The notes below the pieces were generated by a model. That model was not told the origin of the DNA and did not search any database. It saw only the letters and a list, made by a program, of their open reading frames with translations. DNA of 64,000 bases from Candidatus Rifleibacterium amylolyticum (GTDB taxonomy: Bacteria; Muiribacteriota; Ozemobacteria; Ozemobacterales; Ozemobacteraceae), in assembly GCA_009917695.1 (NCBI GenBank), contig JAACJG010000001.1, positions 143,219-207,218 of the forward strand, written 5' to 3'. The translations under genes were made by a program, and so were the position numbers. This document shows positions 1 through 64,000 of the stretch, piece by piece (position 1 is the stretch's first letter; the number at the start of each line of letters is the position of its first letter).

Positions 1-336
1 GGGCTGGGATGAATTGGGAATTGCCGCCATTGGACTGCGGATCTGGTTGCGCTCAGGGCTGGAAGTGACAGAAAATGAGGGCCTTGGCGCGGTTACTTCT
101 ATGGATGGCAGTGGCCTGGATGGTGCGTCGGGCTGGGGACGCGACGCTGGCTTGCGGTCAATAATGCCGATAGTGAGTTCAACCAGTTCTTTGGTTCCAA
201 GGCCGAGATAAATCGGGTGTTTTACCCGTTTCGAAGTTAGAACCTCAAAATTTCCCTTCCCATATTTGTTTTCTGCTTTCAGATTGGCTTCAAAAAAGGT
301 TTCGCCGAGCAGTTTTTCGTATTGCTGGTAACTCAT
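1..336 (-). CDS. Partial ORF of unknown function. It starts at 336 and is open through position 1, so it continues beyond the window edge.
   Basis: ATG at 336..334 lies immediately after the flhG stop (TAAATG arrangement). The minus-strand frame has no stop across all 112 codons to position 1. The N-terminus reads MSYQQYEKLLGETFFEANLKAENKYGKGNFEVLTSKRVKHPIYLGL, in which I recognise no domain. It is not in the ORF track because no stop falls inside the window. Confidence 0.35.
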   Translation of the reverse strand, partial: MSYQQYEKLLGETFFEANLKAENKYGKGNFEVLTSKRVKHPIYLGLGTKELVELTIGIIDRKPASRPQPDAPSRPLPSIEVTAPRPSFSVTSSPERNQIRSPMAAIPNSSQP

Positions 337-1272
337 TTACTGCGTCGAACCTCCTTTGAAGAATCTTGTAAGTCTGGTGAAAAAACCTTCGATGCCCTCA
401 CAGCCAACGGTTTCTGGTATTTCGTGAAATGCCTGGGATACGATTTTCCGTATTCCCATCGCTGCTGGCGACATCGGAGAAAACAACATCAGTGGAGTCT
501 GCTGACGCACCGCCAGGTGCATATTGCGATCCTGTGGAAGGGTGCCAAGATGGTGCACTGGGAAGTGCAGGAATTCAGCAGCTACCCGTGCAACGCGTTC
601 ATGCACCTGGGTGCCCTCTGATTCTTCATCGACACGATTGACAAGCAATGAGACATGGCTTTCGGGGCGGCGATTACTGATTATCTTTATAATTCCGTAG
701 GCGTCAGCAAGCGAAGTCGGTTCGGTGGTAGTAATGACGACTATCTGATCGGCGGCCTGGCAAAAAGATATTACACTGTCGCTGATTCCGGCGCCAGTAT
801 CGATAAGCAGAAAGTCAGTTTTGTCTTCGAGAAAGCGCAGCTGGTGAAAAAGTCTTTGCGATTTATCCTGGTCGAGTTGTGCGAGTTCAGAAACTCCTGA
901 GCCGCCGGCTATTATCTGAATTCCACTTGGCCCCTGAATCATGATTTCGTCAATGTTCATGTCCCCATTGACTACATCCATCAGATTATGTTGTGGGCGA
1001 ATGCCGAATACTACATCTATATTGGCCAGTCCAAGGTCTGCATCGAGAATGATCACGCGTTGTCCCGACTGAGCTAGACATATCGCCATGTTGGCTACCA
1101 GGCTGGTTTTGCCGACTCCTCCCTTGCCCGAGGTGACAGTAATGGTTCGCGCAATTTTTTCGCCAGCTTTGCGAGGGGTGCGCGCTTCGAGACGTTTGAA
1201 AACATAAGGCTGAATCTGTTTGCGCGTTTCCGCTATGATCGCTTCAATCGGCTTGATTACAGGTTCAGTCAT
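337..1272 (-). CDS. flhG: Flagellar number/placement regulator FlhG (YlxH/FleN), a MinD/ParA-family ATPase.
   Basis: The deviant Walker A motif KGGVGKTS and MinD-like motifs (ILDADLGLANIDV) are present. The gene sits downstream of flhA and the FlhF-position ORF, as in the B. subtilis fla/che operon. Confidence 0.8.
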   Translation of the reverse strand: MTEPVIKPIEAIIAETRKQIQPYVFKRLEARTPRKAGEKIARTITVTSGKGGVGKTSLVANMAICLAQSGQRVIILDADLGLANIDVVFGIRPQHNLMDVVNGDMNIDEIMIQGPSGIQIIAGGSGVSELAQLDQDKSQRLFHQLRFLEDKTDFLLIDTGAGISDSVISFCQAADQIVVITTTEPTSLADAYGIIKIISNRRPESHVSLLVNRVDEESEGTQVHERVARVAAEFLHFPVHHLGTLPQDRNMHLAVRQQTPLMLFSPMSPAAMGIRKIVSQAFHEIPETVGCEGIEGFFTRLTRFFKGGSTQ

Positions 1273-1276
1273 ATCT

Positions 1277-2116
1277 TCAATACGTTCCTGGTATTAGATA
1301 GATCAGATTTTCGCTGAGGCAGTAAAGAAAATCCCTCGAACCTTCTTCGACGGCAGAAATTCTGCCACGGAGTCCGGCGTCATTTTCGGGTGGGATATAT
1401 GTGCAGTTAGAAAGTACCATCCCGGAGGCAACGAGGTCAATAGCCAAAAACTGTTTTGCAACAATTTTTATTTTGCTGCTCGAACTCTCGACTGGCGCAG
1501 ATTTTTCTTGAACGAAGTCCAGCATGCCGATCGGTGAAAAGTAGCCTGAGAGATGAATGGATTTGACTGTCTCATAACATTTGAACAGTGAGTCAGTATG
1601 CTGGGGCACCATTATGCAGACAGCATCGGTAGCGTGCAGAAGACAGTGGTATTTTTTGAGTTCACGGGCATTCAGACTGATCCAGACTTCTGACGAGCTT
1701 TTCAGGCTCCTGATCAGATGTCTGAGAAAATCGATGCGAGTTTGCTCGGGTTCGTCTGTGAGGTCCATGAGATCTGGCTGAAAAGGCATTATGGTAAGTG
1801 GCGTTAAACCAGACTCGATTCGAATAGGAACTGGATAGCGCAGCTTGATCTGAGTTTTCGGTAATGTCTCAGGCTTGATCAGAGCAGCCTGATCCCAGAA
1901 GCATGCTCGCGGAGAATACTGCATCAGTCCTGATATCCAGCTGGTGATCGGCGGAAAGGCAATGTCTGCGATATCCGGCACAATCAGGGCTACTGAGGCG
2001 AAAGGTGAGGGGCGTACTATCTGTGATAAAAAAGCTTCCCCATTGATTGGAACTGGTTGACTGGAGCGATCGACCATTTCTTTTAACTTGCGTAGGGTGG
2101 CTGCCTGGTCGTTCAT
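1277..2116 (-). CDS. Hypothetical protein in the genomic position of flhF. No P-loop or SRP-GTPase motifs were found.
   Basis: This 279-aa ORF is packed between flhA (5-nt gap upstream) and flhG (9-nt gap). I found no GxxGxGK[ST] Walker A and no DxxG/TKxD GTPase motifs in the translation. Confidence 0.45.
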   Translation of the reverse strand: MNDQAATLRKLKEMVDRSSQPVPINGEAFLSQIVRPSPFASVALIVPDIADIAFPPITSWISGLMQYSPRACFWDQAALIKPETLPKTQIKLRYPVPIRIESGLTPLTIMPFQPDLMDLTDEPEQTRIDFLRHLIRSLKSSSEVWISLNARELKKYHCLLHATDAVCIMVPQHTDSLFKCYETVKSIHLSGYFSPIGMLDFVQEKSAPVESSSSKIKIVAKQFLAIDLVASGMVLSNCTYIPPENDAGLRGRISAVEEGSRDFLYCLSENLIYLIPGTY

Positions 2117-2127
2117 AAAGATTTAAT

Positions 2128-4218
2128 TCAGTTCTGTAATGAGATGAGTCCGACCGATTCAAGCTTGAGGGTTGTCGGTATTTCCTGATAAGACAAAACA
2201 GTGAGTCGTGGTGCTATGCGTTCGGTCAGACGTTTGATGCTCAGTCGCAGTGCCGAACTGCAGAGAATTATCGGCGCGATGCCTTCTTGCATGACGCCGT
2301 CAATCTTGCTTCTGATGCTTTCGAGCAACCGTTGCGCAGAAGTCGGATCTATTGCCAGCTGCACAGAACCATCTATTTTCTGAAGTGCATTGCCAAGCAT
2401 CTGCTCAAGTTGTGGATTCAGAGATATGACTCTGAGTGTTCCGGTGTCATCAAGCAGAGGCTTGCAGATGTGGCGGGCCAGAGCCTGCCGGGCAATTTCG
2501 GTAAGAGTATCGACTTCATTGATGCCTTTGCAGTCGGCCAGAGCTTCGAGAATGTTGACAATATGTCGGATGGACACGTTTTCTTTGAGCAGATTCTGAA
2601 GAATTTTCAGCAGGGTGGAGTGGTTGACAACATTGGGCACAACTTCTTCGAGCACCAGCGGATAGGTTTCTTTGACGTTGTCGAGCAGCTGTTGCAGTTC
2701 CTGGCGGCCGAGGATTTCATGTGCATTCTTGCGGATAATCTCTGTAAGGTGGGTGGCAACTACAGTTGATGGGTCTACAACCGTATAACCTGCCATTTCG
2801 GCACGATCGCGCTTTGAACTTTCGATCCAGACAGCCGGCAGGCCGAAAGCGGGTTCTTCGACCGGAATTCCGTCTACCTTGGTGGTGGCATTGCCTGAAT
2901 CCATGGCGAGAAAGTGGTCGGGTAGTATTTCGTATGAAGCGAATTCAACGCCCTTGATCTTGAAGCAGTAAGTCGATGGGTGTAGTTGAATATTATCGCG
3001 AATACGAATTGGCGGGACGACCAGTCCGAGGTCAATAGCGATCTGGCGTCTGATCAAAGTAATACGGTTCAGCAGATCGCCGCCCTGGTTGGTATCGACC
3101 AGCGGAATGAGGTTGTAGCCAATCTCAAGCTCGAGTGGATCGACCGACAACAACGAGGAAACGTCTTCTGGTCCTGTTTTTGCAGTTTCTTCTTCAGCAA
3201 TTTTGCTTTCCATGGCCTTCTGTTCGAGCTCTATGTCGTTTTTGTGGGCGACGTAAGCGAGAATGCCAAAAACAACAGAAAGCAGCAGGAAGCTGAACTT
3301 CGGCAAACCTGGAACCATTCCGAGAAAGCCGAGCAGGCCTGAACCAATGCCCAATACACGAGGATTGCTAAGTAACTGGTCGCTGACTTCATGACCAAGG
3401 CTTGAGTCTGAACTGGCGCGAGTTACCACGATACCGGTGGCCGTCGCGATCAGGAGAGCAGGGATCTGTGTGACCAGTCCGTCGCCGACGGTAAACAGTG
3501 CATAAGCCTGTAATGCGTCTACAGCTGATTCACCACGTTGAAAAACACCGATGACCAGGCCGCCAAGAAGATTGATAATAGTTATGATAATACCGGCGAT
3601 AGCATCGTTTTTTACAAATTTACTCGCACCGTCCATGGAACCGTAAAAATCAGCTTCTCGTTTAAGGTTGAGGCGTCTTTTGGTTGCTTCTTCCTGATCG
3701 ATGGCGCCGGCATTGAGATCAGCATCTATGGCCATACCTTTGATCGGCATGGCATCGAGAGTGAACCTCGCTGCTACTTCAGCAACGCGTTCGGCACCCT
3801 TGGTGATAACGATGAATTGAATCAGAACCAGAATGATAAACACAACCATGCCGACAACGTAATTGCCACCGACAACGAAATTACCGAATGATTTTACGAT
3901 TTCAATCGTTGCACCGCGTCCAGAAAGGATAATGCGGGTCGAGCTTACATTCAGCGAAAGTCTGAACAGTGTTGCTATCAACAATAAACTTGGAAATGCA
4001 GAAAATTCGAGCGCTTCTTTGTTGTAGATCGATACCAGCAGGATTATCAGTGCCAGGGCTATATTCAGCGTCAGCAGAATGTTGAGTATTATCGATGGCA
4101 GCGGAACAACCATCATGATAACAATCAGTACGACACCAAAAGCAAAGATGATATCCTTGCTCTGTAACAGTGCCGCAAACGGTATGTTTCTCAATACTCC
4201 GCTACTGCTGTCTGCCAA
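2128..4218 (-). CDS. flhA: Flagellar type III secretion export gate protein FlhA.
   Basis: The 696-aa protein has N-terminal polytopic TM segments (VVLIVIMMVVPLP, FHIPG-like region) and a C-terminal cytoplasmic FlhA_C domain. It lies in the flhB-flhA-flhF/G order. The ORF opens with a TTG in the track, so the true start codon is uncertain. Confidence 0.9.
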   Translation of the reverse strand: MADSSSGVLRNIPFAALLQSKDIIFAFGVVLIVIMMVVPLPSIILNILLTLNIALALIILLVSIYNKEALEFSAFPSLLLIATLFRLSLNVSSTRIILSGRGATIEIVKSFGNFVVGGNYVVGMVVFIILVLIQFIVITKGAERVAEVAARFTLDAMPIKGMAIDADLNAGAIDQEEATKRRLNLKREADFYGSMDGASKFVKNDAIAGIIITIINLLGGLVIGVFQRGESAVDALQAYALFTVGDGLVTQIPALLIATATGIVVTRASSDSSLGHEVSDQLLSNPRVLGIGSGLLGFLGMVPGLPKFSFLLLSVVFGILAYVAHKNDIELEQKAMESKIAEEETAKTGPEDVSSLLSVDPLELEIGYNLIPLVDTNQGGDLLNRITLIRRQIAIDLGLVVPPIRIRDNIQLHPSTYCFKIKGVEFASYEILPDHFLAMDSGNATTKVDGIPVEEPAFGLPAVWIESSKRDRAEMAGYTVVDPSTVVATHLTEIIRKNAHEILGRQELQQLLDNVKETYPLVLEEVVPNVVNHSTLLKILQNLLKENVSIRHIVNILEALADCKGINEVDTLTEIARQALARHICKPLLDDTGTLRVISLNPQLEQMLGNALQKIDGSVQLAIDPTSAQRLLESIRSKIDGVMQEGIAPIILCSSALRLSIKRLTERIAPRLTVLSYQEIPTTLKLESVGLISLQN

Positions 4219-4267
4219 GCCGCCCTCCGCACCCGTTTTGCTGATGAAACCCCGTCAGGAGGCTCTT

Positions 4268-5422
4268 TTATGCGCTGGCCGACTGTCTCTTCATGTAAAC
4301 CTGTTTGAGAATTTCGACGACCGCATTGTAGAGTTCCGAGGGTATCTCGTCCCCTACTTCTAACATTTTATACAGCTGTCTTGCAAGAGGTTTATTTTCA
4401 ATAATCGGGACTTTATTTTCAGCGGCGATTTCTTTGATTTTCTGTGCAATAAGTCCAGCACCCATGGCTACAACTACCGGTGCATTGTCTTTTTCTATTT
4501 CATAGCGTAACGCGCAGGCGATATGGGTTGGGTTGGTAACTACTACTGTTGCCTTGGGAACTTCTTCCATCATTCGCCTTGATGCGGCCTGCCTTTGTTT
4601 TTCGCGAATCTTCTGTTTGACGCGCGGATCCCCTTCGCGTTGTTTGTATTCTTCTTTGATTTCGTCTTTTGACATCTTTATGTTCTCTTCGTGACGCCAC
4701 TTTTGAAAGGCCCAGTCAGCCAGCGCAAGAAACAACAGGATCAGTATGATTTTTATGGCCATGACAAAAGCGGTTTTTAGAATGATGATGATTGCCGGCA
4801 CCGGTTCAAGCTGAATGAATCTGATCAGCATCGGTATGTTTTCGCGTATGGTAGAGTAGGGCACGTAAGCTACGATAAGAATTTTTAGAATAGACTTTAG
4901 AAGCTCGGCAACCATTTTCCAGGAAAATACATTCTGAATTCCCGAAACCGGGTTCAGGCGGTCGATATCAGGAATCAACGGTTCAAACCTGAAAAGAAAG
5001 CCGGTCTGAATAATGTTTGAGACGACCGATCCCAGCATTATGGCTAGCATGAATGGCGTCATGATGCGCAGGACGGTCAGTATGAACTGATTAAGCAGAA
5101 TCAGCGTTTCTGGCAGGGTCATACTGGTGAAGATGGCTTGAGAAAAGGTGTAGCGCATGTATTCACCACACATTGCAAACAGCTGGGGGCCATAGAATCT
5201 CAGCATCAGAAATCCGGTCAACAGAACAATAACAGAGCTGAGATCCTGTGATTTGGCGATGTTGCCACGGTCAATAGCTTCCTGACGTCGCTTTTCGGTC
5301 GCTGGTTCTGTCTTCTCGCCAGCGAACAGCTGCAGGTCGAAAGTGTTTGCGGCCAGGCTCAAAGCTGGCAGAGGACTATTCCATTTAAGTTCCTGGTCAG
5401 ATTTTAGAGCTGGATTTTGCAA
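4268..5422 (-). CDS. flhB: Flagellar export apparatus protein FlhB.
   Basis: The NPTH autocleavage motif is present (VVVTNPTHIACALRY). The N-terminal LQLFAGEKTEPATEKRR matches the B. subtilis FlhB N-terminus (LQFFAGEKTEKATPKKR), and four TM helices are present. The true start is probably downstream of the TTG at 5422, near the LQLFAGEK region. Confidence 0.85.
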   Translation of the reverse strand: MQNPALKSDQELKWNSPLPALSLAANTFDLQLFAGEKTEPATEKRRQEAIDRGNIAKSQDLSSVIVLLTGFLMLRFYGPQLFAMCGEYMRYTFSQAIFTSMTLPETLILLNQFILTVLRIMTPFMLAIMLGSVVSNIIQTGFLFRFEPLIPDIDRLNPVSGIQNVFSWKMVAELLKSILKILIVAYVPYSTIRENIPMLIRFIQLEPVPAIIIILKTAFVMAIKIILILLFLALADWAFQKWRHEENIKMSKDEIKEEYKQREGDPRVKQKIREKQRQAASRRMMEEVPKATVVVTNPTHIACALRYEIEKDNAPVVVAMGAGLIAQKIKEIAAENKVPIIENKPLARQLYKMLEVGDEIPSELYNAVVEILKQVYMKRQSASA

Positions 5423-5426
5423 GGTG

Positions 5427-6203
5427 CTAGCCCATCTTTCCCAGAATAAGATTGATCTCGGTCATGCTCAGGCCGATCAGATGCCTGATCAGATCTCCGA
5501 GATAGGGCATCAGTATGATCAGCATTGCCAGGCCGCCAAGAATCTTGAGCGAAAAGCCGACCTGAAAAATGTTCATCTTGGGCACAGTGCGTGCAATAAT
5601 GCCTAGAGCCACGTCACCGATAAGAATAACTGCTACGATAGGCATTGATATCTGCAGGCCACAAACAAAAAGCATGCGACTGTAAAGTGCAATTTCTTCG
5701 ATTATGCTGCCATTCATTAACAGACCGGCAAGGGGAACCAGCTGAAAACTCTGGAAAAATGCTCTGAGTATCAACAGATGTCCGCCGACGAAAAGAAAAG
5801 TCAGGCTGCCTGCCAGCTGAAAAAATTCGGAGACGATACCGAGGCCCTGGTTTGAAGTCGGGTCGGCAACCTGCACGAAAGAAAAGCCTATCTGCATCCC
5901 GATAATGTTTCCTCCGAGCCTGAGCGCGGCTACGAAGACAAGGACAATGTAGCCGAGAGAAAAGCCGAGAGCAAGCTCTTTTACAGCCATCAATCCGTAT
6001 TCAATGGCCGAAAGTTGCGGCAGGGTCTGAGTTTTGATGAGGTGTGGCAGAATGATGAGCGCACACAAAGCCGAAAGACCGGCTTTTACGCGCATTGGAA
6101 TTATTGTCTCAGAATACACTGGAATATTGAGAAAAAAACCGCTGAAGCGCACAAGGCTGATAAGAAAAATGCCTACAGCATTAAGAAAGGCGGCTTCTGT
6201 CAT
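5427..6203 (-). CDS. fliR: Flagellar export apparatus protein FliR.
   Basis: This 258-aa polytopic membrane protein sits between fliQ and flhB. Confidence 0.8.
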   Translation of the reverse strand: MTEAAFLNAVGIFLISLVRFSGFFLNIPVYSETIIPMRVKAGLSALCALIILPHLIKTQTLPQLSAIEYGLMAVKELALGFSLGYIVLVFVAALRLGGNIIGMQIGFSFVQVADPTSNQGLGIVSEFFQLAGSLTFLFVGGHLLILRAFFQSFQLVPLAGLLMNGSIIEEIALYSRMLFVCGLQISMPIVAVILIGDVALGIIARTVPKMNIFQVGFSLKILGGLAMLIILMPYLGDLIRHLIGLSMTEINLILGKMG

Positions 6204-6215
6204 TCTGATGCCCGC

Positions 6216-6485
6216 TTATCGCGCAAATGTCTGTAGCTGGCCCAGAAGTTTCATCGCGAACTGCATGAGTTGCGTCAGCATCCAGGGCGCCAGCCAGATC
6301 ATGGCCAGACCGGTAATCAGCAGTTTTGGAATGAAAGTCAGGCTCTGCTCCTGAATTGATGTTGCTGTTTGAAAAATGCTGACAATAACACCAATTACCA
6401 TACCGAGTATGAGTATCGGGGCAGTCAGAATCAATGAGAGCAGGAAGGTTTCCTTGAACAGTTCGTATAAGGTGTATTCGGTCAT
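6216..6485 (-). CDS. fliQ: Flagellar export apparatus protein FliQ.
   Basis: This 89-aa two-TM protein has a typical FliQ sequence (LILTAPILILGMVIGVIVSIFQTATSIQEQSLTFIPKL). Confidence 0.8.
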   Translation of the reverse strand: MTEYTLYELFKETFLLSLILTAPILILGMVIGVIVSIFQTATSIQEQSLTFIPKLLITGLAMIWLAPWMLTQLMQFAMKLLGQLQTFAR

Positions 6486-7345
6486 GCATTGCCACCAAAG
6501 CTAAGAACTATGGATCTGATAACAAGATTCCATCCGTCAACCATCACGAATAAAAGAATCTTAAATGGTAGTGAAATCATGACCGGCGGCAGCATCATCA
6601 TCCCCATCGACATCAACAGGCTTGCTACAATCATGTCGATTACCAGAAATGGCAGATAGATAACCACCCCCATTTGAAAGGCCGTGCGCAACTCGCTGGT
6701 TATAAAGGCCGGAACCAGAGCCAGCGTGCTGAAATCATCTTTTGTTTGCGGTTTGGCGCCGCCTTCCATGCCGGCAAACAGTGCCAGATCAGTTTTTCTG
6801 GTATGTCTGAACATGAATTCACGAATGGGGAAAATTGCCTGATTGTAGGCTTCAACGTAATTGATATCACGGTTTACGTAGGGAACAAAACTCTTCTGAT
6901 AAATCTGGTCGATGACTGGCGACATGGTGAAAAAGGTTATGAACAGAGCAAGTCCGATTATTATCTGATTGCTTGGTTCCTGTTGAGTGCCGAGTGCACG
7001 CCGAACAAAGCTCAATACAATGAGTATGCGGGTGAAACTGGTGAGCATTATCAGAATAGAAGGAGCCAGACTAAGAATGGTCAGGAGAATGAGTACCTGC
7101 AGGCCGGTGCCAAGTTGACTGCGTTCGCGCGAAGGGTCGACCTGTATTGTTATGGCAGGTATCGGAAAAGGCGTTGCCTGCCTTTGAATACGGTCTATGT
7201 CAGTATCATCGTCCATGTTGACGCGTCCGCGTGGATTGCTGAGATCCTGAGTCTGAGCGCTGGTTCCCGCACAAAGCGCGATAAAAAGCAGCAACAATGC
7301 TGGCAGTATGATTCGGGTGCATACAGATCGGCGTTTTTTGTGCAT
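6482..7345 (-). CDS. fliP: Flagellar export apparatus protein FliP.
   Basis: The conserved FliP core is present (GTGLQVLILLTILSLAPSILIMLTSFTRI...LPFKILLFVMVDGW). The ORF track extends to a TTG at 7426. An in-frame ATG at 7345 (MHKKRRSV...) followed by a signal-peptide-like segment is the more plausible start. The gene overlaps fliQ by 4 nt. Confidence 0.8.
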   Translation of the reverse strand: MHKKRRSVCTRIILPALLLLFIALCAGTSAQTQDLSNPRGRVNMDDDTDIDRIQRQATPFPIPAITIQVDPSRERSQLGTGLQVLILLTILSLAPSILIMLTSFTRILIVLSFVRRALGTQQEPSNQIIIGLALFITFFTMSPVIDQIYQKSFVPYVNRDINYVEAYNQAIFPIREFMFRHTRKTDLALFAGMEGGAKPQTKDDFSTLALVPAFITSELRTAFQMGVVIYLPFLVIDMIVASLLMSMGMMMLPPVMISLPFKILLFVMVDGWNLVIRSIVLSFGGNA

Positions 7346-7439
7346 TGATTCCGATGACGGAGCACAAAATTTTATAGGGCACAGCTCCGCTCGTAAATTT
7401 ATACAATATGGTGCACAATAACGCAAGACTGAAAAAAAA

Positions 7440-8114
7440 TCAGTTTTCAGGTGGGGTGTTGCGTTTTACCAGAAGATCATTGAGCTTGCGCAGGCGCTCA
7501 TGATTACGTTGATTCTGAGCCTGGCCAGGTGTTGTCGGTTCTTCTTCTGCGGAACTGTCGGGGTTGCTGGCTGAAGCAGGTTTGAGAAAGGAGAACAGGC
7601 GTTCCATGCCGGGAAGAGGTTTGTCGTTCTGAAGTCGAAGCGCATCGAGCGTATCTTTGTCGGTGATTTCAGCCAGCATGTTGATGCTGGAATCTGTTAC
7701 TCCGAGTATAAGAACTTTTCCCATGACGTCTACCAGATAGATCATGCGGCGGTTGTCGAGAGGTAATATGCCAAGCACCTTGCCAAAGACATTGCCGCCG
7801 AATCCGGCTTTTTTCTGGATAAGCCAGGACAGGCCAAAGGCTATTATTATTATCGCAAACAGAGATGAAATGATACGCAGAGTCGAACTGAGCGGATCAG
7901 ATGCTGGAAGAAAAGGTGCTGAGGCTACGGGGCCTTCAAGGTAGAAAGGTATTGGCGCTTCTGTTGGCGTGCCGGTTGCGGCCAGGACTGCGGTTGCTGT
8001 TGCTGTTGCTTCAGATAAAAACCCGTTGCTTTCTGCAGCAACGGGTTCGGCAGATACAGAACAATAACTGACAAAAAGTATGAGCAGTAATGTTACTGTT
8101 AATTTATGCTTCAC
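7440..8114 (-). CDS. fliO: FliO/FliZ-like flagellar biosynthesis protein. It has a signal-like N-terminus, an Ala/Thr-rich linker and a single TM segment.
   Basis: It sits between cheY and fliP, as fliZ(fliO) does in B. subtilis. The track ORF (to 8267) overlaps cheY. An in-frame GTG at 8114 gives VKHKLTVTLLLILFVSYCSVSAEP, which is signal-peptide-like. This start is inferred and not certain. Confidence 0.45.
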   Translation of the reverse strand: MKHKLTVTLLLILFVSYCSVSAEPVAAESNGFLSEATATATAVLAATGTPTEAPIPFYLEGPVASAPFLPASDPLSSTLRIISSLFAIIIIAFGLSWLIQKKAGFGGNVFGKVLGILPLDNRRMIYLVDVMGKVLILGVTDSSINMLAEITDKDTLDALRLQNDKPLPGMERLFSFLKPASASNPDSSAEEEPTTPGQAQNQRNHERLRKLNDLLVKRNTPPEN

Positions 8115-8143
8115 GTTAAAAAAAGAACGACAGATGAACTGCT

Positions 8144-8506
8144 TCAGCGCAGTGCCTTTTGCACAGCTTCTATAACACGGTTTGGCTGGAATGGTTTGAC
8201 GATGAAGTCGCGGGCTCCCGCCTGAATAGCGTCGATAACCATGGCCTGCTGGCCCATGGCGCTGCACATTATGATCCTGGCTGCCGGGTCAAGCTTTTTA
8301 ATGGCTTTTACAGCATCGATCCCGTTCATTTCAGGCATGGTGATGTCCATGGTTACAAGGTCGGGTTTAAGCTTCTGATAAAGTTCAACCGCTTCCTTGC
8401 CAGTCTGCGCTTCGCCAAGCACCTCAAAGCCATTCTTGCTGAGAATGTCTTTGATCATCATACGCATGAAGGCTGCGTCATCTACTATAAGTATTGTTTT
8501 CCCCAT
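8144..8506 (-). CDS. cheY: CheY-like single-domain response regulator.
   Basis: The 120-aa receiver domain has the Asp pocket (IVDDAAFMR ... LVTMDITMPEMNG ... DFIVKPF). Confidence 0.8.
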   Translation of the reverse strand: MGKTILIVDDAAFMRMMIKDILSKNGFEVLGEAQTGKEAVELYQKLKPDLVTMDITMPEMNGIDAVKAIKKLDPAARIIMCSAMGQQAMVIDAIQAGARDFIVKPFQPNRVIEAVQKALR

Positions 8507-8523
8507 ACTAACCGGCAGTCTCC

Positions 8524-9870
8524 TTAGAGAGCTTGTAGTCTATCTTGTGGATTGATTATGCTGGTAATTCTGACCGCGAAGTTTTCGTCGATTACAACGA
8601 CTTCACCCTTTGCTATCAGCTTGTTATTAACAAATACCTCCACGGATTCACCCGCAAGTTTATTTAACTCTACTACAGAACCTATACCTAATTCAAGAAC
8701 ATCTTTTATTAACATACGGGTTCTGCCTAATTCAACTGTTATTTGCAGAGGAACATCAAGAAGCAGGTCAATATTCGATTGCAACCCTACTCCCATCGGC
8801 ATCTGAAGCATGCCGAATTCCGCTGGCGAACCCTGCATCATGCCTGGCATTCCCATTCCCGGCATCTGACCTGGCATTCCCATTCCCGGCATCCCCATTC
8901 CTGGCATTTGTCCTGGCATTCCCATTCCCTGCATTCCCATGCCAGACATCTGCCCTGGCATCCCCATTCCTGGCATCTGTCCCGGCATTCCCATTCCCGG
9001 CATTTGCCCTGGCATTCCCATTCCTGGCATCTGCGGTGGCATTCCCGGCATTTGCGGAGGCATCTGGCCCTGGGGTTGTCCGCCCAGCCCTGCGCCTGGC
9101 GGCGGTGGTGGCGGAGCTGCTTTTTTGGCAGATTCTTTGGGTTTGGTCAGATCTGAGGCCATGAGCTGTGCGAAGGCTGCCGGAAGCAGTTGTACCATTT
9201 CGGTTTCGGCCAGGTCGCCGATCTTGAGACTGTAGCCGATGCGCAAGAAGTTTGCGTTCTCGCTGAAGTCAGGCATCGCCGGCGGGCCGTCGTTAAAGTT
9301 GATCAGAAGAACCTCGGGTGGCGATATATCGACGCGCTTTTTGAAGTGCTCGGACAATGTGGTAGTTGTTTTACCCATCATCTGGTTCAGCATTTCGCCA
9401 ACTGCCGAAACGTGCATTTCCTGAAACTGTGCGTCAACCCCGCTGCCACCCATCATCAGGTCGCCGATCAGGGCCGAGATCGTCTTTTTAAGCAACAGAT
9501 ATGAATTTCCGTCAAAACCCTCTATGTAGGCAATCTTTGCAATGACAAATTCTTCGCCGCCTCCCTCGGAGGCAAGCTCGCCGAAGTTGACAACTCTGAT
9601 CTGCTCGAGGTCGATAGATATTTCCTTGTTCAACAGAACCTGAACAACTGAAGAGGTCGCACCAAGCGATATCTTGGCTACTTCGGCGAGCTGGTCGAGT
9701 TGTTCCTGTGAGAAGGAGGCTGCGGCAGTCGTGCCGCCAGATGATGCCGCCGGGGCAGCATGAGCTGCCGGAGCTTCAGCCGCGGGAGTATCGGCCGGAG
9801 CTTCGTCTCCGCCGCCACCGCCTGCGTTTAACAATGCATTGATTTCTTCCTGCGTCAGTATGTCACTCAC
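8524..9870 (-). CDS. fliY: Flagellar motor switch protein FliY (CheC-like domain plus FliN C-terminal domain) with a long Met/Pro/Gly-rich linker.
   Basis: The N-terminal LTQEEINALL peptide is FliM/FliY-like. A CheC-type motif is present (EMHVSAVGEMLNQMMG). The C-terminal FliN/SpoA domain reads IDLLLDVPLQITVELGRT...ELNKLAGESVEVFVNNKLIAKGEVVVIDENFAVRI. The position between cheY and fliM matches B. subtilis. Confidence 0.8.
   Translation of the reverse strand: MSDILTQEEINALLNAGGGGGDEAPADTPAAEAPAAHAAPAASSGGTTAAASFSQEQLDQLAEVAKISLGATSSVVQVLLNKEISIDLEQIRVVNFGELASEGGGEEFVIAKIAYIEGFDGNSYLLLKKTISALIGDLMMGGSGVDAQFQEMHVSAVGEMLNQMMGKTTTTLSEHFKKRVDISPPEVLLINFNDGPPAMPDFSENANFLRIGYSLKIGDLAETEMVQLLPAAFAQLMASDLTKPKESAKKAAPPPPPPGAGLGGQPQGQMPPQMPGMPPQMPGMGMPGQMPGMGMPGQMPGMGMPGQMSGMGMQGMGMPGQMPGMGMPGMGMPGQMPGMGMPGMMQGSPAEFGMLQMPMGVGLQSNIDLLLDVPLQITVELGRTRMLIKDVLELGIGSVVELNKLAGESVEVFVNNKLIAKGEVVVIDENFAVRITSIINPQDRLQAL
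8838..9078. repeat. Tandem imperfect ~27-nt repeats, about nine copies.
   Basis: The unit reads cattcccattcc(c/t)ggcatctg(a/t)cc(c/t)gg and is visible directly in the sequence. The repeats are in frame within fliY and encode (PGMGMPGQM)n. Confidence 0.7.
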
Positions 9871-10973
9871 GTCAATTCCTCCTCCTGGTCAGGGGGGTCA
9901 AAAACTTCTGTAATGGTAATGGCCATCTTTTTGCCGAGGATCCCGGGGCGGCCGCGAAACTTTACCCGGTTGCCGACCCTGATATTAAGGTCGTTCTTGA
10001 ACAACTGGTCGGTGACCATGATGTCGCCGGGTTGAAGTCCCAGGATATCCTGCAGGGTTACTATAGTGGCACCAAGCTCTGCGATCAGGGGGAGATGCAC
10101 TGATTTAACCTGCTGGCTTATCGCATCGACGTTGGTCTGGGCAGCCTCTTTGCGAACTGCAGCAAACCATGATGCGGCGTTGAATTTGTAAACAATGGAT
10201 TCGACTGTGTTATAGGGTATGCAGAGCGTCATGATACCAGTAACATCGTGAATCTTGATTTCGATCGTAATCGATACGACAATTTCACTTGGTGGAACAA
10301 TCTGCGCAAACTGAGGATTCGATTCAACCAGTTCGATCACCGGGGCCAGGTCGATAATGTTGATCCAGGCTTCGCGCAGGCGGTCGATGACGCTGACCAT
10401 AATCTTCTGCATGATCTGCTTTTCAACTTCGGTAAGCTGTCTGAGAATGCCAAGCGGCGTGCCATTGCCACCAAGAAGACGGTCGAGAATGGTGAAAACC
10501 ACATTCAGATTGATATCGATCAGTGCTTTGCCGTCGAGGTTGTCTGACCTGAATACGGTTATGAAGGTCGGGTTGTAAATTGACTGAATGAATTCTTCAA
10601 AAGTTCGCTGCTCGACCGAAACTATAGTCGCCTGCGCGTAAGCACGCAGTTTGGTGGAAAGATCGGTTCCGACCAGGCGGACAAAAGCTTCGTGAATCAG
10701 CTGTATGGTGTTGAGCTGTTCTTTGGAGAATTTAGTCTGGCGCTTGAAATCGTATTTTCGCTCGGTTCTTCCTTCTTTACGTTCGTCAGAACCGCCGCTG
10801 AACATCGATGGTGCAGCCGCAGCCGGAGCCGGGCCGGATTCTTTGGCAGGTTTTTTCTCGGCACCGCCCTCAGAAAACATGGGCGGCGGCGGTGGCGCCG
10901 AATCATCTTCTTCTGCTGGCCCCAATGCCGACAACAGGGCATCGATTTCGCTTTGCGAAAGGGTGTCTACCAT
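9867..10973 (-). CDS. fliM: Flagellar motor switch protein FliM.
   Basis: The N-terminal LSQSEIDALL motif binds CheY-P. The middle domain is CheC-like. The gene lies between fliL and fliY, and the 368 aa protein overlaps fliY by 4 nt. Confidence 0.85.
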   Translation of the reverse strand: MVDTLSQSEIDALLSALGPAEEDDSAPPPPPMFSEGGAEKKPAKESGPAPAAAAPSMFSGGSDERKEGRTERKYDFKRQTKFSKEQLNTIQLIHEAFVRLVGTDLSTKLRAYAQATIVSVEQRTFEEFIQSIYNPTFITVFRSDNLDGKALIDINLNVVFTILDRLLGGNGTPLGILRQLTEVEKQIMQKIMVSVIDRLREAWINIIDLAPVIELVESNPQFAQIVPPSEIVVSITIEIKIHDVTGIMTLCIPYNTVESIVYKFNAASWFAAVRKEAAQTNVDAISQQVKSVHLPLIAELGATIVTLQDILGLQPGDIMVTDQLFKNDLNIRVGNRVKFRGRPGILGKKMAITITEVFDPPDQEEELT

Positions 10974-11009
10974 TCTCTGGCTCCGGTTCTGTAAAACATT
11001 CTGTGTTAC

Positions 11010-11477
11010 TCAGTTGATCAGAAATGTCGGAATAAATACGCTGATAATACGGCTTTCAGATGTTGATTTACCGAGGATTCTGTTGAGTTCTCTTTCTATG
11101 TCCTTATGCAGAAAGCGGTCGATGTAATCTTCTTTAGCTCTCTGTATATTAAGTTTCATGAGGATATTGGTGATGCAGTCGCGCAGTTCGGCTTTGCGCT
11201 CTTCCAGTTCCTTTTCGAGATTGCCAATATAGCCGACTTCTACCTGAATCTTTATGTAATGAAGTTCTTCATCGCGAGAGGTCGCAATGAATTCGCCAAG
11301 ATCGAATCTGCCCATTTTTGGTGCGGTTTCGATGTCACCCTGCAGGGGTGGCGGTGTCTGCGCTCCGCCTGGGCCAGTTATCGCTTTTTTACTGGTAACG
11401 TACGCAATGCCGACAACTGCAAGCGCGATGATCAATACAACTAATACAACTAAAATCACTTTTGTTCTGGGTGACAT
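11010..11477 (-). CDS. fliL: Flagellar basal-body-associated protein FliL.
   Basis: The 155-aa protein has a single N-terminal TM (KVILVVLVVLIIALAVVGIAYV). Its position between flbD and fliM matches the B. subtilis order. Confidence 0.55.
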   Translation of the reverse strand: MSPRTKVILVVLVVLIIALAVVGIAYVTSKKAITGPGGAQTPPPLQGDIETAPKMGRFDLGEFIATSRDEELHYIKIQVEVGYIGNLEKELEERKAELRDCITNILMKLNIQRAKEDYIDRFLHKDIERELNRILGKSTSESRIISVFIPTFLIN

Positions 11478-11542
11478 AATTTATAAACCTACCATGAGAA
11501 AATCGGCCAAGTCAATGCACAAAACGACTTTTATGGGCATAA

Positions 11543-11776
11543 TTACAACTTCAATCCGGCGCTGGCCCCGTCAGATTTTTTCTTTACGATCCGGTGCGTA
11601 TGAATACGGCGCTTATAATTCATGATGCGGTGTAGAACTTCATGCACTGATTCTGCGACCATGACCGTTTTGCCAGTATACAGGGTGATGACAGTATCGG
11701 GAGACGACTCGATCTGTTCAATGAGTTCGGCATTCAGATAGAACTTCGCTCCATTGATGCGCGAAAGCCTGATCAT
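11543..11776 (-). CDS. flbD: Flagellar protein FlbD (SwrD).
   Basis: The roughly 70-aa protein reads MIRLSRINGAKFYLNAELIEQIESSPDTVITLYTGKTVMV, which is typical of FlbD. It lies immediately downstream of flgE. Confidence 0.65.
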   Translation of the reverse strand: MIRLSRINGAKFYLNAELIEQIESSPDTVITLYTGKTVMVAESVHEVLHRIMNYKRRIHTHRIVKKKSDGASAGLKL

Positions 11777-11797
11777 ATCAATTCGTCTCCCTTACTG

Positions 11798-14542
11798 TTA
11801 TCGTTTCAGATTCACGACTTCCTGAAGCATTTCATCGGACGTGGTAATTACTCGCGAGTTGGCCTGAAAGGCACGCTGAGTAATGATCATGTTGGTGAAC
11901 TCTTCTGAGATATCGACGTTACTCATTTCAAGCGAAGCGGCAACTATAATGCCGCGATCCATCATGCCGGGCTTGCCGACGACCGGATGTCCGGAGTTGG
12001 GGGCGTATGAGTAGAGATTTTTGCCGTTCTTTTCCAGACCGGCAGGGTTGTTGAAGGTTGTCAGAGCCACCTGTCCGATCGGTTGTTTCTGACCGTTCGA
12101 GAACACGCCTCTGATGATACCATCTTCTTCGAAATAGATCTGTTCGAGCAGACCCATTTCGTAGCCATCTTGATTTTCAGCTTTGGTAGAGAAGTCTGAG
12201 TCGAACTGAGTTATCAGTTCCGTGGTCAGATCGATTGCCAGAGGGTTGCTTCCTTTCGGTTGCATGCCGAGTGTTGGAACATAGGAACGGCCCTGGTCGA
12301 TCTTGCCGTTTTCGAAGAAGTACATCTTTCCTTCGCGGTTGGTGATAAGTGCGTCGTTGGCGCGTTCCAGGTCTTCCTTCGTCGGATCTTCTGGATCTGT
12401 GACGTTGTTGGCCGGGTCTCGCAGCCAGTTAACGATTTCGACATCGTCATCAGAATAGCTGACCTTGTAGCTCCATTCCATGGTTTCCTTGTTGGTGTGT
12501 TCCCATGTGGTCACCAGGCCGTGTTTGCCGCCGAGCGAGTCGTAAATGATGATGTTGGTCGAATGTTTGGCGCCTTCACTGACAGCTCCATTTATTTTGA
12601 ATGTCTCACCATTAACTGTTGCCGAGAATTCGAGCATATCTGACGAAGGCTGCGGAACCATGATGTTAACCGAATCAGAACCACCCTTTTCGGCAGTCGT
12701 CACAAAGCTCATGCTTTCATTGGGCAGCCAGGGATTATTGCCCTCGGTCAGAGAGAATTCGAGGCCACCATAGTTGAATTCGCTGACCGCTGCGGTGCCG
12801 GCATAGTCGCCAGCAGCCAGGCCGAGCTGCTCATAGCCGGTGCCACTGATGATGACGCGTTCGCCAGAACCGGAGTAGTTTCCGGTTATGATTAGCTGGT
12901 CAGGGCTGCCGTTGTTGTCTGTGTCGGCAAATGAAGCTGTTGCCGCGACATTTTCCTGGGCCAGGCGCGAGTTGATCTCAGCCAGAATGGCGCCGCGGGT
13001 ATAGATCTGATTGTTACCGGCCACAATGTCGCTGAAGTTTATCAAAGCTGTGCGGCCATGGCGGTCTGTTATGGTAAGGCTGACATCGCTGGCAGGATCC
13101 CAGCGATCATTTTCGGGATCCCATTCCATACTGAATGATTGAGCTGTCAGGGTGTCGCTGAATACTTCTGGTCTCGATCCGCCAGTGCCTGAATATACTC
13201 CGGCGGGAAGATTGAGGGCATCGGTGTCGCCGACAATTTCAAGCTGACGGTTGCTGCCGATATCATTGCTGACGATCTGGAACTGCTGGGTAATCGCATC
13301 GTAATATGCAGTTGCGCGCACGCCACTGTTCTTCATCGCAGTATTGATATTATCGACAATTTCTGAGGTTGAATAGGTCACTCCTGGATCGAACGCAACC
13401 GAAGCTGTTCTCGGCGGAACAAACTGATTGTCGTTGATGTCGAAATAGGCGCCAAATGCAGGAGTCCAGTGAGTTCCGAATCCTACGGGAGTGCCCTGAA
13501 CGCGAGCCTGCTCGCCGCCAAGAGTGCCGGCTCCGATAAAGCCGCGCTCTGAGCCGACGACGCGGTAAGAAGTTGCTCTGGTCGGGTCACCACCGTCAAA
13601 GATGATCTCGACGGTTTCATTCTCGACTTCAGTACCAGATGCAGTTACGCCTGAACTGATACCATCGCCGGTGTTAGAAATAGCATTGATCGGCATGGTT
13701 GCCGTGGCCGGCCGTGGGTCGCCGTCAGGATCATAAGTGAAATAGGGTTGTGCAACCGATGAAGTCGGTCCGGCAGGTTCTACTGTGCTCTCAAGAACAT
13801 TGCCGTCGTCATCAGTCTTGATCGTGCCAGTGGCGACGTTGCCTTCGGTATCATCGATGGCCGACCAGATCCAGTTGTTGGCGTCGAGTTTCTTGAACTT
13901 GAAAGTCAGGTTCTCGAATTCCCCCTGGCTGTTCTTGAAGGTGAGTGTGTCGAGCCCGAATTCAATGTCGCGCTCGTTCGATGCACTGTCAAGGTTACAG
14001 GAATAGGTGATTGTGTTGGTCTGGTGTGCGTGCTTCTTGAGATACTTGGTAATATTGATGTCATAAGGCACGACACCGGTTTCTTTCATTTCAAGATTAC
14101 CGGTCTTGGGGTTCTGAGTGGCCAGCCAGCCCTGCATCTTGAAGCCGGTGTTGGTCATGACCATGTCGTAGTTAGGATTGATGTTGAGGTTGCCGTCGCG
14201 GGTGTAGTAGAGATTGCCGTCGTAGCCGCGAACTGAAAAGAATCCGGCGCCTTCGATGGCGATGTCGGTCTGCTTACCGGTGCCTTCGATCGCTCCCTGG
14301 TCCATCAATGTGTCGATTGCGGCTTTGCTGACACCAAGACCGACCTGCATCGGGTTGAGTCCGCCGTAGTCGCCAAAGGCCTGCTGACCGTGCCGAAGTG
14401 TTTCTGAGAAAAGATCCTGGAACATGACGCGGCCACGCTTGAATGCAGTGGTATTGACGTTCGCAATGTTGTTACTGAGAACGTCCATTTTGGTCTGATG
14501 TTGCTTTAGACCCGTAACTCCCGTGAATAATGATCTTATCAT
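11798..14542 (-). CDS. flgE: Flagellar hook protein FlgE, an unusually long form of 914 aa.
   Basis: The N-terminal rod/hook motif is present (MIRSLFTGVTGLKQHQTKMDVLSNNIANVNTTAFK). The C-terminal motif reads NVDISEEFTNMIITQRAFQANSRVITTSDEMLQEVVNLKR. A large central insertion is rich in T/S/G/D. Confidence 0.85.
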   Translation of the reverse strand: MIRSLFTGVTGLKQHQTKMDVLSNNIANVNTTAFKRGRVMFQDLFSETLRHGQQAFGDYGGLNPMQVGLGVSKAAIDTLMDQGAIEGTGKQTDIAIEGAGFFSVRGYDGNLYYTRDGNLNINPNYDMVMTNTGFKMQGWLATQNPKTGNLEMKETGVVPYDINITKYLKKHAHQTNTITYSCNLDSASNERDIEFGLDTLTFKNSQGEFENLTFKFKKLDANNWIWSAIDDTEGNVATGTIKTDDDGNVLESTVEPAGPTSSVAQPYFTYDPDGDPRPATATMPINAISNTGDGISSGVTASGTEVENETVEIIFDGGDPTRATSYRVVGSERGFIGAGTLGGEQARVQGTPVGFGTHWTPAFGAYFDINDNQFVPPRTASVAFDPGVTYSTSEIVDNINTAMKNSGVRATAYYDAITQQFQIVSNDIGSNRQLEIVGDTDALNLPAGVYSGTGGSRPEVFSDTLTAQSFSMEWDPENDRWDPASDVSLTITDRHGRTALINFSDIVAGNNQIYTRGAILAEINSRLAQENVAATASFADTDNNGSPDQLIITGNYSGSGERVIISGTGYEQLGLAAGDYAGTAAVSEFNYGGLEFSLTEGNNPWLPNESMSFVTTAEKGGSDSVNIMVPQPSSDMLEFSATVNGETFKINGAVSEGAKHSTNIIIYDSLGGKHGLVTTWEHTNKETMEWSYKVSYSDDDVEIVNWLRDPANNVTDPEDPTKEDLERANDALITNREGKMYFFENGKIDQGRSYVPTLGMQPKGSNPLAIDLTTELITQFDSDFSTKAENQDGYEMGLLEQIYFEEDGIIRGVFSNGQKQPIGQVALTTFNNPAGLEKNGKNLYSYAPNSGHPVVGKPGMMDRGIIVAASLEMSNVDISEEFTNMIITQRAFQANSRVITTSDEMLQEVVNLKR

Positions 14543-14877
14543 AGCACAATTTCCTCTTCTTTCGGCTTAATGTGCCGTTAACCGCCGGTTCCGTTCCATC
14601 GTCACCACGGTACGCTCCATGAAGAGTGGAGCAGTCGACCGGGGGAGAAGAGCCTGCCTCATGCAGGAGTCTCCCGCCGGCCAATCCGCTGGGATTGGCA
14701 AAGATCATTCGTTTTTCTGTTTCCGCCTTCTGTCAGTCCGGCGGTCTGGCTTCCCCGGGAGGGGTCCGGCCATCTTATCGGATTTGTTTTTGCCTTATGA
14801 TCTCTGCGTTTTCCCGATCGTTCGCTTCCTTATGGATCTGTTTGCTTTTCTTTCATCTTCTGTTTTTGCGTTTCTCC

Positions 14878-15276
14878 TTATCCATACTTCATACTTACGC
14901 TGTCTATATTGGTCACCATTCCGTTTCGCATCTCGTCAATTCCCATAGCTGTCACCAGCGTGCGGCTCGGAACATTCACGACAAAGGCGCCTTCGCGGGT
15001 TATCACCAGCGAGTCTCTGGCTCCTTTTGCCTCCAGCTCTGAAAACGCGCGGTTCAGCGAATTCTCAAGGGCCGGGTTCATGCTTATGTTTCTTTCCGTG
15101 AGGCGCTTCTGGGCATGGGCACTGATGCGAAACTGTGTCGGTTCTGCTACAGCTTTCTGGAAAAGATCGCCGAATGACGCTGCGCCTGGCAGACCTGCTG
15201 CCGTGCTGTTGCTTCTCGTCGGCCTGATTCCCGTCAGCTGCGGTCCCTGCGGACCGATCATCAGTCTGGGATCCAT
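14878..15276 (-). CDS. Small flagellar-operon protein between flgD and flgE. It may belong to the flg_new family of flagellar operon proteins.
   Basis: It is 132 aa and sits between flgD and flgE, as this family does in Firmicute and spirochaete fla operons. The assignment is from position and memory of the family and was not verified by search. Confidence 0.4.
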   Translation of the reverse strand: MDPRLMIGPQGPQLTGIRPTRSNSTAAGLPGAASFGDLFQKAVAEPTQFRISAHAQKRLTERNISMNPALENSLNRAFSELEAKGARDSLVITREGAFVVNVPSRTLVTAMGIDEMRNGMVTNIDSVSMKYG

Positions 15277-15313
15277 GATTTGCCTCGTGTGAGTCAGATT
15301 AAGTTGTCAAGGT

Positions 15314-15760
15314 TCAGCCGCTTTGCGGCAGTTCATATATGGTCGGGCTGACAAGCTGAACGTCTTCGAGATTGTAAGCGTCGTCGCCGATCTTGAGGAA
15401 AGGCACGCCATCCTTGAAGCCGACCATATCCACTGTGCCGGTAACCGCTTCTTCCATGTCGGGTTTCTGCACTGTAACGGTAGTGCCCAGATACATCATG
15501 GCCTGGGTGTGTGAGTTGCTGGCGAGAATGTTCGACATCGCTTCCAGAGACTTGTTCATGTTGAGCATCTGCTCAAGTGAGCTGAAACTGGACATCTGGC
15601 TGATGAAATTCATGTCTTCCATGGGATTCATCGGATCCTGATTCTGCAGCTGCACGGTCAGAAGCTTCAGGAAGTCGTCTTTGCCAAGCTCCTGTGTCGG
15701 CGTTCTTGTCGTATTCAGATTCAAGCCGCTTTCCGGTATGTTCACTGTTTCTATAGCCAT
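15314..15760 (-). CDS. flgD: Flagellar hook capping/assembly protein FlgD.
   Basis: The FlgD N-terminal motif is present (LGKDDFLKLLTVQLQNQDPMNPM). The 148 aa protein lies between fliK and flgE. Confidence 0.8.
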   Translation of the reverse strand: MAIETVNIPESGLNLNTTRTPTQELGKDDFLKLLTVQLQNQDPMNPMEDMNFISQMSSFSSLEQMLNMNKSLEAMSNILASNSHTQAMMYLGTTVTVQKPDMEEAVTGTVDMVGFKDGVPFLKIGDDAYNLEDVQLVSPTIYELPQSG

Positions 15761-15773
15761 CGAACCATGCCTC

Positions 15774-17768
15774 CTATACGGTCAGGTCAACTGCTTTGAT
15801 ATTCAACGCAGCCCGTCTCAGATTGGGCAGCACATTCTTTCTTATAATCGCTTCAGCAGTGTCGTTACCGCCCGCCTGAATGCGACTGGATCTGTTTTTT
15901 CTGCCAGACATCTGATTCCTGTTACTTTCATCGGGATTTCTCGACGAAATGTCCACAGTTATTTCGGTCAAATTTACACCTTGATTGAGAAGCTGCTCTT
16001 TGATCTGGGGTGCCAGTTCTTCGAGACGTGCTTTGGCAAGGGCACTTTCGGCCGAAATGCGGGCCGATACTGTTCCATCCCTGGAGGTAAGTTCCATTTC
16101 AAGCTTGCCAAGGTCGCCGGGGTCGAGTTCCATGTTGAGAATCTTGCTGCCATTCTCTGTTTTCAGATATTCTGCCTTTTCAAGCATCTGACTGAAAATG
16201 TGAGTGGCGGCCGGAACCGGTGTGGCGGGCCTGGCTGCGCTCATCGAACTTGCGGGAGTGCCGTTGTGTGAAGAGAATCCGTTGCTTCCGTGGCCGGCAC
16301 TGTTGTTGTTCATGGCCGAATGTCGCTTTACCGCTTCAGGAGAGTAGGTTGCCGCTTCTGTAGCCTTTTCTCCGCCCCCAGTTTTTTCTGTGAACAGTGA
16401 AAAGAACTTTTTCGCAGCTTCTTCTACCGCTGCTTTTGCATGCTCAGGGGTTACCGGTTGGGCAGTTGCCGTCTGCATATTGGATTTGTTTGCGAGCACT
16501 GGTTCATCGGCTGTTTCGGCCTGGTCACTCGAGCTGGCTGCTTCGTTGATCGGCTGATTCAGACGCTTGAACTCTTCGCGCAGACTTTCTTCGTTTTTCG
16601 GCTGCTCACTGGTTTCACTGAGCTGGCTGGTTTCGACATTCTTTTCTTTGGTATTTCTCGTGGTTTCGTGACGTTCTGTGTCGCTCGCTGCTTTTTCTTC
16701 AGTCAGGGTTTCGCCTTCGGAATTGTTGGCAACGACTGCATCGGCAGCTTCTACGACTGTTGCCAGTTCAGTCGGGTCGTGACTGACTGCGTGTTCTTCA
16801 CTGTTTTTATCACCTTGTTTCCGCTCGTGCTCGACAACTACAGCCTCTTGAACGATTGTCTCAGAAACGGTCTGAGGCATGCTCTGCTGCGCGTTGGCTA
16901 CTTCGGCGGCTTTCTGCTGATCGGCCAGATTCTGCAGCAATTGCATCAGTTCAGGCGATTCTGCCAGCGTCAGTAACTCGTCCCTGGCTTCTGAATCAGG
17001 CATCGCATCGATCAGTTCACCGAGAACTTCTTTGAATGATTCCGGTGATTCGCTGAGAGCAGCAAGTTCCTGTGGCGAAAGGCCTTGTAGAAATTCGACC
17101 AGGGCAACCTTTTCGTCTTCGGTCAGAGTGCCTGCAAGTTCTTCGACCAGGGCCGCATAATCTAACTTTTTGTCATTTGCGCCGCTGACTTCGGTTTCGC
17201 TGTCAGAAACTCTGTTTGCGCTCAAACTGTCTGCTCCTTCAGTCCCTTCTGCAAGATCAATGGCTTCGCCTGTCGAAGTTTCAGACAGAATCTGTGTTTC
17301 AACCGTGCTTTCGCGTGATGGAAGTGCTTCGTCTCTAACAGAGAGGGTTCCTGATGCGTCAGTTTTGCTCTCGCCATCTTCAGCTATCTTCTCAGGGCTG
17401 TCAGTTGGCTCGCTAGCTACGTTCTGTGCTTCTTTGCCTGTTCTTTCTGAGGCGCTGACATTGTCATATTTGTCTCTGAATGATTCTGCCCGAACATCTT
17501 CTCTGAACTGATCATTGCGCACCGGAATTTCGAATTTTTCCGGACGTTCTGCCAGTAACGGGTTGATTGCAGAGATAGCACTGAAAGAATAGATTCTTGC
17601 ATTGCCGGTCACTTCACCAACCATGTTTTCAGCCGAAGTTGCGCCCAGTTGCTGCTGCAGCAGGCTGAGGAAGTCGCTGGAAGCTGATTTGTCGGTCGCA
17701 CTTTGCTTGTTCTGGGGTAGTTCAAACGTAAAAACCCCGGAAATACCAGCCAAAATGTCATTATTCAT
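15774..17768 (-). CDS. fliK: Flagellar hook-length control protein FliK.
   Basis: The 664-aa protein is acidic and low-complexity, rich in E/S/T/A. The C-terminal Flg_hook domain reads LDPGDLGKLEMELTSRDGTVSARISAESALAKARLEELAPQIKEQL. A strong RBS (GGAGGTG) lies 7 nt upstream of the ATG. Confidence 0.7.
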   Translation of the reverse strand: MNNDILAGISGVFTFELPQNKQSATDKSASSDFLSLLQQQLGATSAENMVGEVTGNARIYSFSAISAINPLLAERPEKFEIPVRNDQFREDVRAESFRDKYDNVSASERTGKEAQNVASEPTDSPEKIAEDGESKTDASGTLSVRDEALPSRESTVETQILSETSTGEAIDLAEGTEGADSLSANRVSDSETEVSGANDKKLDYAALVEELAGTLTEDEKVALVEFLQGLSPQELAALSESPESFKEVLGELIDAMPDSEARDELLTLAESPELMQLLQNLADQQKAAEVANAQQSMPQTVSETIVQEAVVVEHERKQGDKNSEEHAVSHDPTELATVVEAADAVVANNSEGETLTEEKAASDTERHETTRNTKEKNVETSQLSETSEQPKNEESLREEFKRLNQPINEAASSSDQAETADEPVLANKSNMQTATAQPVTPEHAKAAVEEAAKKFFSLFTEKTGGGEKATEAATYSPEAVKRHSAMNNNSAGHGSNGFSSHNGTPASSMSAARPATPVPAATHIFSQMLEKAEYLKTENGSKILNMELDPGDLGKLEMELTSRDGTVSARISAESALAKARLEELAPQIKEQLLNQGVNLTEITVDISSRNPDESNRNQMSGRKNRSSRIQAGGNDTAEAIIRKNVLPNLRRAALNIKAVDLTV

Positions 17769-17814
17769 CGTTTCACCTCCTTCCTTATCAATTTTGTATA
17801 GTTTCCCACTATCT

Positions 17815-17843
17815 TTATCGTCATAATTTTTCCGAACCCTTAG
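17815..17843 (-). promoter_or_regulatory. Candidate sigma-28 (FliA/SigD)-like promoter upstream of fliK.
   Basis: On the minus strand the element reads CTAAG-N16-GACGATAA, about 45 nt upstream of the fliK ATG. It is a weak match to TAAA-N15-GCCGATAA (6/8 in the -10 element). This is a motif-level guess only. Confidence 0.2.
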
Positions 17844-18378
17844 CGATTAATAAAAAAATCTTCTCCAGCCGCCCCCATCCGTCATCATAACGGTTCGAGC
17901 AGAATGACAAACTCGCACAAAGCCACTAAGACACGAAAATAAGGCCAGAAAAGAAAGGGAATAAATCCGCCGATTTCACAGACAGCAGAAGCTTTCTTCT
18001 TTTCTAAATGTCTTATTGCGAGCTTTCGCTTAAGATTATGCGCACGACCACTATTGCACGATTCTTCTTCATCGGTATCGCTATCGAGTTTCTCATTTTT
18101 ATCTCTCTGAACCCTTCTTCTGCTTATCCTTGCCACTGTTTCTCTTCCTGTTTCTCCGCGCCTCAGTGCGACCTTTCTTCTTCGCTGACCCTGCTGCGCT
18201 AAAGCTACGCAGGGCAGAGGGGAGTCGAATAACAGACTCGTGTAGAATGACTGATGTTTGACCAGGAATTACTGCAGATGACCCAGGTGCGTTGCATTTT
18301 TTTGGTCATGGGGGTATCCTGTTCACTCAGTTCTTTAAAGTTGTTTCTGGTTCTAAGCCTTATGCCAAGGAGTCTGCT

Positions 18379-20337
18379 TTGAGATATCTCTTCTGTATGT
18401 TGTTCATTCTGATTGTCTGCACCGCGTCAGCTGCTGATAAACTAGTCTGGCCTCTCAAGATAGAGATATCGCAAAGTTCCAGTTTCGCAGAATTCCGCGG
18501 CATGCGCCTGCACGCCGGCATCGATCTGCGCACACAGCGCCGCAACGGCTTGCCGGTGGTGGCGATCGCCGATGGTTTTGTTTCACGTGTCGGTGTTCAG
18601 TATCGTGGTTACGGTTATGCACTATACATCGACCATCCGGGCTTGAACGCCAGGGTTGTCTATGGCCATCTTCAAGACTTCCAGGGGCCGCTCAAGGAAT
18701 ATATCGACGCCAAACTGGCAAAAATGGGCAGTCGGCATGGCATCAATGATTTCTTCACTCCTGATCGCTTCCCGGTAAAAAAGGGGCAGGTGGTGGCTCT
18801 TTCTGGTGAGTCCGGCAGCGGGCCGTCACACCTGCATTTTGAAATGCGCAACTTTTCTGACGAGCCACTGGCTCCGGCAATGTTCGGCTACCGGCCGACT
18901 GATAACATCATTCCAGTTTTTCACCACTTTTATGTTGAGCCAATGTCTTATGCTTGCGTCATTGATGGCAGTTTTCTGCCGCAACGCTACAATCTCTCAA
19001 AGAAAACCGCCGTGCTTTATCAGCTGAATCCGGTTCCGGCTGTTTTTGGCAAAATAGGCCTGCAGGCAGGCATTTCCGATACCAATGGCGATGGCAACCG
19101 TTACGGAGTCGAGAACATCAATCTTGAAGTGAATGATACTATGCTGCTAGAGCGCGTGTTTCACCGTTATACTTATGAACAGAGCCGCCAGGCGACATGG
19201 GTTTACGACTATTTCAAGTCGAATCAGAAGGGAACCGGTTATGTCTATACTCTGTTCAAATGGCCATTTGACACCCTCTATTTTTCTTCTGGCCATCCTG
19301 TCTGGAGCGGAATCTTTGATGCAGGTTCGTTCGCCGGGAATTGCGCTGAATTCTCAATAAATGCTGAAGATTTTGGCGGCAATCGAATCTCGGCTGTTGG
19401 CAGCATCGTTAACCATCCGCTCGATTTTGCCAGCGAAATCGAAGCTTCTGAGCTCTCCAGCTTCAGCTTCGATCGCTTCGAACAGACCGATTATACTCTT
19501 GTGGTCATAGGAAGCCGAGGAAAGGGGCCAAAGATCACAAAAGAAGCCGGAATGGTTACCTGTCGTGACAGTCGTGGCGAAGCTGCAAAACTCAAAGCAT
19601 TGTTCGGCGGTACCAGGGTCGAGATTGCGTTTCCCAAAGAAAAACGTTGGCAGCATGGTGCCTGGCTCGGCGAACGGCAAATTTTGCCGGAGACAATGCT
19701 GGTCGGCCCTGAAGGCGCCACTCTGTCGCCGTTGCCTGACGCCAGTGTGGTATTTGCCCGCAACTCTTTGCATTTTCCGACATTTTGTTCTTTTCTGCGG
19801 ACGATCGAAAAGCCTGCTCCTGGCGGGAACGCGAAGCGAGGAATTCTTAAGCCCTACAGCGCTGTCTGGACACTTATGCCATCAGAAAAAGTCTTTGACG
19901 CAGAAGCCAAAATCAGTATACGGCCGGAAAATTACTCGGGCAGCCTTCAGAAGCTTGGAATTTACAATGTGTCTGATAGTGGCAAATATTCTCATAATGG
20001 CGAGAAGGTCGAGCAGGGAGCTTTGACTTTTACGACCCGCCTCGGTGGCAGTTTTGTGATTCTGGAAGACTTGATTGCACCGGTTATCAGTTATTCGCGC
20101 AAGGACAAAAATTATCATCTCGGCCCGGTCTATGTTTTCAGGGTTTCAGACCTTGGTGAAGGCGTCGATTATCTCAGTGCAAGTGCAACCGTTGCCGGCA
20201 GGAAGACCGAAGTCTACTCAGATCCGGATAAAGCCGAAATTTATGTGGTCAGGCCTGCAGGCAGCAACCACAAGGTCTCTCTAGAGGTGCGTGACAACGC
20301 CGGGAACAATGGTTCAATCAGTCGAATCATCAAGTAG
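18379..20337 (+). CDS. Secreted M23-family (LytM/lysostaphin-like) metallopeptidase with a long C-terminal extension.
   Basis: The HxxxD motif is present (GMRLHAGIDL) and the HxH motif is present (GESGSGPSHLHFEMR). The signal peptide reads LFCMLFILIVCTASAADK. The track ORF starts at a TTG at 18292. An in-frame TTG at 18379 has AAGGAG 7 nt upstream, and an ATG at 18397 is an alternative. Confidence 0.75.
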   Translation: MRYLFCMLFILIVCTASAADKLVWPLKIEISQSSSFAEFRGMRLHAGIDLRTQRRNGLPVVAIADGFVSRVGVQYRGYGYALYIDHPGLNARVVYGHLQDFQGPLKEYIDAKLAKMGSRHGINDFFTPDRFPVKKGQVVALSGESGSGPSHLHFEMRNFSDEPLAPAMFGYRPTDNIIPVFHHFYVEPMSYACVIDGSFLPQRYNLSKKTAVLYQLNPVPAVFGKIGLQAGISDTNGDGNRYGVENINLEVNDTMLLERVFHRYTYEQSRQATWVYDYFKSNQKGTGYVYTLFKWPFDTLYFSSGHPVWSGIFDAGSFAGNCAEFSINAEDFGGNRISAVGSIVNHPLDFASEIEASELSSFSFDRFEQTDYTLVVIGSRGKGPKITKEAGMVTCRDSRGEAAKLKALFGGTRVEIAFPKEKRWQHGAWLGERQILPETMLVGPEGATLSPLPDASVVFARNSLHFPTFCSFLRTIEKPAPGGNAKRGILKPYSAVWTLMPSEKVFDAEAKISIRPENYSGSLQKLGIYNVSDSGKYSHNGEKVEQGALTFTTRLGGSFVILEDLIAPVISYSRKDKNYHLGPVYVFRVSDLGEGVDYLSASATVAGRKTEVYSDPDKAEIYVVRPAGSNHKVSLEVRDNAGNNGSISRIIK

Positions 20338-20452
20338 TCGTCGTGTGGCTGGAAGGGTAAAAAAATTGACCTTGGTGGTGGTGTCGTGTTAGCAATTAAA
20401 GTTAAAGACATGAATTAGCTGTAGACAGTTTTTTATGAGGAGCCCCGCGCTG

Positions 20453-22120
20453 ATGAAACGCATTGGTTTATTACTGCTGGTCGCGTTTTTGCTTTCTTTC
20501 TCGCCGGTGTTTGCCGACAATGGCACTTCGATAGTCAAATTTGGTGACCTGCACGGCGAAGTAAATGTGCGACCGAATTCTGAAGACGATGATGCCTATA
20601 TTTTTGCCGAGCTTGCTACGCCGCTGCATCATGATGACCGCATCAAGACTTTGACGCGATCCGGTGCCATTTTGAGTTTCGCTGACATGACGACTTTTGT
20701 GCTCAAGGAAGATACGACGATTGTACTCGACATCGCCAACGAGAAGACCAGCAAAGTTGGTCTTCTGGCTGGAAACATCTGGGTGAACCTCAAAAAGATG
20801 GCAGCTGATGGGTCGCTTGAAGTCGAAATGGGGCAGGCGGTTGCCGGTCTCAAGGGCACCAATATCACCTGCTCGACCAGTAGTGGGGAAGACCGCATTC
20901 AAGTTTTGCGCGGTATTGCCAGCATCTTGATCAAAGAAACCAGAGAGAGAGTCGAACTCAAAGAGGGAGAAGAACTGATAATCAAAAAGGGTGCAAAGCC
21001 TGAGAAAAAAGAGATCGATGTCGCTGCTGAGCAGAAAAAATGGGAAGAAGAAACCTCGCGTCTTGGCGAATCGATAGAGTTGAACGAAATTCCAGATGTT
21101 CTGAAAGGCATTCTTGAATCAGAAACAGCTGAGTTCTCACGCATCAACGAGGCGTTTACGCGTATGCTTGCCCAGACCACGGTTGAAGAAGCCGAAGTTC
21201 TGGAATTACAGAAAGATGCAGAGCGCTTTCTCGGGATAATTCTTGAAGATAATCTGATTCTTGGATCAATGCGCAAAAAGGTTGATCTGGCAATGCAGAC
21301 TCCTGGGTTGCCTGCCGCAGATGCCGTCAGAATAGCCGGCCTGCTGCGCGAGATCGCAGCTGTTCTCGCGCGAGTGCAGGCAAATCAGTCTCAGGCGGCC
21401 AAGATAATACGTTATCAGTTCAAGCTTTCAGCCGTGATAAATGAAGAGTTGCAGACTGAAATTGAGCTCGTCAGCAATGAACTTGCTCAGACCGTATCCG
21501 AGGTTGATGCTGTCCGGGCAGTTATTTCAAGCAATCCGAATGGAAACAGCCAGGACTGGTTCATGGAAGCCCAGCAAACATGCTCGATGGCGCTGGTATC
21601 TCTTGAACCATTGCTTGAGAAAGTCTCCGCTCTTATCTCTGATAATCCGACAAGTATTGAAGCTCAGGCGCTGTTAAAGTCGATAACAGATCAGCAGGTA
21701 ACTATAAGTACACTTATGCGATCTCTGGCAGTAGTGGAAATTGATTCTGCTACAATAACCGAGTTGTCGCAGATAGATGACACATTGTCTGATCAGATAG
21801 TTGTTCTTCAGAACGAAATCACTGCTTATAACGCTTTGTCTGATTCTACCGTAGCCGAAAAAGAAACGCGCTTTGTTTCTTCGGTTAAGATCATGAGTAA
21901 TTTCGCCAAGGTTCGGCGGCAATATACAAATGCCCAGCGCCTTTATGAGACGACAGCCAAGGCTACCAGTTCTTCAAAATTCCGTACAGCCGAAATGGAT
22001 GAAGTAGACAGTGTGTACAATAGAATCACCGATAATTTTCAGCAGCTTGGTATCGCTGCTGAGGAATTAGAGCTCAACATTCGCGATCTCGAAAGTCAGT
22101 TGAGCACATATCTGAAGTAA
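20453..22120 (+). CDS. Secreted FecR-like-domain protein with a long coiled-coil C-terminal region (paralog A).
   Basis: The signal peptide reads MKRIGLLLLVAFLLSFSPVFA. The FecR-type beta-domain reads VKFGDLHGEVNVRP...HHDDRIKTLTRSGAILSF...TIVLDIAN...GNIWVNLKK. It is followed by about 350 aa of heptad-like helical sequence. The track starts at the ATG at 20435. The second ATG at 20453 has GAGGAG 10 nt upstream, and the same arrangement occurs in the paralog. Confidence 0.55.
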   Translation: MKRIGLLLLVAFLLSFSPVFADNGTSIVKFGDLHGEVNVRPNSEDDDAYIFAELATPLHHDDRIKTLTRSGAILSFADMTTFVLKEDTTIVLDIANEKTSKVGLLAGNIWVNLKKMAADGSLEVEMGQAVAGLKGTNITCSTSSGEDRIQVLRGIASILIKETRERVELKEGEELIIKKGAKPEKKEIDVAAEQKKWEEETSRLGESIELNEIPDVLKGILESETAEFSRINEAFTRMLAQTTVEEAEVLELQKDAERFLGIILEDNLILGSMRKKVDLAMQTPGLPAADAVRIAGLLREIAAVLARVQANQSQAAKIIRYQFKLSAVINEELQTEIELVSNELAQTVSEVDAVRAVISSNPNGNSQDWFMEAQQTCSMALVSLEPLLEKVSALISDNPTSIEAQALLKSITDQQVTISTLMRSLAVVEIDSATITELSQIDDTLSDQIVVLQNEITAYNALSDSTVAEKETRFVSSVKIMSNFAKVRRQYTNAQRLYETTAKATSSSKFRTAEMDEVDSVYNRITDNFQQLGIAAEELELNIRDLESQLSTYLK

Positions 22121-22258
22121 TTTCAAATCATGTGAGATACCTGCGTCTATTCTATAGCGATTTGAGAATCGCTGGATTAAAGTCATTGCGAGGAACGAAG
22201 TGACGAAGCAATCCCAATGACGTGAGTTTTGCAGGTCACTTAAACTGTGTCTCTTAAG

Positions 22259-22285
22259 TCTGCCCGATCCGGGCAGATTTTTTTA
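22259..22285 (+). terminator. Rho-independent terminator downstream of paralog A.
   Basis: TCTGCCCG-ATC-CGGGCAGA is a perfect 8-bp stem, followed by TTTTTTT. Confidence 0.6.
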
Positions 22286-22418
22286 TCATGACCTTCGATG
22301 CCTCACTGGGTAGGATCCATATTTTTCTTGACCATATAATGTAGACCATGGTAACAACAAATGTTTAAGTTGCACTCTATAAGCCAGAAAAGATGTTTTT
22401 TTGAGGAGTTTCGGAATT

Positions 22419-24122
22419 ATGAAGCGGATTGGTCTTTTGTTGTTGCTGATGACCTTTGTTTTTTCTTTGTCACCCGGTTTTGCTCAAAACGAGTCCACTA
22501 TCGTCAAGTTTGGTGATCTGCATGGTGAAGTTAACGTCCGCCCTGATAGTGAAGATGATGATGCCTATATTTTTGCCGAACTGTCTACACCTTTGCATCA
22601 CAACGACAGAATCAGAACGCTGACTCGTTCTGGTGCCATTCTGAGTTTTGCTGATATGACAACTTTTGTCATGAAGGAAGATACTACTATCGTTCTTGAT
22701 ATCGCCAATCAGCGTGAAAGCAAAATTGGTCTGGTGGCCGGGAATGTTTGGGTCAACCTCAAAAAGCTGGTGGCTGATGGTTCGATGGAAGTCGAAATGA
22801 GTCAGGCTGTTGCCGGTATCAAAGGCACTAATATTACCTGTTCGAGCAATCCGCAGGCTCAGGAAGACCGCGTAAAAGTTCTGCGCGGCCACGCACGGGT
22901 TCGCGTTAAAGCAACCAATGAAGAATTCGACGTTGAAGAAGGCGAAGAAATCGTTATTAAGCCAGAAACCAAGCCGGAAAAGCTTCAAATCGATATTGAC
23001 GTCGAGCAGAAGAACTGGGAAGAAGATCTTTCCAGGCTTGGCGAATCACTCGATATCGACGATCTCCCGGAGATCCTCAGAAATATCAATGAATCGTCGG
23101 CAGCTGAATTTGGCAGACTCAACGAAACATTTCAGGCTCTAATGGGCATGGAAAAGGTCGAACTTGCCGATGCGGCAGCGTTGCGAACTTCAGCCGAGCG
23201 GTTTGTCGGTGTTGTTCTTGAAAACATCCTCATTCTTAATAACTCACGCCGTCGAGTTGATGTTGCTATGGGGGTAGAAGGACTGACCGATGAACAGAGG
23301 GCGCAGCTTAACTCACTGACGAGAGAGATCGCCACTGCGTTAGCCAGTCAGCAAACCTACCAGACTGAAGCATCGCGCATGATGCGCTATCAGTTCCGAA
23401 CATCTGCCATCAGTGAAGAATTCCAGGCCGAACTCGAAATAATCCGCACCGAACTGGCTCAGATCGTTGGCGACCTCGACTCTATTCGCGCAATTATCTC
23501 AGGCAACATCAGCGGCCAGACCCAGGACTGGTTCACTCAGGCTCTTGATGAGTGCAATCAGGCGCAGATACGTCTTACTGATCTGTCGCAAAGAGTTGCG
23601 TCAATCATTTCCGAAGAGCCGACGAATCCAGATGCTCAGGCCCTGGTTAAGTCTATTGCAGATCAGCAGGCATCAATTCCTGGAATGCTTAAATCTCTCA
23701 CGGTAGTAGAGGTAGATACAGCTACCATAACTGAGATGCAGCAGATCGAGTTTGAAATTTCTGAAGCAATTGTAACGCTTGAACAGGGTATTCGCGATTA
23801 CAACAGCATCTCAGCCAGTCCTGTATCTGCCGCAGTCTCTAGAGCGACTATTATTGAACAGGAAGCACGATTGAAGGCATCGATTGCAATCATGAGTAAT
23901 TTCGCTAATGCCAGACGACTTTACCAGAAGGCACAGCGGAAATATGACTCAACAATGCGTTCAACTGCCGGTTCTGGAGTAAGAACCGGTGAACAGGAGG
24001 AAATGGATGCCCTGTGGATGAACATAAGCGACCGCTTTCAGCAGCTTGGAGTTGTTGCAGAAGAATTGCAGCAGCATATCCAGGAACTCGAAGACGATCT
24101 TAACTACATGCTTAATCGATAA
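22419..24122 (+). CDS. Secreted FecR-like-domain / coiled-coil protein (paralog B of the previous protein).
   Basis: It aligns visibly residue by residue with the 20453..22120 protein (VKFGDLHGEVNVRPDSEDDDAYIFAEL...TLTRSGAILSFADMTTFV...). The signal peptide reads MKRIGLLLLLMTFVFSLSPGFA. The track starts at the TTG at 22401. Confidence 0.55.
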   Translation: MKRIGLLLLLMTFVFSLSPGFAQNESTIVKFGDLHGEVNVRPDSEDDDAYIFAELSTPLHHNDRIRTLTRSGAILSFADMTTFVMKEDTTIVLDIANQRESKIGLVAGNVWVNLKKLVADGSMEVEMSQAVAGIKGTNITCSSNPQAQEDRVKVLRGHARVRVKATNEEFDVEEGEEIVIKPETKPEKLQIDIDVEQKNWEEDLSRLGESLDIDDLPEILRNINESSAAEFGRLNETFQALMGMEKVELADAAALRTSAERFVGVVLENILILNNSRRRVDVAMGVEGLTDEQRAQLNSLTREIATALASQQTYQTEASRMMRYQFRTSAISEEFQAELEIIRTELAQIVGDLDSIRAIISGNISGQTQDWFTQALDECNQAQIRLTDLSQRVASIISEEPTNPDAQALVKSIADQQASIPGMLKSLTVVEVDTATITEMQQIEFEISEAIVTLEQGIRDYNSISASPVSAAVSRATIIEQEARLKASIAIMSNFANARRLYQKAQRKYDSTMRSTAGSGVRTGEQEEMDALWMNISDRFQQLGVVAEELQQHIQELEDDLNYMLNR

Positions 24123-24143
24123 GGCTACCCGGAGGAAGATAAA

Positions 24144-26108
24144 ATGAAAAAATACACTGTTGCAATAATAGTTTTCGCGATAACAGTTCTGGGCAGTCCG
24201 CTGTTTGCCCTTTCGGCCGCAAGTGAGCGTGCTCTCGACGCTTTTCGGAGATATGAACCTGATTTTGCCAATTCTTTGCGCCGTCTTGAAGAGCTTGACC
24301 GACGCATGGAAAACCTGAATATTGATGCCGATAGTCCACGCGGTATCGAAATCAAAGACGAAGCTGAAGAAACGCTCAATCGTGTGCAGCGCCGCTACGA
24401 TTTGATGGAAGACCTGTTTACCAGCGTTTCTGCTGATTATCCTGCTGACCGCACTCAGCTGTTTGATGGGTTTTCGCGCATAGATGATCTTTATCGAAGC
24501 GTCCGCGATACATATCTTCAGAAATTTCTATATCGTGGCCAGAAACAGCCGGCTGCTAAAGAAGAGGCTCCCGCTGCCGCAAGCGAAACTGTTTCAGACG
24601 ATGGCGAGACGGCCGCTCCTGCCGCAGCATCCACCGCTACCACCAGAGTTGAAGATGAAAAGCGAGTAGACATCAGCGGCGTTTTAAAGCTCGATTTCAG
24701 AAATCGCAACGAAGTATATCGCACTCAGACCAACGCCGTTCCTAATGTGAACACAGAAGATGCTCTGCCGAACAACCTCAGGCAGGGTCGCCTTTCTCTG
24801 ACATTCAAGTTTGACGAAAATCGTCAGCTGTTTGCTGAAGAACGCTTTCTCAAGCGCGAACGCAATGAGCCAGTTCACGAAAACTATTTCACTTTGTCTT
24901 ACCTGCACAAAGTCGATCAGGATCACGTCTGGACACTCAAAAATACTTTGCAGCATGCCTGGTATCCTGAAAACGGCATCAAGGATTATCGCAACAATCT
25001 GATTGAAGCTTTCTATAACGAACGCTGGACCAAACGCGAAAGACTGGCTAATATTGGTTACCAGACCCGCATTTATCCGAGATATACGCGGTCAGATTTC
25101 CATCAGTTCAATCTCAGCGATCAGGAAACCTGGTTTAAGGAATTTGGCACCGTATTCGCTGAGCTGAAGGGCAATTGGCGCCGATATCGCAATGTCGATG
25201 ACCTCGACTATGATAACTTCAATCTCTATACCGAATATAATCGCAGCTACACGGGCAATAAAGCCGAACTGGCCCTGTCGAATACCTTCGATCGCCGAAC
25301 TTATGATCAGGAAGCGGTTAACCTTTACCGAACCAGTTACTACGATAATTATTTCAGGGTAACTTATGATCTGCCTGTTCACGACAGTCTTTCATACGGC
25401 TTCGAAGGCCAGCACCAGAAACGCAATTACGGTGCCGATGAACTGCGTGGTTATTCAGAAGTTAATCTGTTCAGTGCTGCACGCTTCAAAATCGACAAAG
25501 ACACCCGTGCACAGGCCGATTACCGTTATGTTTACAACGATGAAAACACTAAAATCCGCGCGCATAAAAACCACAAGATGCATGGGATGTGGCAGAAAAG
25601 CTATAACAAAGATTTCAAAGTTCGTCTTGATGATACATACCACATGCGCACTTCAGTCGTCGGTGAAACCATGGATTTCCGCGAAAATATGTTCACCGCC
25701 AAGCTGTCATGGCGTCTCAAAAGCAAAATCGATCTGACCTGGAACAATGAGTATCTGACCCGCTTCTATGACGAAACCTTCTATCGGGATTTCAGGTATT
25801 TCCTCAGTGGTCTGAACTTTTCTTATGCCAAACCTGGAACCTACGACTGGAAAGTTGATCAGAGCTGGCGCAAATTCTCTTTCCGTAACGGCAATAACGT
25901 AAACACCGGCTGGGAAGCAGAAGCACAGCCGATAACGCAGTTACAATACAATTATATAATTAACAGTGATCTCAAACTGCGTCTGAGAGCCTCATGGGAA
26001 AAGACCTACTACCGTTCGTTCGATTCTCTCTCTCAGGAATTGCTCTGGGATTTCGCCAGACCGATGACCATAACCGAATTCTTCGGCGGTCTCGAATACA
26101 CTTTCTGA
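24144..26108 (+). CDS. Putative outer-membrane beta-barrel protein with an N-terminal coiled-coil segment.
   Basis: The signal peptide reads MKKYTVAIIVFAITVLGSPLFALSAAS. An Ala/Glu/Pro-rich linker follows. About 450 aa is rich in Y/R/N/D/W/F alternating hydrophobic residues, and the C-terminal residue is Phe (...GLEYTF), as is typical for OMPs. It lies 22 nt downstream of paralog B. Confidence 0.5.
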   Translation: MKKYTVAIIVFAITVLGSPLFALSAASERALDAFRRYEPDFANSLRRLEELDRRMENLNIDADSPRGIEIKDEAEETLNRVQRRYDLMEDLFTSVSADYPADRTQLFDGFSRIDDLYRSVRDTYLQKFLYRGQKQPAAKEEAPAAASETVSDDGETAAPAAASTATTRVEDEKRVDISGVLKLDFRNRNEVYRTQTNAVPNVNTEDALPNNLRQGRLSLTFKFDENRQLFAEERFLKRERNEPVHENYFTLSYLHKVDQDHVWTLKNTLQHAWYPENGIKDYRNNLIEAFYNERWTKRERLANIGYQTRIYPRYTRSDFHQFNLSDQETWFKEFGTVFAELKGNWRRYRNVDDLDYDNFNLYTEYNRSYTGNKAELALSNTFDRRTYDQEAVNLYRTSYYDNYFRVTYDLPVHDSLSYGFEGQHQKRNYGADELRGYSEVNLFSAARFKIDKDTRAQADYRYVYNDENTKIRAHKNHKMHGMWQKSYNKDFKVRLDDTYHMRTSVVGETMDFRENMFTAKLSWRLKSKIDLTWNNEYLTRFYDETFYRDFRYFLSGLNFSYAKPGTYDWKVDQSWRKFSFRNGNNVNTGWEAEAQPITQLQYNYIINSDLKLRLRASWEKTYYRSFDSLSQELLWDFARPMTITEFFGGLEYTF

Positions 26109-26133
26109 GCCGACTACAGGAAATAAGAGGTAA

Positions 26134-27999
26134 ATGATTATGAATAAGTTGAGAGTCCTGTCAGTCCTTGTAATTCTTGCTATAACGCTTGTCGCAGCAG
26201 GTTGCGGCGGTGGTGGTGCCAGATCGGTTGAGATCGATAAAGACGTCGTTGGTATCACTTCTACCCTTAATAACTTCATTGCGGCCGCCCGCAGTGGCGA
26301 TAAGGCGACTCTTCAGTCCCTTCTCGCGTCACCTTCTGAATCTTATCTTATTGTTAAAGACTTTGGCGTAGATATTACAGACCCTGACGACAATCAGCCT
26401 TACGAATTCTACGTGAATCCTGATCTGATTGCTCAAACTTCGGCAGACCAGGCATATGTCTATGCTTACTACTTACTGCACAGCGGTGAACCACTCTGGT
26501 TGTATTTCAACATGGTGCGCGAAGAAGGCCGCTGGGTCATCGAAGAAATGAAGGAAAAGGCCCCCGAAGCCGGCGGTTACGTGCAACCGATCGAGCCGAC
26601 TCCGATCACCCCTGTTACTCCCAGTGATTTCGTTATTGCCAGCTTCAATCCTATGGACAGTAATATCGACAAGATATTTGCAATTGAAGACAATGCTGGT
26701 AATGCGAGCAGCACACGATTGATTACCAGCTATACCGAGCCATGGCTTGATTCAGATACCGGTATCTCTTTCGCCGAACTTGTGGAAATGTATGAAGAAC
26801 CAGATGGGGCATCTTATCAGGGTTTTGTTCCGTCTGATCTTATTCCGAACCAGAGGTCTATACGCAATAGCTTACCTCATGCGATTTCCAGAACAGTCGC
26901 TTCGAAACTTCGCAGCAGTCGCTTCAGCCTTCGCGGGCAGCTGGAAGACCCTAACGTTTCTGTCTATTACGGATTCGACAGCAGCGGCGCCATGTGGCTC
27001 AAACTCGTCGATTCTGTCTCGATCGTCATGTTCAACAATAACATGCCGATTAAGCTGTTCGAGCCTTCTCATCCATATGGCACGACTCGCACAGTTAATT
27101 TCCCGTATGAAGTTGATGGTTTTACTTACTCTTCTACTATCACTATCAATATCGGTTTCCCCACTTCTTTCACCACACCGTTGCAGACTTACACTGCTGT
27201 GCCGGTAACCTTTACCGATGTCGATGACGAAACCGGCGAAGGCGCCAAATGGACCGAATATCTCGTTCCCGTTATTGGAGAAGTTGGCTACGACGATTAT
27301 GAGACGATTACCTCGGCGACTCCGATCGAAAAAGACCGTCTGCTGACCAGATTTAATGGCGACGGATCTCTTAATGAGCGTAATGACCCTATTATTACCA
27401 ATACTAACACCAATCTGGGGACATATAATGTTGGCGACCCGATTACTGCCATGCAGGTAAATGTTTCTGGCGGGACTGCTCCTTATCTCTTCCGCTGGTA
27501 TCTTGCAGGCCCAACACTTTATAATCTGCCCGGGGTAACAGTTTCTCCTACGGGGCTCTTACAGGGTGTTGCACAGGGTTCTGGTGCTGGTGACATTTTC
27601 GAAGGAAAGCTTGAAGTCGTTGATAAATACGGTCGCTATTCAGTCAAGATTTTTTCTTATGAAACTCTGGTGGGTGAGGTAAGTGCCTCTGCAATAATGT
27701 TTTCTCCCCCCGTAGATTCTTCGCTCCCAATTGAAACTAGTAAAGAATATACGGTGTTGGTAAATGGGGGTTCTGTTCCCTACAACAGTTACACATTTTC
27801 GATCTCGCCGGATCCATCGACCTTTTCTTCAACCGCTAGTGTCGGGGTTTACCCGACGACCTTTGGTGATGATACCAGTCCGGCAATGTTGAGTGTGTAT
27901 GGCTTTACTTCTGGTTCTGTGACATTCACAGTTACTGCAACGAGCGTGTTGAATGAATATTCTTCTGATCCGATCACCATTTCGTTCAGCGCCCCATAG
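26134..27999 (+). CDS. Large lipoprotein with putative Ig-like domains.
   Basis: A lipobox is present (LTLVAAGCGGGGA). The C-terminal half contains segments resembling the 'putative Ig' fold (GGTAPYLFRWYLAGPTLYNLPGVTVSPTGLLQG). It lies 26 nt downstream of the OMP gene. Confidence 0.5.
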   Translation: MIMNKLRVLSVLVILAITLVAAGCGGGGARSVEIDKDVVGITSTLNNFIAAARSGDKATLQSLLASPSESYLIVKDFGVDITDPDDNQPYEFYVNPDLIAQTSADQAYVYAYYLLHSGEPLWLYFNMVREEGRWVIEEMKEKAPEAGGYVQPIEPTPITPVTPSDFVIASFNPMDSNIDKIFAIEDNAGNASSTRLITSYTEPWLDSDTGISFAELVEMYEEPDGASYQGFVPSDLIPNQRSIRNSLPHAISRTVASKLRSSRFSLRGQLEDPNVSVYYGFDSSGAMWLKLVDSVSIVMFNNNMPIKLFEPSHPYGTTRTVNFPYEVDGFTYSSTITINIGFPTSFTTPLQTYTAVPVTFTDVDDETGEGAKWTEYLVPVIGEVGYDDYETITSATPIEKDRLLTRFNGDGSLNERNDPIITNTNTNLGTYNVGDPITAMQVNVSGGTAPYLFRWYLAGPTLYNLPGVTVSPTGLLQGVAQGSGAGDIFEGKLEVVDKYGRYSVKIFSYETLVGEVSASAIMFSPPVDSSLPIETSKEYTVLVNGGSVPYNSYTFSISPDPSTFSSTASVGVYPTTFGDDTSPAMLSVYGFTSGSVTFTVTATSVLNEYSSDPITISFSAP

Positions 28000-28030
28000 G
28001 CGGCAAGGCAACGATCGTTTCCGGTTGTAA

Positions 28031-28073
28031 CAACACCCCGCAGCGGCACAGTCGCTGCGGGGTGTTGTTTATT
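28031..28073 (+). terminator. Rho-independent terminator ending the FecR-OMP-lipoprotein operon.
   Basis: CAACACCCCGCAGCG-GCACAGT-CGCTGCGGGGTGTTG is a perfect 15-bp stem, followed by TTTATTG. Confidence 0.55.
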
Positions 28074-28145
28074 GTCATCGCGAGGCATCCGCAGGATGCC
28101 GTGGCGATCTTATCGAAATAGATGTGCTGTGGAGATGTCTTTATC

Positions 28146-28319
28146 TCAATGCAGATTGTTAGAGTCGAGCCCGCCCGGAAAAGATGCTTCGGTAAGGATT
28201 TCCTGAATGATCTGCAACGCGCCGGGAGTGACCTTTTTGCTGGTGGTTGATTCAAAGCGACTGACGAAGGTATCGAGATTGGTGAGAATGAAATAGGCTT
28301 CGTTCTGGTTCAGTTTCAT
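28146..28319 (-). CDS. Small hypothetical protein of 57 aa.
   Basis: An in-frame ATG at 28319 has a canonical AGGAGG 7 nt upstream and gives MKLNQNEAYFILTNLDTFVSRFESTTSKKVTPGALQIIQEILTEASFPGGLDSNNLH. The longer track ORF starts at a TTG upstream. I recognise no domain. Confidence 0.3.
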   Translation of the reverse strand: MKLNQNEAYFILTNLDTFVSRFESTTSKKVTPGALQIIQEILTEASFPGGLDSNNLH

Positions 28320-28611
28320 GCCCGGGCCTCCTGTAAAATGTACATTTTTTTCGCTATCTTTAATACTTATCGACAATCCGCTCCCCAAAGTTTAGCTTTT
28401 TTGTAATCTTCTGTTATTCGTCATCCTGCGCGTCAGTCGCAGGATCCAGTAATGGTGGTATAAACATGGATTCTGCGACTTCGCGCTGAACGACTGAGAT
28501 AAGGCAAAGTCTTCTCTCTGATATCGGTTTGAAATCTCATATTATGTTTCTGCCTCGGACTTTCTTCGTGATTTTGTGGCTTAGTGCGAGTTTTCTTTGC
28601 GGCTGTCAAAA

Positions 28612-28661
28612 AGATTGTCTGTTGCGGGAGCGGGGAATTATGTATAGAATAGCGACAATCT
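28612..28661 (+). promoter_or_regulatory. Candidate sigma-70 promoter flanked by an inverted repeat, upstream of the HAMP sensor gene.
   Basis: The -35 element TTGCGG (28622..27) is followed by a 17-nt spacer and the -10 element TAGAAT (28645..50). It is flanked by AGATTGTCTGTTG at 28612 and GACAATCTGTTG at 28654, which form inverted GATTGTC/GACAATC arms with a shared TCTGTTG motif. This could be an operator. The reading is sequence-only. Confidence 0.25.
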
Positions 28662-28681
28662 GTTGTTTTTGATGAGGAATT

Positions 28682-29884
28682 ATGGCTTCACAAGATGAAA
28701 AATCAGGCAAGATCGCCTGGTATAGAAGAATTGGTAACCGAATCGTTCTCACGGCTATTGTTGCGGCAGTCCTGCCGCTATTTCTCCTGGGTGGCACTGT
28801 GGCGGTAAAAGTTCGTCTCGATCTCGTTCAACAGACGCTGACTTCTCAGAAAAATACCATGATGTCACTTCTGCATGGCTTTGGTTCGTTGTTTCAAAAC
28901 TATCGCAGACAGATTGAGTCTATGGTTGCCCTGCCCGACATTCAGTCAATGCGCCATGAGCGCCAGATTAAGATTGTTCATGACTTTCTCGATCAGCAGA
29001 AAATCTATTTTGGCTGCAATATTTACGATCGCGAAGGCAGAAAAATCCTGAGCGCAGTTCGCAATGACCAGGATTTTGGCAAAACTCCCGCTACTGGAAC
29101 CATCGATTTTGCCGGCGATCCTGCCTATGGGCAAAGCTTCAGAAATGTCGTCAAAACCCGCCAGGCCGCCATGTTCGCCAACGACGCTACTGAACTGAGT
29201 GAAAAAAAACTGTTTCTCATGGTTCCGATCAGCGACTTCGTAAATCCTGAAGAGGTTGTTGGTGTCATCAGCTGTTCGATAAGTATTTCTTCTCCGGATA
29301 TTCATGAGATAGTCTGTGGATTTCCGATCGCTGAAAGCGACATTCTGATTCTTCTCGACCGCCATGGCAATATCCTTTCTTCACAAGGTCATCTGCCCGA
29401 GGGTTTGCGTGCTATAAATGTCGAAAAGGTTTCCCGTAAAAAGATTGAGAATATTCTGCTCGACCTCGTCGGGACGACCTATCTTGGCACAATTGCTGCT
29501 CTGCCCGGTTCAGAAGGTCTTTTGCTGGTCGCGCGGCCCAGACATCTCGTTCTGGCGTTTCTCAATCAGTTGCTTCTCGATCTCGCGCTGATGCTGGTTG
29601 TGGCATTTGTAATTGCTGTGGCTGCCGGCTTTTTCATGTCGCGTTCCCTGGCCGAAGGTATAAGTATTCTGGTCGATGCCATACGAAATGTCGCCAGCGG
29701 CGCAGTAAGCCATCGCGTCGATCTCAGAGGCGAAGACGAGCTGGCTGAAGCGGCACAGGCTTTTAACGATATGCTCAATACTCTTGAAAAACATCGCATG
29801 ATGGATGATATCTGGCATCAAGAATGGGAATCGGCGCAAAAGAAGGCAGAGGGCGATTCCAGTCCGGAGGCCAGCTCAAGGTGA
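28682..29884 (+). CDS. Membrane sensor with a periplasmic Cache-like domain and a cytoplasmic HAMP domain but no output domain.
   Basis: TM1 reads IVLTAIVAAVLPLFLLGGTVAV. It is followed by an extracytoplasmic domain of about 250 aa. TM2 reads LNQLLLDLALMLVVAFVIAVAAGFF. The HAMP domain reads SRSLAEGISILVDAIRNVASGAVSHRVDLRGEDELAEAAQAFNDMLNTL. The ORF ends 40 aa later. Confidence 0.6.
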   Translation: MASQDEKSGKIAWYRRIGNRIVLTAIVAAVLPLFLLGGTVAVKVRLDLVQQTLTSQKNTMMSLLHGFGSLFQNYRRQIESMVALPDIQSMRHERQIKIVHDFLDQQKIYFGCNIYDREGRKILSAVRNDQDFGKTPATGTIDFAGDPAYGQSFRNVVKTRQAAMFANDATELSEKKLFLMVPISDFVNPEEVVGVISCSISISSPDIHEIVCGFPIAESDILILLDRHGNILSSQGHLPEGLRAINVEKVSRKKIENILLDLVGTTYLGTIAALPGSEGLLLVARPRHLVLAFLNQLLLDLALMLVVAFVIAVAAGFFMSRSLAEGISILVDAIRNVASGAVSHRVDLRGEDELAEAAQAFNDMLNTLEKHRMMDDIWHQEWESAQKKAEGDSSPEASSR

Positions 29885-32658
29885 CCGAGAATGTTGTCAT
29901 AGCACCCGTCCAAAACGGCATTGCCCGCCGCGAAAACCTGCCGCATCTGGTGGCCGGCTTTTTCATGCTGCTCAAGGCGAGTAACAACCTGCTTTATCTT
30001 TCTGTTCTCACCACTTTTCTCGACAATATCGGTGCTGGCTCACTACCCTGGGTTTATCTGTCAGTTAATGTGGTTTTTATCGTTTTTCAGTTTCAATTCA
30101 TGTCGAGAATTGTCGGTTATGAAGGGCACTGGTTACTCTCTCTGGTTAACTGGCCTGCCGCCGCCCTGTCTTTTGCGGCCGCCCTGATGTTTCCGGCCAA
30201 TACTATGCCGGTGTTGCTGGCATTTCTGGTGATGGCAATGCTGATCGATCTTGTGTCGACTCAGGCTTTTACGGCTATGCTGAACCATTTCTTTTCAGTT
30301 GCCGAGTCGCGCCGGTTTACTCCGGTGATATATGCTTCTGGCAGCTTTGGCTTCATTATCAGCGGTCTGCTGCTCAAATTTGTGCTTGATTTTGTCGGGA
30401 TAAGGGGTCTGCTTGTCGGAAATGGCGCAATTATCCTGGTGTCGGCAATAATTCTGCGACTTCTCAAGCCAATAGAAGAGGCGCGACTGGCCGAGTCAGA
30501 CGAAGCAGATCAGCCAGTCTCGACGGCAGGCGGGGAACAATCAACAGGTGAATCTTCCTGGCAGCACCCGTTGGCAAGGCTTCTCAATATCTCTTCCTTT
30601 CTTATCCTTTTCAACAAATATCTCGTGGATTTCTTGTTCGCAGCTGCTGTTGCGGCCTATTTTACCAGGGGAAACGACCTGGCTGCTTTTATGGGAGTGT
30701 TTGGCGCTTCTGCCGATTTTGCCGTTATCGGCCTGCAGACCTTTGTCATGCACCGGGTTTTCGCTGCCTTTTCCATCGGTAAAATTCTCGCAGCCATGCC
30801 CCTGGTGCTGACTGTGCTCTGCTTTTCAGCTTCCTTCAGTCTCAAGTTCGCCGTCATTGCTACGGTGCAATTTCTGGTGCTGCTGAACAGCAAAAACTTT
30901 ACGGTGCCGGCCACCACCATTCTCATGGGCGTAATCCCTCAGAAACAGCGGGTATATTATCGTCGCGACATGTCTATCGTCTGCTCGATTTCTTCAACTC
31001 TGGTTGGCATTTTTCTTCTGCTGGTGCGAAATTCCGTCGGGGCCGAGGTGCTTTTTCTGATCGCCGCCGTTGTCTATCTCGCCCTGTCGGCAGTTCATTA
31101 TCTTATCGATCAGGCTTATTTGACCACCCTGCGTCGGGCGATAGATAACCGTCAGCTGGATTTTGGCGAAGATCAGGTCGCTTCGTTGCGCTTTTTGCAA
31201 TATGGTGAGCGCCTGCAGCAGTTGCAGCAGCTGCTCATCGATGAAAACCCCAGAATCAGAGGGCGTGCGGTTGAAGAGGTCTCGTTGCTGCCAGCAAATA
31301 CTGCAACTCAATTACTGCTGCCTATGCTCGAAAACGAGAACGATTCGCGTTGTCTGACTGCGGTTGCTCGTAACCTGCTTCAGATCTCACCACAGGCCGC
31401 GGCAATGCACATTCGACGAGTTCTTGCCGAAACCGATGATCAGCGCTTGCGGGCAGATATTATCGAAACTATCGGCAAGGTTCGAGCGCCAGACGTTGGC
31501 GAAGATTTTGTTACGCCATTTCTCGATTCGCCGCATCATCGGGTGAGAGCCAGCGCTATTATCAGCACCATCAGACTGACCCGTCAGTCCGACATGCTGT
31601 CGCGTGCCATGCATAAGCTGGCGGCTATGGCACATGATGCCGAAGAGCTTATGCGTGCTTCGGCCGCAGCTGTGATGGGAGAACTCGGGCTGCCTCTTTT
31701 CGTCCCGGCTCTTGTCGCCCTTGCCGGTGCCGGCGAAACAGTCGTTGCCGGCAACGCTGCTTCAGCACTGGCGCGAATTCATACCCCCGATGCCGTGGTT
31801 GCACTCGAAAATATGCTTTTTCATGAAAACCAGGAGGTGACAGAACGGGTTGAGGGTTTGCTGGCTGCTTCTACGCGGGAGAGTATCAGTCGAATCAGCC
31901 GCCTGTTGCCCGGAATAACGGCAGAAGAACGTCGCCGGCTGACGACCCGTTTGCGCTCAGGCCGTCACCAGGACAGCCAGGAAGTTCTGGCCAACATTCT
32001 CTGTATTGATAATCTTGAGCAGCGGCGCAATCTTATTGCTCTGCTCGAAAAGTCAGACCGCGAAATGGTCAGGCTGATGCAGGCCTGTATAAAAATGGGA
32101 GAAGACGACAGGATACAGCTGACAGTTGAACCATTACTGCTGCTGGCCAGAGAATATGCTGGCAGCAATATGCCGGACTGGGCTGCTCTGCTCGGTATTC
32201 TGGCCGGCGGTACGCTTGAAAAGCCTGAAGATAACGAAGAATTGTTTGAAGCTGCCTGCAGTCTTATTAAAATGTTGTGGTACGAGCGCATTGTCATTGC
32301 AAAGGCCGGCGTCATTGCAGCAGCCAGGGAAAAATGGCAGAACCGCGCTTTGTCGCTGATCAGAATGATTGCCTGCTTTTCATCCGAGCCGGCACCGTTG
32401 AGCAGAAGCATCAACGAGCTCAAGAGCGGAAAAGCCTACGCCAGAGGAATGGCGGCAGAGTACATTGATGCCCGCGCAGGTCACAAGCTGGCGCAGATGA
32501 TTATTCCACTGGTCGATTCCGGGGCTGCTGTGCCTGATGATTTTGCGGCTCTGGTAAGGTTTGCTGCCGGGCTTGGCGTCGAAGCCTCTGAAAATGATCT
32601 GACCGCTGCCCGCGACCGGTTGTTACGATTTGCTGTCATCGAGGAAAACGACAAATGA
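29824..32658 (+). CDS. Polytopic (about 12-TM) permease-like N-terminal domain fused to C-terminal PBS-lyase-type HEAT repeats. The membrane part may be related to TLC/NTT-type or MFS-type transporters.
   Basis: Roughly 12 hydrophobic helices in residues 40-440 are followed by repeated HEAT-like units (NPRIRGRAVEEVSLL..., HHRVRASAIISTIRL..., AEELMRASAAAVMGELGL...). The track start at ATG 29824 overlaps the upstream gene by 61 nt. An in-frame GTG at 29881 overlaps its TGA stop (GTGA), and either start is possible. The stop of this gene overlaps the next start (ATGA). Confidence 0.55.
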   Translation: MGIGAKEGRGRFQSGGQLKVTENVVIAPVQNGIARRENLPHLVAGFFMLLKASNNLLYLSVLTTFLDNIGAGSLPWVYLSVNVVFIVFQFQFMSRIVGYEGHWLLSLVNWPAAALSFAAALMFPANTMPVLLAFLVMAMLIDLVSTQAFTAMLNHFFSVAESRRFTPVIYASGSFGFIISGLLLKFVLDFVGIRGLLVGNGAIILVSAIILRLLKPIEEARLAESDEADQPVSTAGGEQSTGESSWQHPLARLLNISSFLILFNKYLVDFLFAAAVAAYFTRGNDLAAFMGVFGASADFAVIGLQTFVMHRVFAAFSIGKILAAMPLVLTVLCFSASFSLKFAVIATVQFLVLLNSKNFTVPATTILMGVIPQKQRVYYRRDMSIVCSISSTLVGIFLLLVRNSVGAEVLFLIAAVVYLALSAVHYLIDQAYLTTLRRAIDNRQLDFGEDQVASLRFLQYGERLQQLQQLLIDENPRIRGRAVEEVSLLPANTATQLLLPMLENENDSRCLTAVARNLLQISPQAAAMHIRRVLAETDDQRLRADIIETIGKVRAPDVGEDFVTPFLDSPHHRVRASAIISTIRLTRQSDMLSRAMHKLAAMAHDAEELMRASAAAVMGELGLPLFVPALVALAGAGETVVAGNAASALARIHTPDAVVALENMLFHENQEVTERVEGLLAASTRESISRISRLLPGITAEERRRLTTRLRSGRHQDSQEVLANILCIDNLEQRRNLIALLEKSDREMVRLMQACIKMGEDDRIQLTVEPLLLLAREYAGSNMPDWAALLGILAGGTLEKPEDNEELFEAACSLIKMLWYERIVIAKAGVIAAAREKWQNRALSLIRMIACFSSEPAPLSRSINELKSGKAYARGMAAEYIDARAGHKLAQMIIPLVDSGAAVPDDFAALVRFAAGLGVEASENDLTAARDRLLRFAVIEENDK

Positions 32659-33545
32659 AGATAACAATTTTTATAGTAACGCTGCTTGTCATTTTGATGC
32701 CGATTGGCTGGTTTGCAGCCTCAGATTCTGAAATGCTGCATCTTACTCCGATAATTGACGAGGTTTCGCCTCTATATATGGGCGTAATTCCTTTCATTCA
32801 GGCCGACAAACTTCGCGAACAGACGCAGCCGGTCGGTGACTATCTGGCATATCGTATCGGACGACCGGTCAGGCTTATCACTGTGCCTGATTACGAAAGT
32901 CTGGCCCGCCTGCTCGAACTTGGCAAAATTCATATTGCCTGGTTTTCGCATGCTTCGCTTGAAAAGCTGCGGAGAAACCGCGACTGGCAGGTTGTCTGCC
33001 GTCCGGTTCAGTATAACAGCGTGCTTTATAACGGGCAGATAATAGTACGTGATGACAGCCCATATCAGAGCGTGCATGATTTGCGCGGTCGCCGATTTGC
33101 CTATGTCGATAGATTTTCCGGGTCAGGATTTTACTTTCCCAATCTGCTTTTTGCCGCTGAAGGAATAAGGCCACTGGAATTTTTCAGCAATGTCGAATTC
33201 TCGCAAAGCCATCGCTCAAGTCTGCTGGGAGTGATGGAGGGAAGGTATGACGCGGCGGCTGTGTTCTCTTCTGACCTGGTATCTGAAGGCAGCAAAGGCC
33301 TGCGTGTCATCGCCCGCACCGGTCCTATTCCTAACGATCCGCTTGTTGTGCGTTCTGACATGGGTTCTGAACTTAAATCTCAGATAGAGAAAGCCATGTT
33401 GACAATGCACGAAGACGAAAAGGGTATTGCCTGTCTTAAAAGTCTCAAAGTCTTGCGCGGCACCACAAAATACGTTGCTGAAAGCGAAGTGCAGGCTCTT
33501 CTCAAAAAATCCACCTCGCCAGATCAACCAGCCGCCGACAGATAA
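32655..33545 (+). CDS. PhnD/SsuA-like periplasmic substrate-binding protein of the phosphonate ABC-type family. It is used here apparently without cognate permease or ATPase genes.
   Basis: A signal/TM anchor is present (KITIFIVTLLVILMPIGWFAA). A PhnD-like core is present (LYMGVIPFIQADKLREQTQPVGDYLAYRIGRPVRLITVPDYESLARLLELGKIHIAWF...YNGQIIVRDDSPYQSVHDLRGRRFAYVDRFSGSGF). Confidence 0.6.
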   Translation: MKITIFIVTLLVILMPIGWFAASDSEMLHLTPIIDEVSPLYMGVIPFIQADKLREQTQPVGDYLAYRIGRPVRLITVPDYESLARLLELGKIHIAWFSHASLEKLRRNRDWQVVCRPVQYNSVLYNGQIIVRDDSPYQSVHDLRGRRFAYVDRFSGSGFYFPNLLFAAEGIRPLEFFSNVEFSQSHRSSLLGVMEGRYDAAAVFSSDLVSEGSKGLRVIARTGPIPNDPLVVRSDMGSELKSQIEKAMLTMHEDEKGIACLKSLKVLRGTTKYVAESEVQALLKKSTSPDQPAADR

Positions 33546-33573
33546 CATGATTTATTGAGGCTGATACTGAAAT

Positions 33574-34713
33574 GTGGTAGAATGCAGCACTATGAAAAAC
33601 ACTGAAATTCCTTTTTTTCTTGGATACGTCGAACAGGCAATTGGTGGAGCCCAGGATCCTCTGAATCCGCCGATTTCGATCAGCAGAAACGGCACTCTTG
33701 CCAAATGGCGCGGCAAACTCAATTTCATCGATCTCAGGGTCAACGACCCGGCACTCAAAAAAAATGCTGCAGCCTTTGAACAGACTCTTCAGAAGGCCGC
33801 CTCTCTCGAAATCAAGGTTGTCATCACATTGCCAGAGTTCTCGCCGGTCTACTTCGATCTCCCGCCTGAGCCAGAAATCCCGGATCCAAAGCGTCCGGCG
33901 CCGCCGCCGCCTCGTGGAACCATCAAAGATAAACGTCTGACTCACTTCAAGCCGGCTTATCTTGCTTTGCCGTCTGCAATTCAGGGACACCCCTCATACT
34001 ACGCTCTGTCGGTCGAAGAGTGTCTGCCAATAATTGAACTGGCCGCAAAATATGAGGTTAAAGACGTTATTGTTCCTGTTTCAGAACCAGGTGTTTTTCT
34101 TGATCCACAGGCCGAAATCAGATTCAAGAAGGCTTTAAAGGAACTTCACGCAGCTGCTTCCGCTTCATCGATAACACTGCATCTGCGCAATGGCGGTATT
34201 TCACTTTCTGTTTACCGCAAGCTGGCGCGTGAATTTGGCTGTAAATTTGCTTATGATGTTGGAATAGCGCATCTCGAAGGCGATAATATTCTCGACACTT
34301 ATCATAAATTAGATGGCAACATTTCTATTATTTCTTTGCAGCAGGTGTTGCCGGGGCTGGATAAATACAGTGGTCGGCGCGAAGCAATGGATCGGGCGCT
34401 TAAAGAGTATGTCGCCGCCCGCAACGAATACCGTCAGAGCCTGAAAGAAAACGACGAAGGCTATAGCGAAAAGTGCCTCAAGCAGTTTAATTTTGCGCTC
34501 AAGGATTATCAGGAAGCCCGCCGCAATAGCTGCTTCAATCTCGGCTTGTATCAGAGCGGCGATCTCAACCTGGTGCCGTTGCTCAAGGAAATTCGTCGCA
34601 GTATCGAGGCTGGCAGCGAAAAACATGTGCTTCTGGCCATGGTTCCCAATACCCGTAATAATGATTTTGTTGTGCAGAAGGTTGCGCCTGAAAATTTTTC
34701 GGGCGCGTTTTGA
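33574..34713 (+). CDS. Hypothetical protein. It may have a TIM-barrel (xylose-isomerase-like) fold, but this is very tentative.
   Basis: The track ORF starts at GTG 33574, and an ATG at 33592 (MKNTEIP...) is more likely. Alternating beta-alpha-like segments are present (KVVITLPEF, VKDVIVPVSEPGVFL, SITLHLRNGG, FAYDVGIAHLEGDN). A Pro-rich insert is present (PEPEIPDPKRPAPPPPRG). Confidence 0.4.
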   Translation: MVECSTMKNTEIPFFLGYVEQAIGGAQDPLNPPISISRNGTLAKWRGKLNFIDLRVNDPALKKNAAAFEQTLQKAASLEIKVVITLPEFSPVYFDLPPEPEIPDPKRPAPPPPRGTIKDKRLTHFKPAYLALPSAIQGHPSYYALSVEECLPIIELAAKYEVKDVIVPVSEPGVFLDPQAEIRFKKALKELHAAASASSITLHLRNGGISLSVYRKLAREFGCKFAYDVGIAHLEGDNILDTYHKLDGNISIISLQQVLPGLDKYSGRREAMDRALKEYVAARNEYRQSLKENDEGYSEKCLKQFNFALKDYQEARRNSCFNLGLYQSGDLNLVPLLKEIRRSIEAGSEKHVLLAMVPNTRNNDFVVQKVAPENFSGAF

Positions 34714-34725
34714 TGCGGTGTTAGC

Positions 34726-35868
34726 ATGAAAAAATCAATACTCTGTCTGGCTTTTTGCGTGTCGTTGCTGATGCCGGTGCATGGCCGGAACGATGACGCT
34801 CAGAGCGGTGGAGTGACAGCGCCTTATACTCTGAATAACTGTTTGACCCGGGCCGAAGAGTTGTTTCGTGCCAATAAATATTCAGAGGCTTTGATTTTTT
34901 ATTATGAAGGCATGGGTATGACCGCTAATGAAGAGATCAAGGCCCGCTTGCACTTTCGTATCGGTGAATGCCTTGAGGCACTCAGGCGATTTGATTTTGC
35001 AACTTACCATTATAAACTTGCCATACAGGGAAAACTACCGGAACTGCTGGTAAGTCGAGCGATCATGAAGCTCGAACACCTGCCCGAGCTGGCACAGACT
35101 GAAGAGGCCACCCGTCTGTTCAATCGCGCCATGGATCTATACCGTCGTCGCAATATCCGCGATGCCATCGACAGCTATCTTGCCAGCCTCCGACTGATGC
35201 CGACTCTCATGGCACAGGACGAATCAGGCCTTATCGAAGATGCTGTAAAATACCTGACTTTTTTGTCTGAGAGCAAAGAGCGAGAGCCCGATCGTCTGCT
35301 TAAGCTTGCTACTTTTCTTGAATTGCGTGGTGATGTCGAAAAGGCAATCGAAACATTGCAGCAGATTTCGATCATCTATCCTGAATCAGATCAGGCGCGC
35401 CAGGCCGACGAAAAGCTCGAACAGTTTACACAGAGACGTACCGCTTATGTCGAACCGGTAAAACCGGCTGATGCCCTGAGCGAAGTCTATGGCGAAGAGC
35501 CGGTGCTGATATTCAACGAAATGTTTGAGTTCAGAAATGCCGGTACAATTTCGCGTCAGCTGGAAAACGCCGCGTTTACCTTGCGCGCAATCAATGAACG
35601 CGCGGGCATTCCAGCTGACAGATTCGAAGTGTTTTCGGTAACCCTCGGAATGGGCAGCGATCAGCGTGACTTCGTATTCTCAGCTGAAGAGGGCATTGAT
35701 CAGAGAGAGCTTAGTTTCGCCTCTGGCGGCATTAAATATACGGTTACGTTTACCTCGATAAACCAGACTAGCGGGTATATTCAGGATCTTTATGGTGACG
35801 GTCGTCGCGCGGTCACGCTTTTTTCGAATGTCGGGGTACAGCTCAAAATTGAGCGGCAGCAGGACTGA
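34726..35868 (+). CDS. Secreted helical-repeat (TPR-like) protein.
   Basis: The signal peptide reads MKKSILCLAFCVSLLMPVHG. The rest has a TPR-like helical repeat character (ALIFYYEGMGMT...RLHFRIGECLEAL...ATYHYKLAIQG). Confidence 0.4.
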   Translation: MKKSILCLAFCVSLLMPVHGRNDDAQSGGVTAPYTLNNCLTRAEELFRANKYSEALIFYYEGMGMTANEEIKARLHFRIGECLEALRRFDFATYHYKLAIQGKLPELLVSRAIMKLEHLPELAQTEEATRLFNRAMDLYRRRNIRDAIDSYLASLRLMPTLMAQDESGLIEDAVKYLTFLSESKEREPDRLLKLATFLELRGDVEKAIETLQQISIIYPESDQARQADEKLEQFTQRRTAYVEPVKPADALSEVYGEEPVLIFNEMFEFRNAGTISRQLENAAFTLRAINERAGIPADRFEVFSVTLGMGSDQRDFVFSAEEGIDQRELSFASGGIKYTVTFTSINQTSGYIQDLYGDGRRAVTLFSNVGVQLKIERQQD

Positions 35869-36076
35869 CGGAGGAAAGCTATAATGTTTTTTCAGATTTT
35901 TGGCTATGCTTTCGGGTTGTTTATGGCTGTACATTATTATGTCTTTCTCGTGTTTCTGCCTGCTTTGATAGACAGTTTTCTCGACGATAAATAATTTGGG
36001 CAAATTTTGCGGTTTTCTGTTATCATATCTGGAACGCCTTGGCGGACATTCCTGTTAGAGACCTTGGAGCGTGGAT

Positions 36077-38296
36077 ATGAGAACAAGATTTTCTGGGGAA
36101 GACCTCAACAGCCTGAGTCGGGAAGAGTTGTACGAACTCGCGCAAAAACTGGAGCTGAAGGTACGCAAAAACAGCTCACGTGAAAAGCTTGTCGAAGCCC
36201 TGCTGCCGCATGCGCAGGAGCCTTCCGCCAAAAAGGCTTCTCCCAGAAAGACTGTAGTCGCAAAACCGGCTTCGGCAGCTGAAAAAAAGTCTGCTACAAA
36301 AGCAACTGCCAAGACTAAAGCCGCTGCAGCCAAAAAAACTGAAGACACAGAAAAAAAAGCAGGCGCCGCCAAATCGACTGCCGCCAGAAAAGTTGTTAAA
36401 ACCGAGAAATCCCCTGCATCCAGGAAACCTGCAATCTCTGACAAATCTACTCCGGCCGGAGAATCAGATAAATCTGAAAAAGCTGCGGGTGCAAAAAAAT
36501 CAGCAGCTCCGAAAAAATCTGCAGAAGCTAAAGTTACCACCGCTCAAAAAAGTGGCGCTGCAAAAACAGCTGTGGCAAAAGCCTCTGATCGAGATCGCGA
36601 AGCTGTCTCTCCGGTAAAAAAACGAGGCCGACCAGCCAAAGCTGAGAATAAAGCCGTTATTGCCGAAGAGAAGACAGTTGCTAAAAGAACTACCAGAAAA
36701 TCTGCTGCAGAAAAATCAGTTGAAGAGAATACACCGGTCAGAGCGCCACGTGGTCGGCCTGCGAAGGGTGATGCAAAAGCCTCGACAAAATTGAGCGCTC
36801 CTGAGAAAAAAAGTTCAGCAAAAGCTCCCAGAAAAGCTGTAGAGCCAGCCAGAAAAACATCAGAAAAAAAGCCGGATAAATCTGAAAAAAATAAAGAAGC
36901 GTTGGCAAAGTCAGCGCAAGACAAGGCAGTTGCCGCTGAAACGCCCGTTTCCAGAAAACGCGGTCGCCCAGCTAAAAGCGCTGTTGCAGCAAAGTCTAAG
37001 CCGGAGCAGGAACTGATAGAAGAAAAGTCAGATGTTTCTGCCTGTGATGTTTCAGAAGCAGCAGTAAAAGGGCTTACCCGTGGATTCGCTAAAAAGTCCG
37101 AAGATTCTTCCCAGACTCCCAGAAGTAAAAAGGGTGCTGAGGTGTTCAAAGATGGTGTGGCAGTGCCGGTTGAATCTGCAGATGCGCAGAAAATAGCTTC
37201 GCCGGCTGCCGATAAAATCGAGCGCGAGCGCGCAAAACGTTATTCTTCGCTGAAAACAACAATGGAAGTGCCGATTTTCCAGGCGGTAGCGCCGATTGAA
37301 GCGGCATCTACCATAAGCGAAGAAGAACTGACCGGTGAATTGCCGCAGGAATACGGTGAAACCCGCATTGTACTCCAGATTCGTGATCCGCACTGGGCCT
37401 ACGCGTATTGGGAAGTCCCACGAGTCGAGCTCAAGCGCATTGAACTCGAAGTTGGCATTTTTGAGTTTGCCCATTCACATTTTGTTCTTCGTCTGCATAA
37501 CGTTTCAGAGGGCTTTTCACAGGAGATAAAACTCAGCGAACATGCCCGTAACTGGTATATATACCTGGAAAATCCGCAGACTGTTTATCAGGTAGAGCTC
37601 GGTATGCAGAGCCCGTCTGAAGGCTATACTTTTATCGCCCTTTCGAATCTGGTGCAGACGCCGCCCGACCGCGTTGCCGAAAACTGGGCTGCGCCAGTTG
37701 TTTATGAGCCCGAGTCTTTACCAGAACCAGTCGAACGGCTCGGCGGTCATGAAATTCTCGAATCACCGCCGCAGGCTCCAGGAATCCCTCAAATAACAGA
37801 ACCGGCGCAAGTCTATTTTATCAGTGTTTCCGGCGATCCGGTTCCACATCCAGGTTCTTCCGATCTTCTGGCCGGTCAGCGCTTGCAACCTCTCGAACAG
37901 CCTTCTGCTGAAGCGCCTTTTGCTATGCCTGGCTCCTTAAATATGCCCGGCTCTTTTGTCATGCCAGGTTCACTCAATATGCCAACTTCTTTCGCGCCCA
38001 CCTCATCTGACTGGACCTCACCGGGCGCCGACAGTTTTGGAGCCCGACCGACCGTAGCAGATGAAGACGACATCTTTCTCATGGCCGCGGTCGAAGTAAT
38101 AGTATATGGCCGGGTAAAAACTGGCTGTGACCTGACATTCCAGGGGCATCCGCTGCAGGTTCGACCCGATGGTTCTTTCAGTCTGCGCATGGCGTTGCCT
38201 TTTGACAGTGGTCACAGTATCGATCTGGTTGCCACCGATCCTCGCACCGGGAAACAGCGTCTGATCAAAGCGGCCGTCAGTCTAAAAAAATCCTGA
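36077..38296 (+). CDS. DUF4912-like protein with an N-terminal Rho_N/SAP-like helix pair and a 300-aa Lys/Ala-rich histone-H1-like region containing three AT-hook (RGRP) motifs.
   Basis: The N-terminus reads DLNSLSREELYELAQKLELKVRKNSSREKLVEAL. Low-complexity K/A/S/T/E stretches are interrupted by KKRGRPAKA, APRGRPAKG and RKRGRPAKS. The C-terminal 330 aa is globular (IVLQIRDPHWAYAYWEVP...YIYLENPQTVYQVELG...), which I associate with DUF4912, a family commonly encoded next to GH57 genes. The track start is GTG 36071. The ATG at 36077 has GGAG 7 nt upstream. Confidence 0.5.
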   Translation: MRTRFSGEDLNSLSREELYELAQKLELKVRKNSSREKLVEALLPHAQEPSAKKASPRKTVVAKPASAAEKKSATKATAKTKAAAAKKTEDTEKKAGAAKSTAARKVVKTEKSPASRKPAISDKSTPAGESDKSEKAAGAKKSAAPKKSAEAKVTTAQKSGAAKTAVAKASDRDREAVSPVKKRGRPAKAENKAVIAEEKTVAKRTTRKSAAEKSVEENTPVRAPRGRPAKGDAKASTKLSAPEKKSSAKAPRKAVEPARKTSEKKPDKSEKNKEALAKSAQDKAVAAETPVSRKRGRPAKSAVAAKSKPEQELIEEKSDVSACDVSEAAVKGLTRGFAKKSEDSSQTPRSKKGAEVFKDGVAVPVESADAQKIASPAADKIERERAKRYSSLKTTMEVPIFQAVAPIEAASTISEEELTGELPQEYGETRIVLQIRDPHWAYAYWEVPRVELKRIELEVGIFEFAHSHFVLRLHNVSEGFSQEIKLSEHARNWYIYLENPQTVYQVELGMQSPSEGYTFIALSNLVQTPPDRVAENWAAPVVYEPESLPEPVERLGGHEILESPPQAPGIPQITEPAQVYFISVSGDPVPHPGSSDLLAGQRLQPLEQPSAEAPFAMPGSLNMPGSFVMPGSLNMPTSFAPTSSDWTSPGADSFGARPTVADEDDIFLMAAVEVIVYGRVKTGCDLTFQGHPLQVRPDGSFSLRMALPFDSGHSIDLVATDPRTGKQRLIKAAVSLKKS

Positions 38297-38305
38297 TCTA
38301 GCCTG

Positions 38306-39895
38306 ATGAATAACACCACTGGTTACCTTTCACTGATACTGCATGCTCATCTGCCTTTTGTCCGCCATCCTGAACACGCCGACATGATGGAGGAAAGATG
38401 GCTTTTCGAAGCTATCACTGAAACTTATGTGCCCCTGATCGAGGTTTTTGGCAAGCTTTGCGATGATGAGATTGATTTTCGCATCACCATGACGCTGACA
38501 CCGCCTCTGGTGAACATGCTTGCTGACGACCTGCTGATTGCCCGCTATTCACGACACCTCGCTTTACTCGAAGAACTGGCGGAAAAGGAAGTCGAGCGCA
38601 CTCGCTGGATGCCACAGTTTCATGCTTCGGCGCTGATGTACCGCGATAAGTTTCAGCGTATTCGCAAGATTTTCAACTTCTGGCAGGGCAATCTGGTCAA
38701 GGCTTTCAAAAGCTTTCAGGATGCCGGCGTGCTCGAAATCATCACCTGCTGCGCAACCCATGGTTTCCTGCCACTTATCAACGATTTCAGAGAGGCTGTG
38801 CGCGCCCAGATCGATATGGCTGTGCGTGACTATAAAAAGCATTTTGGCCGTCAGCCACGTGGTATCTGGCTGGCAGAGTGTGCCTACAACCCGGGCGATG
38901 ACGAGATCCTCAAGGAATTCGGTCTCGAATATTTTTTTACCGATACCCATGGCATTTTGTTTGCCGACCCGAGACCAACTTATGGGGTATATGCGCCGAT
39001 TGCCTGTCCGTCTGGCGTCGTCGCATTCGGTCGCGATGTCGAGAGCAGTCGACAGGTCTGGTCCGCGCATGAAGGCTATCCCGGCGATCCTGCCTATCGC
39101 GATTTTTATCGAGATATTGGCTTTGACCTTGAATTTGATTATATCAAACCTTACATTCACGAGTCCGGTCATCGATTGAATACTGGTATCAAGTATCATC
39201 GTATTACTTCGCGCGAAATAGAAGACAAAGAGCCTTACAACTATCAGGAAGCAATGGCGAGAGTTGCCGTGCATGCCGGGCATTTTCTCTGGTGCCGCGA
39301 GCGCCAGATCGAATATCTGACCGGCAACATGGAACGTAAGCCAATCGTCGTGTCGCCATACGATGCTGAGCTGTTCGGGCACTGGTGGTATGAGGGGCCG
39401 GATTTCATTCATCTGGTTCTGCGCAAAATTGCGCTCGAAAGTAAGGTCGTCCGACTTGCCACTCCCTCTGATTATCTCGATGAATACCCACGTAATCAGA
39501 AATCTACTCCGTCTTTGTCTTCATGGGGCCACAAAGGCTATAACGAAGTCTGGCTTGATGAGAGCAATGCCTGGATATACCCGCATATGCACAAGGCCTC
39601 TGAACGCATGATCGAGCTGGCAAATTCGTTCCCGGAAGCAGAAGGGCTGCAGTTGCGTGCTCTCAATCAGGCTGCCCGCGAACTCATGCTGCTGCAATCT
39701 TCTGACTGGGCCTTCATCATGAAGACCGGTACTACGGTAGAATACGCGCACAAACGCACTAAAGATCATGTATTCAGATTTACCAGGCTTTATGGTGACA
39801 TCAGAAACGGCAGCATAAACGAGAACTGGCTGCGTGAGGTCGAACGCCGTGACAATATTTTTCCCGAGATGGATTACCGTATTTATCGCAGCTGA
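38306..39895 (+). CDS. Glycoside hydrolase family 57 protein (1,4-alpha-glucan branching enzyme type, DUF1957-containing).
   Basis: The N-terminal catalytic region is characteristic of GH57 (GYLSLILHAHLPFVRHPEHADMMEERWLFEAITETYVPLIEVF...TLTPPLVNMLAD). The 529 aa length is typical for GH57 branching enzymes. Confidence 0.7.
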   Translation: MNNTTGYLSLILHAHLPFVRHPEHADMMEERWLFEAITETYVPLIEVFGKLCDDEIDFRITMTLTPPLVNMLADDLLIARYSRHLALLEELAEKEVERTRWMPQFHASALMYRDKFQRIRKIFNFWQGNLVKAFKSFQDAGVLEIITCCATHGFLPLINDFREAVRAQIDMAVRDYKKHFGRQPRGIWLAECAYNPGDDEILKEFGLEYFFTDTHGILFADPRPTYGVYAPIACPSGVVAFGRDVESSRQVWSAHEGYPGDPAYRDFYRDIGFDLEFDYIKPYIHESGHRLNTGIKYHRITSREIEDKEPYNYQEAMARVAVHAGHFLWCRERQIEYLTGNMERKPIVVSPYDAELFGHWWYEGPDFIHLVLRKIALESKVVRLATPSDYLDEYPRNQKSTPSLSSWGHKGYNEVWLDESNAWIYPHMHKASERMIELANSFPEAEGLQLRALNQAARELMLLQSSDWAFIMKTGTTVEYAHKRTKDHVFRFTRLYGDIRNGSINENWLREVERRDNIFPEMDYRIYRS

Positions 39896-39907
39896 TAGAG
39901 AGGTGTT

Positions 39908-42853
39908 ATGAGCAAGTCAGGTTTTTATGCTGCCATAAAATCAGTTTTTATTGCTTCTTCAAGCTCAAAGGCACAGGAAACTGTGCGAACAGGCCTGATT
40001 TTCGGCTTCATAATTGCATCCTTATCGCTTTTGCTCCTGATGACGGGTGTTTACAACGAAGTCGACACCTATGTTAATACCATGGTCATGCAGATGGCCA
40101 TTGAAGACAAAGAAGAGATGCATCCACGAATATGCATAGTAAAAAAGGATCAGGCTACTTCAGAGCTGCTTGAAAAAAATCCAGATCGTGCCGAGTTTGC
40201 TTCGTTGTTCAGGTTTCTTGGCCAGCCCCAGATAATCCAGCGGCCACATGGCGGAGCCGGAAGAGGCCTTCGTGTGCTTGACATCGGCATTGGTTGTTTC
40301 ACCGACCTCAAGGACCTCCCCTTTAAAACAGGTTATGACGAGTGGGGTTCGTTTGCCGATTTTTCAGATCAGGCTTCGGCTACTCATATCGAGAAATTCG
40401 ATCAGCGCAACTGGCATTCCAGCAGCCGCCGGGTGCGCGATTATTTTAAGGCGAACCCTGATGCAGAAACTTTCTCTGGCTTGATCCAGGTCCGCAGCTA
40501 TCTATGGAACCCGCTTGCCAAAAATGCCTTTACAGCATTGGCTGGTGGTGGCCAGTATCTGGTTCTACCAACTTTGGCTACGCGCTGGGATGATCCTGAG
40601 CTGAAAAAATACCTGCAGAATTTAAGCGACAAAAATAACAGTACGGACAATGCGCCGCCTGCAGGCATTGCTGAAAGTATCGAGCTGCTTAACCGTTGGC
40701 AGAATCTATTTGACAATCTAAATCGCATCGATGTTGATCTTCACATTGTGATGTTTGAAAAGCCTGGAGTTTTGCTCAGCATTTCTCTGGACCTGGTGGT
40801 TGACCCGCCAACTCCAGAGTATATTATCGAGCCTGCTTCTGTTATTGGCTTCGACTTTGTCCTCCAGGGCGAGAAGTCTGACGCCGTAGACAATGCACTG
40901 GTTGCTGCGATTGAATCAACTGAAAGTCAGGTGGTTCTGGCGGCTCATACCGCACTGGAAGAAGATGCGAGAGATTATTCGCAGGAAAGCAAAACTGGTG
41001 ATGACGCCTTTGCCCTTGGTAGAAAAGCTTCTGCGGTTATGCGCCATATCATGCCACATGAGAAGTTTATCAAAGGCAACGCCATGACGGCTGTCATCGA
41101 CATTGCACTTGGCAGCAAGAGCTTTGTCACCATGGTGCCGATGTTTATTGCCAATCATCAGGAAAAACGGCTTATACCTTCATTCAGTCTCAAGATTGCG
41201 ATGCTCGAACTCGACCGATGTCACCCAGAGCTCAAGCCATCTTATAGCGAAGAGATGAACAGAGTACTCGCGGCGATATATGACGACGTTGCTTCAGGCA
41301 AGTTTCGTGGACCTCTGACAATTCACGATCGCAGTATCCCGGTTGACAGTCGTGGCATGATGCTTATTGACTTCTACGGTTCTACTTCTGTCGGTCGCTA
41401 CAGATGGCCCCGCATCGGATCAGTTTCTCTGTATGAATGTCTGGATGAGAAAACACTCAGACGCCTGTTAAAGAAGATGCCCGAGAAAAACGAGCTCGAT
41501 CCAATCAAGGCGCATTCCAGAACTCTTTACGGAGGCATGAACAGCTTCAATAAATCTGAACGTATAATGCTGGTCGGCCCTTTTGAAATCACCGATTTCG
41601 ACTATTTCCCGACTCCCATGGAGCTGTATACCCCCTATAGAGCGCAGAAAGAACAGTTGATGGGTATTGAAATTCATGCCAACGCCATCATCAATATCCT
41701 TGATAAGCTTTATATAAAACATCCAAATGGTTATCACACGGCTTTTGCTCTCTTCGTATCCTGTATTCTTCTCGGTTTCATTCTCGACATTCTGACGCCA
41801 GTCGCCGGCTTCTTTCTTGTCGTTGCTTTCATGGGCGGCGCTTTCTGGCATTCATTCAACTCCTATCATTATGCGCGCCAGATGTTTAACAGCTCGGCTC
41901 TGCTGTTCAGCTACCCGGCCATCTGGGCGATCGCGACCCTGACCAACTACGTGCGCCAGCGCGCCCGCGCCCAGAAGACCAAAGACATGTTTTCGCGCTT
42001 CGTCGCGGCTGACGTCGTGCAATACATGCTCGACAACCCCGACATGGTTAAGCCGGGCGGAGAAAAGGTCGAGTTGACCATTTTCTTCTCTGACGTCGCC
42101 GGTTTTACTTCGATTTCTGAGGCTCTGACCCCTGAAGAACTCGTCGTTCTTCTTAATGAATATCTCGGCGCCATGACCGATCTGCTCTTCGAATACGGGG
42201 GCACCCTCGACAAATTCATCGGCGACGCAGTAATGGCCTTCTGGAACTTTCCGCGCAAACAGGAAGATCACGCGGTTCGCGCTTGTCTATGTGCTCTGGC
42301 CATGCAGCGCAAGATCAACGAGCTGCAGATCGGCTGGGCGGAAAGAGGCCTGCCGCGGGTTTCTGCACGTGCCGGCCTGAATACGGCAAACGTGGTTGTC
42401 GGCTATATGGGTTCTTCAAAGGCGCAGATGAACTTCACCTGTATGGGCGATGGCGTCAATCTCGCCTCCCGTCTTGAAGGCGCCAACAAAGAATACGGCA
42501 CGGCAATGATGGTGAGTGACGCTACTTTCCAGAGGGCAAAACATGCGGTTGTCGGCCGATTTCTCGATTTTCTTGCCGTCAAAGGAAAAAAGGAACCGGT
42601 CAAGGTGCACGAGCTTGTTTGCGAAGTCGGCAAAGAACCGCCGGGCTGGAACGAGCTGATCGAACTTTACAATCGCGCGATTCAGCTGCATCTCGAACGC
42701 AAATGGGATGAAGCCATCGCGACCTTCGAACAGATTCTCGCGCGCTGGCCGGATGATGGGCCCAGTCGCACCTATATTGCGCGCTGCAACGAGTACAAAG
42801 AGAACCCGCCCCCCGAAGGATGGGACGGCAGGTATATCCTTACCCACAAATAA
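39908..42853 (+). CDS. CHASE2-sensor class III adenylate/guanylate cyclase with a C-terminal TPR-like segment.
   Basis: An N-terminal TM is followed by a large extracytoplasmic CHASE2-like domain. Three TM helices span residues about 600-680. The CYC catalytic core reads VELTIFFSDVAGFTSISEALTPEELVVLLNEYLGAMTDLLFEYGGTLDKFIGDAVMAFWNFP...GLNTANVVVGYMGS...NFTCMGDGVNLASRLE. Confidence 0.8.
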   Translation: MSKSGFYAAIKSVFIASSSSKAQETVRTGLIFGFIIASLSLLLLMTGVYNEVDTYVNTMVMQMAIEDKEEMHPRICIVKKDQATSELLEKNPDRAEFASLFRFLGQPQIIQRPHGGAGRGLRVLDIGIGCFTDLKDLPFKTGYDEWGSFADFSDQASATHIEKFDQRNWHSSSRRVRDYFKANPDAETFSGLIQVRSYLWNPLAKNAFTALAGGGQYLVLPTLATRWDDPELKKYLQNLSDKNNSTDNAPPAGIAESIELLNRWQNLFDNLNRIDVDLHIVMFEKPGVLLSISLDLVVDPPTPEYIIEPASVIGFDFVLQGEKSDAVDNALVAAIESTESQVVLAAHTALEEDARDYSQESKTGDDAFALGRKASAVMRHIMPHEKFIKGNAMTAVIDIALGSKSFVTMVPMFIANHQEKRLIPSFSLKIAMLELDRCHPELKPSYSEEMNRVLAAIYDDVASGKFRGPLTIHDRSIPVDSRGMMLIDFYGSTSVGRYRWPRIGSVSLYECLDEKTLRRLLKKMPEKNELDPIKAHSRTLYGGMNSFNKSERIMLVGPFEITDFDYFPTPMELYTPYRAQKEQLMGIEIHANAIINILDKLYIKHPNGYHTAFALFVSCILLGFILDILTPVAGFFLVVAFMGGAFWHSFNSYHYARQMFNSSALLFSYPAIWAIATLTNYVRQRARAQKTKDMFSRFVAADVVQYMLDNPDMVKPGGEKVELTIFFSDVAGFTSISEALTPEELVVLLNEYLGAMTDLLFEYGGTLDKFIGDAVMAFWNFPRKQEDHAVRACLCALAMQRKINELQIGWAERGLPRVSARAGLNTANVVVGYMGSSKAQMNFTCMGDGVNLASRLEGANKEYGTAMMVSDATFQRAKHAVVGRFLDFLAVKGKKEPVKVHELVCEVGKEPPGWNELIELYNRAIQLHLERKWDEAIATFEQILARWPDDGPSRTYIARCNEYKENPPPEGWDGRYILTHK

Positions 42854-43103
42854 CTTCTTCTCCAAATCTTAATCGGTATCGTGTTCGGGTTCGGTATCGA
42901 TGTCCTTCCTCTCTTGTCATCACTCTTACTTTCTCTTTTACTCACTTACCCACTTTCTCGTTAGCGCATCGATTTTTATCGGGTCCCGTCAGCATGCCCG
43001 CGTCAAATTGTTAAAAAAAATGGTGCTTAATGACAGTGAATTGTGATAATTATTGTTTGACCGCCGTTCTGGACAAAACAGTCATACACAACTCAGGAAC
43101 AGA

Positions 43104-44324
43104 ATGAAACCAGAATTCGATTATCACAGATTTATTGACAACGCCATGGTCGTAGAAACTGCCGAGCAGTTTGAAGCATTCTTCAGGCGCGCCGAAGGCA
43201 GTGATATAATAGCGGTTGATATAGAGTCCGCCGGTTTTTATCGATATTATTCCCGGGTCAACCTGATCCAGATCGCAACAAGAACCGAAGCGGCCATAAT
43301 TGATCCGCAGAAAATCAAAGATTTTTCCAGCTTTCAGAAATTCGCCAGAGACAGCCGCTGTATATGGGTTTTTCATGGCGGCGACTATGATATTTCGATG
43401 CTGGCGCGCGACCTTGATATTTATATTCCGCGCATGTTCGACACCCGCAAAGCCGCTGAGTTTCTTGGCCAGCGCGAGCTTGGGCTCAGAGCGTTGACTG
43501 AAAAATATCTTGGATTCACCCTTGATAAACGTTTGCAGCGCTGCGACTGGTCGCGACGTCCATTGACGCCGGCAATGAAAGAATATGGCCTGCTCGACGC
43601 CGTATGTCTTGTGCCCATCTTCGATTTTATGGTCCGTGAACTCGATGACCTCGGCCGTCTCGACTGGGTAATGCAGGAATGTGAATATATTGCTCGTGAC
43701 GCAAGAGAAGCGCCGGCGCCGACAAGAAATCCCTATGCTTTTCGTATAAAGGGCTCTTCTCGACTGTCACCCCGTTCTTTGGCTGTCCTGCGCTCAGTCT
43801 GGGAACTCCGCGAAAAAATCGCCGAGCGCCAGGATCGGGCTGCTTTCATGCTTCTCAGCAATCAGGCGTTGCTTGAGATTGCCCGTCAGATTCCGCGTAC
43901 GGTGTCAGGGCTTTCTGTAATCAAACATATCGGTCGCGATTTCTTGAACCGGTATGGTCAGGAATTGCAGGCTGCAATCCGGGAGGGGATAGAATCAGAT
44001 CTCACCGATCTTGAACCTCCGCCCCGGCCGCGAGAACGTCATGAACTGCTCAACGCCTGGGAGGGTGAAATTGCCAAGGCATTGCGCGAGATACGCGATG
44101 AAATGGCCAATCGCCTGCAGATCCCGGCATCGGTGCTGGCGCCGTCACATGCTTTGTATGACCTTGCCAAACAGCGACCCGAAACCATGGGACAGCTGGT
44201 TCAGAGCGAAATACTGCACGACTGGCAGGCAAGGCAGCTGGGCGATGATTTTCTCGCTGTTTTACAGCAGGAGCCACCGCAAAAAATGCGCAAAGGCAGG
44301 CGCAGACGCCGTCGTCGCATTTGA
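43104..44324 (+). CDS. rnd: Ribonuclease D (DEDDy 3'-5' exonuclease plus HRDC domain).
   Basis: The Exo I motif is present (IIAVDIESAGFYRYYSRVNLIQIAT). The HRDC-like region reads SPRSLAVLRSVWELREKIAERQDRAAFMLLSNQALLEIARQIPRT. The track ORF starts at TTG 43053. The ATG at 43104 has AGGA 5 nt upstream. The Arg-rich tail reads KGRRRRRRRI. Confidence 0.7.
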   Translation: MKPEFDYHRFIDNAMVVETAEQFEAFFRRAEGSDIIAVDIESAGFYRYYSRVNLIQIATRTEAAIIDPQKIKDFSSFQKFARDSRCIWVFHGGDYDISMLARDLDIYIPRMFDTRKAAEFLGQRELGLRALTEKYLGFTLDKRLQRCDWSRRPLTPAMKEYGLLDAVCLVPIFDFMVRELDDLGRLDWVMQECEYIARDAREAPAPTRNPYAFRIKGSSRLSPRSLAVLRSVWELREKIAERQDRAAFMLLSNQALLEIARQIPRTVSGLSVIKHIGRDFLNRYGQELQAAIREGIESDLTDLEPPPRPRERHELLNAWEGEIAKALREIRDEMANRLQIPASVLAPSHALYDLAKQRPETMGQLVQSEILHDWQARQLGDDFLAVLQQEPPQKMRKGRRRRRRRI

Positions 44325-44450
44325 CACTATTTGCGTTACAAATAGTATGTGGGGCGATCATCTCGTATTAGCGGCTAATTATGAAGCACTGTTGAGACGG
44401 TGAACTTTTTGGGCAGGCAGTTACAAAACTCATTTTTTTTTGAGAAACTA

Positions 44451-44479
44451 TTGCGCCACGGTGTACCAATCCGTATAAT
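44451..44479 (+). promoter_or_regulatory. Candidate sigma-70 promoter for the C25 peptidase gene.
   Basis: The -35 element TTGCGC is followed by a 17-nt spacer and a perfect -10 element TATAAT (44474..79), about 50 nt upstream of the TTG start. AGGAGG lies 7 nt from the TTG at 44529. Confidence 0.35.
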
Positions 44480-44528
44480 CAAAATACTAAGCTTTTATAA
44501 GTATGACAAGTAATTAGGAGGAAAGAGC

Positions 44529-46475
44529 TTGAAACGTATTACCAGTTTGTTTGTCGTTCTTTGTCTGCTCGGCTCTGGCGCCGCTTTTGCCGCTGGAGTG
44601 TCTGTAAGCACTGCGCGTGGTTATTCAACCACTCTGACCATCGATTGTCCCAAAGTTGAATTGACCGAAGCCCAGGTTCTCGGCGCCAAAGCCTATATGG
44701 TTACCGCTCCCGAAGCTTCTCTCTCTTCTGACAAAGATGCTCCGACCCTTCCGGTCTATACCGCAATGGTAATGGTAGACCCGGTGCGCCGCCCGGTTTT
44801 CCAGGTCAACAGCCTCGAATCCGAAATCATCGAAATCGATGCGCGTGTAATGCCCAGCAAAGGCAACTTTACCCGCAACATCAACCCCGCTGATGTTCCT
44901 TTCAACTTCGGCCCGGCTTATGAAGCCAATACCTGGTATCCCGCTGACAAAGACCTCGTCAAAATGGGCGAACCTTTCATCTTCCGCGATATCCGCGGTG
45001 TTAACCTGATTGTTAGCCCGGTTCAGTACAATCCCTCAACTAACAAGCTCAGAATCCACAAGAAGATACAGGTTTCCATCAACGCTGACGAAAAAGCTTC
45101 TAAAAACACCATGAAGAAGTCAAACCCGATCAGCAAAGTTTTCGAACCTATCTACAAGAATACTTTCGTTAACTACAAAGAAGCCGCTCGCCGCCTGCCC
45201 CGCCTCGACGAAAATGGCCGCCTGCTCATCATCTGCTACGACGATTTCATGAACGCCATGAAACCCTTCGTAGACTGGAAGAAGAAAATCGGTATCAACG
45301 TTAAACTCGTTCCGCTCAGCGAAGTTGGCAAGACCAACACTGAAGTCCAGACTTTCATCACTGATGAATTCAATCAGGGTGGCCTCACTCACATCATGCT
45401 GGTTGGCGATGCTGAACAGATCCCGACCAACAAGGGCGTTAAAGAACGCGCCGACTCTGACCCCTGCTACGTAAAACTCGCCGGTGACGATCATGTTCCG
45501 GATGCAATCATCAGCCGTCTGTCAGCCACCACTGAAAAAGACGTAGCCTATCAGGTTGCCAAGTTCATCAACTATGAACGTTTTCCGACCGAAGACAAAG
45601 CCTGGTATACCAGAGCTCTCGGTATCGGTTCTAACGAAGGTAACCCGACCGACAAGGCTTACATCGAAGAAATCCGCCAGGTTCTTCTTGGCAAAATGTT
45701 CACCGAAATCGCTACTGCCTATGACCCGGGCGCAACTGCCGCTATGGTCACTGAAGCCGTTAACAAGGGTCTCAGCCTGATCAACTATCTTGGCCATGGC
45801 TCCGGCACCAGCTGGGGTACTACCCGCTTCAACAACACCAATGCCAGCCAGCTCAAAAATGGTTGGATGATGCCGGTAATCTGGGACGTCGCCTGTGTTA
45901 ACGGTCGCTTCGTTAACTACACCGGTTTCGGCGAAGCCTGGATGCGCTCAGGTAACATCGAAGCTCCGGCCGGCGCCGTTTCTTATGCCGGCGCGACCAC
46001 CAACATGGAATGGGTTCCCCCGATCCACGTTCAGGCCGAATTCAACAAGAACTACATCGCCAATGAAGTATACAAGACCACCGGTGGTATCTTCATCAAC
46101 GGTATCATGAAGGGTCTTGAACTCTACACCACTGACCCCAAGAAATCTGGCGTCATGATGCTCGAGCAGTGGCACCTCTTCGGCGATGGCACTACTCTGG
46201 TTCGCTTCAAGGCCCCGACCAAAGTTAAGGCTGAAAACCGCGCTACCCGCAATGGTGATGCCGTAACTGTAAAAGTTAACGTTGTCGATGAAGAAGGCAA
46301 GCCCGTAAGCAACGCCCGCGTTACCGTTTACACTGAAGGCGTCGAAAACATTCGCGTCGCTACCACCAATGACGAAGGTGAAGCTGTTGTGACCATGGAA
46401 AACATGACCGCCGGTTATGTTACCATCATCCACTCAGACATCGTTCCGGTTGTAGACGAGCCAATCGTTTTCTGA
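44529..46475 (+). CDS. Secreted peptidase C25 (gingipain-like cysteine protease) family protein with a C-terminal Ig/CARDB-like domain.
   Basis: The signal peptide reads KRITSLFVVLCLLGSGAAFAAG. A C25-like catalytic region is present, with the His motif INYLGHGSGTSWG and the Cys motif WDVACVNGRF. The C-terminal 90 aa forms a beta-domain. The start is TTG with a canonical SD. Confidence 0.6.
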   Translation: MKRITSLFVVLCLLGSGAAFAAGVSVSTARGYSTTLTIDCPKVELTEAQVLGAKAYMVTAPEASLSSDKDAPTLPVYTAMVMVDPVRRPVFQVNSLESEIIEIDARVMPSKGNFTRNINPADVPFNFGPAYEANTWYPADKDLVKMGEPFIFRDIRGVNLIVSPVQYNPSTNKLRIHKKIQVSINADEKASKNTMKKSNPISKVFEPIYKNTFVNYKEAARRLPRLDENGRLLIICYDDFMNAMKPFVDWKKKIGINVKLVPLSEVGKTNTEVQTFITDEFNQGGLTHIMLVGDAEQIPTNKGVKERADSDPCYVKLAGDDHVPDAIISRLSATTEKDVAYQVAKFINYERFPTEDKAWYTRALGIGSNEGNPTDKAYIEEIRQVLLGKMFTEIATAYDPGATAAMVTEAVNKGLSLINYLGHGSGTSWGTTRFNNTNASQLKNGWMMPVIWDVACVNGRFVNYTGFGEAWMRSGNIEAPAGAVSYAGATTNMEWVPPIHVQAEFNKNYIANEVYKTTGGIFINGIMKGLELYTTDPKKSGVMMLEQWHLFGDGTTLVRFKAPTKVKAENRATRNGDAVTVKVNVVDEEGKPVSNARVTVYTEGVENIRVATTNDEGEAVVTMENMTAGYVTIIHSDIVPVVDEPIVF

Positions 46476-46490
46476 TCCAGCTCTGAATTA

Positions 46491-46527
46491 AAAGCCGGTC
46501 ACCGTAAGGTGGCCGGCTTTTTTTTTT
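46491..46527 (+). terminator. Rho-independent terminator of the C25 gene. It also serves as the attachment site for the downstream group II intron.
   Basis: AAAGCCGGTCACC-GTAA-GGTGGCCGGCTTT forms a stem, followed by ten T residues. Confidence 0.7.
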
Positions 46528-47087
46528 ATAGTGTGCCCGGCATGGGCGATAACTCGGCGGTGCAAGTCCGCTACAGGCTTGGCAGCAGGAACTGTTAGCC
46601 AAAGGCAAGGGTGTCCACCGTGAGGTGGAATCTGAAGGAAGCCGGAGGCAAACCCTCGGCCCGATGAACAAGAACCGTATATAAGGCACTACGTGACTGG
46701 ACGAGCTTGCTATACAAAGCAAAGTCCGATACTGCCCGAGGTCTGCGGTGTAGATACGGCGGGTATATGAGGGGAAAGTTATCGTTCTTACCCGGGGAGA
46801 TCTTGTAGTGGTCGCCGACAAGAGGGATGGTTAGACAACCCACAGCGACAGGTGGGGCAGCAATGCCCCACTGAACTACAAGAAGTCAGCAGAGGCCATA
46901 GTAACGCGGCGATGCGCGAAGGGCCGAACAATGGTTAATCTTCGATCGTATGGATGGCGTGATGACGCAACGACTGCCGAATACTGTTCCAACAGGCTAC
47001 CTCTGCAATGATACGGTGGAACCGGAAAGTAACAGAGGAGCGCATAGCGCCGTTATACCAAAAATCGAAAAAAAAATCGAAACGAAG

Positions 47088-47957
47088 ATGGGTGCAGATG
47101 CTTTGCTCGAAATGGTGCTAGACAGAAATAATCTGAATCAGGCATACAAGCGGGTGAAGCAGAATGGTGGTGGCGCTGGCATTGACGGGATGACGGTCGA
47201 TCAAATGCTGCCTTATCTGAGAGCTCACGGGAGCAGTCTGCTGGAAGAACTTGCAAGCGGAAAATACCGTCCCCAACCTGTTAAAAGAGTTGAGATTCCG
47301 AAACCAGACGGGGGAAAACGACTGCTTGGTGTACCAACGGTAATAGACCGTATGGTTCAGCAGGCAATCGTGCAGGTATTACAACCGATATTCGAGCCGA
47401 CTTTCTCTGACAGCAGTTTCGGGTTTCGTCCGAAGCGAAGTGCACAGCAGGCGATCAAGCGGGCGAAGGAATATTATGAGCGAGGATACTCCGATGTCTT
47501 AGACATTGATCTCGCCAGATATTTCGACACCGTAAACCACAACCTGCTGATCAGAATGGTCAGGGAGCATGTGAAAGACGAACGGATAATCAACCTGATA
47601 CGCAAATTCCTTCGGAGTGGCGTTCTGGCTGGTGGTCTCGTAAGTCCGACAGAGGAAGGAACCCCGCAAGGTGGCAATCTTTCTCCGTTGCTCAGCAATA
47701 TTTACCTCACGAGCTTTGACAGACTTCTGGAAAGCAGAAATCATCGGTTCGTGAGGTATGCGGATGACTGCAATATCTATGTCAAAAGTCGTAGAGCTGC
47801 TGCCAGAGTGATGGCCGGATGTGTCAAATTCCTCGAAGGAAAGCTTAAACTCAAGGTTAATCGTGAAAAGAGCCGTGTCGGAAGCCCGCTAAAGCTGAAA
47901 TTTCTTGGTTTCTCACTGTATAAAAGGCAAGAAAACAGGAATAAGACCACATCATAA
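47088..47957 (+). CDS. Group II intron-encoded protein, reverse-transcriptase domains (fragment 1 of a frameshifted ORF).
   Basis: RT0/RT1 reads LNQAYKRVKQNGGGAGIDGMTVDQ. RT3/4 reads LDIDLARYFDTVNHNLL. RT5 reads FVRYADDCNIYVKS (YADD). The track ORF begins at ATG 46950, and the typical IEP start MGADALLEMVL is at 47088. Confidence 0.75.
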   Translation: MGADALLEMVLDRNNLNQAYKRVKQNGGGAGIDGMTVDQMLPYLRAHGSSLLEELASGKYRPQPVKRVEIPKPDGGKRLLGVPTVIDRMVQQAIVQVLQPIFEPTFSDSSFGFRPKRSAQQAIKRAKEYYERGYSDVLDIDLARYFDTVNHNLLIRMVREHVKDERIINLIRKFLRSGVLAGGLVSPTEEGTPQGGNLSPLLSNIYLTSFDRLLESRNHRFVRYADDCNIYVKSRRAAARVMAGCVKFLEGKLKLKVNREKSRVGSPLKLKFLGFSLYKRQENRNKTTS

Positions 47958-48363
47958 GCCCCTTGAGACCTTCAAAAATAGGGTTAGAATGATTACCAGT
48001 CGCAGAAGAGGAAGATCGGTCAGTCAGATTCTACAGGAAACAAAAGTTTTCACCACAGGCTGGCTGGGCTACTATGCCATTGCAGATATGAGGGAGCGTA
48101 TATCCGAACTTAACGAATGGATAAGACGGAGAATACGTCAGTATACATGGAAGCAATGGAAGAAGATCAGCGCGAAATTCCGAAATCTGAAGCAGCTTGG
48201 GATTCCTGAAGAGCGGTCATGGATGTGGGCGAATACCAGGTTGGGTTACTGGAGAACGGCTGGGAGCCCTGTGCTGACAAGGTCATTAACAAACAAATAC
48301 CTCGTATCTATCGGATATGAAGACATATCAGTAAGATACGAGGCATTGCATCAAAACCATTGA
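47905..48363 (+). CDS. Group II intron-encoded protein, thumb/X maturase domain (fragment 2, in a +1 frame relative to the RT part). No endonuclease domain is present.
   Basis: The X-domain reads GWLGYYAIADMRERISELNEWIRRRIRQYTWKQWKK...RLGYWRTAGSPVLTRSLTNKYLVSIGY. It ends 1 nt before domain V. The frames switch within 47908..47925, which contains an A4 run. An IEP that lacks the endonuclease domain is typical of class C introns. Confidence 0.65.
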   Translation: MVSHCIKGKKTGIRPHHKPLETFKNRVRMITSRRRGRSVSQILQETKVFTTGWLGYYAIADMRERISELNEWIRRRIRQYTWKQWKKISAKFRNLKQLGIPEERSWMWANTRLGYWRTAGSPVLTRSLTNKYLVSIGYEDISVRYEALHQNH

Positions 48364-48508
48364 ACCGCCGTATACCGAACGGTACGTACGGTGGGGTGAG
48401 AGGACAATGGGTGAAATAATCACCCATTTCCTACTCGATTGCTCGCGTTTTGTCTCTTCTTAGCTTCAGCGAAACAGAGCAGGCGTGTTTGTTTTTCTTG
48501 CGTAATCT

Positions 48509-48548
48509 CAGACAAAATAACCAGCGCCTCCCTTGCAGGAGGCGCTGG
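48509..48548 (-). terminator. Rho-independent terminator downstream of pgpA on the minus strand.
   Basis: On the minus strand CCAGCGCCTCC-TGCAAG-GGAGGCGCTGG is a perfect 11-bp stem, followed by TTATTTTGTCTG. Confidence 0.5.
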
Positions 48549-48573
48549 TCTGTCACTGCTTTACCTTGTTTTA

Positions 48574-49107
48574 TTAAATAATACCGTTGAGCAGTAGTAT
48601 GCGCAGAATCAGGTTGGCGATCATGCCGGCGGCTAGATCGTCGGCAACAATGCCGGTGCCACCGCGAAAAGTCTGAAAAAGGTTGATTGGAAAAGGCTTG
48701 AGAATATCGAGCAGGCGAAACAGGATGAAGCCGACGACAATGGCGGCAGAGCTGGCATCCCAGATAAAAAGCAGAGTCGTCCACATCCCAAGCGCTTCGT
48801 CTATCACTACTTCTTCGGGGTCGATGCTGCGGTCGATCTTTTCAATACGCTCTGATATTCCGATTGCAATAAGCGTAAAAGTGAAAAACAGCCCAATTTG
48901 AGGCCAGGCGCCAAGATTCTTTGTCATCATGAAAAGGGCAATGCCAGGCAGGCTGCCAAGAGTGCCCGGCGCTTTCTTGATGTAACCGAGGCCGAAGCAT
49001 GAGCCCAGCAGCTTGATGCTGCCGATGCTTGCTGAACTGTTAGTCCAGGAAGTGCCAATTCTTTTTGAAGTAGTCATAACCAGAATACACCGTGGCGACA
49101 GCTGCAA
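48574..49107 (-). CDS. pgpA: Phosphatidylglycerophosphatase A.
   Basis: The PgpA signature reads LLGSCFGLGYIKKAPGTLGSLPGIALF...VVIDEALGMW. The track start at 49107 overlaps pgsA by 68 nt. An internal start at 49077 (MTTSKRIG...) would reduce this overlap. Confidence 0.65.
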   Translation of the reverse strand: MQLSPRCILVMTTSKRIGTSWTNSSASIGSIKLLGSCFGLGYIKKAPGTLGSLPGIALFMMTKNLGAWPQIGLFFTFTLIAIGISERIEKIDRSIDPEEVVIDEALGMWTTLLFIWDASSAAIVVGFILFRLLDILKPFPINLFQTFRGGTGIVADDLAAGMIANLILRILLLNGII

Positions 49108-49648
49108 TGATCATGAGAACCTGAATCGTTACAGCATAGAACTGCATCAGCAGGTCGAGCCATTGCTGCTGCGCGTAACTGAGAAGAAAAATTCTGATGG
49201 TCAAAAAGCAAAGAGATGTGATGATAGCTGTAAGCTGGGCTGCGGTCTTGAGTTTGCCAGCGCCGCTGGCGTCGATGACCTTGCCGCGTTCGGCACAGAT
49301 CAGCCTGAGCCCGGTAACTGCGAATTCCCGCGCGATAATGATAATAGCGACCCAGGCCGCTGTGTGCGTGATCTCGCGGTATTCTACCATTGCGATAAGG
49401 GCGGTTGAGACCAGCAGTTTGTCGGCAATTGGATCCATGAATCGGCCAAATGTGGTAACCTGCTGATATTTTCTGGCCAGATAGCCATCGTAATAGTCGG
49501 TTATCGCTGCAACAATGAAAATAATAGTGGCAACGGCCTTGCCCCAGTCGCCTTCAAGTGCTGCTCCAGGCGGTCGATAGAAAAAGGCCACCATGAAGAA
49601 TGGTATTGCCGCCACCCGTGCGACTGTAAGTTTGGTGGCAAGATTCAT
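49040..49648 (-). CDS. pgsA: CDP-diacylglycerol--glycerol-3-phosphate 3-phosphatidyltransferase.
   Basis: The CDP-alcohol phosphatidyltransferase motif reads DYYDGYLARKYQQVTTFGRFMDPIADKLL. The 202 aa protein has multiple TM segments. Confidence 0.8.
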   Translation of the reverse strand: MNLATKLTVARVAAIPFFMVAFFYRPPGAALEGDWGKAVATIIFIVAAITDYYDGYLARKYQQVTTFGRFMDPIADKLLVSTALIAMVEYREITHTAAWVAIIIIAREFAVTGLRLICAERGKVIDASGAGKLKTAAQLTAIITSLCFLTIRIFLLSYAQQQWLDLLMQFYAVTIQVLMIIAAVATVYSGYDYFKKNWHFLD

Positions 49649-50937
49649 GCGACCATCTCCGCTGTGAAGTCGTAAGAATCTGCATTAACAATACGTACTC
49701 TGATAATGTCGCCTGGCTTAACCTTGTGTTTCCCGGCGATCGTCGTAACATTATCGACCTCATAGGCATCGCCGGCAGTTCGCGCCAGAACACGTTCAGG
49801 TTGAACTTCATCGACGATAACATTGACAACTCGATTGAGCAGTTTCTGGTTCTGCTCGCCGACAATCAGCTGTTGCAGTGTCATCAGCTGGTCGAGTCGG
49901 GCTTGTCTGGTCGATGGCCTGACCCGGGGTTTGAGTTTTTCGGCAGCGGTTCCCTCTTCTTCTGAATAGGCAAAAGCACCGACGCGGTCGAGCGGGTGCT
50001 CTTCGATAAAGTCGATGAGTTTGTCGAAATCGCGCTTCTGTTCGCCGGGAAAGCCAACGATAAAGGTGGTTCTGATCGTACCTTCTGGATAATTGCGGCG
50101 AATGTGATCGATCAGCCTGATCAGGTGTTCTGGCGAAGTGTGACGGTTCATCGCTTCCAGAATTCGTTTAGAAACGTGCTGTAGCGGAATATCGAAGTAG
50201 GGGAGGACTTTGGGGATGCTGTAGAGCTCGTCTATCAATCGCGGCGTCAGGCCGCGCGGGTGCATATAGTGAAGACGCAGCCATTCTAATCCCGTGACCG
50301 CAGAAAGTTCTCTGACCAGTGCTGGTAGCGTGCATCTGCCTTCGATATCGGTGCCATATCTGGTAATGTCCTGTGCTACAATAGACATTTCTTTTGCGCC
50401 TGAGGCTGCCAGTTTCTGGGCATCTCTGAGAATTTCAGCCTGCGGCCGCGAATAAAAAGGGCCTCTGATGCCTGGGATCGCACAGTAAGAACAACGGTTG
50501 CTGCAGCCTTCGGCAATTTTGAGTATGCCGATATGAGAGGGCGTGAAAAAGCGCCAGCTCTGGCTGTAGTCGGGGGTAAGCCGGTTGTTACTGTTAAGTG
50601 AGATCAGCATTTTAAGCTGATCTTCGCTTAAAAATTCAAAAAGATAGTCGATTTCGGGAATTTCACTCTGTATTTCGGCCCGATATCTTTTCACCAGACA
50701 ACCGAACACGCAGACTCGAATGTCGGGGTGGTTGTCTTTAATGCTGAGGTTATTCATTATTGTCGTCAGAGATTCTTCTTTGGCGTCTTTAATGAATCCG
50801 CAGGTGTTTATGAGGATCAGATCGGCCATCTCCGGCTTTTCGGCCCAAGACCAGCCTGCAGAGGCAAAGCGATTAGCGATGAACTCTGAATCTGCTGTGT
50901 TCTTGGTGCAGCCGAGGGATATCAGGTGGAATTTCAT
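49645..50937 (-). CDS. rimO: Radical-SAM methylthiotransferase of the MiaB/RimO family, most like RimO (ribosomal protein S12 methylthiotransferase).
   Basis: The MTTase N-domain is present (HLISLGCTKNTADSE). The radical SAM motif is CSNRCSYCAIP. A C-terminal TRAM-like segment is present. The 430 aa size fits RimO. The gene overlaps pgsA by 4 nt. Confidence 0.65.
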   Translation of the reverse strand: MKFHLISLGCTKNTADSEFIANRFASAGWSWAEKPEMADLILINTCGFIKDAKEESLTTIMNNLSIKDNHPDIRVCVFGCLVKRYRAEIQSEIPEIDYLFEFLSEDQLKMLISLNSNNRLTPDYSQSWRFFTPSHIGILKIAEGCSNRCSYCAIPGIRGPFYSRPQAEILRDAQKLAASGAKEMSIVAQDITRYGTDIEGRCTLPALVRELSAVTGLEWLRLHYMHPRGLTPRLIDELYSIPKVLPYFDIPLQHVSKRILEAMNRHTSPEHLIRLIDHIRRNYPEGTIRTTFIVGFPGEQKRDFDKLIDFIEEHPLDRVGAFAYSEEEGTAAEKLKPRVRPSTRQARLDQLMTLQQLIVGEQNQKLLNRVVNVIVDEVQPERVLARTAGDAYEVDNVTTIAGKHKVKPGDIIRVRIVNADSYDFTAEMVA

Positions 50938-51261
50938 AGTGATAGAATACCTTTCTGCGGCCTAAAAGGCAAGCTATCTTGCCAATACTGGTGTTTTAGA
51001 TAGCTTTTCCATGTCTCATCGACAAGGAATTAAAGCTTGTGCGATTACATGCAGAGTCTCTGAGCGATTCAAATATTGAAATTTGCTTATCAAATATTTA
51101 ATTAAAGCGATAATTTAATATTAAAATGATTATGTTTGTATAAAATTGATTGTTGCCGGCATTGATAAAGAAACGGCAGGTAAAAAGCTGGCTATGCATA
51201 AGAATTCCTGTTATTGTGCCGAAAACCATGCTGATTATGCTTATCCTCGGGAGGATGCTTT

Positions 51262-52569
51262 ATGAAGTGCAGTTTGTTGAAAAATACCGGTTCATTTTTG
51301 CAGGGGCTGGCGATAATTCTGTCGGCGACTTTATTGCCCGGCGTTGTCGCAGCTCAGGAACCGCAGGATTGCATGGCGAAAGTCGGGATTGAGCTGTCTT
51401 ATGGACTGCCGGTGAGCATGCCTGATGAGTTGTATGGCGCGTCACGCCTTGCTGAAGCTGCCGACAAATATCGTCTGGCTGTCGGCGATCCCAATTGCCC
51501 GGGCGATGTTTCCTTTATCGTTGCCGGAGAAGTCAGCAGTCCTGGCGAATATAATTTGAAAGCGCCAGTCAATCTTTTGAACGCCCTGCTGACAGCCGGG
51601 GGGCCTACTCATGCCGGAAGCATGCGTCGGATTCAGGTATTTCATGGTGGCAGTCTATTGGGTGAGTATGACTTGTATGGCTTTTTCAATGAAGGTCGTA
51701 TCGTGGATGATTTTGTCTTTAACGGTGGTGAGCACGTTGTAGTTATGCCACATGGTGCTCGTGTGAGTGTTTCAGGCAGTGTCGCTGCGCCAGCTGTTTT
51801 TGAACTCAAGCCTGTCGAGATGAGTTTGCAGTATTTGATGGAGTATTGTGGCGGTTTTTCGGCTGGAGAAGGTATCTATCGGATCGAAGTCGTAAGAGTT
51901 GCGAATCTGAAGCGCAACATCGTTTTTTCGTCTGACGTAAAATCAGACGCAAAGCTGCCAGAATTTCAGCTGGTTGCCGGTGACAGGGTCAGTGTCTATA
52001 AAAAAGTCGATAGGTTGCCGGGGATGACAAGTGTTCAATTCCCGGATGGCAGCAGACGGGAGTTCAGTCTTGACAATATTGCCAGGTTGTCGCATCTGCT
52101 AAAGGAACTGGAACCGTTGTCTGAGAATGTTTCTATGAGCTATGCCGAGTTGTTGCGTGCTGGTCGATCTGATAAAAAATACGAGGTTATCGGAATTTCG
52201 ATAGAGGCTTTGTCGCGTATGATTGCAGCAGGAGATACCTCTTTTGATCTGGTTTTGCGACCCGACGATCGCCTTATGCTTTTCGATCGCGAGTTTATCG
52301 AGAAAAAGCCGATAGTCGGGCTTGAAATCGCGGGGCAGGCACCTGTGTTCACTGACTATAAGGCGGGTATGAAGATAAGCGATCTTTTGCGCGCCATCGA
52401 AGTTGAATTGCCTGGCAGAGCAAAAAATGTCAGGATAAATCGCCGTCGTTTGAGCGGGGCAAAAATAGAATCATCGAACCTGCTGGTCGATATCTCAGCA
52501 GTCAGGCGCGGAAGCAGGCGGCATGATGTTGAGCTGCAGCCTTTCGATGTCCTTATGATTCAGCCTTGA
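51262..52569 (+). CDS. Secreted SLBB (soluble-ligand-binding beta-grasp) domain protein, possibly of the polysaccharide-export (Wza-like) periplasmic family.
   Basis: The signal peptide reads MKCSLLKNTGSFLQGLAIILSATLLPGVVAAQ. Two SLBB-like units are present (VAGEVSSPGEYNLKAPVNLLNALLTAGGPT and VSVSGSVAAPAVFELKPVEMSLQYLMEYCGG). A GGGAGG RBS is present. Confidence 0.35.
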   Translation: MKCSLLKNTGSFLQGLAIILSATLLPGVVAAQEPQDCMAKVGIELSYGLPVSMPDELYGASRLAEAADKYRLAVGDPNCPGDVSFIVAGEVSSPGEYNLKAPVNLLNALLTAGGPTHAGSMRRIQVFHGGSLLGEYDLYGFFNEGRIVDDFVFNGGEHVVVMPHGARVSVSGSVAAPAVFELKPVEMSLQYLMEYCGGFSAGEGIYRIEVVRVANLKRNIVFSSDVKSDAKLPEFQLVAGDRVSVYKKVDRLPGMTSVQFPDGSRREFSLDNIARLSHLLKELEPLSENVSMSYAELLRAGRSDKKYEVIGISIEALSRMIAAGDTSFDLVLRPDDRLMLFDREFIEKKPIVGLEIAGQAPVFTDYKAGMKISDLLRAIEVELPGRAKNVRINRRRLSGAKIESSNLLVDISAVRRGSRRHDVELQPFDVLMIQP

Positions 52570-52587
52570 AAAAGCTGTCTAAGGGTA

Positions 52588-53088
52588 TCATCGTGCCATG
52601 ATCGATTTCAGGGTCTGCTGCATTTTACTCAGGCTGGGAGATACCGCGGCAATGTCGCCTCCCTGACTGGGCAATACAATCCCGAGTCTTTCGGCCTCGG
52701 CCTGGCGATGTGCGCGATTTTGCTGCATTTTGCTGAGGGCTTCTGAGAACAGCGGTGAGTCAGATTGTCGTTCATCTGATTTCAGTGCTTCTTCTTTACT
52801 GCTGGCGGTCTCAGGTTCTGGTATTATCTGAACCTGACCAACAGTCTTATTGTCTGAAGTAAATTCCGGTTCAAGTTCCTCGCGTTCAGAGGCGGCCATG
52901 AATGGCTGGCTGGTGTTATTGGCCTGAGCCACGTATGATATTGAGTTCTCGGGAATTTTGTATTCGCCTTCACCAGCTATTACAGAATATGGAAAGAGAA
53001 GCATCATCAAAACGCTTAAAATTAATGCGGGTTTTACATAGCGCACGAAATTTCGGAAATTGTTCACTTTGTTATCCTTGTGACACAA
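52588..53088 (-). CDS. Hypothetical secreted or membrane-anchored protein.
   Basis: The 166-aa ORF opens with a TTG in the track. An N-terminal hydrophobic segment is present (PALILSVLMMLLFPYSVIAG). I recognise no domain. Confidence 0.3.
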   Translation of the reverse strand: MCHKDNKVNNFRNFVRYVKPALILSVLMMLLFPYSVIAGEGEYKIPENSISYVAQANNTSQPFMAASEREELEPEFTSDNKTVGQVQIIPEPETASSKEEALKSDERQSDSPLFSEALSKMQQNRAHRQAEAERLGIVLPSQGGDIAAVSPSLSKMQQTLKSIMAR

Positions 53089-53156
53089 AATCAGGCCATG
53101 AGTCGGCCAATGCGCAGATAATACTATTATGTCGAGCTCAGGTCAAGTCTCGCAAT

Positions 53157-53197
53157 AAAAAAAAACTGCCCGTTGCAGCTGCAACAGGCAGTTTTTT
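53157..53197 (-). terminator. Rho-independent terminator downstream of the TPR gene on the minus strand. Its symmetric structure makes it potentially bidirectional.
   Basis: AAAAAAAAA-CTGCCCGTTGCAG/CTGCAACAGGCAG-TTTTTT forms a 13-bp near-perfect stem with A- and T-runs on either side. Confidence 0.5.
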
Positions 53198-53204
53198 CTG
53201 AGTG

Positions 53205-56200
53205 TCAGGCTTCGCCTTTTGACCGCTCGATGTGAACCAGCGATCTTTTCGCGTCGTTAGCCAGCGGGCCGGTTGGATCGAGTTCGATAACCTTGTTATA
53301 TTCTTCGCTCGCACGGTCATACATGTTTTTGACACGATAAATACTGGCCAGTCTGAAATGTGCTTCAACATAGTTGGGATCGAGCTGGATAGCTTTTCGG
53401 TATTCCTGCATCGCCTCGTTTTTCATGTTGATCTGATAGTTCTCGTTGTAGGCTTCGCCAAGCTCGTAATGTGCTCTTGGACTGTTTTCGTCGACCTTTA
53501 GGGCCTTGCGGCAGATGGCGATTGCTTCGTCATACATGTGCTTGCCGCTGATAGACTGTTTGCTGTAGACGATCTTCAGGCCCCAGTATGGCCAAAGGTT
53601 ATTGGGGTCACAGCTGTTGGCCAGCTTAAAGTAGTAAACGGCCTTCTGCTGCTCTTCTTCAGTTGGAGTAAAGCCGGACCCCAGCGTTATGAAAGCATAG
53701 CCCAGGCTGAAGTTCGCCATGGTATCTTTGGGGTTGGCTTCAGCTTTCGTCTGGTATTCCTTTAACAGCGCGGCCAGCTGGCGGTCGCGATCCTGTGCTT
53801 TGGCGAGCATTTCCTTGCTGATGTCGATTATCTTCATATGATAATCACCGCTCATTGGCTCAAGTTCAAGCAGCTGGCGCAGCTCTGAAAGCGCTTCCGC
53901 AAACCTTGTCTGGCTCTGATAGAGGTCAGCCAGTTTCCGATGCACGTAAGTGCTTTCCGGGTCTTTTTCCAGGATCTGCTTGTAAATGCTCTCGACATCG
54001 GCGAGCATGTTGCGGCGATGATAAACCTTCGCCAGTTCGGTCATCGCAAATACATTGCCGGGGTCAAGCTCAAGAACCTTTTGAAAGCATTCTATCGACT
54101 GCGTGATCGCCGTTTCTTCGTCGATTTCTGCATCGAGGCCCTTTGACACAAACAGGCCGAGCTCAAGCCAGTCGCAATAATTCTGACCCTGTTCTACCGC
54201 TGCGCGGATGGACTTGTTGAAGTCCTGCAGCTCTTCGGGCGAACTGAAGTTGTTGAGTGCTTTGAATTTCAGCTGGGTGATCAGCTCAATTCGCAGGTCA
54301 ACATTGGTTGGAAAGTATTGTTTGGCGGTACTGAGAGCCTCTACGGCTTCAACTATCTTGCCTTTGCGAATATGCAGGTTGCCAAGTCTGAGTGGAAGTT
54401 CCTTGTAGCGGGCGTTTTTGTCGAGTCCGATAGCCTGTTCGTATTCGAAGGTGGCTTCATCAAACATGTTCTTTGATTCGTAGAGAGACCCGAGTTTGAA
54501 ACGTGCGTCGAGATTGTGGTTGTCAAGGTCGATGATGCTGTCATAATGCATGATCGCCGTATCGACGTCGCCTTCTTTTTCGGCTTCAGCTGCTTTGGCG
54601 AAGGCTTCGTCGATTTCCTGACTGCGCTGGGAGGCTGAGAGATTGGCAAAGAAATCTGATGCCACCATATTGCCGGCATCAACTTCAATGACCTTTTGAA
54701 ACCATACTCTTGCCGTGTCGAAGTCGTTCTTTTCGCGATAAAGAATGCCGAGTTGAAGAACCGGGTCGAGTTCGGTCGGAATGACCTGATTGGCGGCCTC
54801 GTATTTTTCGATGGCTTCATCAACCCAGCCCTTGTCCTGAAAAATCTTGCCAAGCATATACAGACCCTGGAAATGGTCTGGAGCCATGCCGAGCAGTTCC
54901 TGCAATTCGATAGATGCTTCATCGGGCTGATCTATCTTCATATATGTCTGGGCCAGAGAGATGTATACTTCTGGCTGTTCCGGGTCAATTTCTTTTGCTT
55001 TCAGCAGCGCTTCAAGTGCTTTCTCGTATGATTCCATGGTGAAATGGAGATTTCCCAGTTCATACCAGGCAATCTGATTGTTGGCCTGAATTTCGATGAC
55101 TTTTTCATACTCGAGTACAGCATTTTTGAACATTCCGCGTTCTGAAAAGATGCGGGCCTGCTTGATACCTTCGTTTGCCTGTGAACTTACTTTAACGTTC
55201 ACCAGCGCATTGTAGTATTCCTTGCCCTGTAGATGAAGCGGATCAAGCTCAAGTACCCTGGTGAATTCCTTCAGAGCATCATCGACTTTGCCGAGGTCGT
55301 TATAGGCCTTGCCCAGCTCGAAATGAGCATTTACCGATTTTTCATCAAGACTGAGAGCTGTTTTTAGTTCAGTAATACCACTTTCAATCATGCTGCTGTC
55401 ATTATATGACTTGCCCATGTTGAGATAAATGCAGCCAAGCTCTGTTCTGGCGATAGGATTGTTGGGCTCGTCTGCGATGATATCCTTGAAAGTCATACTC
55501 GCCTGATCTATCATATTGCTGATAGAATATACTCGGCCAAGCTGAATCCGCGCCATGGTGTTGTTGGGATCATTGTTGATGAGGGTTTTGAGCTCAAGTA
55601 TCGCCATCTCATGATCGCCGGTTCTGGCGTAGGCCTCAGAAATTATTGAGCTGATCTCATTATTACCGGGGTTAATCTGACGCGCTTCCTGAAGAATTGC
55701 AATTACCTGTGCAAAATCTTCGCAGGTCATGTACAGTCTGGCGATCTCAAGAGTTATCGAGAGATCCTGCGGTGCAACTACTCTGGCCTGATTCAGCACT
55801 TCAAGACCTTCTTCGAACATCTGGCGACTCTGATAAATGCGCGACATCTTGACATACAGGCTGATATCTTCGGGAGTCTGCTGACGCAGATTCTCAAGCT
55901 CATCGAGAGCCTGTTGATGGAAATTTCGCATCAGGTATATATCGACGAGGTTATTGAGAAACTGCGGCGACTGGTCGGAGAGCTCACGTGCCTGCTGCAG
56001 ATAGGCAAGGCCGTTTTCGCTGTCGCCTTCCTGAAGAAGATTGCTGCCGAGTTCAAGATACAGTCGGGGATCGCGTGCGCCAAGCGAAATTGCCTGCTTG
56101 AGCGAGGCGATCTGGTCGTGGGTGCGGCCAAGCGCCCGGTAAAGCTCGCCAAGGTCGAGATGTGCCTTGAGATTGTCGGGATTGCGCTGGATAATAACGT

Positions 56201-57812
56201 TGTATGAGCGAATGGCTTCTTCGTTCATACCCCGCTGTTTATAAATTTCGGCAAGAATTTCGTGTGGGCTGGTGTCTTCAGGATTCAGTTGCAGAGCCTG
56301 CTGCAGTGATGTGATCGCTTCTGAGACGAAGCCCAGTTTAAGATATATCGGGCCAAGAATGTTCAGCCAGCGTGAAGACGGGTTCAGCTGATGGAGGCGC
56401 AGAAGTGTGGTCACGGCATCACGATCTCTGCCGCCCGCGATCTGGAGTTCGTGCAGATCGCTGAGGAGCTCGATGTTGGCCTGATCGTTCTCCAGAAGAG
56501 CATTGATCGCATCGATTTCTTCGTTGATCATGCCCTTGCTGCGATAGATCATGCGCAGTTCACCCTTGATATCGCTGCGGCCCGGGTCAAGTTCGAGAAC
56601 CCGCATATAATATGTGTTGGCTTCTTCTATCATGCCCTGCTCGCCGTAAGCTCTGGCCAGAATCAGTGCCAGTTCAGAGTCTTCCGGGATGCTGACGCTC
56701 AAGGCTTCGAGCGCATCAAGGCAAAGAGCTGCATTGCCGCCGGCTCGAACTATTTCATACAGGCGTTCCAAGATGTCGTAGTCTTCAGGATCAGATTCGA
56801 GAGCTTGTTTATAGCATTCTATCGCTTTGTCGAGATCGCCATTGGCAGCGTATGAAGCTGCCAGGTTTTTCATGATTTCGCTTGAGGACGTATCCTGTGC
56901 TGCTATGGCTTCGTATTCTTTTATCTGAAGTTCATACAGGCCCTTTTCGCCATAGAGATTCGCAAGCTCGTAGCGGATTTCAAGCCAGTCAGGCTTCATC
57001 CGGGCGATAGCCTCGAATTCCTGGAGAGCTTCTTCCATCATTTCAAGTCTCTGATAAAGCTTGCCACAGCGGTAGAAAAGTTCGACATTGTTCTTGTCGA
57101 GCTCTTTTACCGCCTCGTATTTGGCGAGGGCCTCTTCAAATTTGCCGCGAGTTTCGAGGTCCTTGGCGATTTTGAAATGAATAGCCGGATTGTTTGGGTC
57201 GAGATATTCGGCTTTTTTATATTCCATCATCGCATCGTTATATTGACCATTGAATTCATAGGCTTCGCCAAGCTCTGAGTGAAGTCTGGCGTTGTCAGGA
57301 TCGTTTTCGATGGCCTGTTGATATAGCGAAATTGCGCTGTCAATATCGTTCTGAGTGATTTTAAGACGGGCCAGTTCAATTATGGCGCCGGTGAATTTGC
57401 GGTCCAGGTCAATGGCTCGATTGAAGTGCTTTTCGGCTTTATCAAAAGAATTGCGCTGTAGATAAAGCTGGCCGAGGTCAAATTGCAGTTCTTTGTTGTC
57501 CGGGGCCAGGCTTATCGCCTTGTCATAGATCTCTATTGCCTGATCGGTCTGACCAGTCTGGATATACAATGATCCAAGGGTGTTGAGAGCAGGAGCATCT
57601 GCCGGAGACAGCGAAATGATGTTCTCAAGAGTTTTAATTGCCTCGGTCTTGTTGTCGAGATGCTGATAGCAGTCTGCCATCAGTTTCATTGCCGGCACGA
57701 AGTCCGGCTTTTCTTCAAGTACCTTTCCGAGGGTCTTGCTGGCTTTTTCGTAGTTCTGCAGCTCGAAGTATGTCTGCCCTTTTTCCAGAAGGATTTCCCA
57801 GCGGTTAATCAT
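53205..57812 (-). CDS. Giant tetratricopeptide-repeat protein of 1535 aa.
   Basis: The protein is essentially wall-to-wall 34-residue TPR units (W-LG-Y...A...Y..A..L.P.N pattern repeated more than 35 times). No signal peptide is seen. Confidence 0.7.
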   Translation of the reverse strand: MINRWEILLEKGQTYFELQNYEKASKTLGKVLEEKPDFVPAMKLMADCYQHLDNKTEAIKTLENIISLSPADAPALNTLGSLYIQTGQTDQAIEIYDKAISLAPDNKELQFDLGQLYLQRNSFDKAEKHFNRAIDLDRKFTGAIIELARLKITQNDIDSAISLYQQAIENDPDNARLHSELGEAYEFNGQYNDAMMEYKKAEYLDPNNPAIHFKIAKDLETRGKFEEALAKYEAVKELDKNNVELFYRCGKLYQRLEMMEEALQEFEAIARMKPDWLEIRYELANLYGEKGLYELQIKEYEAIAAQDTSSSEIMKNLAASYAANGDLDKAIECYKQALESDPEDYDILERLYEIVRAGGNAALCLDALEALSVSIPEDSELALILARAYGEQGMIEEANTYYMRVLELDPGRSDIKGELRMIYRSKGMINEEIDAINALLENDQANIELLSDLHELQIAGGRDRDAVTTLLRLHQLNPSSRWLNILGPIYLKLGFVSEAITSLQQALQLNPEDTSPHEILAEIYKQRGMNEEAIRSYNVIIQRNPDNLKAHLDLGELYRALGRTHDQIASLKQAISLGARDPRLYLELGSNLLQEGDSENGLAYLQQARELSDQSPQFLNNLVDIYLMRNFHQQALDELENLRQQTPEDISLYVKMSRIYQSRQMFEEGLEVLNQARVVAPQDLSITLEIARLYMTCEDFAQVIAILQEARQINPGNNEISSIISEAYARTGDHEMAILELKTLINNDPNNTMARIQLGRVYSISNMIDQASMTFKDIIADEPNNPIARTELGCIYLNMGKSYNDSSMIESGITELKTALSLDEKSVNAHFELGKAYNDLGKVDDALKEFTRVLELDPLHLQGKEYYNALVNVKVSSQANEGIKQARIFSERGMFKNAVLEYEKVIEIQANNQIAWYELGNLHFTMESYEKALEALLKAKEIDPEQPEVYISLAQTYMKIDQPDEASIELQELLGMAPDHFQGLYMLGKIFQDKGWVDEAIEKYEAANQVIPTELDPVLQLGILYREKNDFDTARVWFQKVIEVDAGNMVASDFFANLSASQRSQEIDEAFAKAAEAEKEGDVDTAIMHYDSIIDLDNHNLDARFKLGSLYESKNMFDEATFEYEQAIGLDKNARYKELPLRLGNLHIRKGKIVEAVEALSTAKQYFPTNVDLRIELITQLKFKALNNFSSPEELQDFNKSIRAAVEQGQNYCDWLELGLFVSKGLDAEIDEETAITQSIECFQKVLELDPGNVFAMTELAKVYHRRNMLADVESIYKQILEKDPESTYVHRKLADLYQSQTRFAEALSELRQLLELEPMSGDYHMKIIDISKEMLAKAQDRDRQLAALLKEYQTKAEANPKDTMANFSLGYAFITLGSGFTPTEEEQQKAVYYFKLANSCDPNNLWPYWGLKIVYSKQSISGKHMYDEAIAICRKALKVDENSPRAHYELGEAYNENYQINMKNEAMQEYRKAIQLDPNYVEAHFRLASIYRVKNMYDRASEEYNKVIELDPTGPLANDAKRSLVHIERSKGEA

Positions 57813-57873
57813 TCGCCTGTCTCCTTAGCTGTGTCATATATATCAGTGTTTCTGTATTGCCGCAACGCTGGCA

Positions 57874-60800
57874 TCAATCGTCGCCCTCCTCGGCTTCCAT
57901 CAGTTCATCCGCTTTTTCAAAGGCTTTGACCGCCTCTTCTTTTTTACCCATGCCGCGATAAGTTTTGCCGAGCAGGAAGTAAACCGTGGAGCCGGCTTCG
58001 GGGAATCCGGCCGCTTTCTGCAGATTCTGCAGAGCTTCTTCATAAGATTCTTTTTCAAGGTAGTCGGCACCGATCTTGAGCAGAACTTCGTAGTTCTCTT
58101 CCATCTGGCCCTGAGCCTTCTTGAAGGATTCGGTAGCCTTTGACTTGTCATTGAGTCCTTCGTAAGCTTTACCCAGCAGGAAGTGGGCTTCGCCATTATC
58201 GGGGGTGATGCTTACGGCTTTTTCGAGCGCAGGCGCCGCTTCAGCCAGCATGCCATTGTCAATGTAGAGTTTGCCCAGTTCGAAGTAGACTTCCTGGTGG
58301 TTTGAATCGAGGTTGATGACTTTCTTGAATTCTTCGATCGCCTCAGTGACCTTGAGCTGCTTATAATAAGCTTTTCCCAGCTCAAAGTGAGCCCGGCTGT
58401 TGGTCGGATAGCGATTGATCGCTTTTTTGTAGAGACGAACCATTTTTTCGTAACTCTGGTGTTCCCAGAATATTGCGCCAAGTGCATAAATGCATTCAAT
58501 CAGGTTTTCATTGAGCGCCAGTGCCTGTTCGAAGTTGGCGGCAGCTTCGTTCTGCTGACCAAGCCCGCGATAGGCTTCCCCAAGCTCAAAGAAGAACAGA
58601 GCATTTTTAGGTGCCGCTTCGACTGCTTTTGAATAGAGAGCGACCATGGCATCGTAATTCTGGTTCTGCTTGTATTGAGCGCCAAGCCGATAAATGATGT
58701 TGAGGTCGCCGGGCTTGAAATCGAGCGCCTTTTCGAATGAGTTTATGGCACCCTGAACGTCGCCGAGTTTTTCGCAGGCTTCGCCAAGTTCTTTGTGAAC
58801 CAGGTAGTTCTCGGCCTCGAGCTCGATAGCCTTTTCGTAAAACTCTTTTGCTTCCTGCCACTGTTCCATTGACAGGTGGATCGTGCCAAGCTTCTGGTAG
58901 ACGTCGACATAGTCATCCTGCAATTCGAGAGCGCGTTTGAACTTGAGCATGGCATCGTGGTATTCGTCGCGCTGATAGTAGACGTCGCCGAGCTCGTAGT
59001 AGATGACGGCATTCTCAGGATCGAGCTGGCTGGCTCTCTGAAGCTCATCGATGGCGTCATCGGTGCGCCCGGTGTCGCGCAGGTGGCGGCCAAGCTCAAG
59101 GTGGGCGCGCTTGTGGTCAGGTGCCAGTCCGATTACAGTCTTGAATTCATTGATGGCATTGTCGTTCAGGCCCTGGGTCGAATAAATTATGCCAAGCTCG
59201 AAGTGAGCGCTGGCATTGCGTGGATCGAGGCTTATTACCTTGCGGTAAGCGTCGACAGCTTCGTCGATGATGCCCTGGCTGGCGTAGGCCTTAGCCAGTT
59301 CAATATTAACCGCGATATTTGAGGGCTCGTAATTGAGGGCTTCTTTGAATTCGCCGATCGCTTTATCGACGCGCCCCTTGTTGATATAAGCCATTGCCAG
59401 CTCGCGGTGCGGTACCGGGCTGCTGCCGTCAATCTGAATTGCCCGGCTGAAGCGTTCGATCGCCATGTCAAGATTGCCCTGTTTTCTGTGCATCAGACCA
59501 ATCTGAGTCAGAATTTCAGCGTTGTTGGGTTCGCGTTCGAGCGCCGCTTCGAATTCACGCAGAGCATCGGTCAGGCGATTGAGGTGATCGTAGACCTTAC
59601 CGAGTTCGAGGTGAATCATTGAGTTCTGTGGATCGGTTTCGAAGACGCGTACGTAGTATTTGGCCGCTTCTTCCCACTTTTCAAGGGATGCGTAGATTTT
59701 GCCGAGGCGAATAAGCGCATCGGTGCGCTCTTCGTTGATTTCTGCAACTTTGAGATATTCGTCAAGCGCTTTTTCGAGCTGACCGCAGTGGTAACAGGTT
59801 TCGGCCAGGCGGAAACGGGCCGAATGGTTTTGCGGATCCATTTCTACCAGCCGGCGATAGCAGTTTCCTGCCAGCTCATACTGCTCTGACATGTTGTAGA
59901 GGTCGCCGAGATTGGCGAGCGCTTCGCCAAGTGACGGGTCGATTTCGAGAGCCAGCTTGTATTCTTCGATAGCTTTGGCGCTCTTGTCCTGGTCGAGATA
60001 AACTTCAGCCAGTTCGACATGAGCCTGCGGCGCATCCGGGCGAATCTTGATGGCTGATTTATAAGATTCAACCGATTTTTCAAGGGCATTGCGGTGATGG
60101 TAGATTCGGCCAAGCTCAAGGTGGGCTTCGAATATTTCAGGCTCGATGTCGACTACTGTGTGAAGAGCATTGAGAGCCTTATCATGCAGATCTCTGATGA
60201 TGTAGATCTTGGCCAGCGACATCTGAGCCGGGACATGATCAGGCTTGATTTCGACCACTTTTCTGAATTCGTCTTCGGCCTTATAAATCTGGTTCGTGCT
60301 TTCATACAGGTGGGCGAGGTTCTCATGGGCCAACAGGCCTTCGGGCTGCAGTTCGATGGCTCTGAGATATTCTTCTTCTGCTTCTTTGAGCAGATCTAAT
60401 CGCTCAAGAGTGTTGGCGTAGAGTATGATCGCATCAATGAAGTCGTTTTCACGCTCAAGAACTTTTTCGAGAATGTTCTTCGCTTCCTGCCAGTTGCCAG
60501 AATCAGCATGGAGTCTGGCCAGATCGAACTGAATCCAGGACGGGTCTGGTGCCAGGGTGATGGCGCGACCCAGTTCGTCGATAGCCTGCTGGAAACGGCC
60601 ATTGCGGTGATGCAGCAGACCCAGGTAATAACGGGCCTGATAGTGCTCAGGTTCGAGCTCGATAGTTCTGGTCAGCCGTATTCGTGCGGTTTCATCCTGA
60701 TTCTCTTCGAAGCTGATGCGGCCGATGGCAAAATGCGCTTCAGTATAGTCAATATCGAGTTCTACGGCTTTGCGCAGATTGGCGAGAGCCTTTTCTGTTT

Positions 60801-62724
60801 CTTTGATGTCTTGGTAGACGCGGCCAAGTTCGTAGTAACCCTGGGCAAAGTTCGGGTTGATGCGGATAATCTTCTGATAAAGCTTGATCGCTTCTTCTTC
60901 ATGTTTTTCGGCATACTTGATTTCGGCCATGTGCAGATATGCCGGAATATAGGTTTTGTCCTTTTCGGCGGCCTGTGAGAAATAGTCGTAAGCCTTGCTC
61001 AGATTGCCCATCTTTCGGTAGACATCGCCGGTTTCAAAATATGCACGCGGATCTTCGGGGTCGAGTTCGGTGACCAGTTTGCAGGCTTCAAGAGCCTGAT
61101 CATACAGAGGTGTTGAGTTCTCGAGTGTTGTCAGATAAGAGTTCTTGAGGCCCCAATACGCCCATTTGAAATCAGGAGTAAGATTGATCGCCATCTGATA
61201 GCCGTTGAGAGCCTCTTCAAGCCGTTCTTCCTGCTTTTCGGGCAACTGCGACGGCAGAACCTGACAGGCGTAGGCCAGGGCAAAGTGTGATACCGGGTTC
61301 TGGAAGTCAACCATAGCTGAATTCTTGTATTGTTCGATGAACTTGCTGTAAAGTGTTTCGGTATCTTTGCTGTCGAGGGTTCTGATGCGGTAGAGGTCGA
61401 TCTGGTTCATAATCGCCAGCGGGCTTGATTTGTCGATTTCGAGAGCTTTTTCAAAAGCCTCATAGGCTTCTTCATACTGACGGCGTTTTACATAGATTTT
61501 ACCGAGCTCTATCCAGGCACCGAGAGCGTTGGCTTCTTTGAAGAAGCGCAGCTTGTTGAAAAGATAGCCTTCCTGGTATACGTCATGGGTGCGGTTGCGC
61601 GACAGTTCGATAACTTCGCGGAATCTGGTGATCGCGAGCTCGAGCATTCCCATCAACAGATGAATGCTTCCCAGCCGAAAGTGGGCAAAAACATTGGTCG
61701 GGTTGATATTGAGACCCTGCTGGTAATATTCGATAGCCTGGTCGTAATTGGCCTTCTGCTCGCTGATGTAGCCGAGTCGGAAGTAGGCGGGAGCATAGCC
61801 CGGGCTGAGTTCAAGAGCGCGGCGGTAGCTGCTGTGCGCGCTGGCCAGGGCTTCTTCTGTAATCATCGCGTGTTCAGCCTGCGAAATCAGATAGCATTCG
61901 CCGAGCTCGAAATTCAGGCGCGGGTCGTCACTGATCTGGTCGAGGGCCGCCAGCAGCTGGTCAACCGCCTTGTCGTAACGGCCATCATAAATATACAGAT
62001 CTTTGATGCCAAGATGTGCCCAGAGATTTTTCGGATTGATTTCGAGCGCGCGCTCCATCATCAATTTTGCTTCCTGGCGCTGCTCGACAAATTTTTCGCT
62101 GTCCTGCGAATGCAGAATCAGATAGGCGTTGCCCATAATGCAGTTTGCCATCGATTCGCTCTCAATTGTGCGCAGATCTTCGCGCAGCTTGTCGATAATT
62201 GCCTGATAGCGCTGCTCGCGATCAGGCATGTTCGAACACAGCGCTCTGTATTGGAGAATAAGTCTGATCCAGGTTTCACCATCTTCAGGCTCGCTTTTCA
62301 GACACTGGCGATAAGATGAGATCGATTCGTCAAAGATGCCCTGAACCGAGTAGATGTCGCCGAGAGCCTTATGCACTATCGGGTTCTGAACGTCGAGAAT
62401 AGCAGCCTTCTTATAGTCGAGCAAGGCTTTTTCAAAAAGACCCTTGTTCTTGTAGATGCTGGCCTGGCTGATATACAGGTTGACACGTTCCTGCTTCTCA
62501 TCGTCAGAAAACAGGCTGGCACGTTCTTTCATCAGCACCAGCTCATTCTGCTCGGCCAGTTTTTTGAGCGAGTCGAGATACTCGCGCGAAGCGGTGCCTA
62601 TCTCCAGGAAAATGCAGCGCGCTTCCTGCGCATGATAGAACATGCACTGTTCCTGTATGCACCCGCCTTCCGGGCCTTTGTCTTCTCTCAGTTTACCCAG
62701 AAAAGGGCATATTTCCTTGGTCAT
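57874..62724 (-). CDS. Giant tetratricopeptide-repeat protein of 1616 aa with an N-terminal Cys-rich segment.
   Basis: The TPR repeats run throughout. The N-terminus MTKEICPFLGKLREDKGPEGGCIQEQCMFYHAQEARCIF contains four Cys that might form a zinc knuckle. The start codon overlaps the ftsK stop (ATGA). Confidence 0.7.
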   Translation of the reverse strand: MTKEICPFLGKLREDKGPEGGCIQEQCMFYHAQEARCIFLEIGTASREYLDSLKKLAEQNELVLMKERASLFSDDEKQERVNLYISQASIYKNKGLFEKALLDYKKAAILDVQNPIVHKALGDIYSVQGIFDESISSYRQCLKSEPEDGETWIRLILQYRALCSNMPDREQRYQAIIDKLREDLRTIESESMANCIMGNAYLILHSQDSEKFVEQRQEAKLMMERALEINPKNLWAHLGIKDLYIYDGRYDKAVDQLLAALDQISDDPRLNFELGECYLISQAEHAMITEEALASAHSSYRRALELSPGYAPAYFRLGYISEQKANYDQAIEYYQQGLNINPTNVFAHFRLGSIHLLMGMLELAITRFREVIELSRNRTHDVYQEGYLFNKLRFFKEANALGAWIELGKIYVKRRQYEEAYEAFEKALEIDKSSPLAIMNQIDLYRIRTLDSKDTETLYSKFIEQYKNSAMVDFQNPVSHFALAYACQVLPSQLPEKQEERLEEALNGYQMAINLTPDFKWAYWGLKNSYLTTLENSTPLYDQALEACKLVTELDPEDPRAYFETGDVYRKMGNLSKAYDYFSQAAEKDKTYIPAYLHMAEIKYAEKHEEEAIKLYQKIIRINPNFAQGYYELGRVYQDIKETEKALANLRKAVELDIDYTEAHFAIGRISFEENQDETARIRLTRTIELEPEHYQARYYLGLLHHRNGRFQQAIDELGRAITLAPDPSWIQFDLARLHADSGNWQEAKNILEKVLERENDFIDAIILYANTLERLDLLKEAEEEYLRAIELQPEGLLAHENLAHLYESTNQIYKAEDEFRKVVEIKPDHVPAQMSLAKIYIIRDLHDKALNALHTVVDIEPEIFEAHLELGRIYHHRNALEKSVESYKSAIKIRPDAPQAHVELAEVYLDQDKSAKAIEEYKLALEIDPSLGEALANLGDLYNMSEQYELAGNCYRRLVEMDPQNHSARFRLAETCYHCGQLEKALDEYLKVAEINEERTDALIRLGKIYASLEKWEEAAKYYVRVFETDPQNSMIHLELGKVYDHLNRLTDALREFEAALEREPNNAEILTQIGLMHRKQGNLDMAIERFSRAIQIDGSSPVPHRELAMAYINKGRVDKAIGEFKEALNYEPSNIAVNIELAKAYASQGIIDEAVDAYRKVISLDPRNASAHFELGIIYSTQGLNDNAINEFKTVIGLAPDHKRAHLELGRHLRDTGRTDDAIDELQRASQLDPENAVIYYELGDVYYQRDEYHDAMLKFKRALELQDDYVDVYQKLGTIHLSMEQWQEAKEFYEKAIELEAENYLVHKELGEACEKLGDVQGAINSFEKALDFKPGDLNIIYRLGAQYKQNQNYDAMVALYSKAVEAAPKNALFFFELGEAYRGLGQQNEAAANFEQALALNENLIECIYALGAIFWEHQSYEKMVRLYKKAINRYPTNSRAHFELGKAYYKQLKVTEAIEEFKKVINLDSNHQEVYFELGKLYIDNGMLAEAAPALEKAVSITPDNGEAHFLLGKAYEGLNDKSKATESFKKAQGQMEENYEVLLKIGADYLEKESYEEALQNLQKAAGFPEAGSTVYFLLGKTYRGMGKKEEAVKAFEKADELMEAEEGDD

Positions 62725-64000
62725 ACCTGAGTATTACTCCTTCCGATGAGAACTCTGCGTTTGTTGGCTCCATCCATTGGGCTGACCAGTCCTTTTTCTT
62801 CAAGCTGATCCATAATTCTGGCCGCCCTATTATAACCGATTCTGAACTTTCTTTGAAGCATACTGGTTGATGTTTTTTCCTGAGTTTCCAGATACTTCAA
62901 TATCTGCTGTATCAGCGGAGAATCTGCGTCTCCACCATCGCTTTCCTCGTCTTCGTAACCATCTTCATCATCATCCGAACGGGTTGGAGCTATGTCCATA
63001 TATTCCGGCTGGCCCTGCTGCTTGACAAAGTTGATAAGATCCATCAACTCGTGGTCTGAAACATAGGCTCCCTGCAGTCGCAACGGTTTATTGCGTCCCT
63101 TCGGTATGAACAGCATATCGCCCTTGCCAAGCAGTCGTTCGGCTCCCTTGGCATCAAGAATAGTTCTAGAGTCTATCGCAGAGGTGACCGAAAATGCAAT
63201 CCTTGTTGGCAGATTCGCTTTGATCAACCCGGTCAGAACGTTCACCGACGGGCGCTGCGTCGCTATCACCAGATGCATGCCAACAGCGCGTGCCATCTGG
63301 GCCAGACGGCAGATCGACCCTTCGACTTCGGCTGAGGCCGTCATCATAAGGTCTGCCAGCTCGTCAATGACTATAACTATGAATGGCATTGGCTCAAGCT
63401 CAGGATTTTCCTGTCTGAGCCTTTCTATTTCCTCATTGTAAGTGGAGATTTTTTTGCAGCCACATTCGGCCATTATTTCGTAGCGTCTCGTCATTTCTTC
63501 GACCGCCCACATAAGAGCTGCCGAGGCTTTTGCAGGATCAGTCACCACTGGAGCGATCAGGTGCGGAATGCCATTGTAGGAAGACAGCTCGACCATTTTG
63601 GGATCGATCATCACAAACTTTACCTGATCGGCGCGGGCCTGAAACAAAATGCTGGCAATGATGGTGTTAACACATACCGATTTGCCAGAACCAGTTGAAC
63701 CGGCGATCAGCAGGTGTGGCATCTCCGAAAGATCCGCGAGCACCGGTTTGCCTTCTATGGTTACGCCGAGAGCCAGATTCAGAGGAATTGGATTCTTACC
63801 GAATTTTTCATTTTTCAGCAGCTCGTAAAAATATACTGGAGTCGCCTTGGGATTCGGAATTTCGATGCCCAGTGCCGATTTGCCGGGAATAGGCGCTTCA
63901 ATGCGAATTGCCTGTGCGGCAAGCGCCAGGGCTATGTCGTCTGTCAGACCGGTAATTCTCGATACCTTTACTCCGGGCGCCGGCTTGATTTCAAATCGTG
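62721..64000 (-). CDS. ftsK: DNA translocase FtsK/SpoIIIE, C-terminal motor and gamma domains (partial). The gene continues beyond the window end.
   Basis: The Walker A motif reads LLIAGSTGSGKSV. The Walker B region reads IVIVIDELADLMM. The gamma winged helix reads LIQQILKYLETQEKTSTSMLQRKFRIGYNRAARIMDQLEEKGLV. The reading frame stays open upstream to 64000. Confidence 0.85.
   Translation of the reverse strand, partial: RFEIKPAPGVKVSRITGLTDDIALALAAQAIRIEAPIPGKSALGIEIPNPKATPVYFYELLKNEKFGKNPIPLNLALGVTIEGKPVLADLSEMPHLLIAGSTGSGKSVCVNTIIASILFQARADQVKFVMIDPKMVELSSYNGIPHLIAPVVTDPAKASAALMWAVEEMTRRYEIMAECGCKKISTYNEEIERLRQENPELEPMPFIVIVIDELADLMMTASAEVEGSICRLAQMARAVGMHLVIATQRPSVNVLTGLIKANLPTRIAFSVTSAIDSRTILDAKGAERLLGKGDMLFIPKGRNKPLRLQGAYVSDHELMDLINFVKQQGQPEYMDIAPTRSDDDEDGYEDEESDGGDADSPLIQQILKYLETQEKTSTSMLQRKFRIGYNRAARIMDQLEEKGLVSPMDGANKRRVLIGRSNTQV

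Follow-up and report, generated by a model that had tools for sequence, protein, structure and literature searches.

The closest described systems are the FliY proteins of T. maritima and B. subtilis (4HYN, 1YAB/1O6A), in which an EIDAL-type peptide, a CheC/FliM-like domain, a variable linker and a FliN/SpoA domain follow one another. FliY linkers in general comprise 10-166 aa, are rich in Pro, Gln, Ala and Glu, and have a median Met content of 2-3%. The fliY gene of the uncultured anaerobe Candidatus Rifleibacterium amylolyticum shares this architecture with the two described proteins as well as the position between fliM and cheY and the SPP in the second active-site motif. In contrast to them, it has a longer linker with a Met share of about one-quarter to one-third, and its first CheC motif is degenerate with K66 in the place of the expected Asn. 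The following features were assigned in the window, that is, the whole stretch of 64,000 nucleotides that was analysed and to which all coordinates refer:

8524..9870, minus strand: fliY, encoding 448 aa from a GTG start to the stop codon at 8524-8526 (from the ORF list)
9823..9870, minus strand: N-terminal peptide of the CheY-P/FlhG-binding type, MSDILTQEEINALLNA (aa 1-16)
9136..9723, minus strand: CheC/FliM-like middle domain (aa 50-245)
9316..9408, minus strand: second CheC-type phosphatase motif, S155-x3-E159-x2-N162-x22-P185, including S183-P-P (read from the sequence)
8830..9135, minus strand: whole interdomain linker (aa 246-347) with a Lys/Ala/Pro lead-in, hexaproline, a Gly/Gln stretch and the Met-rich repeats
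9097..9114, minus strand: hexaproline opening the linker (aa 253-258, from the codon table)
8833..9063, minus strand: Met-rich repeat core (aa 270-346, 77 aa), in which MPGQ (12 nt) and MPGMG (15 nt) add up to a 27-nt period
8791..8829, minus strand: SPAEFGMLQMPMG (aa 348-360), a short conserved motif that separates the repeats from the FliN fold
8527..8775, minus strand: FliN/SpoA C-terminal domain (aa 366-448)

The predicted product is 100% identical to KAF1083365.1 of the Ca. Rifleibacterium amylolyticum MAG at NCBI, and over the whole protein it matches the curated FliY model NF005995 (NCBIfam equivalog) with a score of 305.9 bits (cutoff 218, E=5.1e-91). The gene is part of the operon fliL-fliM-fliY-cheY-fliOPQR-flhBA; it has a 4-nt overlap with the stop of fliM, and the next gene is cheY. 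The synteny of this neighbourhood is unchanged in the relatives examined. No Rfam family matched in the fliY region. An antisense ORF (8743-9156, plus strand, 137 aa, His/Ser-rich) represents the ATG-rich repeat read backwards and shows no sign of being a gene.

Within the N-terminal peptide, residues 4-14 read ILTQEEINALL, of which L5, Q7, E9, I10, A12 and L13 are invariant in a 36-sequence alignment (A1), and AlphaFold2 predicts a helix for aa 7-16. By analogy to the role described in the FliM/FliY literature, the peptide is a putative binding site for CheY-P or FlhG. The middle domain corresponds to that of T. maritima FliY (PDB 4HYN, E=3.8e-28, aa 54-245), was predicted with a pLDDT of 87-96 (AlphaFold2) and is recognised by the Pfam CheC model at aa 152-188 (1.5e-8) in addition to a CheX match. 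It was searched for two copies of the CheC-type phosphatase motif D/S-x3-E-x2-N-x22-P. The second copy is intact, with S155, E159, N162 and P185 invariant in A1; the SPP of B. subtilis FliY that is homologous to its S183-P-P is an EF-P-dependent pause site (PMC6613710). Since the first copy (D59-x3-E63-x2-K66) lacks both the Asn and the closing Pro, FliY is predicted to have one active phosphatase site at most. The C-terminal domain is supported by Pfam FliMN_C PF01052 (1.9e-25, aa 369-439) and by the PDB entries 1YAB/1O6A (1.1e-28) and 8UMD (Salmonella C-ring FliN, 1.9e-23). PF28396, a model assigned to many of the matches, was rejected as a linker family as it represents SepQ_C, a FliN-like model. 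The short motif SPAEFGMLQMPMG in front of this domain is identical in the relatives L001-L004 and has the counterpart 'VQPxQF' in Bacillota; its F352 is invariant in 36/36 sequences of A1, Bacillota included. Together, motif and FliN domain (aa 348-448) share 92-100% amino-acid identity with the compared Riflebacteria loci.

The linker between these domains starts with a proline stretch, which appears as 'PPPPxP' in the A1 consensus. The repeat core behind it consists of 35% Met, 30% Gly, 22% Pro and 12% Gln and reads MPPQ-MPG-MPPQ-MPGMG-(MPGQ-MPGMG)x2-MPGQ-MSGMG-MQGMG-MPGQ-MPGMG-MPGMG-MPGQ-MPGMG-MPGM-MQG. An earlier reading of the sequence alone (hereafter the sequence-only reading) had placed about nine 27-nt units inside FliY between the CheC-like and FliN domains. 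The location is borne out by the NCBIfam, Pfam and PDB matches, and the count is acceptable for an irregular array of about 8.6 unit-lengths of 9 aa, 6 of them canonical. The proposed linker of about 110 aa with more than 30% Met has to be divided, as the Met content of 35% applies to the 77-aa core and falls to 26% across the 115 aa from residue 251 to 365; the remainder of FliY has 3.3% Met and the long ORFs of the window have 2.6%. AlphaFold2 predicts no secondary structure for aa ~250-365 (pLDDT 32-49), and the PDB relatives of FliY cover only aa 54-245 and aa 361-447, none of them spanning the linker. A collagen-like triple helix was ruled out for the core by inspection because Gly does not occupy every third residue.

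A search with the 77-aa linker alone against a set of 5.8 billion proteins returned only 8 weak matches, namely very short fragments and tails resembling those of Ffh; because queries of this kind are suppressed by the composition correction, the result is unusable as a census. The C-terminal tails of Ffh (SRP54 M domain) carry nearly the same peptide, (GMPGM)n, for instance '...GMPGMPGMGMPGMGMPGM...', with one of the fragments containing PF02978. These tails are, however, terminal and attached to a signal-peptide-binding domain, whereas the linker of FliY is an interdomain tether in a rotor protein, and the similarity is compositional, with no sign of common descent. The (GGM)n tails of GroEL/Hsp60 are likewise flexible Gly/Met segments present in many copies within a large ring-shaped machine. 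They are partly polyproline-II and touch hydrophobic clients (PMC12571646; PMC11978752), but with about 13 residues, neither Pro nor Gln and a terminal position they differ from the linker.

At the DNA level, Tandem Repeats Finder (TRF) reports a period-27 array at 8831-9046 with 7.9 copies (score 173, 75% matches, 8% indels), which it also describes as overlapping period-42 and period-69 arrays. The pattern ATGCCNGGNATGGGNATG has 8 matches, all at 8848-9030 on the minus strand, no match elsewhere in the 64-kb window and 0 in 100 dinucleotide-preserving shuffles. Compared with the reference copy of the direct-repeat family D1, the copies show 64-88% identity. The longest exact repeat in the array comprises 24 nt, compared with 23.2 nt when synonymous codons are permuted and 21.0 nt after recoding with the codon usage of the operon. 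The DNA is thus no more repetitive than the peptide enforces, Met having a single codon, and a recent amplification of the units was rejected since the exact-repeat length equals the codon-permuted expectation. The description of the nucleotide repeats as near-perfect in the sequence-only reading does not hold against these values.

The variation of linker length between strains that had been anticipated in the same reading is supported. In five clusters of at least 90% identity all length differences are whole-unit in-frame indels of the linker, and in one cluster the proteins have 437, 442, 447 or 452 aa, each step corresponding to one MPGMG (5 aa). One 15-nt MPGMG unit distinguishes the window from its relative L001 (~96-97% nucleotide identity), and L002 and L004 are several units apart from the window. 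These copy-number differences rest on short-read metagenome assemblies in which repeats can collapse or expand; the same FliY lengths recur across assemblies of different origin. An ancestral rather than hypervariable feature had been expected to show both a linker shared by relatives and an invariant repeat number. The relatives do carry the same linker, which is therefore ancestral in Riflebacteria, while the number of units is not invariant. As units are gained and lost among close relatives, the exact length of the linker seems loosely constrained. Concerted evolution of the units could help to hold their composition without selection on single residues.

The two Riflebacteria species representatives have linkers of 112-147 aa, compared with a median of ~79 aa in Bacillales. 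Nearly all Riflebacteria matches of FliY contain the Met-rich linker, with P0055, P0059 and P0060 lacking it. FliY homologues comprise 680 representatives at E<=1e-10. Stretches of 30 aa in which Met reaches 30% or more were detected in 3 of 104 FliY representatives (50% clustering), in none of 35 Bacillales species, and in 17 of 26 Lachnospiraceae species representatives with a peak of 47% Met. Accordingly, the assessment of a Met-rich spacer as unusual for FliY is correct with regard to its overall rarity, but the feature is not unique as it is present in both Riflebacteria and Lachnospiraceae. Among the latter are Roseburia, Acetatifactor, Parablautia, Wujia and Konateibacter; among the anaerobic Clostridia without such a linker are Syntrophomonas, Tissierella, Phosphitispora and one member of the Oscillospiraceae. 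The Lachnospiraceae proteins likewise join the two domains by a low-complexity linker rich in Met but have units of their own and less Pro and Gly. In a tree of the folded domains the Riflebacteria form their own long branch outside all Bacillota, and Met enrichment is spread within the Lachnospiraceae clade, where QPMMG, MPQMG and MGMNPQ occur as units besides MDMSGM. Based on these separate clades the Met-rich linker arose separately in Lachnospiraceae, and horizontal transfer from this family is unsupported given the position of the Riflebacteria branch. A literature search with most subscription journals outside its coverage turned up no description of Met-rich linkers in FliY or FliN.

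The simplest alternative to a function of the Met residues is that the linker need only be long and floppy and that slippage amplified an arbitrary unit which happened to contain Met. The hypervariable length (10-166 aa) and composition of FliY linkers in general would agree with such a spacer, as would the free gain and loss of units among close relatives, and concerted repeat evolution may keep a motif without selection. However, the aligned Met codons of the linker were kept in 26/26 (L002), 26/26 (L004) and 24/25 (L005) cases, a count somewhat inflated by the ambiguous, match-favouring alignment of repeats, with total Met nevertheless constant at 30-31%, while 61%, 38% and 50% of the 4-fold sites in the linker have changed in the same order. 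Ile, Leu and Val, each only one mutation away from Met, do not take its place and together make up 3% of the core versus 30% Met in the same comparison. The amino-acid identity of the linker to the three relatives (85-96%) is at least as high as that of the folded parts (71-96%). Moreover, Met accounts for 24-31% of linker or core in 7/7 measured Riflebacteria genes (P0055, P0059 and P0060 aside), whose folded N-domains share 59-99% identity. Taking furthermore into account the independent origin in Lachnospiraceae and nucleotide repeats that are only as similar as the peptide forces, which excludes a recent amplification, a neutral spacer seems unlikely. The composition of the linker is strongly constrained, and from these alignments Met appears to be retained in it by selection while the number of units drifts among close relatives.

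We therefore favour, with some confidence, the view that the linker is a selected, disordered and uncharged tether, probably cohesive or elastic in character, rather than a phase-variation switch. Its mechanical or cohesive role is probable on the grounds of composition. The linker of ~100 almost uncharged residues, rich in Pro, Gly, Gln and Met, ties the CheC-like domain to the FliN/SpoA domain, which builds the base of the C-ring. It may form a connection that is compact, flexible and probably elastic or self-cohesive, in which Met would act as a weak, flexible hydrophobic 'sticker' amid Pro/Gly spacers. Such a tether would hold the ~100 FliY middle domains of a motor near the ring and yet allow large switching movements. 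A high content of Pro and Gly combined with some hydrophobicity marks elastomeric, non-amyloid proteins, including the Met-rich abductin (PMC5424786). In the core Pro and Gly amount to 52%, which was counted as high in this sense by the general concept rather than by the exact threshold line. Like the core, elastin, resilin and abductin combine high Pro+Gly with hydrophobic residues; they are, however, extracellular cross-linked materials to which the linker is likened by composition. Polyproline-II conformations and contacts to client proteins have been described for the Gly/Met tails of GroEL (PMC12571646). As most FliY proteins use nearly Met-free P/Q/A/E linkers, FliY function in general does not depend on a tether rich in Met.

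The linker might instead serve as an oxidant sensor in which the reversible formation of Met sulfoxide alters its cohesion or compaction and thereby motor switching or assembly, which would provide strict anaerobes with a direct oxidant input at the motor. In the sequence-only reading, Met-rich linkers had been named as potential redox-sensitive or hydrophobic-slippery tethers. Riflebacteria and Lachnospiraceae, the two clades with Met-rich linkers, are anaerobes, and none of the 35 Bacillales species has such a linker. There is also a precedent in eukaryotes, as yeast Pbp1 self-associates through a low-complexity domain rich in Met, its assemblies are melted by H2O2 and methionine sulfoxide reductases reverse this effect (PMC8394241); TDP-43 behaves like Pbp1 under Met oxidation (PMC7682574). 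Being Met-rich, of low complexity and predicted to be disordered, the linker resembles Pbp1-type redox-responsive domains in sequence. In Pbp1/ataxin-2 and TDP-43 Met is the cohesive residue of a disordered domain and its oxidation reversibly ends the cohesion (PMC8394241), but these are eukaryotic RNA-binding proteins of far lower Met density without tandem units. With only two independent origins, a link to lifestyle is inseparable from phylogeny, and Syntrophomonas, Tissierella, Phosphitispora and the Oscillospiraceae member are anaerobic yet lack the linker. The finding that no methionine sulfoxide reductase is encoded among the window ORFs scanned (flagellar genes plus ORFs of 180 aa or more) counts against this function as well, so that it seems very unlikely. 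A further-reaching version, in which the ~100 linkers of a motor would form a Met-held condensate-like belt at the base of the C-ring that is loosened by Met oxidation and reset by methionine sulfoxide reductases, giving strict anaerobes a receptor-independent oxidant input into switching or assembly, is a speculative idea of very low probability.

The codon choice of the core points to constraint beyond the peptide. GGA encodes 17 of its 28 Gly residues, whereas GGC and GGT dominate elsewhere, and CCC is used for only 1 of 20 Pro residues. The GGA bias is shared by L001, L002, L004 and L005; of two Lachnospiraceae it was found in L007 and not in L008. The core mRNA folds with -83 kcal/mol compared with -137 +/- 8.6 kcal/mol after recoding with operon usage, 0 of 300 recodings being as weak, and it contains no GCATGC palindromes versus 5.2 expected. 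Judging from these comparisons, the choice of Gly and Pro codons keeps the many ATG-flanked C/G runs from forming palindromes and stable mRNA hairpins.

An mRNA much less structured than its synonymous recodings would also suit internal translation starts, with some of the 27 in-frame ATGs of the linker giving rise to FliN-only products as in SctQ and as proposed for T. maritima fliY. A FliN-like product of the latter gene, starting just 5' of the SpoA domain, was detected with a formyl-Met mass and a purine-rich upstream stretch, and SctQ genes behave likewise (PMC4832279). In the linker the GGA codons place AGGA or GGGA ~6 nt before ATGs; SD-like 4-mers occur 4 times versus 0.6 expected. According to the anti-SD pairing calculated at each in-frame ATG, GTG and TTG, the linker sites (-4 to -5.5 kcal/mol) overlap with the weakest starts of the operon (-4.9 to -6.2), but none of the linker ATGs reaches the -8 to -12 kcal/mol of the strong ones. 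The best site, TTG363 (-6.8), is CTG in L002 and L004 and thus not conserved. Furthermore, one start codon would be enough, which is why internal starts cannot account for 35% Met, and GTG and TTG, although able to initiate, are not found in place of ATG. A contribution of internal starts is therefore hardly probable.

As a gauge of translation rate or Met supply, the hexaproline, the Pro-Gly dipeptides and the run of Met codons might slow or stall ribosomes between the two domains and thereby couple the output of FliY and cheY-fliOPQR-flhBA to EF-P or to the charging of Met-tRNA. In B. subtilis a lone SPP in FliY makes the flagellar number dependent on EF-P (PMC6613710). The FliY studied here retains the SPP and has PPPPPP and two MPPQ in addition, and selection for ATG codons themselves would equally explain the retention of Met codons. 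The proposal is nevertheless purely speculative, and no structural gene is known to us to contain a gauge based on Met codons. Since EF-P dependence would already be given by the hexaproline alone, and since a codon choice that removes mRNA structure favours smooth over impeded translation, we give it little credence.

The difference in copy number between near-identical relatives could be taken as the sign of a contingency locus, in which a slippage-prone repeat switches FliY on and off or creates rapid diversity within a population. Of the properties of such loci, the repeat displays this strain-to-strain difference but neither near-perfect copies nor a frame-shifting unit. All units (12, 15 and 27 nt) are multiples of three bases, so that slippage stays in frame and the repeat is not an on/off contingency locus; the repeats are imperfect, with 75% matches and a longest exact string of 24 nt, and identical alleles in independent samples indicate stable alleles rather than rapid switching. 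This explanation is scarcely credible. MxM and MxxM, which are abundant in the linker as MGM and MPGM, are patterns of copper-handling proteins. Although the Met-rich domains of CueO are reported to recruit Cu(I) (PMC12041951), the binding of Cu(I)/Ag(I) by the linker motifs has a negligible probability, since the copper sites of this Met-rich type known so far lie in the periplasm or outside the cell while FliY is cytoplasmic, the Met residues of the linker lack accompanying His or Asp, and no copper-handling gene was found among the window ORFs scanned (those of the flagellar genes and those of 180 aa or longer).

FliY linkers have so far been treated as featureless spacers. The sequence of the spacer described here is conserved no less than that of the folded domains, its ~30% Met appears to be under purifying selection, and a convergent Met-rich linker occurs in common gut Lachnospiraceae such as Roseburia. 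Taken together, conservation, purifying selection on Met and convergence suggest that a disordered segment in the flagellar switch has a role that depends on a specific residue. The codon data also represent a clean case of selection against self-complementarity of mRNA and DNA in a Met/Pro/Gly repeat. The established picture of the motor is unchanged unless one specific role of the linker is demonstrated; candidates for such a role, all testable in cultivable organisms, are cohesion, elasticity and oxidant sensitivity.

The gene carrying the repeat is an ordinary fliY orthologue in every architectural respect. Its product scores 305.9 bits against the curated FliY model NCBIfam NF005995 (cutoff 218) and is identical (100%) to KAF1083365.1, encoded by a Candidatus Rifleibacterium amylolyticum MAG. 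In Pfam, aa 152-188 resemble CheC and aa 369-439 form a FliN domain (FliMN_C). In a comparison with the PDB, aa 54-245 were related to the T. maritima FliY middle domain (4HYN, E=3.8e-28) and aa 361-447 to FliN (1YAB/1O6A) and the Salmonella C-ring FliN (8UMD), while aa 246-360 matched no solved structure. This coverage stops on both sides of the repeat, which indeed lies between the CheC-like and FliN domains, as the sequence-only reading had placed it. The surrounding genes form a standard flagellar operon on the minus strand (flgE, flbD, fliL, fliM, fliY, cheY, fliO, fliP, fliQ, fliR, flhB, flhA), followed by an ORF without assignment and a MinD/ParA-type ATPase. The former (279 aa, 1277-2116) occupies the usual place of flhF, between flhA and the MinD/ParA-type, flhG-like gene, and gave no match in a Pfam search at E<=1e-4. 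With 914 aa (11798-14542), FlgE, the hook protein, is very long (915-917 aa in close relatives; 1268 aa at the related Riflebacteria locus L005, L005 1-872), which implies a large inserted domain.

Features of the window: fliY and genes or elements outside the flagellar operon
8524-9870, minus strand: fliY ORF, 448 aa (ORF list)
38306-39895: GH57 branching enzyme
39908-42853: CHASE2-nucleotide cyclase
44529-46475: C25 gingipain-like peptidase
46614-48439, plus strand: group II intron
46614-46786, plus strand: Rfam RF02001 match of the intron, 153 bits
46849-46924, plus strand: Rfam RF01998 match of the intron
46950-47957, plus strand: reverse-transcriptase ORF of the intron (RVT_1, 9e-40)
48363-48439, plus strand: Rfam RF00029 match of the intron
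53205-57812 and 57874-62724, minus strand: two adjoining giant TPR-repeat proteins, 1535 and 1616 aa

With Tandem Repeats Finder, 8831-9046 came out as an array of period 27 (7.9 copies, with 75% matches and 8% indels), and the motif ATGCCNGGNATGGGNATG occurs eight times in 8848-9030, nowhere else in the window and in none of 100 shuffles. At the protein level the array mixes MPGQ (12 nt) with MPGMG (15 nt) units in a mosaic. The core (aa 270-346; 8833-9063, minus strand; 77 aa) consists of 35% Met, 30% Gly, 22% Pro and 12% Gln; Met amounts to 3.3% in the remaining FliY and to 2.6% in the window's long ORFs. The earlier claim of more than 30% Met over about 110 aa is thus correct for the core but not for aa 251-365 (115 aa), where Met falls to 26%. 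Nor are the nucleotide repeats near-perfect: copies are 64-88% identical, and the longest exact repeat of 24 nt compares with 23.2 nt expected when synonymous codons are randomly permuted and 21.0 nt when recoded with operon codon usage. Since Met has a single codon, the DNA is no more repetitive than the peptide forces it to be. Apart from these two overstatements the description was right in substance. Opposite the repeat lies a 137-aa His/Ser/Arg-rich ORF (8743-9156, plus strand; CAT, His, opposite ATG) that seems to be a side effect of the repeat rather than a gene.

An AlphaFold2 run on a 36-sequence alignment gave a pLDDT of 87-96 for aa 50-245 and of 32-49 for approximately aa 250-365, which lack secondary structure. 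The FliN domain was poorly modelled in the monomer, as expected because this domain is an intertwined dimer. The linker ends just upstream of the FliN fold in the conserved motif SPAEFGMLQMPMG (8791-8829), whose F352 is invariant from Riflebacteria to Bacillota ('VQPxQF' in the latter); the motif is probably a binding or packing element rather than a part of the flexible linker. Of the two CheC-type phosphatase motifs the second is intact and the first is degenerate (9673-9696, aa 59-66; D59-x3-E63-x2-K66, with K66 replacing Asn and the closing Pro absent), so a maximum of one active site is likely in this FliY.

To keep the linker from biasing the result, only the N-terminal 250 residues served as query in an exhaustive HMMER search, which yielded 150 representatives at 50% clustering. 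Both domains were present in 104 of them, with linkers of 10-166 aa that were always of low complexity and usually rich in P/Q/A/E. A 30-aa window with at least 30% Met was found in only three of the 104, in agreement with the earlier remark that such a spacer is unusual for FliY. The same criterion was applied to the linkers of named GTDB species representatives:

Species with a Met-rich linker window
Riflebacteria: 2 of 2
Lachnospiraceae: 17 of 26, up to 47% Met (Roseburia, Acetatifactor, Parablautia, Wujia, Konateibacter and others)
Bacillales: 0 of 35
Other Clostridia or unassigned: 2 of 16

Nearly all Riflebacteria/Ozemobacteraceae matches of the first search (50-100% identity) carry an M/P/G/Q linker. 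In a neighbour-joining tree of the folded domains alone, Riflebacteria form their own long branch outside all Bacillota, and the Lachnospiraceae units differ (QPMMG, MPQMG, MGMNPQ), which makes convergence the best reading of the two occurrences. The Met-rich linker is rare across FliY, ancestral in the Riflebacteria lineage and recurrent elsewhere. In composition it is a variant of the variable linker already known from FliY; in sequence it most resembles the (GMPGM)n C-terminal tails of Ffh, and a literature search of incomplete coverage found no paper describing Met-rich FliY linkers. Many of the strongest middle-domain matches (P0121, P0123-P0143 and others; 500-860 aa) carry two or three CheC-like domains in tandem ahead of a FliN domain, and their linkers are acidic.

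The predicted strain-to-strain variation in linker length was observed, as far as short-read assemblies, which can misjudge repeats, allow FliY lengths to be read. A single 15-nt MPGMG unit and a single Ser/Pro change separate the window from the related locus L001 (96-97% nucleotide identity); from L002-L004 (85-87%) it differs by several unit indels, with an identical FliN domain protein sequence. In five clusters at >=90% identity (453 vs 444 aa; 457 vs 453 aa; 464 vs 463 aa; 437/442/447/452 aa in steps of one 5-aa MPGMG; 455/460/463 aa) all length differences lie in the linker, each a whole unit, and the same lengths were found again in JGI, ENA, NCBI and Logan assemblies. The implied recent hypervariability could not be upheld. 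Phase variation, in which unit changes would switch the gene on and off, is unlikely because all units are multiples of three bases, which makes this a length polymorphism. The public variants P0015 and P0031 contain obvious frame errors inside the repeat (e.g. 'MPRYGYAGMGMP', 'AGMGCQGRCLEWVCRNDAWNGYARADAGNGHAG'); the repeat is evidently a source of sequencing or assembly errors.

In comparison with L002, L004 and L005, 61%, 38% and 50% of the 4-fold degenerate linker sites have changed, whereas 26/26, 26/26 and 24/25 aligned Met codons were kept; amino-acid identity is 96%, 95% and 85% in the linker versus 96%, 94% and 71% in the folded parts. This pattern indicates purifying selection on the linker methionines. 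Hydrophobicity alone is not the conserved property, since the core has 30% Met but a combined 3% of Ile, Leu and Val. Codon choice is also biased: GGA accounts for 17 of 28 Gly codons in the core, while GGC and GGT predominate in the remaining gene and operon, and CCC is nearly missing among the Pro codons. Four other Riflebacteria genes share the preference for GGA, as does one of the two Lachnospiraceae fliY genes examined (L007, not L008). The core mRNA has a folding energy of -83 kcal/mol versus -137 +/- 8.6 kcal/mol when recoded with operon codon usage; none of 300 recodings was as unstructured, and GCATGC palindromes number zero compared to 5.2 in the recodings. Codon choice appears to stop C/G-flanked ATGs from forming hairpins. 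Taken together, Met retention, scarce Ile/Leu/Val, codon bias and weak mRNA folding argue against a mere neutral spacer, which is disfavoured.

That the methionines sense oxidant would be in line with the anaerobic lifestyle of both Met-rich clades, Riflebacteria and Lachnospiraceae, and with the Pbp1 precedent. However, there are only two origins, other anaerobic Clostridia have no Met-rich linker, and no methionine sulfoxide reductase was detected among the scanned window ORFs (flagellar genes and ORFs of at least 180 aa), so this function seems very improbable. Internal translation starts yielding FliN-only products seem about as improbable. They have precedents in T. maritima fliY and SctQ genes (PMC4832279), and the unstructured GGA-rich mRNA offers weak AGGA/GGGA-N6-ATG contexts, but anti-SD pairing reaches only -4 to -5.5 kcal/mol versus -8 to -12 for the operon's strong starts, the best site (TTG363) is not conserved, and a single ATG would be enough. 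A gauge of translation rate, EF-P or Met supply is speculative. It is suggested by the prolines: in B. subtilis, FliY and the number of flagella depend on EF-P through an SPP (PMC6613710), and the window FliY has, besides the homologous, conserved S183-P-P (9316-9324), a hexaproline opening the linker (aa 253-258, 9097-9114) and two MPPQ. By analogy, strong EF-P dependence should be expected. Metal binding by the linker seems unlikely.

Across Riflebacteria (L005, L006), the FliN domain (aa 348-448, 8527-8829) shares 92-97% protein identity, whereas the C-terminal SpoA domain of FliM (9867-10130), its presumed partner, is only 57-60% and the FliY middle domain 59-62% identical, a striking asymmetry of constraint. 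Nucleotide identity to L002 and L004 rises from ~85% to 97-100% in three stretches, 8300-8800 (FliN domain of fliY and most of cheY), 9840-10060 (fliM 3' end and fliY start) and 11400-11585 (flbD/fliL junction), where 11-19% of 4-fold sites have changed versus 40-46% in the remaining fliM and fliY. The effect is gone against the more distant L005 and L006 (49-73%). Recent recombination among close lineages fits these stretches better than RNA-level constraint.

The Met-rich segment is a disordered, nearly uncharged interdomain tether of FliY built of units that are gained and lost. In B. subtilis, the FliY middle domains have been proposed to build an additional ring next to that of the FliM middle domains, with the FliY C-terminal domains at the base (reviewed in PMC7355467), and the linker would have to span this distance and accommodate switching. 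It probably acts as a compact, cohesive or elastic tether rather than an inert string. Pro and Gly make up 52% of the core, and a high Pro+Gly content combined with hydrophobic residues is the compositional hallmark of elastomeric, non-amyloid proteins, among them the Met-rich abductin (PMC5424786). Furthermore, in GroEL the Gly/Met tails sample polyproline-II conformations and come into contact with client proteins (PMC12571646), and Met can serve as the cohesive residue of low-complexity domains (PMC8394241). The FliY linker does not overturn the current understanding of the motor; the selection on Met and its convergence in gut Lachnospiraceae pose a testable question.

Follow-up and report, generated by a model that had tools for sequence, protein, structure and literature searches.

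The window, a 64,000-nucleotide stretch of DNA from Candidatus Rifleibacterium amylolyticum, carries five open reading frames for exported proteins, all on the + strand and ordered 5' to 3' as an M23 peptidase, FecR-domain paralogs A and B, a ~24-strand beta-barrel and a lipoprotein, with stop-to-start gaps of 115, 298, 21 and 25 nt. The features of the cassette are as follows:

18292..18320, + strand: putative sigma-70-like promoter, conserved (conservation, with hexamers read directly)
18379..20337, + strand: M23 (LytM-type) metallopeptidase, 652 aa (Pfam PF01551)
20453..22120, + strand: FecR-domain/helical-repeat periplasmic protein, paralog A, 555 aa (Pfam FecR)
22256..22290, + strand: intrinsic-terminator-like hairpin and T run 3' of paralog A (terminator scan and sequence)
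22419..24122, + strand: FecR-domain/helical-repeat periplasmic protein, paralog B, 567 aa, directly 5' of the barrel gene
24144..26108, + strand: outer-membrane protein, 654 aa
26134..27999, + strand: lipoprotein, 621 aa (lipobox and Gly tether read directly)
28029..28073, + strand: terminator-like hairpin closing the cassette (17-bp stem, 7-nt loop, read directly)

These reading frames and their export signals agree with an earlier sequence-only reading, which had described five consecutive exported proteins on one strand and whose gaps of 22 and 26 nt among the last three genes differ from ours by counting convention. Each of the five proteins has either a cleavable signal peptide or a lipobox, and an inner-membrane anchor was found in none of them. 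Paralog A had been assigned a terminator of its own, and the corresponding hairpin (11-bp stem at 22256-22280 with 6 GC pairs, followed by a T run) obtained the top score in the terminator scan. The terminator placed after the last gene was likewise recovered as a hairpin at 28029-28069 followed by TATTG, although it was absent from the list of the simple scan because its T tract is short and weak.

Within the spacer between fliK and the M23 gene, the sole conserved blocks in five genomes were a fliK-proximal promoter/RBS block and the block at 18292..18320, which we infer to be the sigma-70-like promoter of the cassette (-35 TTGCAT from 18292, 17-nt spacer, -10 TATCCT at 18315-18320, then conserved TGTTCACTCAG). 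Position 18292, earlier taken as the start of the cassette, thus belongs to the -35 hexamer of this block; the most likely start codon of the M23 gene is TTG 18379, with AAGGAG ahead of it at 18367-18372, and it yields 652 aa, as in homologs. The protein consists of a signal peptide (MRYLFCMLFILIVCTASA/ADK, read from sequence), a catalytic domain that contains an insertion, and a ~450-aa C-terminal region that is probably Ig/cadherin-like, for which the profile search returned weak protocadherin matches only. Its identity as an M23 peptidase was borne out by the Pfam match (PF01551, E 1e-13; 51.5 bits versus a cut-off of 28.7) and by the intact motifs HAGID, YGHL and HLH, which are invariant in 44 homologs and correspond to the HxxxD and HxH zinc ligands and the catalytic His of the family active site. 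Profile matches included TagE, LytM, lysostaphin and DipM. The enzyme shares this catalytic domain and these residues with LytM/lysostaphin-type endopeptidases (TagE, ShyA, DipM, Pgp3) but differs from them in a ~30-residue insertion inside the domain and in the uncharacterised C-terminal region, and full-length relatives with the complete architecture were confined to Riflebacteria.

Both FecR-domain genes start with ATG (20453 for A, 22419 for B) preceded by GAGGAG, and the signal peptides of their products are MKRIGLLLLVAFLLSFSPVFA/DNG (A) and MKRIGLLLLLMTFVFSLSPGFA/QNE (B). The proposed duplication was supported by Pfam FecR matches in both proteins (E 1e-9 for A, 6e-10 for B) and by 54% identity over their full length. 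Four other genomes (L002, L003, L004 and L006) also have two copies, and in a neighbor-joining tree their upstream copies clustered with paralog A; separate duplications of the gene took place in the Rifleibacterium clade and the L037/L038 lineage. The FecR domain begins ~8 residues past the cleavable signal peptide, no later hydrophobic segment is present, and the only solved structures resembling this head were the cell-surface-signalling domain of PupR and the putative anti-sigma factor BDI_1681. For the remainder of the protein a long coiled-coil stalk had been proposed, but the predicted structure instead contains ten helices of 18-43 residues each, and the top fold matches of the helical region were spectrin repeats and other helical bundles; a rod shape is uncertain because the pTM of the model is low (0.40). 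NCBIfam matches to Leptospira LipL45/Lsa19 were weak (paralog B, E 1e-8 and 2.5e-6; paralog A, 3e-4 for Lsa19 only). Those proteins likewise carry a FecR domain, are exported and lack an anti-sigma module, yet they are lipoproteins without a helical repeat region, and the cassette proteins score far under the family cut-offs.

The barrel protein (signal peptide MKKYTVAIIVFAITVLGSPLFA/LS; C-terminus ...GGLEYTF) was modelled as a three-helix N-domain (residues 25-129), a disordered linker (134-170) and a beta-barrel of ~24 strands (176-653) whose connecting segments are all short and which lacks a plug domain. Of 1.84 billion cluster representatives, only 24 belong to this family, which is without a match in Pfam; the models that gave no hit include Plug, TonB_dep_Rec and STN, and neither the whole protein nor its N-terminal 185 residues matched SLH in Pfam or NCBIfam. 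Across relatives the N-domain is conserved as strongly as the barrel, while the linker is not conserved and ranges from ~35 to ~470 residues. The nearest barrel shapes (MtrB, PapC, LptD and TonB-dependent transporters) enclose a partner or a plug, but the likeness to MtrB, PapC and LptD is generic, with 6-11% identity and TM 0.47 or less.

The last gene product has a signal peptide ending in a lipobox (LVAAG/C, Cys at residue 24) followed by GGGG, a pattern shared by its orthologs, and is predicted to be lipidated. Beyond the Gly-rich tether lie an N-module of ~120 aa, conserved across 18 aligned orthologs and weakly NTF2-like (PDB match, E 0.028), and a variable C-terminal Ig-like region. The Ig-domain description given earlier holds clearly for the orthologs, which measure 197 to 1719 aa and carry from 0 to more than 12 He_PIG, Big_5 or PKD domains, but only weakly for the window protein, whose Ig character in Pfam amounts to a weak SprB-repeat match. 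A lipoprotein of up to 1719 aa would be too long for the periplasm, and the size and domain type suggest that this family is surface-exposed.

The cassette is a genuine gene cluster, conserved throughout a single uncultivated phylum, the Riflebacteria, and specific to it. About 36 species-level genomes keep the order FecR-protein, barrel and Gly-tethered Ig-repeat lipoprotein, usually with the M23 gene first, and since identity across these loci falls to ~38%, the arrangement is not a product of chance. The barrel gene lies directly 3' of the FecR-protein gene in 36 loci, an HMM of the N-module located a lipoprotein directly 3' of the barrel in 26, and the M23 gene is upstream or adjacent in 31, being missing beside the deep-branching L035 and L039 and beside secondary cassettes (L032, L034 and L036, in genomes that also hold the main one). 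FecR-protein, barrel and lipoprotein form the firm core. Gaps between the barrel and lipoprotein genes are 10-40 nt in most genomes; in genomes of the L024 type the lipoprotein genes lie on the opposite strand, still adjoining the FecR-barrel pair. All three secondary cassettes retain a FecR-protein and an N-module lipoprotein, and a barrel was detectable in L032 but in neither L034 nor L036.

Several known systems share parts of this design. The periplasmic FecR/C-terminal cell-surface-signalling fold of FecR/PupR is present, and, as with TonB-dependent transducers, the FecR gene lies directly 5' of a large barrel with an extra N-terminal periplasmic domain; the order of FecR, barrel and lipoprotein genes also recalls the anti-sigma/SusC/SusD loci of Bacteroidota. 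The cassette FecR-proteins differ in carrying ~370 residues of helical repeats after the head, and they were rejected as anti-sigma regulators for want of a cytoplasmic anti-sigma domain and a transmembrane helix. A FecR/PupR signalling pair was also rejected, given that the barrel has no STN domain and no sigma-factor gene lies nearby (ECF/sigma-factor families, none in a scan of the genuine genes between 337 and 47957). A TonB-dependent transporter would have 22 strands, an N-terminal plug and a TonB box, whereas this barrel is plugless with ~24 strands. MtrB was its best Foldseek match (E 5e-15, TM 0.47), and the MtrB-MtrC-MtrA system, whose lipoprotein sits on the cell surface, likewise encodes a large short-loop barrel together with a lipoprotein and a partner in the periplasm; at ~10% identity this likeness is analogy rather than homology, and an MtrB/PioB sheath was discarded in view of the low TM, the lack of an MtrB/PioB Pfam match and the absence of CxxCH haem motifs from all five proteins. 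Barrel and lipoprotein genes are also paired in LptD-LptE, where the lipoprotein sits inside the barrel, and in Slam systems, where the barrel protein begins with a helical periplasmic domain and its gene lies beside that of its surface-lipoprotein substrate; strand numbers there are 26 (LptD) and 14 (Slam), and the cassette proteins gave no OstA/LptD, LptE, DUF560 or Slam TPR match. OmpM/SlpA tethers similarly combine a periplasmic helical region with a C-terminal barrel in the same broad taxonomic setting, but theirs is a long trimeric coiled coil, whereas the cassette barrel bears a short domain of three helices joined by a disordered linker; it has no SLH domain, and a true OmpM has been reported elsewhere in Riflebacteria (preprint 10.1101/2021.05.31.446380).

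The products of the cassette probably work together. Co-conservation of the genes as a unit is strong, and none of them fits a well-characterised functional system, so that the joint and as yet unnameable envelope assembly proposed in the sequence-only reading is a fair description; its qualifier 'trans-envelope' is unsupported, since all five proteins have signal peptides or a lipobox and no inner-membrane anchor. What is encoded is a module of the periplasm, the outer membrane and, probably, the cell surface. As a tentative mechanism, we suggest that the plugless barrel anchors the lipoprotein of the neighbouring gene in the outer membrane or acts as its conduit there, and that the conserved N-terminal module of this lipoprotein docks in or at the barrel as in the solved pairs LptE-LptD and MtrC-MtrB, leaving the variable Ig-like array displayed on the surface as an adhesin or sensor. 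The FecR-fold head might bind the conserved, flexibly tethered N-terminal helical domain of the barrel, by analogy with FecR/PupR, which binds the N-terminal signalling domain (STN fold) of an outer-membrane transducer, and the spectrin-like repeats could form a rod into or through the peptidoglycan layer. The independent gene duplications suggest that the FecR-protein may be a dimer, possibly an A/B heterodimer in the window genome, and the M23 enzyme would locally cut peptide cross-links, letting the assembly sit in the wall. This mechanism is weakened by the helical rather than STN fold of the barrel N-domain, by the five cassettes that lack an adjacent M23 gene, by the two without a detectable barrel beside FecR-protein and lipoprotein, and by the generic nature of the barrel likenesses.

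An unlikely alternative is sigma-factor-free signalling from surface to cytoplasm, with the barrel and lipoprotein sensing and the FecR-fold rod relaying to an inner-membrane CHASE2 adenylate cyclase. It would be a variant of cell-surface signalling, compatible with the outer-membrane assembly just described. The PupR and BDI_1681 matches of the FecR head are consistent with it, as are the soluble LysM-FecR periplasmic proteins whose genes adjoin those of CHASE2 histidine kinases in Burkholderiales and P. aeruginosa (PMC5192318). A CHASE2 cyclase lies ~3-14 kb from the cassette in several differing arrangements, including one directly 3' of the lipoprotein gene in L034 and others in L027 and L046:

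39908-42853, strand not given: CHASE2 cyclase (synteny common to the window, L021 and L038)

The window cyclase, however, is 12 kb away, past eight genes that include one for glycogen branching enzyme, its proximity may be chance, and the M23 enzyme is left unexplained.

A role as a flagellum accessory, in which M23 opens peptidoglycan for the rod while the remaining products build an outer-membrane/periplasmic structure around the motor, appears quite doubtful. At least 24 loci have the M23 gene arranged divergently to fliK-flgD-flgE, at identities as low as ~37%, and the gene keeps fliK as its neighbour even where the cluster is interrupted (L021, L024, L025 and L030); in some bacteria, moreover, M23-type domains stand in place of the FlgJ muramidase domain. 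Adjacency alone is nevertheless weak evidence because the whole region is syntenic, including the downstream HAMP, HEAT and PhnD genes. A separate, conserved sigma-28-type promoter serves fliK, whereas the M23 side has the sigma-70-like box and no conserved sigma-28-type motif upstream; M23 is the sole Pfam domain of the peptidase, with no FlgJ rod-binding domain detected, and the divergent position of its gene beside fliK is widely conserved. The L037/L038 M23-FecR-barrel cassettes have no fliK neighbour (that of L038 follows ruvC), no flagellar genes adjoin the L035/L039 cassettes (that of L039 follows pfkB and cheW-type genes), and a flagellar rod presumably could not pass a monomeric ~24-strand barrel. 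Of the flagellar link drawn previously, the divergent position beside fliK stands, but with separate promoters and cassettes elsewhere in some lineages the connection is positional only.

We regard as very unlikely an outer-membrane tether or division helper in which the barrel N-domain or FecR rod grips peptidoglycan and M23 splits the septal wall, replacing Tol-Pal/NlpD-type functions lacking in diderm Terrabacteria. The domain-linker-barrel layout resembles OmpA and OmpM tethers, an active-site-intact M23 lies in the same cluster, and Pal is reported absent from Terrabacteria, including Riflebacteria; according to the same preprint, however, Riflebacteria have SLH-type OmpM as well as OmpA and hence a tether already (10.1101/2021.05.31.446380). 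Known peptidoglycan-binding domains (SLH, OmpA_C, LysM and others) were not detected with Pfam or NCBIfam, and the hypervariable Ig-repeat lipoprotein would have no explanation. That the cassette has no joint function, its unrelated envelope genes being adjacent merely through phylum-wide conserved genome order, is highly improbable: both flanks are indeed syntenic as well and a terminator lies within the cassette, but the three core genes also occur together in different surroundings (L035/L039, L037/L038) and in secondary cassettes, and the intergenic gaps are very short.

Five open reading frames lie on the + strand between 18.3 and 28.1 kb of the window, the first four each starting with a signal peptide and the last with a lipobox, and they are separated, stop to start, by 115, 298, 21 and 25 nt. 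The sequence-only reading had listed these genes and their coordinates correctly apart from one correction, and both of its terminators were recovered. The features are as follows.

18379-20337, + strand, M23 peptidase gene (652 aa)
20453-22120, + strand, FecR-protein gene, paralog A (555 aa)
22256-22290, + strand, strong hairpin with a T run after paralog A
22419-24122, + strand, FecR-protein gene, paralog B (567 aa)
24144-26108, + strand, barrel protein gene (654 aa)
26134-27999, + strand, lipoprotein gene (621 aa)
28029-28069, + strand, hairpin with a 17-bp stem, 3' of the last gene

The correction concerns position 18292, from which the cassette had been taken to start. When the fliK-M23 spacers of five genomes were aligned, two conserved blocks emerged, a fliK-proximal promoter/RBS block and the motif TTGCAT-N17-TAT(C/T)CT-GTTCACTC. 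Because the second block begins exactly at 18292, this position is the -35 box of a putative sigma-70-like promoter rather than a start codon. For the M23 gene, the most likely start is TTG 18379, 3' of AAGGAG, which yields a protein of 652 aa; most homologs are 640-660 aa long. The Candidatus Rifleibacterium amylolyticum protein GQF41_0154 matches paralog B at 100% identity, and one assembled contig from run SRR6186653 carries the same stretch. There were zero matches in an Rfam search of 17000-29000, and zero to PADLOC defence models.

To map the four protein families, tblastn and HMMs were applied to six-frame translations of 80 loci from species-representative genomes (L numbers denote such loci). 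The genes that had been grouped as one cassette proved to be co-conserved across genomes: the barrel gene directly follows a FecR-protein gene in 36 loci, the conserved base of the lipoprotein (N-module) comes after the barrel in 26, and the M23 gene lies upstream in 31. The deep-branching loci L035 and L039 retain FecR-protein, barrel and a ~1700-aa lipoprotein and have neither M23 nor flagellar neighbors, while L037 and L038 carry M23, a divergent FecR-protein, a long barrel and a second FecR-protein, preceded in L038 by ruvC. Secondary loci occur in three genomes: L032 has a FecR-protein, long barrel and lipoprotein; L034 a Big_5 protein, FecR-protein, lipoprotein and CHASE2 cyclase; and L036 a FecR-protein and two lipoproteins. 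On the basis of these locus counts and of the deep-branching and secondary loci, the gene maps give a firm core of FecR-protein, barrel and lipoprotein, with M23 as a frequent fourth member. In the L032 secondary cassette (JAAYVD01, L032:8046-9494, +), an M14 zinc carboxypeptidase is encoded just upstream of the FecR-protein, in the usual place of M23. L024-type Ozemobacteraceae have no lipoprotein downstream; two Gly-tethered Ig-repeat lipoproteins are instead encoded divergently just upstream of the FecR-protein, and a foreign insertion between M23 and the FecR-protein there was considered and dropped, as the genes in question are the cassette's own lipoprotein genes in reversed orientation. 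Full-length relatives of the FecR-protein, barrel and M23 protein were named only from Riflebacteria and Ozemobacteraceae, save for a few bins labelled otherwise.

Remote-homology searches against PDB chains with profiles of the barrel, the FecR-protein, M23 and the lipoprotein N-module yielded the M23 domain, generic helical bundles and one weak NTF2-like match, and assigned no well-characterised function beyond M23, in keeping with the earlier view of the assembly as one that could not be named. The barrel protein matched no Pfam or NCBIfam family and nothing specific among PDB chains. In its model (pLDDT 83.9), three helices at the N terminus (N-domain, 25-129) are followed by a disordered linker (134-170) and then by 24 long strands joined by short connecting segments only, with no plug. 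Conservation is 0.62 in the N-domain and 0.61 in the barrel, compared with 0.15 in the linker, which in a long barrel variant extends to ~470 low-complexity residues. When 1.84 billion cluster representatives were scanned exhaustively with the barrel profile (HMMER), 24 matched and none further, 17 of the 24 below E 1e-30 and several being fragments only; those named in earlier searches are from Riflebacteria.

Paralogs A and B are 54% identical, and their duplication is seen only in the Rifleibacterium clade (the window, L002, L003, L004 and L006) and separate from that of the FecR-protein in L037/L038. The AlphaFold model of paralog B (pLDDT 81, pTM 0.40) consists of a beta domain (29-190) followed by ten helices (193-566). 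The FecR-fold head proposed from sequence thus stands, but the single long coiled-coil stalk gives way in the model to what is probably a rod of short helical bundles. Neither an anti-sigma domain nor a membrane anchor was found in the FecR-proteins, and profile-profile comparison revealed no relationship between their helices and the barrel N-domain. FecR-type domains 37-60% identical to that of the cassette protein were also seen in proteins of Methanothrix, Bathyarchaeia, Anaerolineae, Clostridia, Acidimicrobiales and candidate-phyla-radiation bacteria (loci L040-L081, e.g. L043:10001-10516 and L062:10001-10435). These proteins are ~250-1200 aa long (median ~480), with the domain usually in the C-terminal half and often after zinc-ribbon or MORN modules. 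Neighborhood clustering of these closely similar proteins gave no conserved partner gene; the only recurrent neighbor cluster looks, from its representative, like an antisense shadow ORF.

Cassette protein 1 contains a Pfam M23 domain that is interrupted by an internal insertion, and the motifs for zinc binding and catalysis (HAGID, YGHL and HLH) are intact in the window protein and invariant in 44 homologs. The ~450 residues C-terminal to this domain gave weak cadherin/Ig-type profile matches and no relationship to the lipoprotein by BLASTP; the M23 profile matched M23 domains among PDB chains and nothing specific beyond. The lipoprotein comprises a predicted lipid-anchor Cys, a Gly-rich tether, the conserved N-module of ~120 residues, whose profile gave a weak NTF2-like match and otherwise nothing specific among PDB chains, and a variable remainder. 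Among orthologs this remainder carries from none to more than 12 He_PIG, Big_5 and PKD Ig-like domains, and total length varies from 197 to 1719 aa.

We read the cassette, with its co-conserved genes, export signals, predicted folds and intact catalytic motifs, as an outer-membrane module. The large plugless barrel would hold or pass the adjacent lipoprotein via its conserved base, so that the Ig array is displayed outside; the FecR head would dock on the tethered N-domain of the barrel, on the model of PupR/FecR and their transducers; a periplasmic rod, probably dimeric, would be formed by the helical repeats; and M23 would trim peptidoglycan. The parts are of known kinds (M23, FecR fold, beta-barrel and Ig-like repeats); the cassette lacks the defining features of FecR anti-sigma regulators, OmpM and MtrB, its barrel lacks those of TonB-dependent transporters, and LptD/LptE and Slam signatures were not detected in it. 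As a whole, the arrangement is best seen as a novel variant among barrel-lipoprotein complexes, one with a FecR-type periplasmic partner. A bolder version, which we offer tentatively, is an undescribed outer-membrane machine of diderm Terrabacteria, in which long Ig-repeat surface lipoproteins are exported and anchored by a new family of ~24-strand barrels, and the barrel is linked through a soluble FecR-fold/spectrin-like rod either to the cell wall or to a CHASE2 cyclase of the inner membrane. If true, the FecR fold would be used outside a sigma/anti-sigma context, in a new route of surface-lipoprotein display.

The main alternative, compatible with the outer-membrane module and in our estimate rather unlikely, is that the cassette relays to an adenylate cyclase of the CHASE2 type. 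It draws on the recurrence of CHASE2 cyclases close to the cassette in several arrangements and on the pairing of soluble FecR-domain proteins with CHASE2 kinases in Burkholderiales (PMC5192318); such a relay would give CHASE2 a ligand or partner context. The window encodes a CHASE2 adenylate/guanylate cyclase of 981 aa (39908-42853, +), and paralogs or orthologs lie within ~3-14 kb of the cassette in L021, L027, L034, L038 and L046. A tether or division role is weakened by the report of OmpM and OmpA in Riflebacteria (preprint 10.1101/2021.05.31.446380) and by a search for a wall-binding domain that found none.

A flagellar link was suggested by the neighborhood: the - strand upstream carries fliK, flgD, flgE, fliL, fliM, fliN/Y, fliO, fliP, fliR, flhB, flhA and a MinD-like ATPase gene. 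The sigma-28 consensus is TAAA-N15-GCCGATAA, and the motif TAAGGGTT-N12-GACGATAA at 17815-17842 (- strand), ~47 nt upstream of fliK, a position it occupies in at least 15 Riflebacteria loci, is presumably a sigma-28-type promoter. The divergence from fliK noted earlier is indeed old and widespread, with a spacer of 110-1757 nt across loci; upstream of M23, however, the only sigma-28 match was a non-conserved one in the window. Since the cassette also occurs apart from fliK, and the genes downstream of it are likewise syntenic, the flagellar link is unproven. FlgE (11798-14542, -) is 914 aa long, about twice the usual hook-protein length; the full length is kept at 77-93% identity in many Riflebacteria loci, with two alignment pieces in L023, L031 and L052.

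Riflebacteria are uncultivated diderm Terrabacteria with unusually many unknown, phylum-specific genes (PMC10849945), Pal/Lpp-type systems are reported to be missing in such bacteria (preprint 10.1101/2021.05.31.446380), and knowledge of how their outer membrane is built, tethered and decorated is poor. The cassette unites an M23 enzyme, a new family of large barrels, a FecR-fold protein lacking an anti-sigma part and a hypervariable Ig-repeat lipoprotein in one operon-like unit across the phylum, and this unit is a concrete candidate for an apparatus of surface display or surface sensing specific to the lineage. A role of the barrel in translocating or anchoring lipoproteins, if confirmed, would represent a new solution to surface-lipoprotein export; for now, the cluster is a clean, well-delimited phylum-wide target with a proposed mechanism.

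Several other genes in the window were noted. Between the cassette terminator and a three-gene HAMP operon (28682-33545, +) directly 3' of the cassette, there is a 57-aa ORF without a family match (28146-28319, -), which the Logan contig also has as a called gene. This operon, syntenic in many but not all Riflebacteria, encodes a dCache-HAMP membrane protein without an output domain, an overlapping MFS-like/HEAT-repeat fusion and a PhnD-like binding protein. Further downstream, an exported, surface-type C25 cysteine peptidase of the gingipain type (44529-46475, +) has a propeptide and a C-terminal Big_1 Ig-like domain. At 46950-48363 (+), an RVT_1 reverse transcriptase (335 aa) and a GIIM maturase domain (152 aa) in two overlapping frames look like a single group II intron protein that a frameshift has split; a diversity-generating retroelement was considered and rejected, with no direct repeats found around this maturase gene. 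Two adjacent giant TPR-repeat proteins (1535 and 1616 aa) are encoded at 53205-62724 (-), upstream of an FtsK/SpoIIIE gene fragment.

Follow-up and report, generated by a model that had tools for sequence, protein, structure and literature searches.

In several membrane signalling pairs, among them SRII-HtrII, DctA/DcuB-DcuS and UhpC-UhpB, a polytopic protein and a two-TM protein of the HAMP type talk to each other non-covalently within the membrane. The HAMP protein of these pairs has an output, either a kinase or a chemoreceptor signalling domain, and UhpC provides a precedent for a carrier that has turned into a sensor. AioX/AioS is a documented precedent for a binding protein of family PF12974 that signals to a Cache-type sensor kinase, and GpxB, which belongs to the PhnT family, binds glycerol phosphates (PMC12718374). 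On the carrier side, a family of NTT-HEAT and NTT-HEAT-cNBD fusions has already been described and is uncharacterised (Major, Embley & Williams 2017, PMC5381601). Here we analyse a locus of Candidatus Rifleibacterium amylolyticum, located at positions 28682-33545 of a 64,000-nucleotide stretch of DNA (the window), in which three genes, all in one orientation and overlapping at their junctions (GTGA and ATGA), encode an output-less dCache-HAMP protein (g1), a permease joined to an alpha-solenoid (g2) and a PhnD-like binding protein (g3). The features of the locus are collected in Table 1.

Table 1. Features of the g1-g2-g3 locus (window coordinates; residue numbers for parts of proteins)
Feature	Position	Strand	Description
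Conserved upstream block	28609..28681	+	inverted repeat, promoter-like sequence, then g1 RBS region GAGGAA
g1	28682..29884	+	ORF, 400 aa
g1 parts			TM1 ~aa 16-46; periplasmic double-Cache ~106-288; TM2 ~288-324; HAMP 318-369; tail 368-382
g2	29824/29881..32658	+	ORF, 925 aa from 29881
g2 N-terminal domain	29881..31200	+	12-TM permease of MFS fold; homologue of the NTT/TLC-type domain in NTT-HEAT fusions
g2 C-terminal alpha-solenoid	31201..32658	+	PBS-lyase/HEAT_2-type repeats ~aa 445-675; helical without family match 676-916
g3	32655..33545	+	ORF, 296 aa
g4	33592..34713	+	adjoins the trio; outside the conserved core

The three genes form a conserved, coupled unit

A preliminary description of this DNA had claimed tight coupling of the genes by GTGA and ATGA overlaps, and the ORF coordinates and junction sequences bear this out. 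At the g1/g2 junction the g1 stop codon TGA (29882-84) overlaps an in-frame GTG at 29881, ahead of which a GGAGG motif is present at 29867-71; the public annotation of g2 is the identical 925-aa product (P0001, 100% identity and coverage). The g2/g3 junction is an ATGA overlap (32655-58). Co-occurrence of the trio in other genomes, which had been left to be checked, was found in all 30 Riflebacteria genome loci and in most of the distant lineages sampled. The order g1-g2-g3 and the strand were constant in these 30 loci as far as the contigs reach, at identities that go down to 34% for g1, 36% for g2 and 44% for g3. Stop/start overlaps occurred at 21 of 29 g1/g2 junctions and at 27 of 30 g2/g3 junctions, the latter being the most conserved. 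The trio is thus a conserved, translationally coupled unit in the uncultured phylum Riflebacteria.

Within the Rifleibacteriaceae a much larger block is syntenic, from the FecR genes to the CHASE2 cyclase, so that adjacency there is uninformative by itself. In loci of the Ozemobacteraceae type the trio alone was kept and synteny of up3, up2, up1 and g4 to g8 was lost. Most sampled lineages in which g2 is 22-30% identical had the trio again, amid unrelated flanks; it was complete at g2 homologues of 25-30% identity (P0055, P0059, P0070, P0085 and P0114), and P0104 has g1 and g2 before its contig ends. Among metagenome genes of the g1 type, g2 came next in 9 of 10. In none of 150 relatives were g1 and g2 naturally fused into one protein. 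One lineage, L038, retains g1 and g2 with a Ser/Thr kinase gene on the same strand in the position of g3, which indicates that g3 is dispensable and that the output could be signalling and not transport. A Ser/Thr kinase gene also adjoins the g1-g2 pair in L035.

The region of about 80 bp upstream of g1 was kept in five related MAGs (L001, L009, L002, L003 and L004). An inverted-repeat-flanked promoter had been proposed at 28612..28661. The repeat is real though modest, with 11-nt arms (28609-19 and 28654-64) of which 10 of 11 positions are complementary, and the promoter-like sequence TTGCGG-17-TAGAAT that sits between the arms was not called by a consensus scanner. The right arm was kept only in the three closest sequences, one of them being the window; a direct CTGTTG repeat was kept in nearly all six sequences, with the second copy alone intact in L003.

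Downstream of the trio, g4 gave no Pfam, NCBIfam or PDB match. Loci of the Rifleibacteriaceae type have it, as does L012; the remaining Ozemobacteraceae-type loci and the distant ones do not. A terminator-like hairpin lies at 34683-34707, and in this lineage g4 is probably part of the same transcription unit as the trio. In the window, and again in L038, FecR and CHASE2 signalling genes lie close by, and a gene for a secreted GlpQ-like GDPD is located just downstream in eight loci.

g1 is a dCache-HAMP protein that ends after its HAMP domain

The HAMP domain of g1 (residues 318-369) was detected with an E value of 4e-10 and 40 bits against a Pfam cut-off of 25, and the match to dCache_1 was weak (19.9 bits, cut-off 45). 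In an AF2 model (pLDDT 78) TM1 is followed by a pair of Cache modules, then by TM2-HAMP and a short helix, in the dCache topology, and the Foldseek matches of the model were dCache sensor domains of chemoreceptors and kinases (Tlp3, Mlp24 and PscC; E 1e-8). Judged by this model, the sensor domain of g1 is a double Cache, with the Cache on the periplasmic and HAMP on the cytoplasmic side.

Beyond HAMP only a conserved 15-residue tail was found (LEKHRMMDDIWxxEW, residues 368-382), the protein stopping 31 residues after the domain. The claim that g1 has an extracytoplasmic sensor and a HAMP domain with no output held up, as a search for a missed canonical output domain (MCPsignal, HisKA/HATPase, GGDEF and others) gave none in g1, in 39 homologues or in distant relatives. 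The 39 homologues (221-411 aa) had HAMP only, with or without dCache_1; full-length proteins, among these and the distant relatives alike, measure 366-411 aa. The tail and its W378 were kept down to ~25% identity, and pairwise identity was 0.71-0.78 in TM1, TM2, HAMP and tail versus 0.47-0.54 in the ligand domain.

g2 joins an NTT-like permease to an alpha-solenoid

The AF2 model of g2 (pLDDT 82) has 12 TM helices followed by an alpha-solenoid (residues 430-916). The domain pair announced earlier, a 12-TM domain and about 500 aa of HEAT repeats, therefore stands as to the 12 TM helices and the size of the solenoid, ~490 aa, but the HEAT signature is limited to about residues 445-675, the remainder being helical without a repeat match. 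In the test of PF13646 and PF02985, HEAT_2 scored 55 bits (E 1e-14; cut-off 27.7); further matches were to models of the NblB/CpcE type and to alphaRep/HEAT structures in the PDB. The solenoid would be cytoplasmic, as suggested by the 12 TM helices and the K/R-rich even-to-odd loops.

Transporter homology of the permease domain was found in both sequence and fold. The Pfam TLC model (PF03219) did not match g2 even at E<=10, MFS_1 stayed below threshold (18-20 bits, cut-off 33.4), and no NTT sequence in the PDB was reached by profile search. A profile of the TM domain did match P0116, P0123 and P0142 (hmmsearch, E 1e-17 to 1e-22), proteins that contain TLC above its cut-off, HEAT_2 and cNMP, and hhalign aligned the TM domain with the TLC-HEAT-cNMP proteins over 386 columns (99.9% probability, E 1e-35). 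The best structural match of the model was Chlamydia NTT1. These comparisons place g2 in the NTT-HEAT fusion family, as a divergent representative, rather than among generic MFS proteins. The model resembles outward-open MFS structures and has very short periplasmic loops. Within g2, conservation peaks in the TM domain (identity 0.57-0.65 versus 0.29-0.49 for the solenoid), whose helices contain invariant polar residues: K32, N35/N36, Y39, D123, Q128, N135, K166, N245, D250, D279, Q286 and N336-S-K-N339. A cNMP_binding domain is absent from the g2 proteins of the trio clade and present in more distant relatives. Neither HAMP nor PhnD neighbours were found at the g2 relatives sampled beyond this clade (the classical NTT-HEAT protein of Nostoc, P0224, and P0164 and P0113). 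Searches of g2 against the DctM/TctA families, and of g1 against DctQ/TctB, gave no matches.

g3 is a PF12974-type binding protein lacking an ABC partner

The Phosphonate-bd model (PF12974) matched g3 with 197 bits (E 3e-58, cut-off 27), and TIGR01098 scored above its cut-off (166.7 versus 112). The PhnD equivalog model TIGR03431 remained below it (140.6 versus 261.1); together with the lack of phnC/phnE-type ABC genes in the window or beside the trio elsewhere, this argues against g3 being PhnD proper. Solved relatives in the PDB were PtxB, ArrX, AioX and PhnD (E 1e-12 to 1e-15; AioX 1e-12, ArrX 2e-14), and weak matches to the TAXI/NMT1 families were also obtained. As far as profiles tell, g3 is a binding protein of the PhnD/PtxB/AioX family (PF12974). 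No ABC permease or ATPase was present among the ORFs of at least 200 aa scanned throughout the 64-kb window, and none was found adjoining the trio in other loci; the earlier assignment of g3 as a phosphonate-type binding protein without an ABC partner is thereby confirmed. A single hydrophobic segment (aa 1-25) occupies the N terminus and a lipobox is lacking; g3 is exported and probably membrane-anchored. Mapped by spacing and motifs, S98, Y125, S155-G-S157 and H186 have a spacing identical to that of the head-binding residues of GpxB (PMC12718374), and these motifs were largely kept across orthologues.

A possible mechanism and its alternatives

We tentatively favour a reading in which the products of the trio constitute one inner-membrane complex whose permease is controlled from the periplasm; we regard this as quite possible, if somewhat short of probable. 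Such a ligand-controlled membrane complex would be of a kind so far undescribed. Exported g3, tethered by its N-terminal helix, would bind a small solute, and its conserved residues suggest that the head of this ligand may be a tetrahedral phosphorus-type oxyanion, e.g. a phosphonate, phosphite or organophosphate. By analogy with the action of AioX on AioS, liganded g3 would dock onto the periplasmic double Cache of a g1 dimer, and g1 would pass the signal via TM2 and HAMP to the TM bundle or the HEAT solenoid of g2. Because g1 ends ~30 residues past HAMP with a conserved tail, its only possible output would be a non-covalent contact. The fold and homology of g2 are those of an NTT-like carrier of the MFS fold; it would transport an anionic, probably phosphorylated solute, and the solenoid would serve as its regulatory platform. 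In the Riflebacteria clade, the separate periplasmic pair of g1 and g3 may have replaced the fused cNMP-binding domain of the sister clades. A rough NJ tree, in which the P0113 clade, lacking the trio, falls among trio clades, counts against this reading, as do the absence of a natural fusion of g1 with g2, the kinase in place of g3 in L038, the failure of the TLC model to match g2, and a gene order that departs from the one in the widespread sensor pairs. The general idea of the preliminary description, an uncharacterised system of ligand sensing and transport regulation, is supported by the coupled unit, the output-less g1, the transporter homology and the orphan g3; the gating of the permease through HAMP-HEAT contacts, which it gave as an example, would be one putative form of such a system.

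Direct delivery of the ligand by g3 to an outward-open g2, as in a binding-protein-dependent secondary transporter analogous to TRAP, TAXI or TTT, fits the data equally well as this gating. Here the main signal path would not run through g1, which would serve as an accessory or stabilising membrane subunit in the manner of DctQ or TctB. The tripartite layout of binding protein, 12-TM carrier and small two-TM protein points in this direction, as do the particularly well conserved g2/g3 overlap, the apparent membrane anchor of g3 and its weak matches to TAXI/NMT1, families that serve secondary transporters, the likeness of the g2 model to outward-open structures, and the downstream GlpQ-like gene in eight loci considered with the glycerol phosphate binding of GpxB. 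We nevertheless find direct delivery rather unlikely: no carrier of the MFS or NTT kind is known to work with a binding protein, g2 has very short periplasmic loops and matches neither DctM nor TctA, and both the full dCache and HAMP domains of g1 with their conserved cytoplasmic tail and the replacement of g3 by a kinase in L038 would go unexplained.

That kinase, like the one in L035, would be accounted for if g2 were a non-transporting HEAT scaffold, a signalling-only 'transceptor' at which g1 with g3 switches the recruitment of effectors (Ser/Thr kinases, cyclases). Interaction scaffolding is typical of HEAT solenoids, the FecR and CHASE2 genes recurring nearby would suit such a function, and UhpC is a precedent for the change from carrier to sensor. 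It is an unlikely explanation in view of the conservation of g2, which is highest in the TM domain and includes a polar network that is invariant within the helices, as in an active carrier; moreover, no effector gene is linked consistently across lineages. Highly improbable is the absence of any joint function, the genes being neighbours by inherited synteny or g1 being the remnant of a decayed kinase or chemoreceptor. The synteny of the larger Rifleibacteriaceae block would agree with inheritance, but the trio persists amid different flanks and at 22-30% identity, and its gene junctions overlap. The constant length of g1 and the C-terminal motif kept in every lineage indicate that it is not decaying.

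Comparison with known systems

The trio and the SRII-HtrII-type pairs differ in that g1 has no output, so that in a complex of the proposed kind the polytopic partner must be the recipient of the signal. Likewise g1 has the two TMs, double Cache and HAMP of dCache-HAMP receptors, and the cytoplasmic output that follows HAMP is missing. As to AioX-AioS and ArrX-ArrS, g3 belongs to the same binding-protein family, is an orphan of ABC genes and is encoded alongside a membrane sensor with a Cache-type periplasmic domain; the differences are that g1 lacks a kinase or other output and that the carrier-HEAT gene g2 lies between g1 and g3.

In metagenome loci with a g1-like HAMP domain, a PhnD-like gene was located directly upstream of the HAMP sensor gene in at least 28 of about 67. 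Binding proteins of the PhnD type are thus commonly paired with HAMP sensors, which gives the link from g3 to g1 a precedent. The HAMP domains of these pairs are those most similar to the one of g1, whereas their sensors have short periplasmic domains and enzymatic outputs (GGDEF-EAL or histidine kinase in all eight scanned), a permease is lacking, and the order is binding protein followed by sensor instead of g1-g2-g3.

TRAP, TAXI and TTT systems resemble the trio in layout only, each combining a 12-TM secondary carrier with a binding protein and a small membrane protein. Their carriers are of other families (DctM and TctA, unmatched by g2), the place of the small subunit is taken in the trio by a full dCache-HAMP receptor, and the carrier g2 has a 490-aa cytoplasmic solenoid. 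With the NTT/TLC carriers (PF03219; TCDB 2.A.12) g2 has the 12-TM MFS-type fold in common, the Pfam TLC match being absent. Closest are the NTT-HEAT fusions (Major et al. 2017), since in g2, too, a HEAT_2 solenoid comes after an NTT-like carrier of 12 TM helices and the homology spans the whole TM domain. It differs from the NTT-HEAT-cNBD fusions by the lack of a cNMP-binding domain, and from the NTT-HEAT fusions in its setting, always behind a gene for an output-less dCache-HAMP protein and usually ahead of a PhnD-like gene.

A conserved unit of three coupled genes

The trio comprises g1, which encodes a dCache-HAMP protein, g2, encoding a permease of the nucleotide-transporter type (NTT) fused to HEAT repeats, and g3, encoding a binding protein of family PF12974. 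The ORF coordinates and the junction sequences (GTGA at g1/g2, ATGA at g2/g3) confirmed the tight coupling by overlapping start and stop codons reported in the preliminary description, and such overlaps were found at 21 of 29 g1/g2 junctions and 27 of 30 g2/g3 junctions. A genome scan using one genome per species yielded 30 loci, all from Riflebacteria or Ozemobacteraceae MAGs if two bins labelled otherwise are counted as exceptions. Gene order and strand were the same throughout: all 27 loci that extend 5′ of g2 have g1 there, and all 23 that extend 3′ of g2 have g3 there. Rifleibacteriaceae-type loci share a larger syntenic block with the window; in Ozemobacteraceae-type loci this wider synteny is gone and the trio alone is kept.

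More distant relatives were collected with a profile of only the transmembrane (TM) domain of g2, which gave 1811 matches at E ≤ 1e-3, mostly of 850-1130 aa, among 1.84 billion cluster representatives. Five sampled distant g2 relatives (P0055, P0059, P0070, P0085 and P0114) have a HAMP gene of 380-394 aa, usually with dCache_1, directly 5′ and a Phosphonate-bd gene of 290-305 aa directly 3′, in unrelated flanks. The HAMP gene is also present next to P0104, whose contig stops ~90 bp past g2, within a 32-aa ORF fragment, and next to P0139 (locus L038), where the third gene encodes a Ser/Thr kinase. In the reverse test, a g1 profile run against JGI metagenomes retrieved 12 full-length g1 relatives; of the 10 with sufficient flanking sequence, 9 were followed by g2. 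Together, the genome loci, the distant loci with unrelated flanks and the metagenome test bear out conservation of the trio as a unit elsewhere: it is a real unit of co-inherited, translationally coupled genes.

The sole g1-type gene not followed by g2 was found in locus L049 (3667-5705), where the genes that come next are defence-island-like ones, for a DUF6079 fragment and for an AAA_21/AAA_15 ATPase, pointing to an inserted segment or a chimeric contig. The named trio members belong to Riflebacteria or Ozemobacteraceae, except for one 'Deltaproteobacteria bacterium RIFOXYA12' MAG and two bins with other labels. Riflebacteria-type trios with extended synteny are present on SABV01000008.1 (L005) and DYKG01000016.1 (L030), labelled Erysipelotrichia and Candidatus Methylomirabilis, respectively; mis-binning or wrong labelling of these contigs is probable. 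In the distant locus L038, the module has a FecR gene and a CHASE2-kinase on its flanks. A Rosetta-stone fusion of g1 and g2 was rejected, the unusually long relatives P0079, P0110, P0171, P0196 and P0198 carrying only HEAT, TLC or cNMP domains.

Upstream region and neighbouring genes

A TTGCGG-17-TAGAAT element is located 20-70 bp 5′ of g1, between the 11-nt arms of an inverted repeat, which are complementary at 10 of 11 positions; a scan for consensus promoters did not detect it. An ~80-bp block 5′ of g1 is kept in five related MAGs, the right repeat arm only in the closest sequences. The non-coding gap 5′ of g1 measures 680 bp (window 28000-28681) and holds a second inverted repeat (28435-48 / 28467-80, 14 nt, 93%). 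In related MAGs the same gap contains a (TCGTAA)n microsatellite (L001 ~480-540, L009 ~8700-8790, and L004), which is absent from the window.

Gene g4 adjoins the trio directly 3′ in Rifleibacteriaceae-type loci and ends in a strong terminator-like hairpin (34683-34707). It has no Pfam, NCBIfam or PDB relative and, being lineage-specific, was ruled out as a member of the module. Loci of the Rifleibacteriaceae type likewise retain synteny of the FecR pair and the CHASE2 cyclase with the trio. The window also holds a GH57 branching enzyme and other genes.

Features of the window and of other loci
Feature	Position	Strand	Remarks
g1	window 28682-29884	+	ORF, 400 aa
g2	window 29881-32658	+	ORF, 925 aa; GTG start overlapping g1 stop, GGAGG before GTG
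g3	window 32655-33545	+	ORF, 296 aa
g4	window 33592-34713	+	373 aa
Flagellar cluster	window 337-17768	-	MinD/FlhG-like ATPase, FlhA, FlhB, FliR, FliP, FliO, FliN/CheC-like protein, FliM, FlgE-like hook protein (914 aa), FliK
FecR-domain proteins	window 20435-24122		Two in tandem, 5′ of trio
CHASE2 adenylate/guanylate cyclase	window 39908-42853		3′ of trio
Group II intron	window 46614-48439		Rfam D1-D4 and domain V/VI matches; RVT_1 reverse-transcriptase ORF 46950-47957
Two adjacent giant proteins	window 53205-62724	-	1535 and 1616 aa, almost all TPR repeats
GDPD genes	L016 13790-14707, L021 5006-5932, L022 4204-5114, L023 14334-15260, L024 14333-15259, L025 14029-14865, L028 14554-15456, L032 5226-6152	-	GlpQ-like, secreted
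Ser/Thr protein kinase	L038 8711-10981		756 aa, in place of g3
Kinase	L035 1658-3148	-	Divergent, 5′ of module
PhnD-like + HAMP sensor loci	L058, L060, L062, L069, L071, L072, L076, L080, L081, L085-L089, L092, L096, L097, L099-L101, L105, L112, L113, L121, L123		PhnD-like gene directly 5′ of sensor

Architecture of the three proteins

Pfam gave a solid HAMP match and a sub-threshold dCache_1 match for g1. Its AF2 model (pLDDT 78) consists of a long TM1/stalk helix, two alpha/beta Cache modules and a TM2 that continues into HAMP AS1, followed by AS2 and a short extension, and Foldseek matched it to dCache ligand-binding domains of chemoreceptors and kinases (E ~1e-8) and to full-length McpB/McpC models (E 1e-12). 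The C-terminus lies 31 residues past HAMP. All 39 homologues found contain HAMP, with or without dCache, and no other domain, the full-length ones measuring 366-411 aa, in agreement with the earlier reading of g1 as an extracytoplasmic sensor with HAMP and no output. The structured part of the protein ends in a conserved motif, LEKHRMMDDIWxxEW, of which W378 is retained even at ~25% identity. Mean pairwise identity among orthologues is 0.71-0.78 for TM1, TM2, HAMP and tail, versus 0.47-0.54 for the Cache modules; the conserved TM helices and tail fit a permanent partner. That g1 is a truncated pseudogene was ruled out by its conserved length and tail motif.

For g2, Pfam detected HEAT_2 and, only weakly, MFS_1; even at E ≤ 10 it gave nothing useful for the TM domain, nor for g4. 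The AF2 model (41 homologues, pLDDT 82) shows 12 TM helices, a disordered central loop and an alpha-solenoid (~430-916), and its best Foldseek match was Arabidopsis NTT1. Searched against the PDB, the full-length profile matched designed and natural HEAT proteins and no others, and the TM-only profile had no match. Conservation within g2 is highest in the TM domain, and many polar residues within its helices are invariant across 41 orthologues. The product of g2 is a putative carrier with an NTT-like fold and a conserved polar interior, and the AF2 fold, HEAT_2 and the NTT homology substantiate the 12-TM transporter-like domain with HEAT repeats first described.

Four distant matches to the TM profile (P0116, P0123, P0142 and P0171) carry Pfam TLC above cut-off together with HEAT_2 and cNMP_binding, and hhalign aligned the g2 TM alignment with these proteins over 386 columns (99.9% probability, E 1e-35). 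By this profile comparison, g2 belongs to the NTT-HEAT / NTT-HEAT-cNBD family (cNBD, cyclic-nucleotide-binding domain). The NTT-HEAT family was described as broadly conserved, monophyletic and functionally unknown, and its HEAT and cNBD domains were suggested to adjust transport (Major, Embley and Williams 2017, PMC5381601); later literature gave no function for these proteins. Three sampled relatives outside the trio clade, P0164, P0113 and the Nostoc NTT-HEAT protein P0224, are without HAMP or PhnD neighbours, and P0123 has no PhnD-like gene 3′, its 5′ side being cut by the contig end. In a rough NJ tree, the context-verified trio members fall in one half, which comprises ~90 representatives at 50% identity, and the TLC-cNMP and cyanobacterial proteins in the other. 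Nested among the trio clades is one without the trio, that of P0113, and strict monophyly is therefore not established.

The product of g3 is a clear PF12974/TIGR01098 member that scores under the PhnD equivalog cut-off; its solved relatives are PtxB, ArrX, AioX and PhnD (E 1e-12 to 1e-15). It has a single N-terminal hydrophobic segment and no lipobox. No ABC transporter components are encoded among the ORFs of at least 200 aa across the window, which upholds its initial description as a phosphonate-type binding protein without an ABC partner. Residues S98, Y125, S155-G-S157 and H186 are spaced exactly as the phosphate-head ligands of GpxB and are conserved across orthologues, Y125 being His in a few; this mapping suggests that they bind an oxyanion head.

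NTTs move nucleotides and phosphate. In eight Ozemobacteraceae-type loci, a gene for a secreted GlpQ-like glycerophosphodiester phosphodiesterase (GDPD) lies convergently 0-4 kb 3′ of the trio; it is absent from the window. This neighbour may hint at an organophosphate ligand and, taken with the oxyanion-head residues predicted in g3 and with a carrier of NTT type, points weakly to a phosphorylated anion as substrate. Glycerophosphate is a candidate, since GpxB, a PhnT-family protein, was recently found to bind glycerol phosphates (PMC12718374).

Possible modes of action

The topology of the trio is complementary, with the Cache domain and the binding protein outside and HAMP and the solenoid inside. 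We tentatively propose that the HAMP domain, lacking a covalent output, uses its conserved tail to gate the HEAT solenoid of the NTT-type carrier, and that a PhnD-type binding protein feeds or informs this carrier; this would be a new class of membrane machine, a possibility rather than a probability at present. In the most likely general mode of action, the binding protein g3 would report to the Cache domain of g1; there is a precedent in AioX-AioS, where a PF12974 protein acts on a sensor of the Cache type. In addition, in at least 28 metagenome loci with the HAMP domains most similar to that of g1, a PhnD-like gene lies directly 5′ of the HAMP sensor, and all eight sensors scanned have GGDEF-EAL or histidine-kinase (HisKA-HATPase(-REC)) outputs. 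These pairs look like a widespread, AioX/AioS-like class of binding-protein-dependent sensors. As g1 ends after HAMP, its signal must pass non-covalently, and would be received by the always-adjacent g2. Because a cNMP-binding domain is fused behind the solenoid in sister clades but is missing from the trio clade, we read the solenoid as a platform for interchangeable inputs; in an 'input swap', the trio would have exchanged a cytoplasmic second messenger for a periplasmic ligand. Of the general reading in the preliminary description, the unit and its logic hold, and the specific HAMP-HEAT gating contact is still conjectural.

The very conserved coupling of g2 and g3 would also fit a TRAP/TAXI-like system in which g3 hands its ligand straight to g2, with g1 in an accessory role, but this accounts neither for the full sensor and conserved tail of g1 nor for the kinase in place of g3 in L038, and we consider it rather doubtful. 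The kinase neighbours would instead suit a scaffold serving signalling only, which we judge unlikely and which sits poorly with the TM domain being the best conserved part of g2. These two explanations and the main model, a carrier controlled by g1 and g3, are not mutually exclusive. Mere synteny, or a decayed g1, is very improbable and is excluded for practical purposes.

Significance and relation to known systems

In the phylum Riflebacteria, known for its many uncharacterised genes, the trio is a conserved module typical of the lineage. Its parts all come from known families, and the fusion of NTT and HEAT has already been described. A literature search for an NTT-HEAT carrier linked to a dCache-HAMP receptor without output and to a PhnD-type binding protein without an ABC partner found nothing, and this conserved association appears to be undescribed. 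NTT-HEAT proteins have a wide distribution that takes in cyanobacteria, Chlamydia and oomycetes, and have lacked a known function since their description in 2017; as the trio clade encodes regulatory inputs as separate, linked genes, it offers a tractable route to the role of the HEAT domain. If HAMP-dependent gating is correct, docking of interchangeable sensors (a cNMP domain or a HAMP receptor) would be the first role assigned to HEAT in NTT-HEAT proteins, and a HAMP domain acting on a carrier purely by protein contacts would be new. The trio would likewise contain the first binding-protein-linked MFS/NTT carrier, and an MFS-fold carrier using a binding protein would extend binding-protein-dependent transport or sensing beyond the ABC, TRAP and TTT systems.
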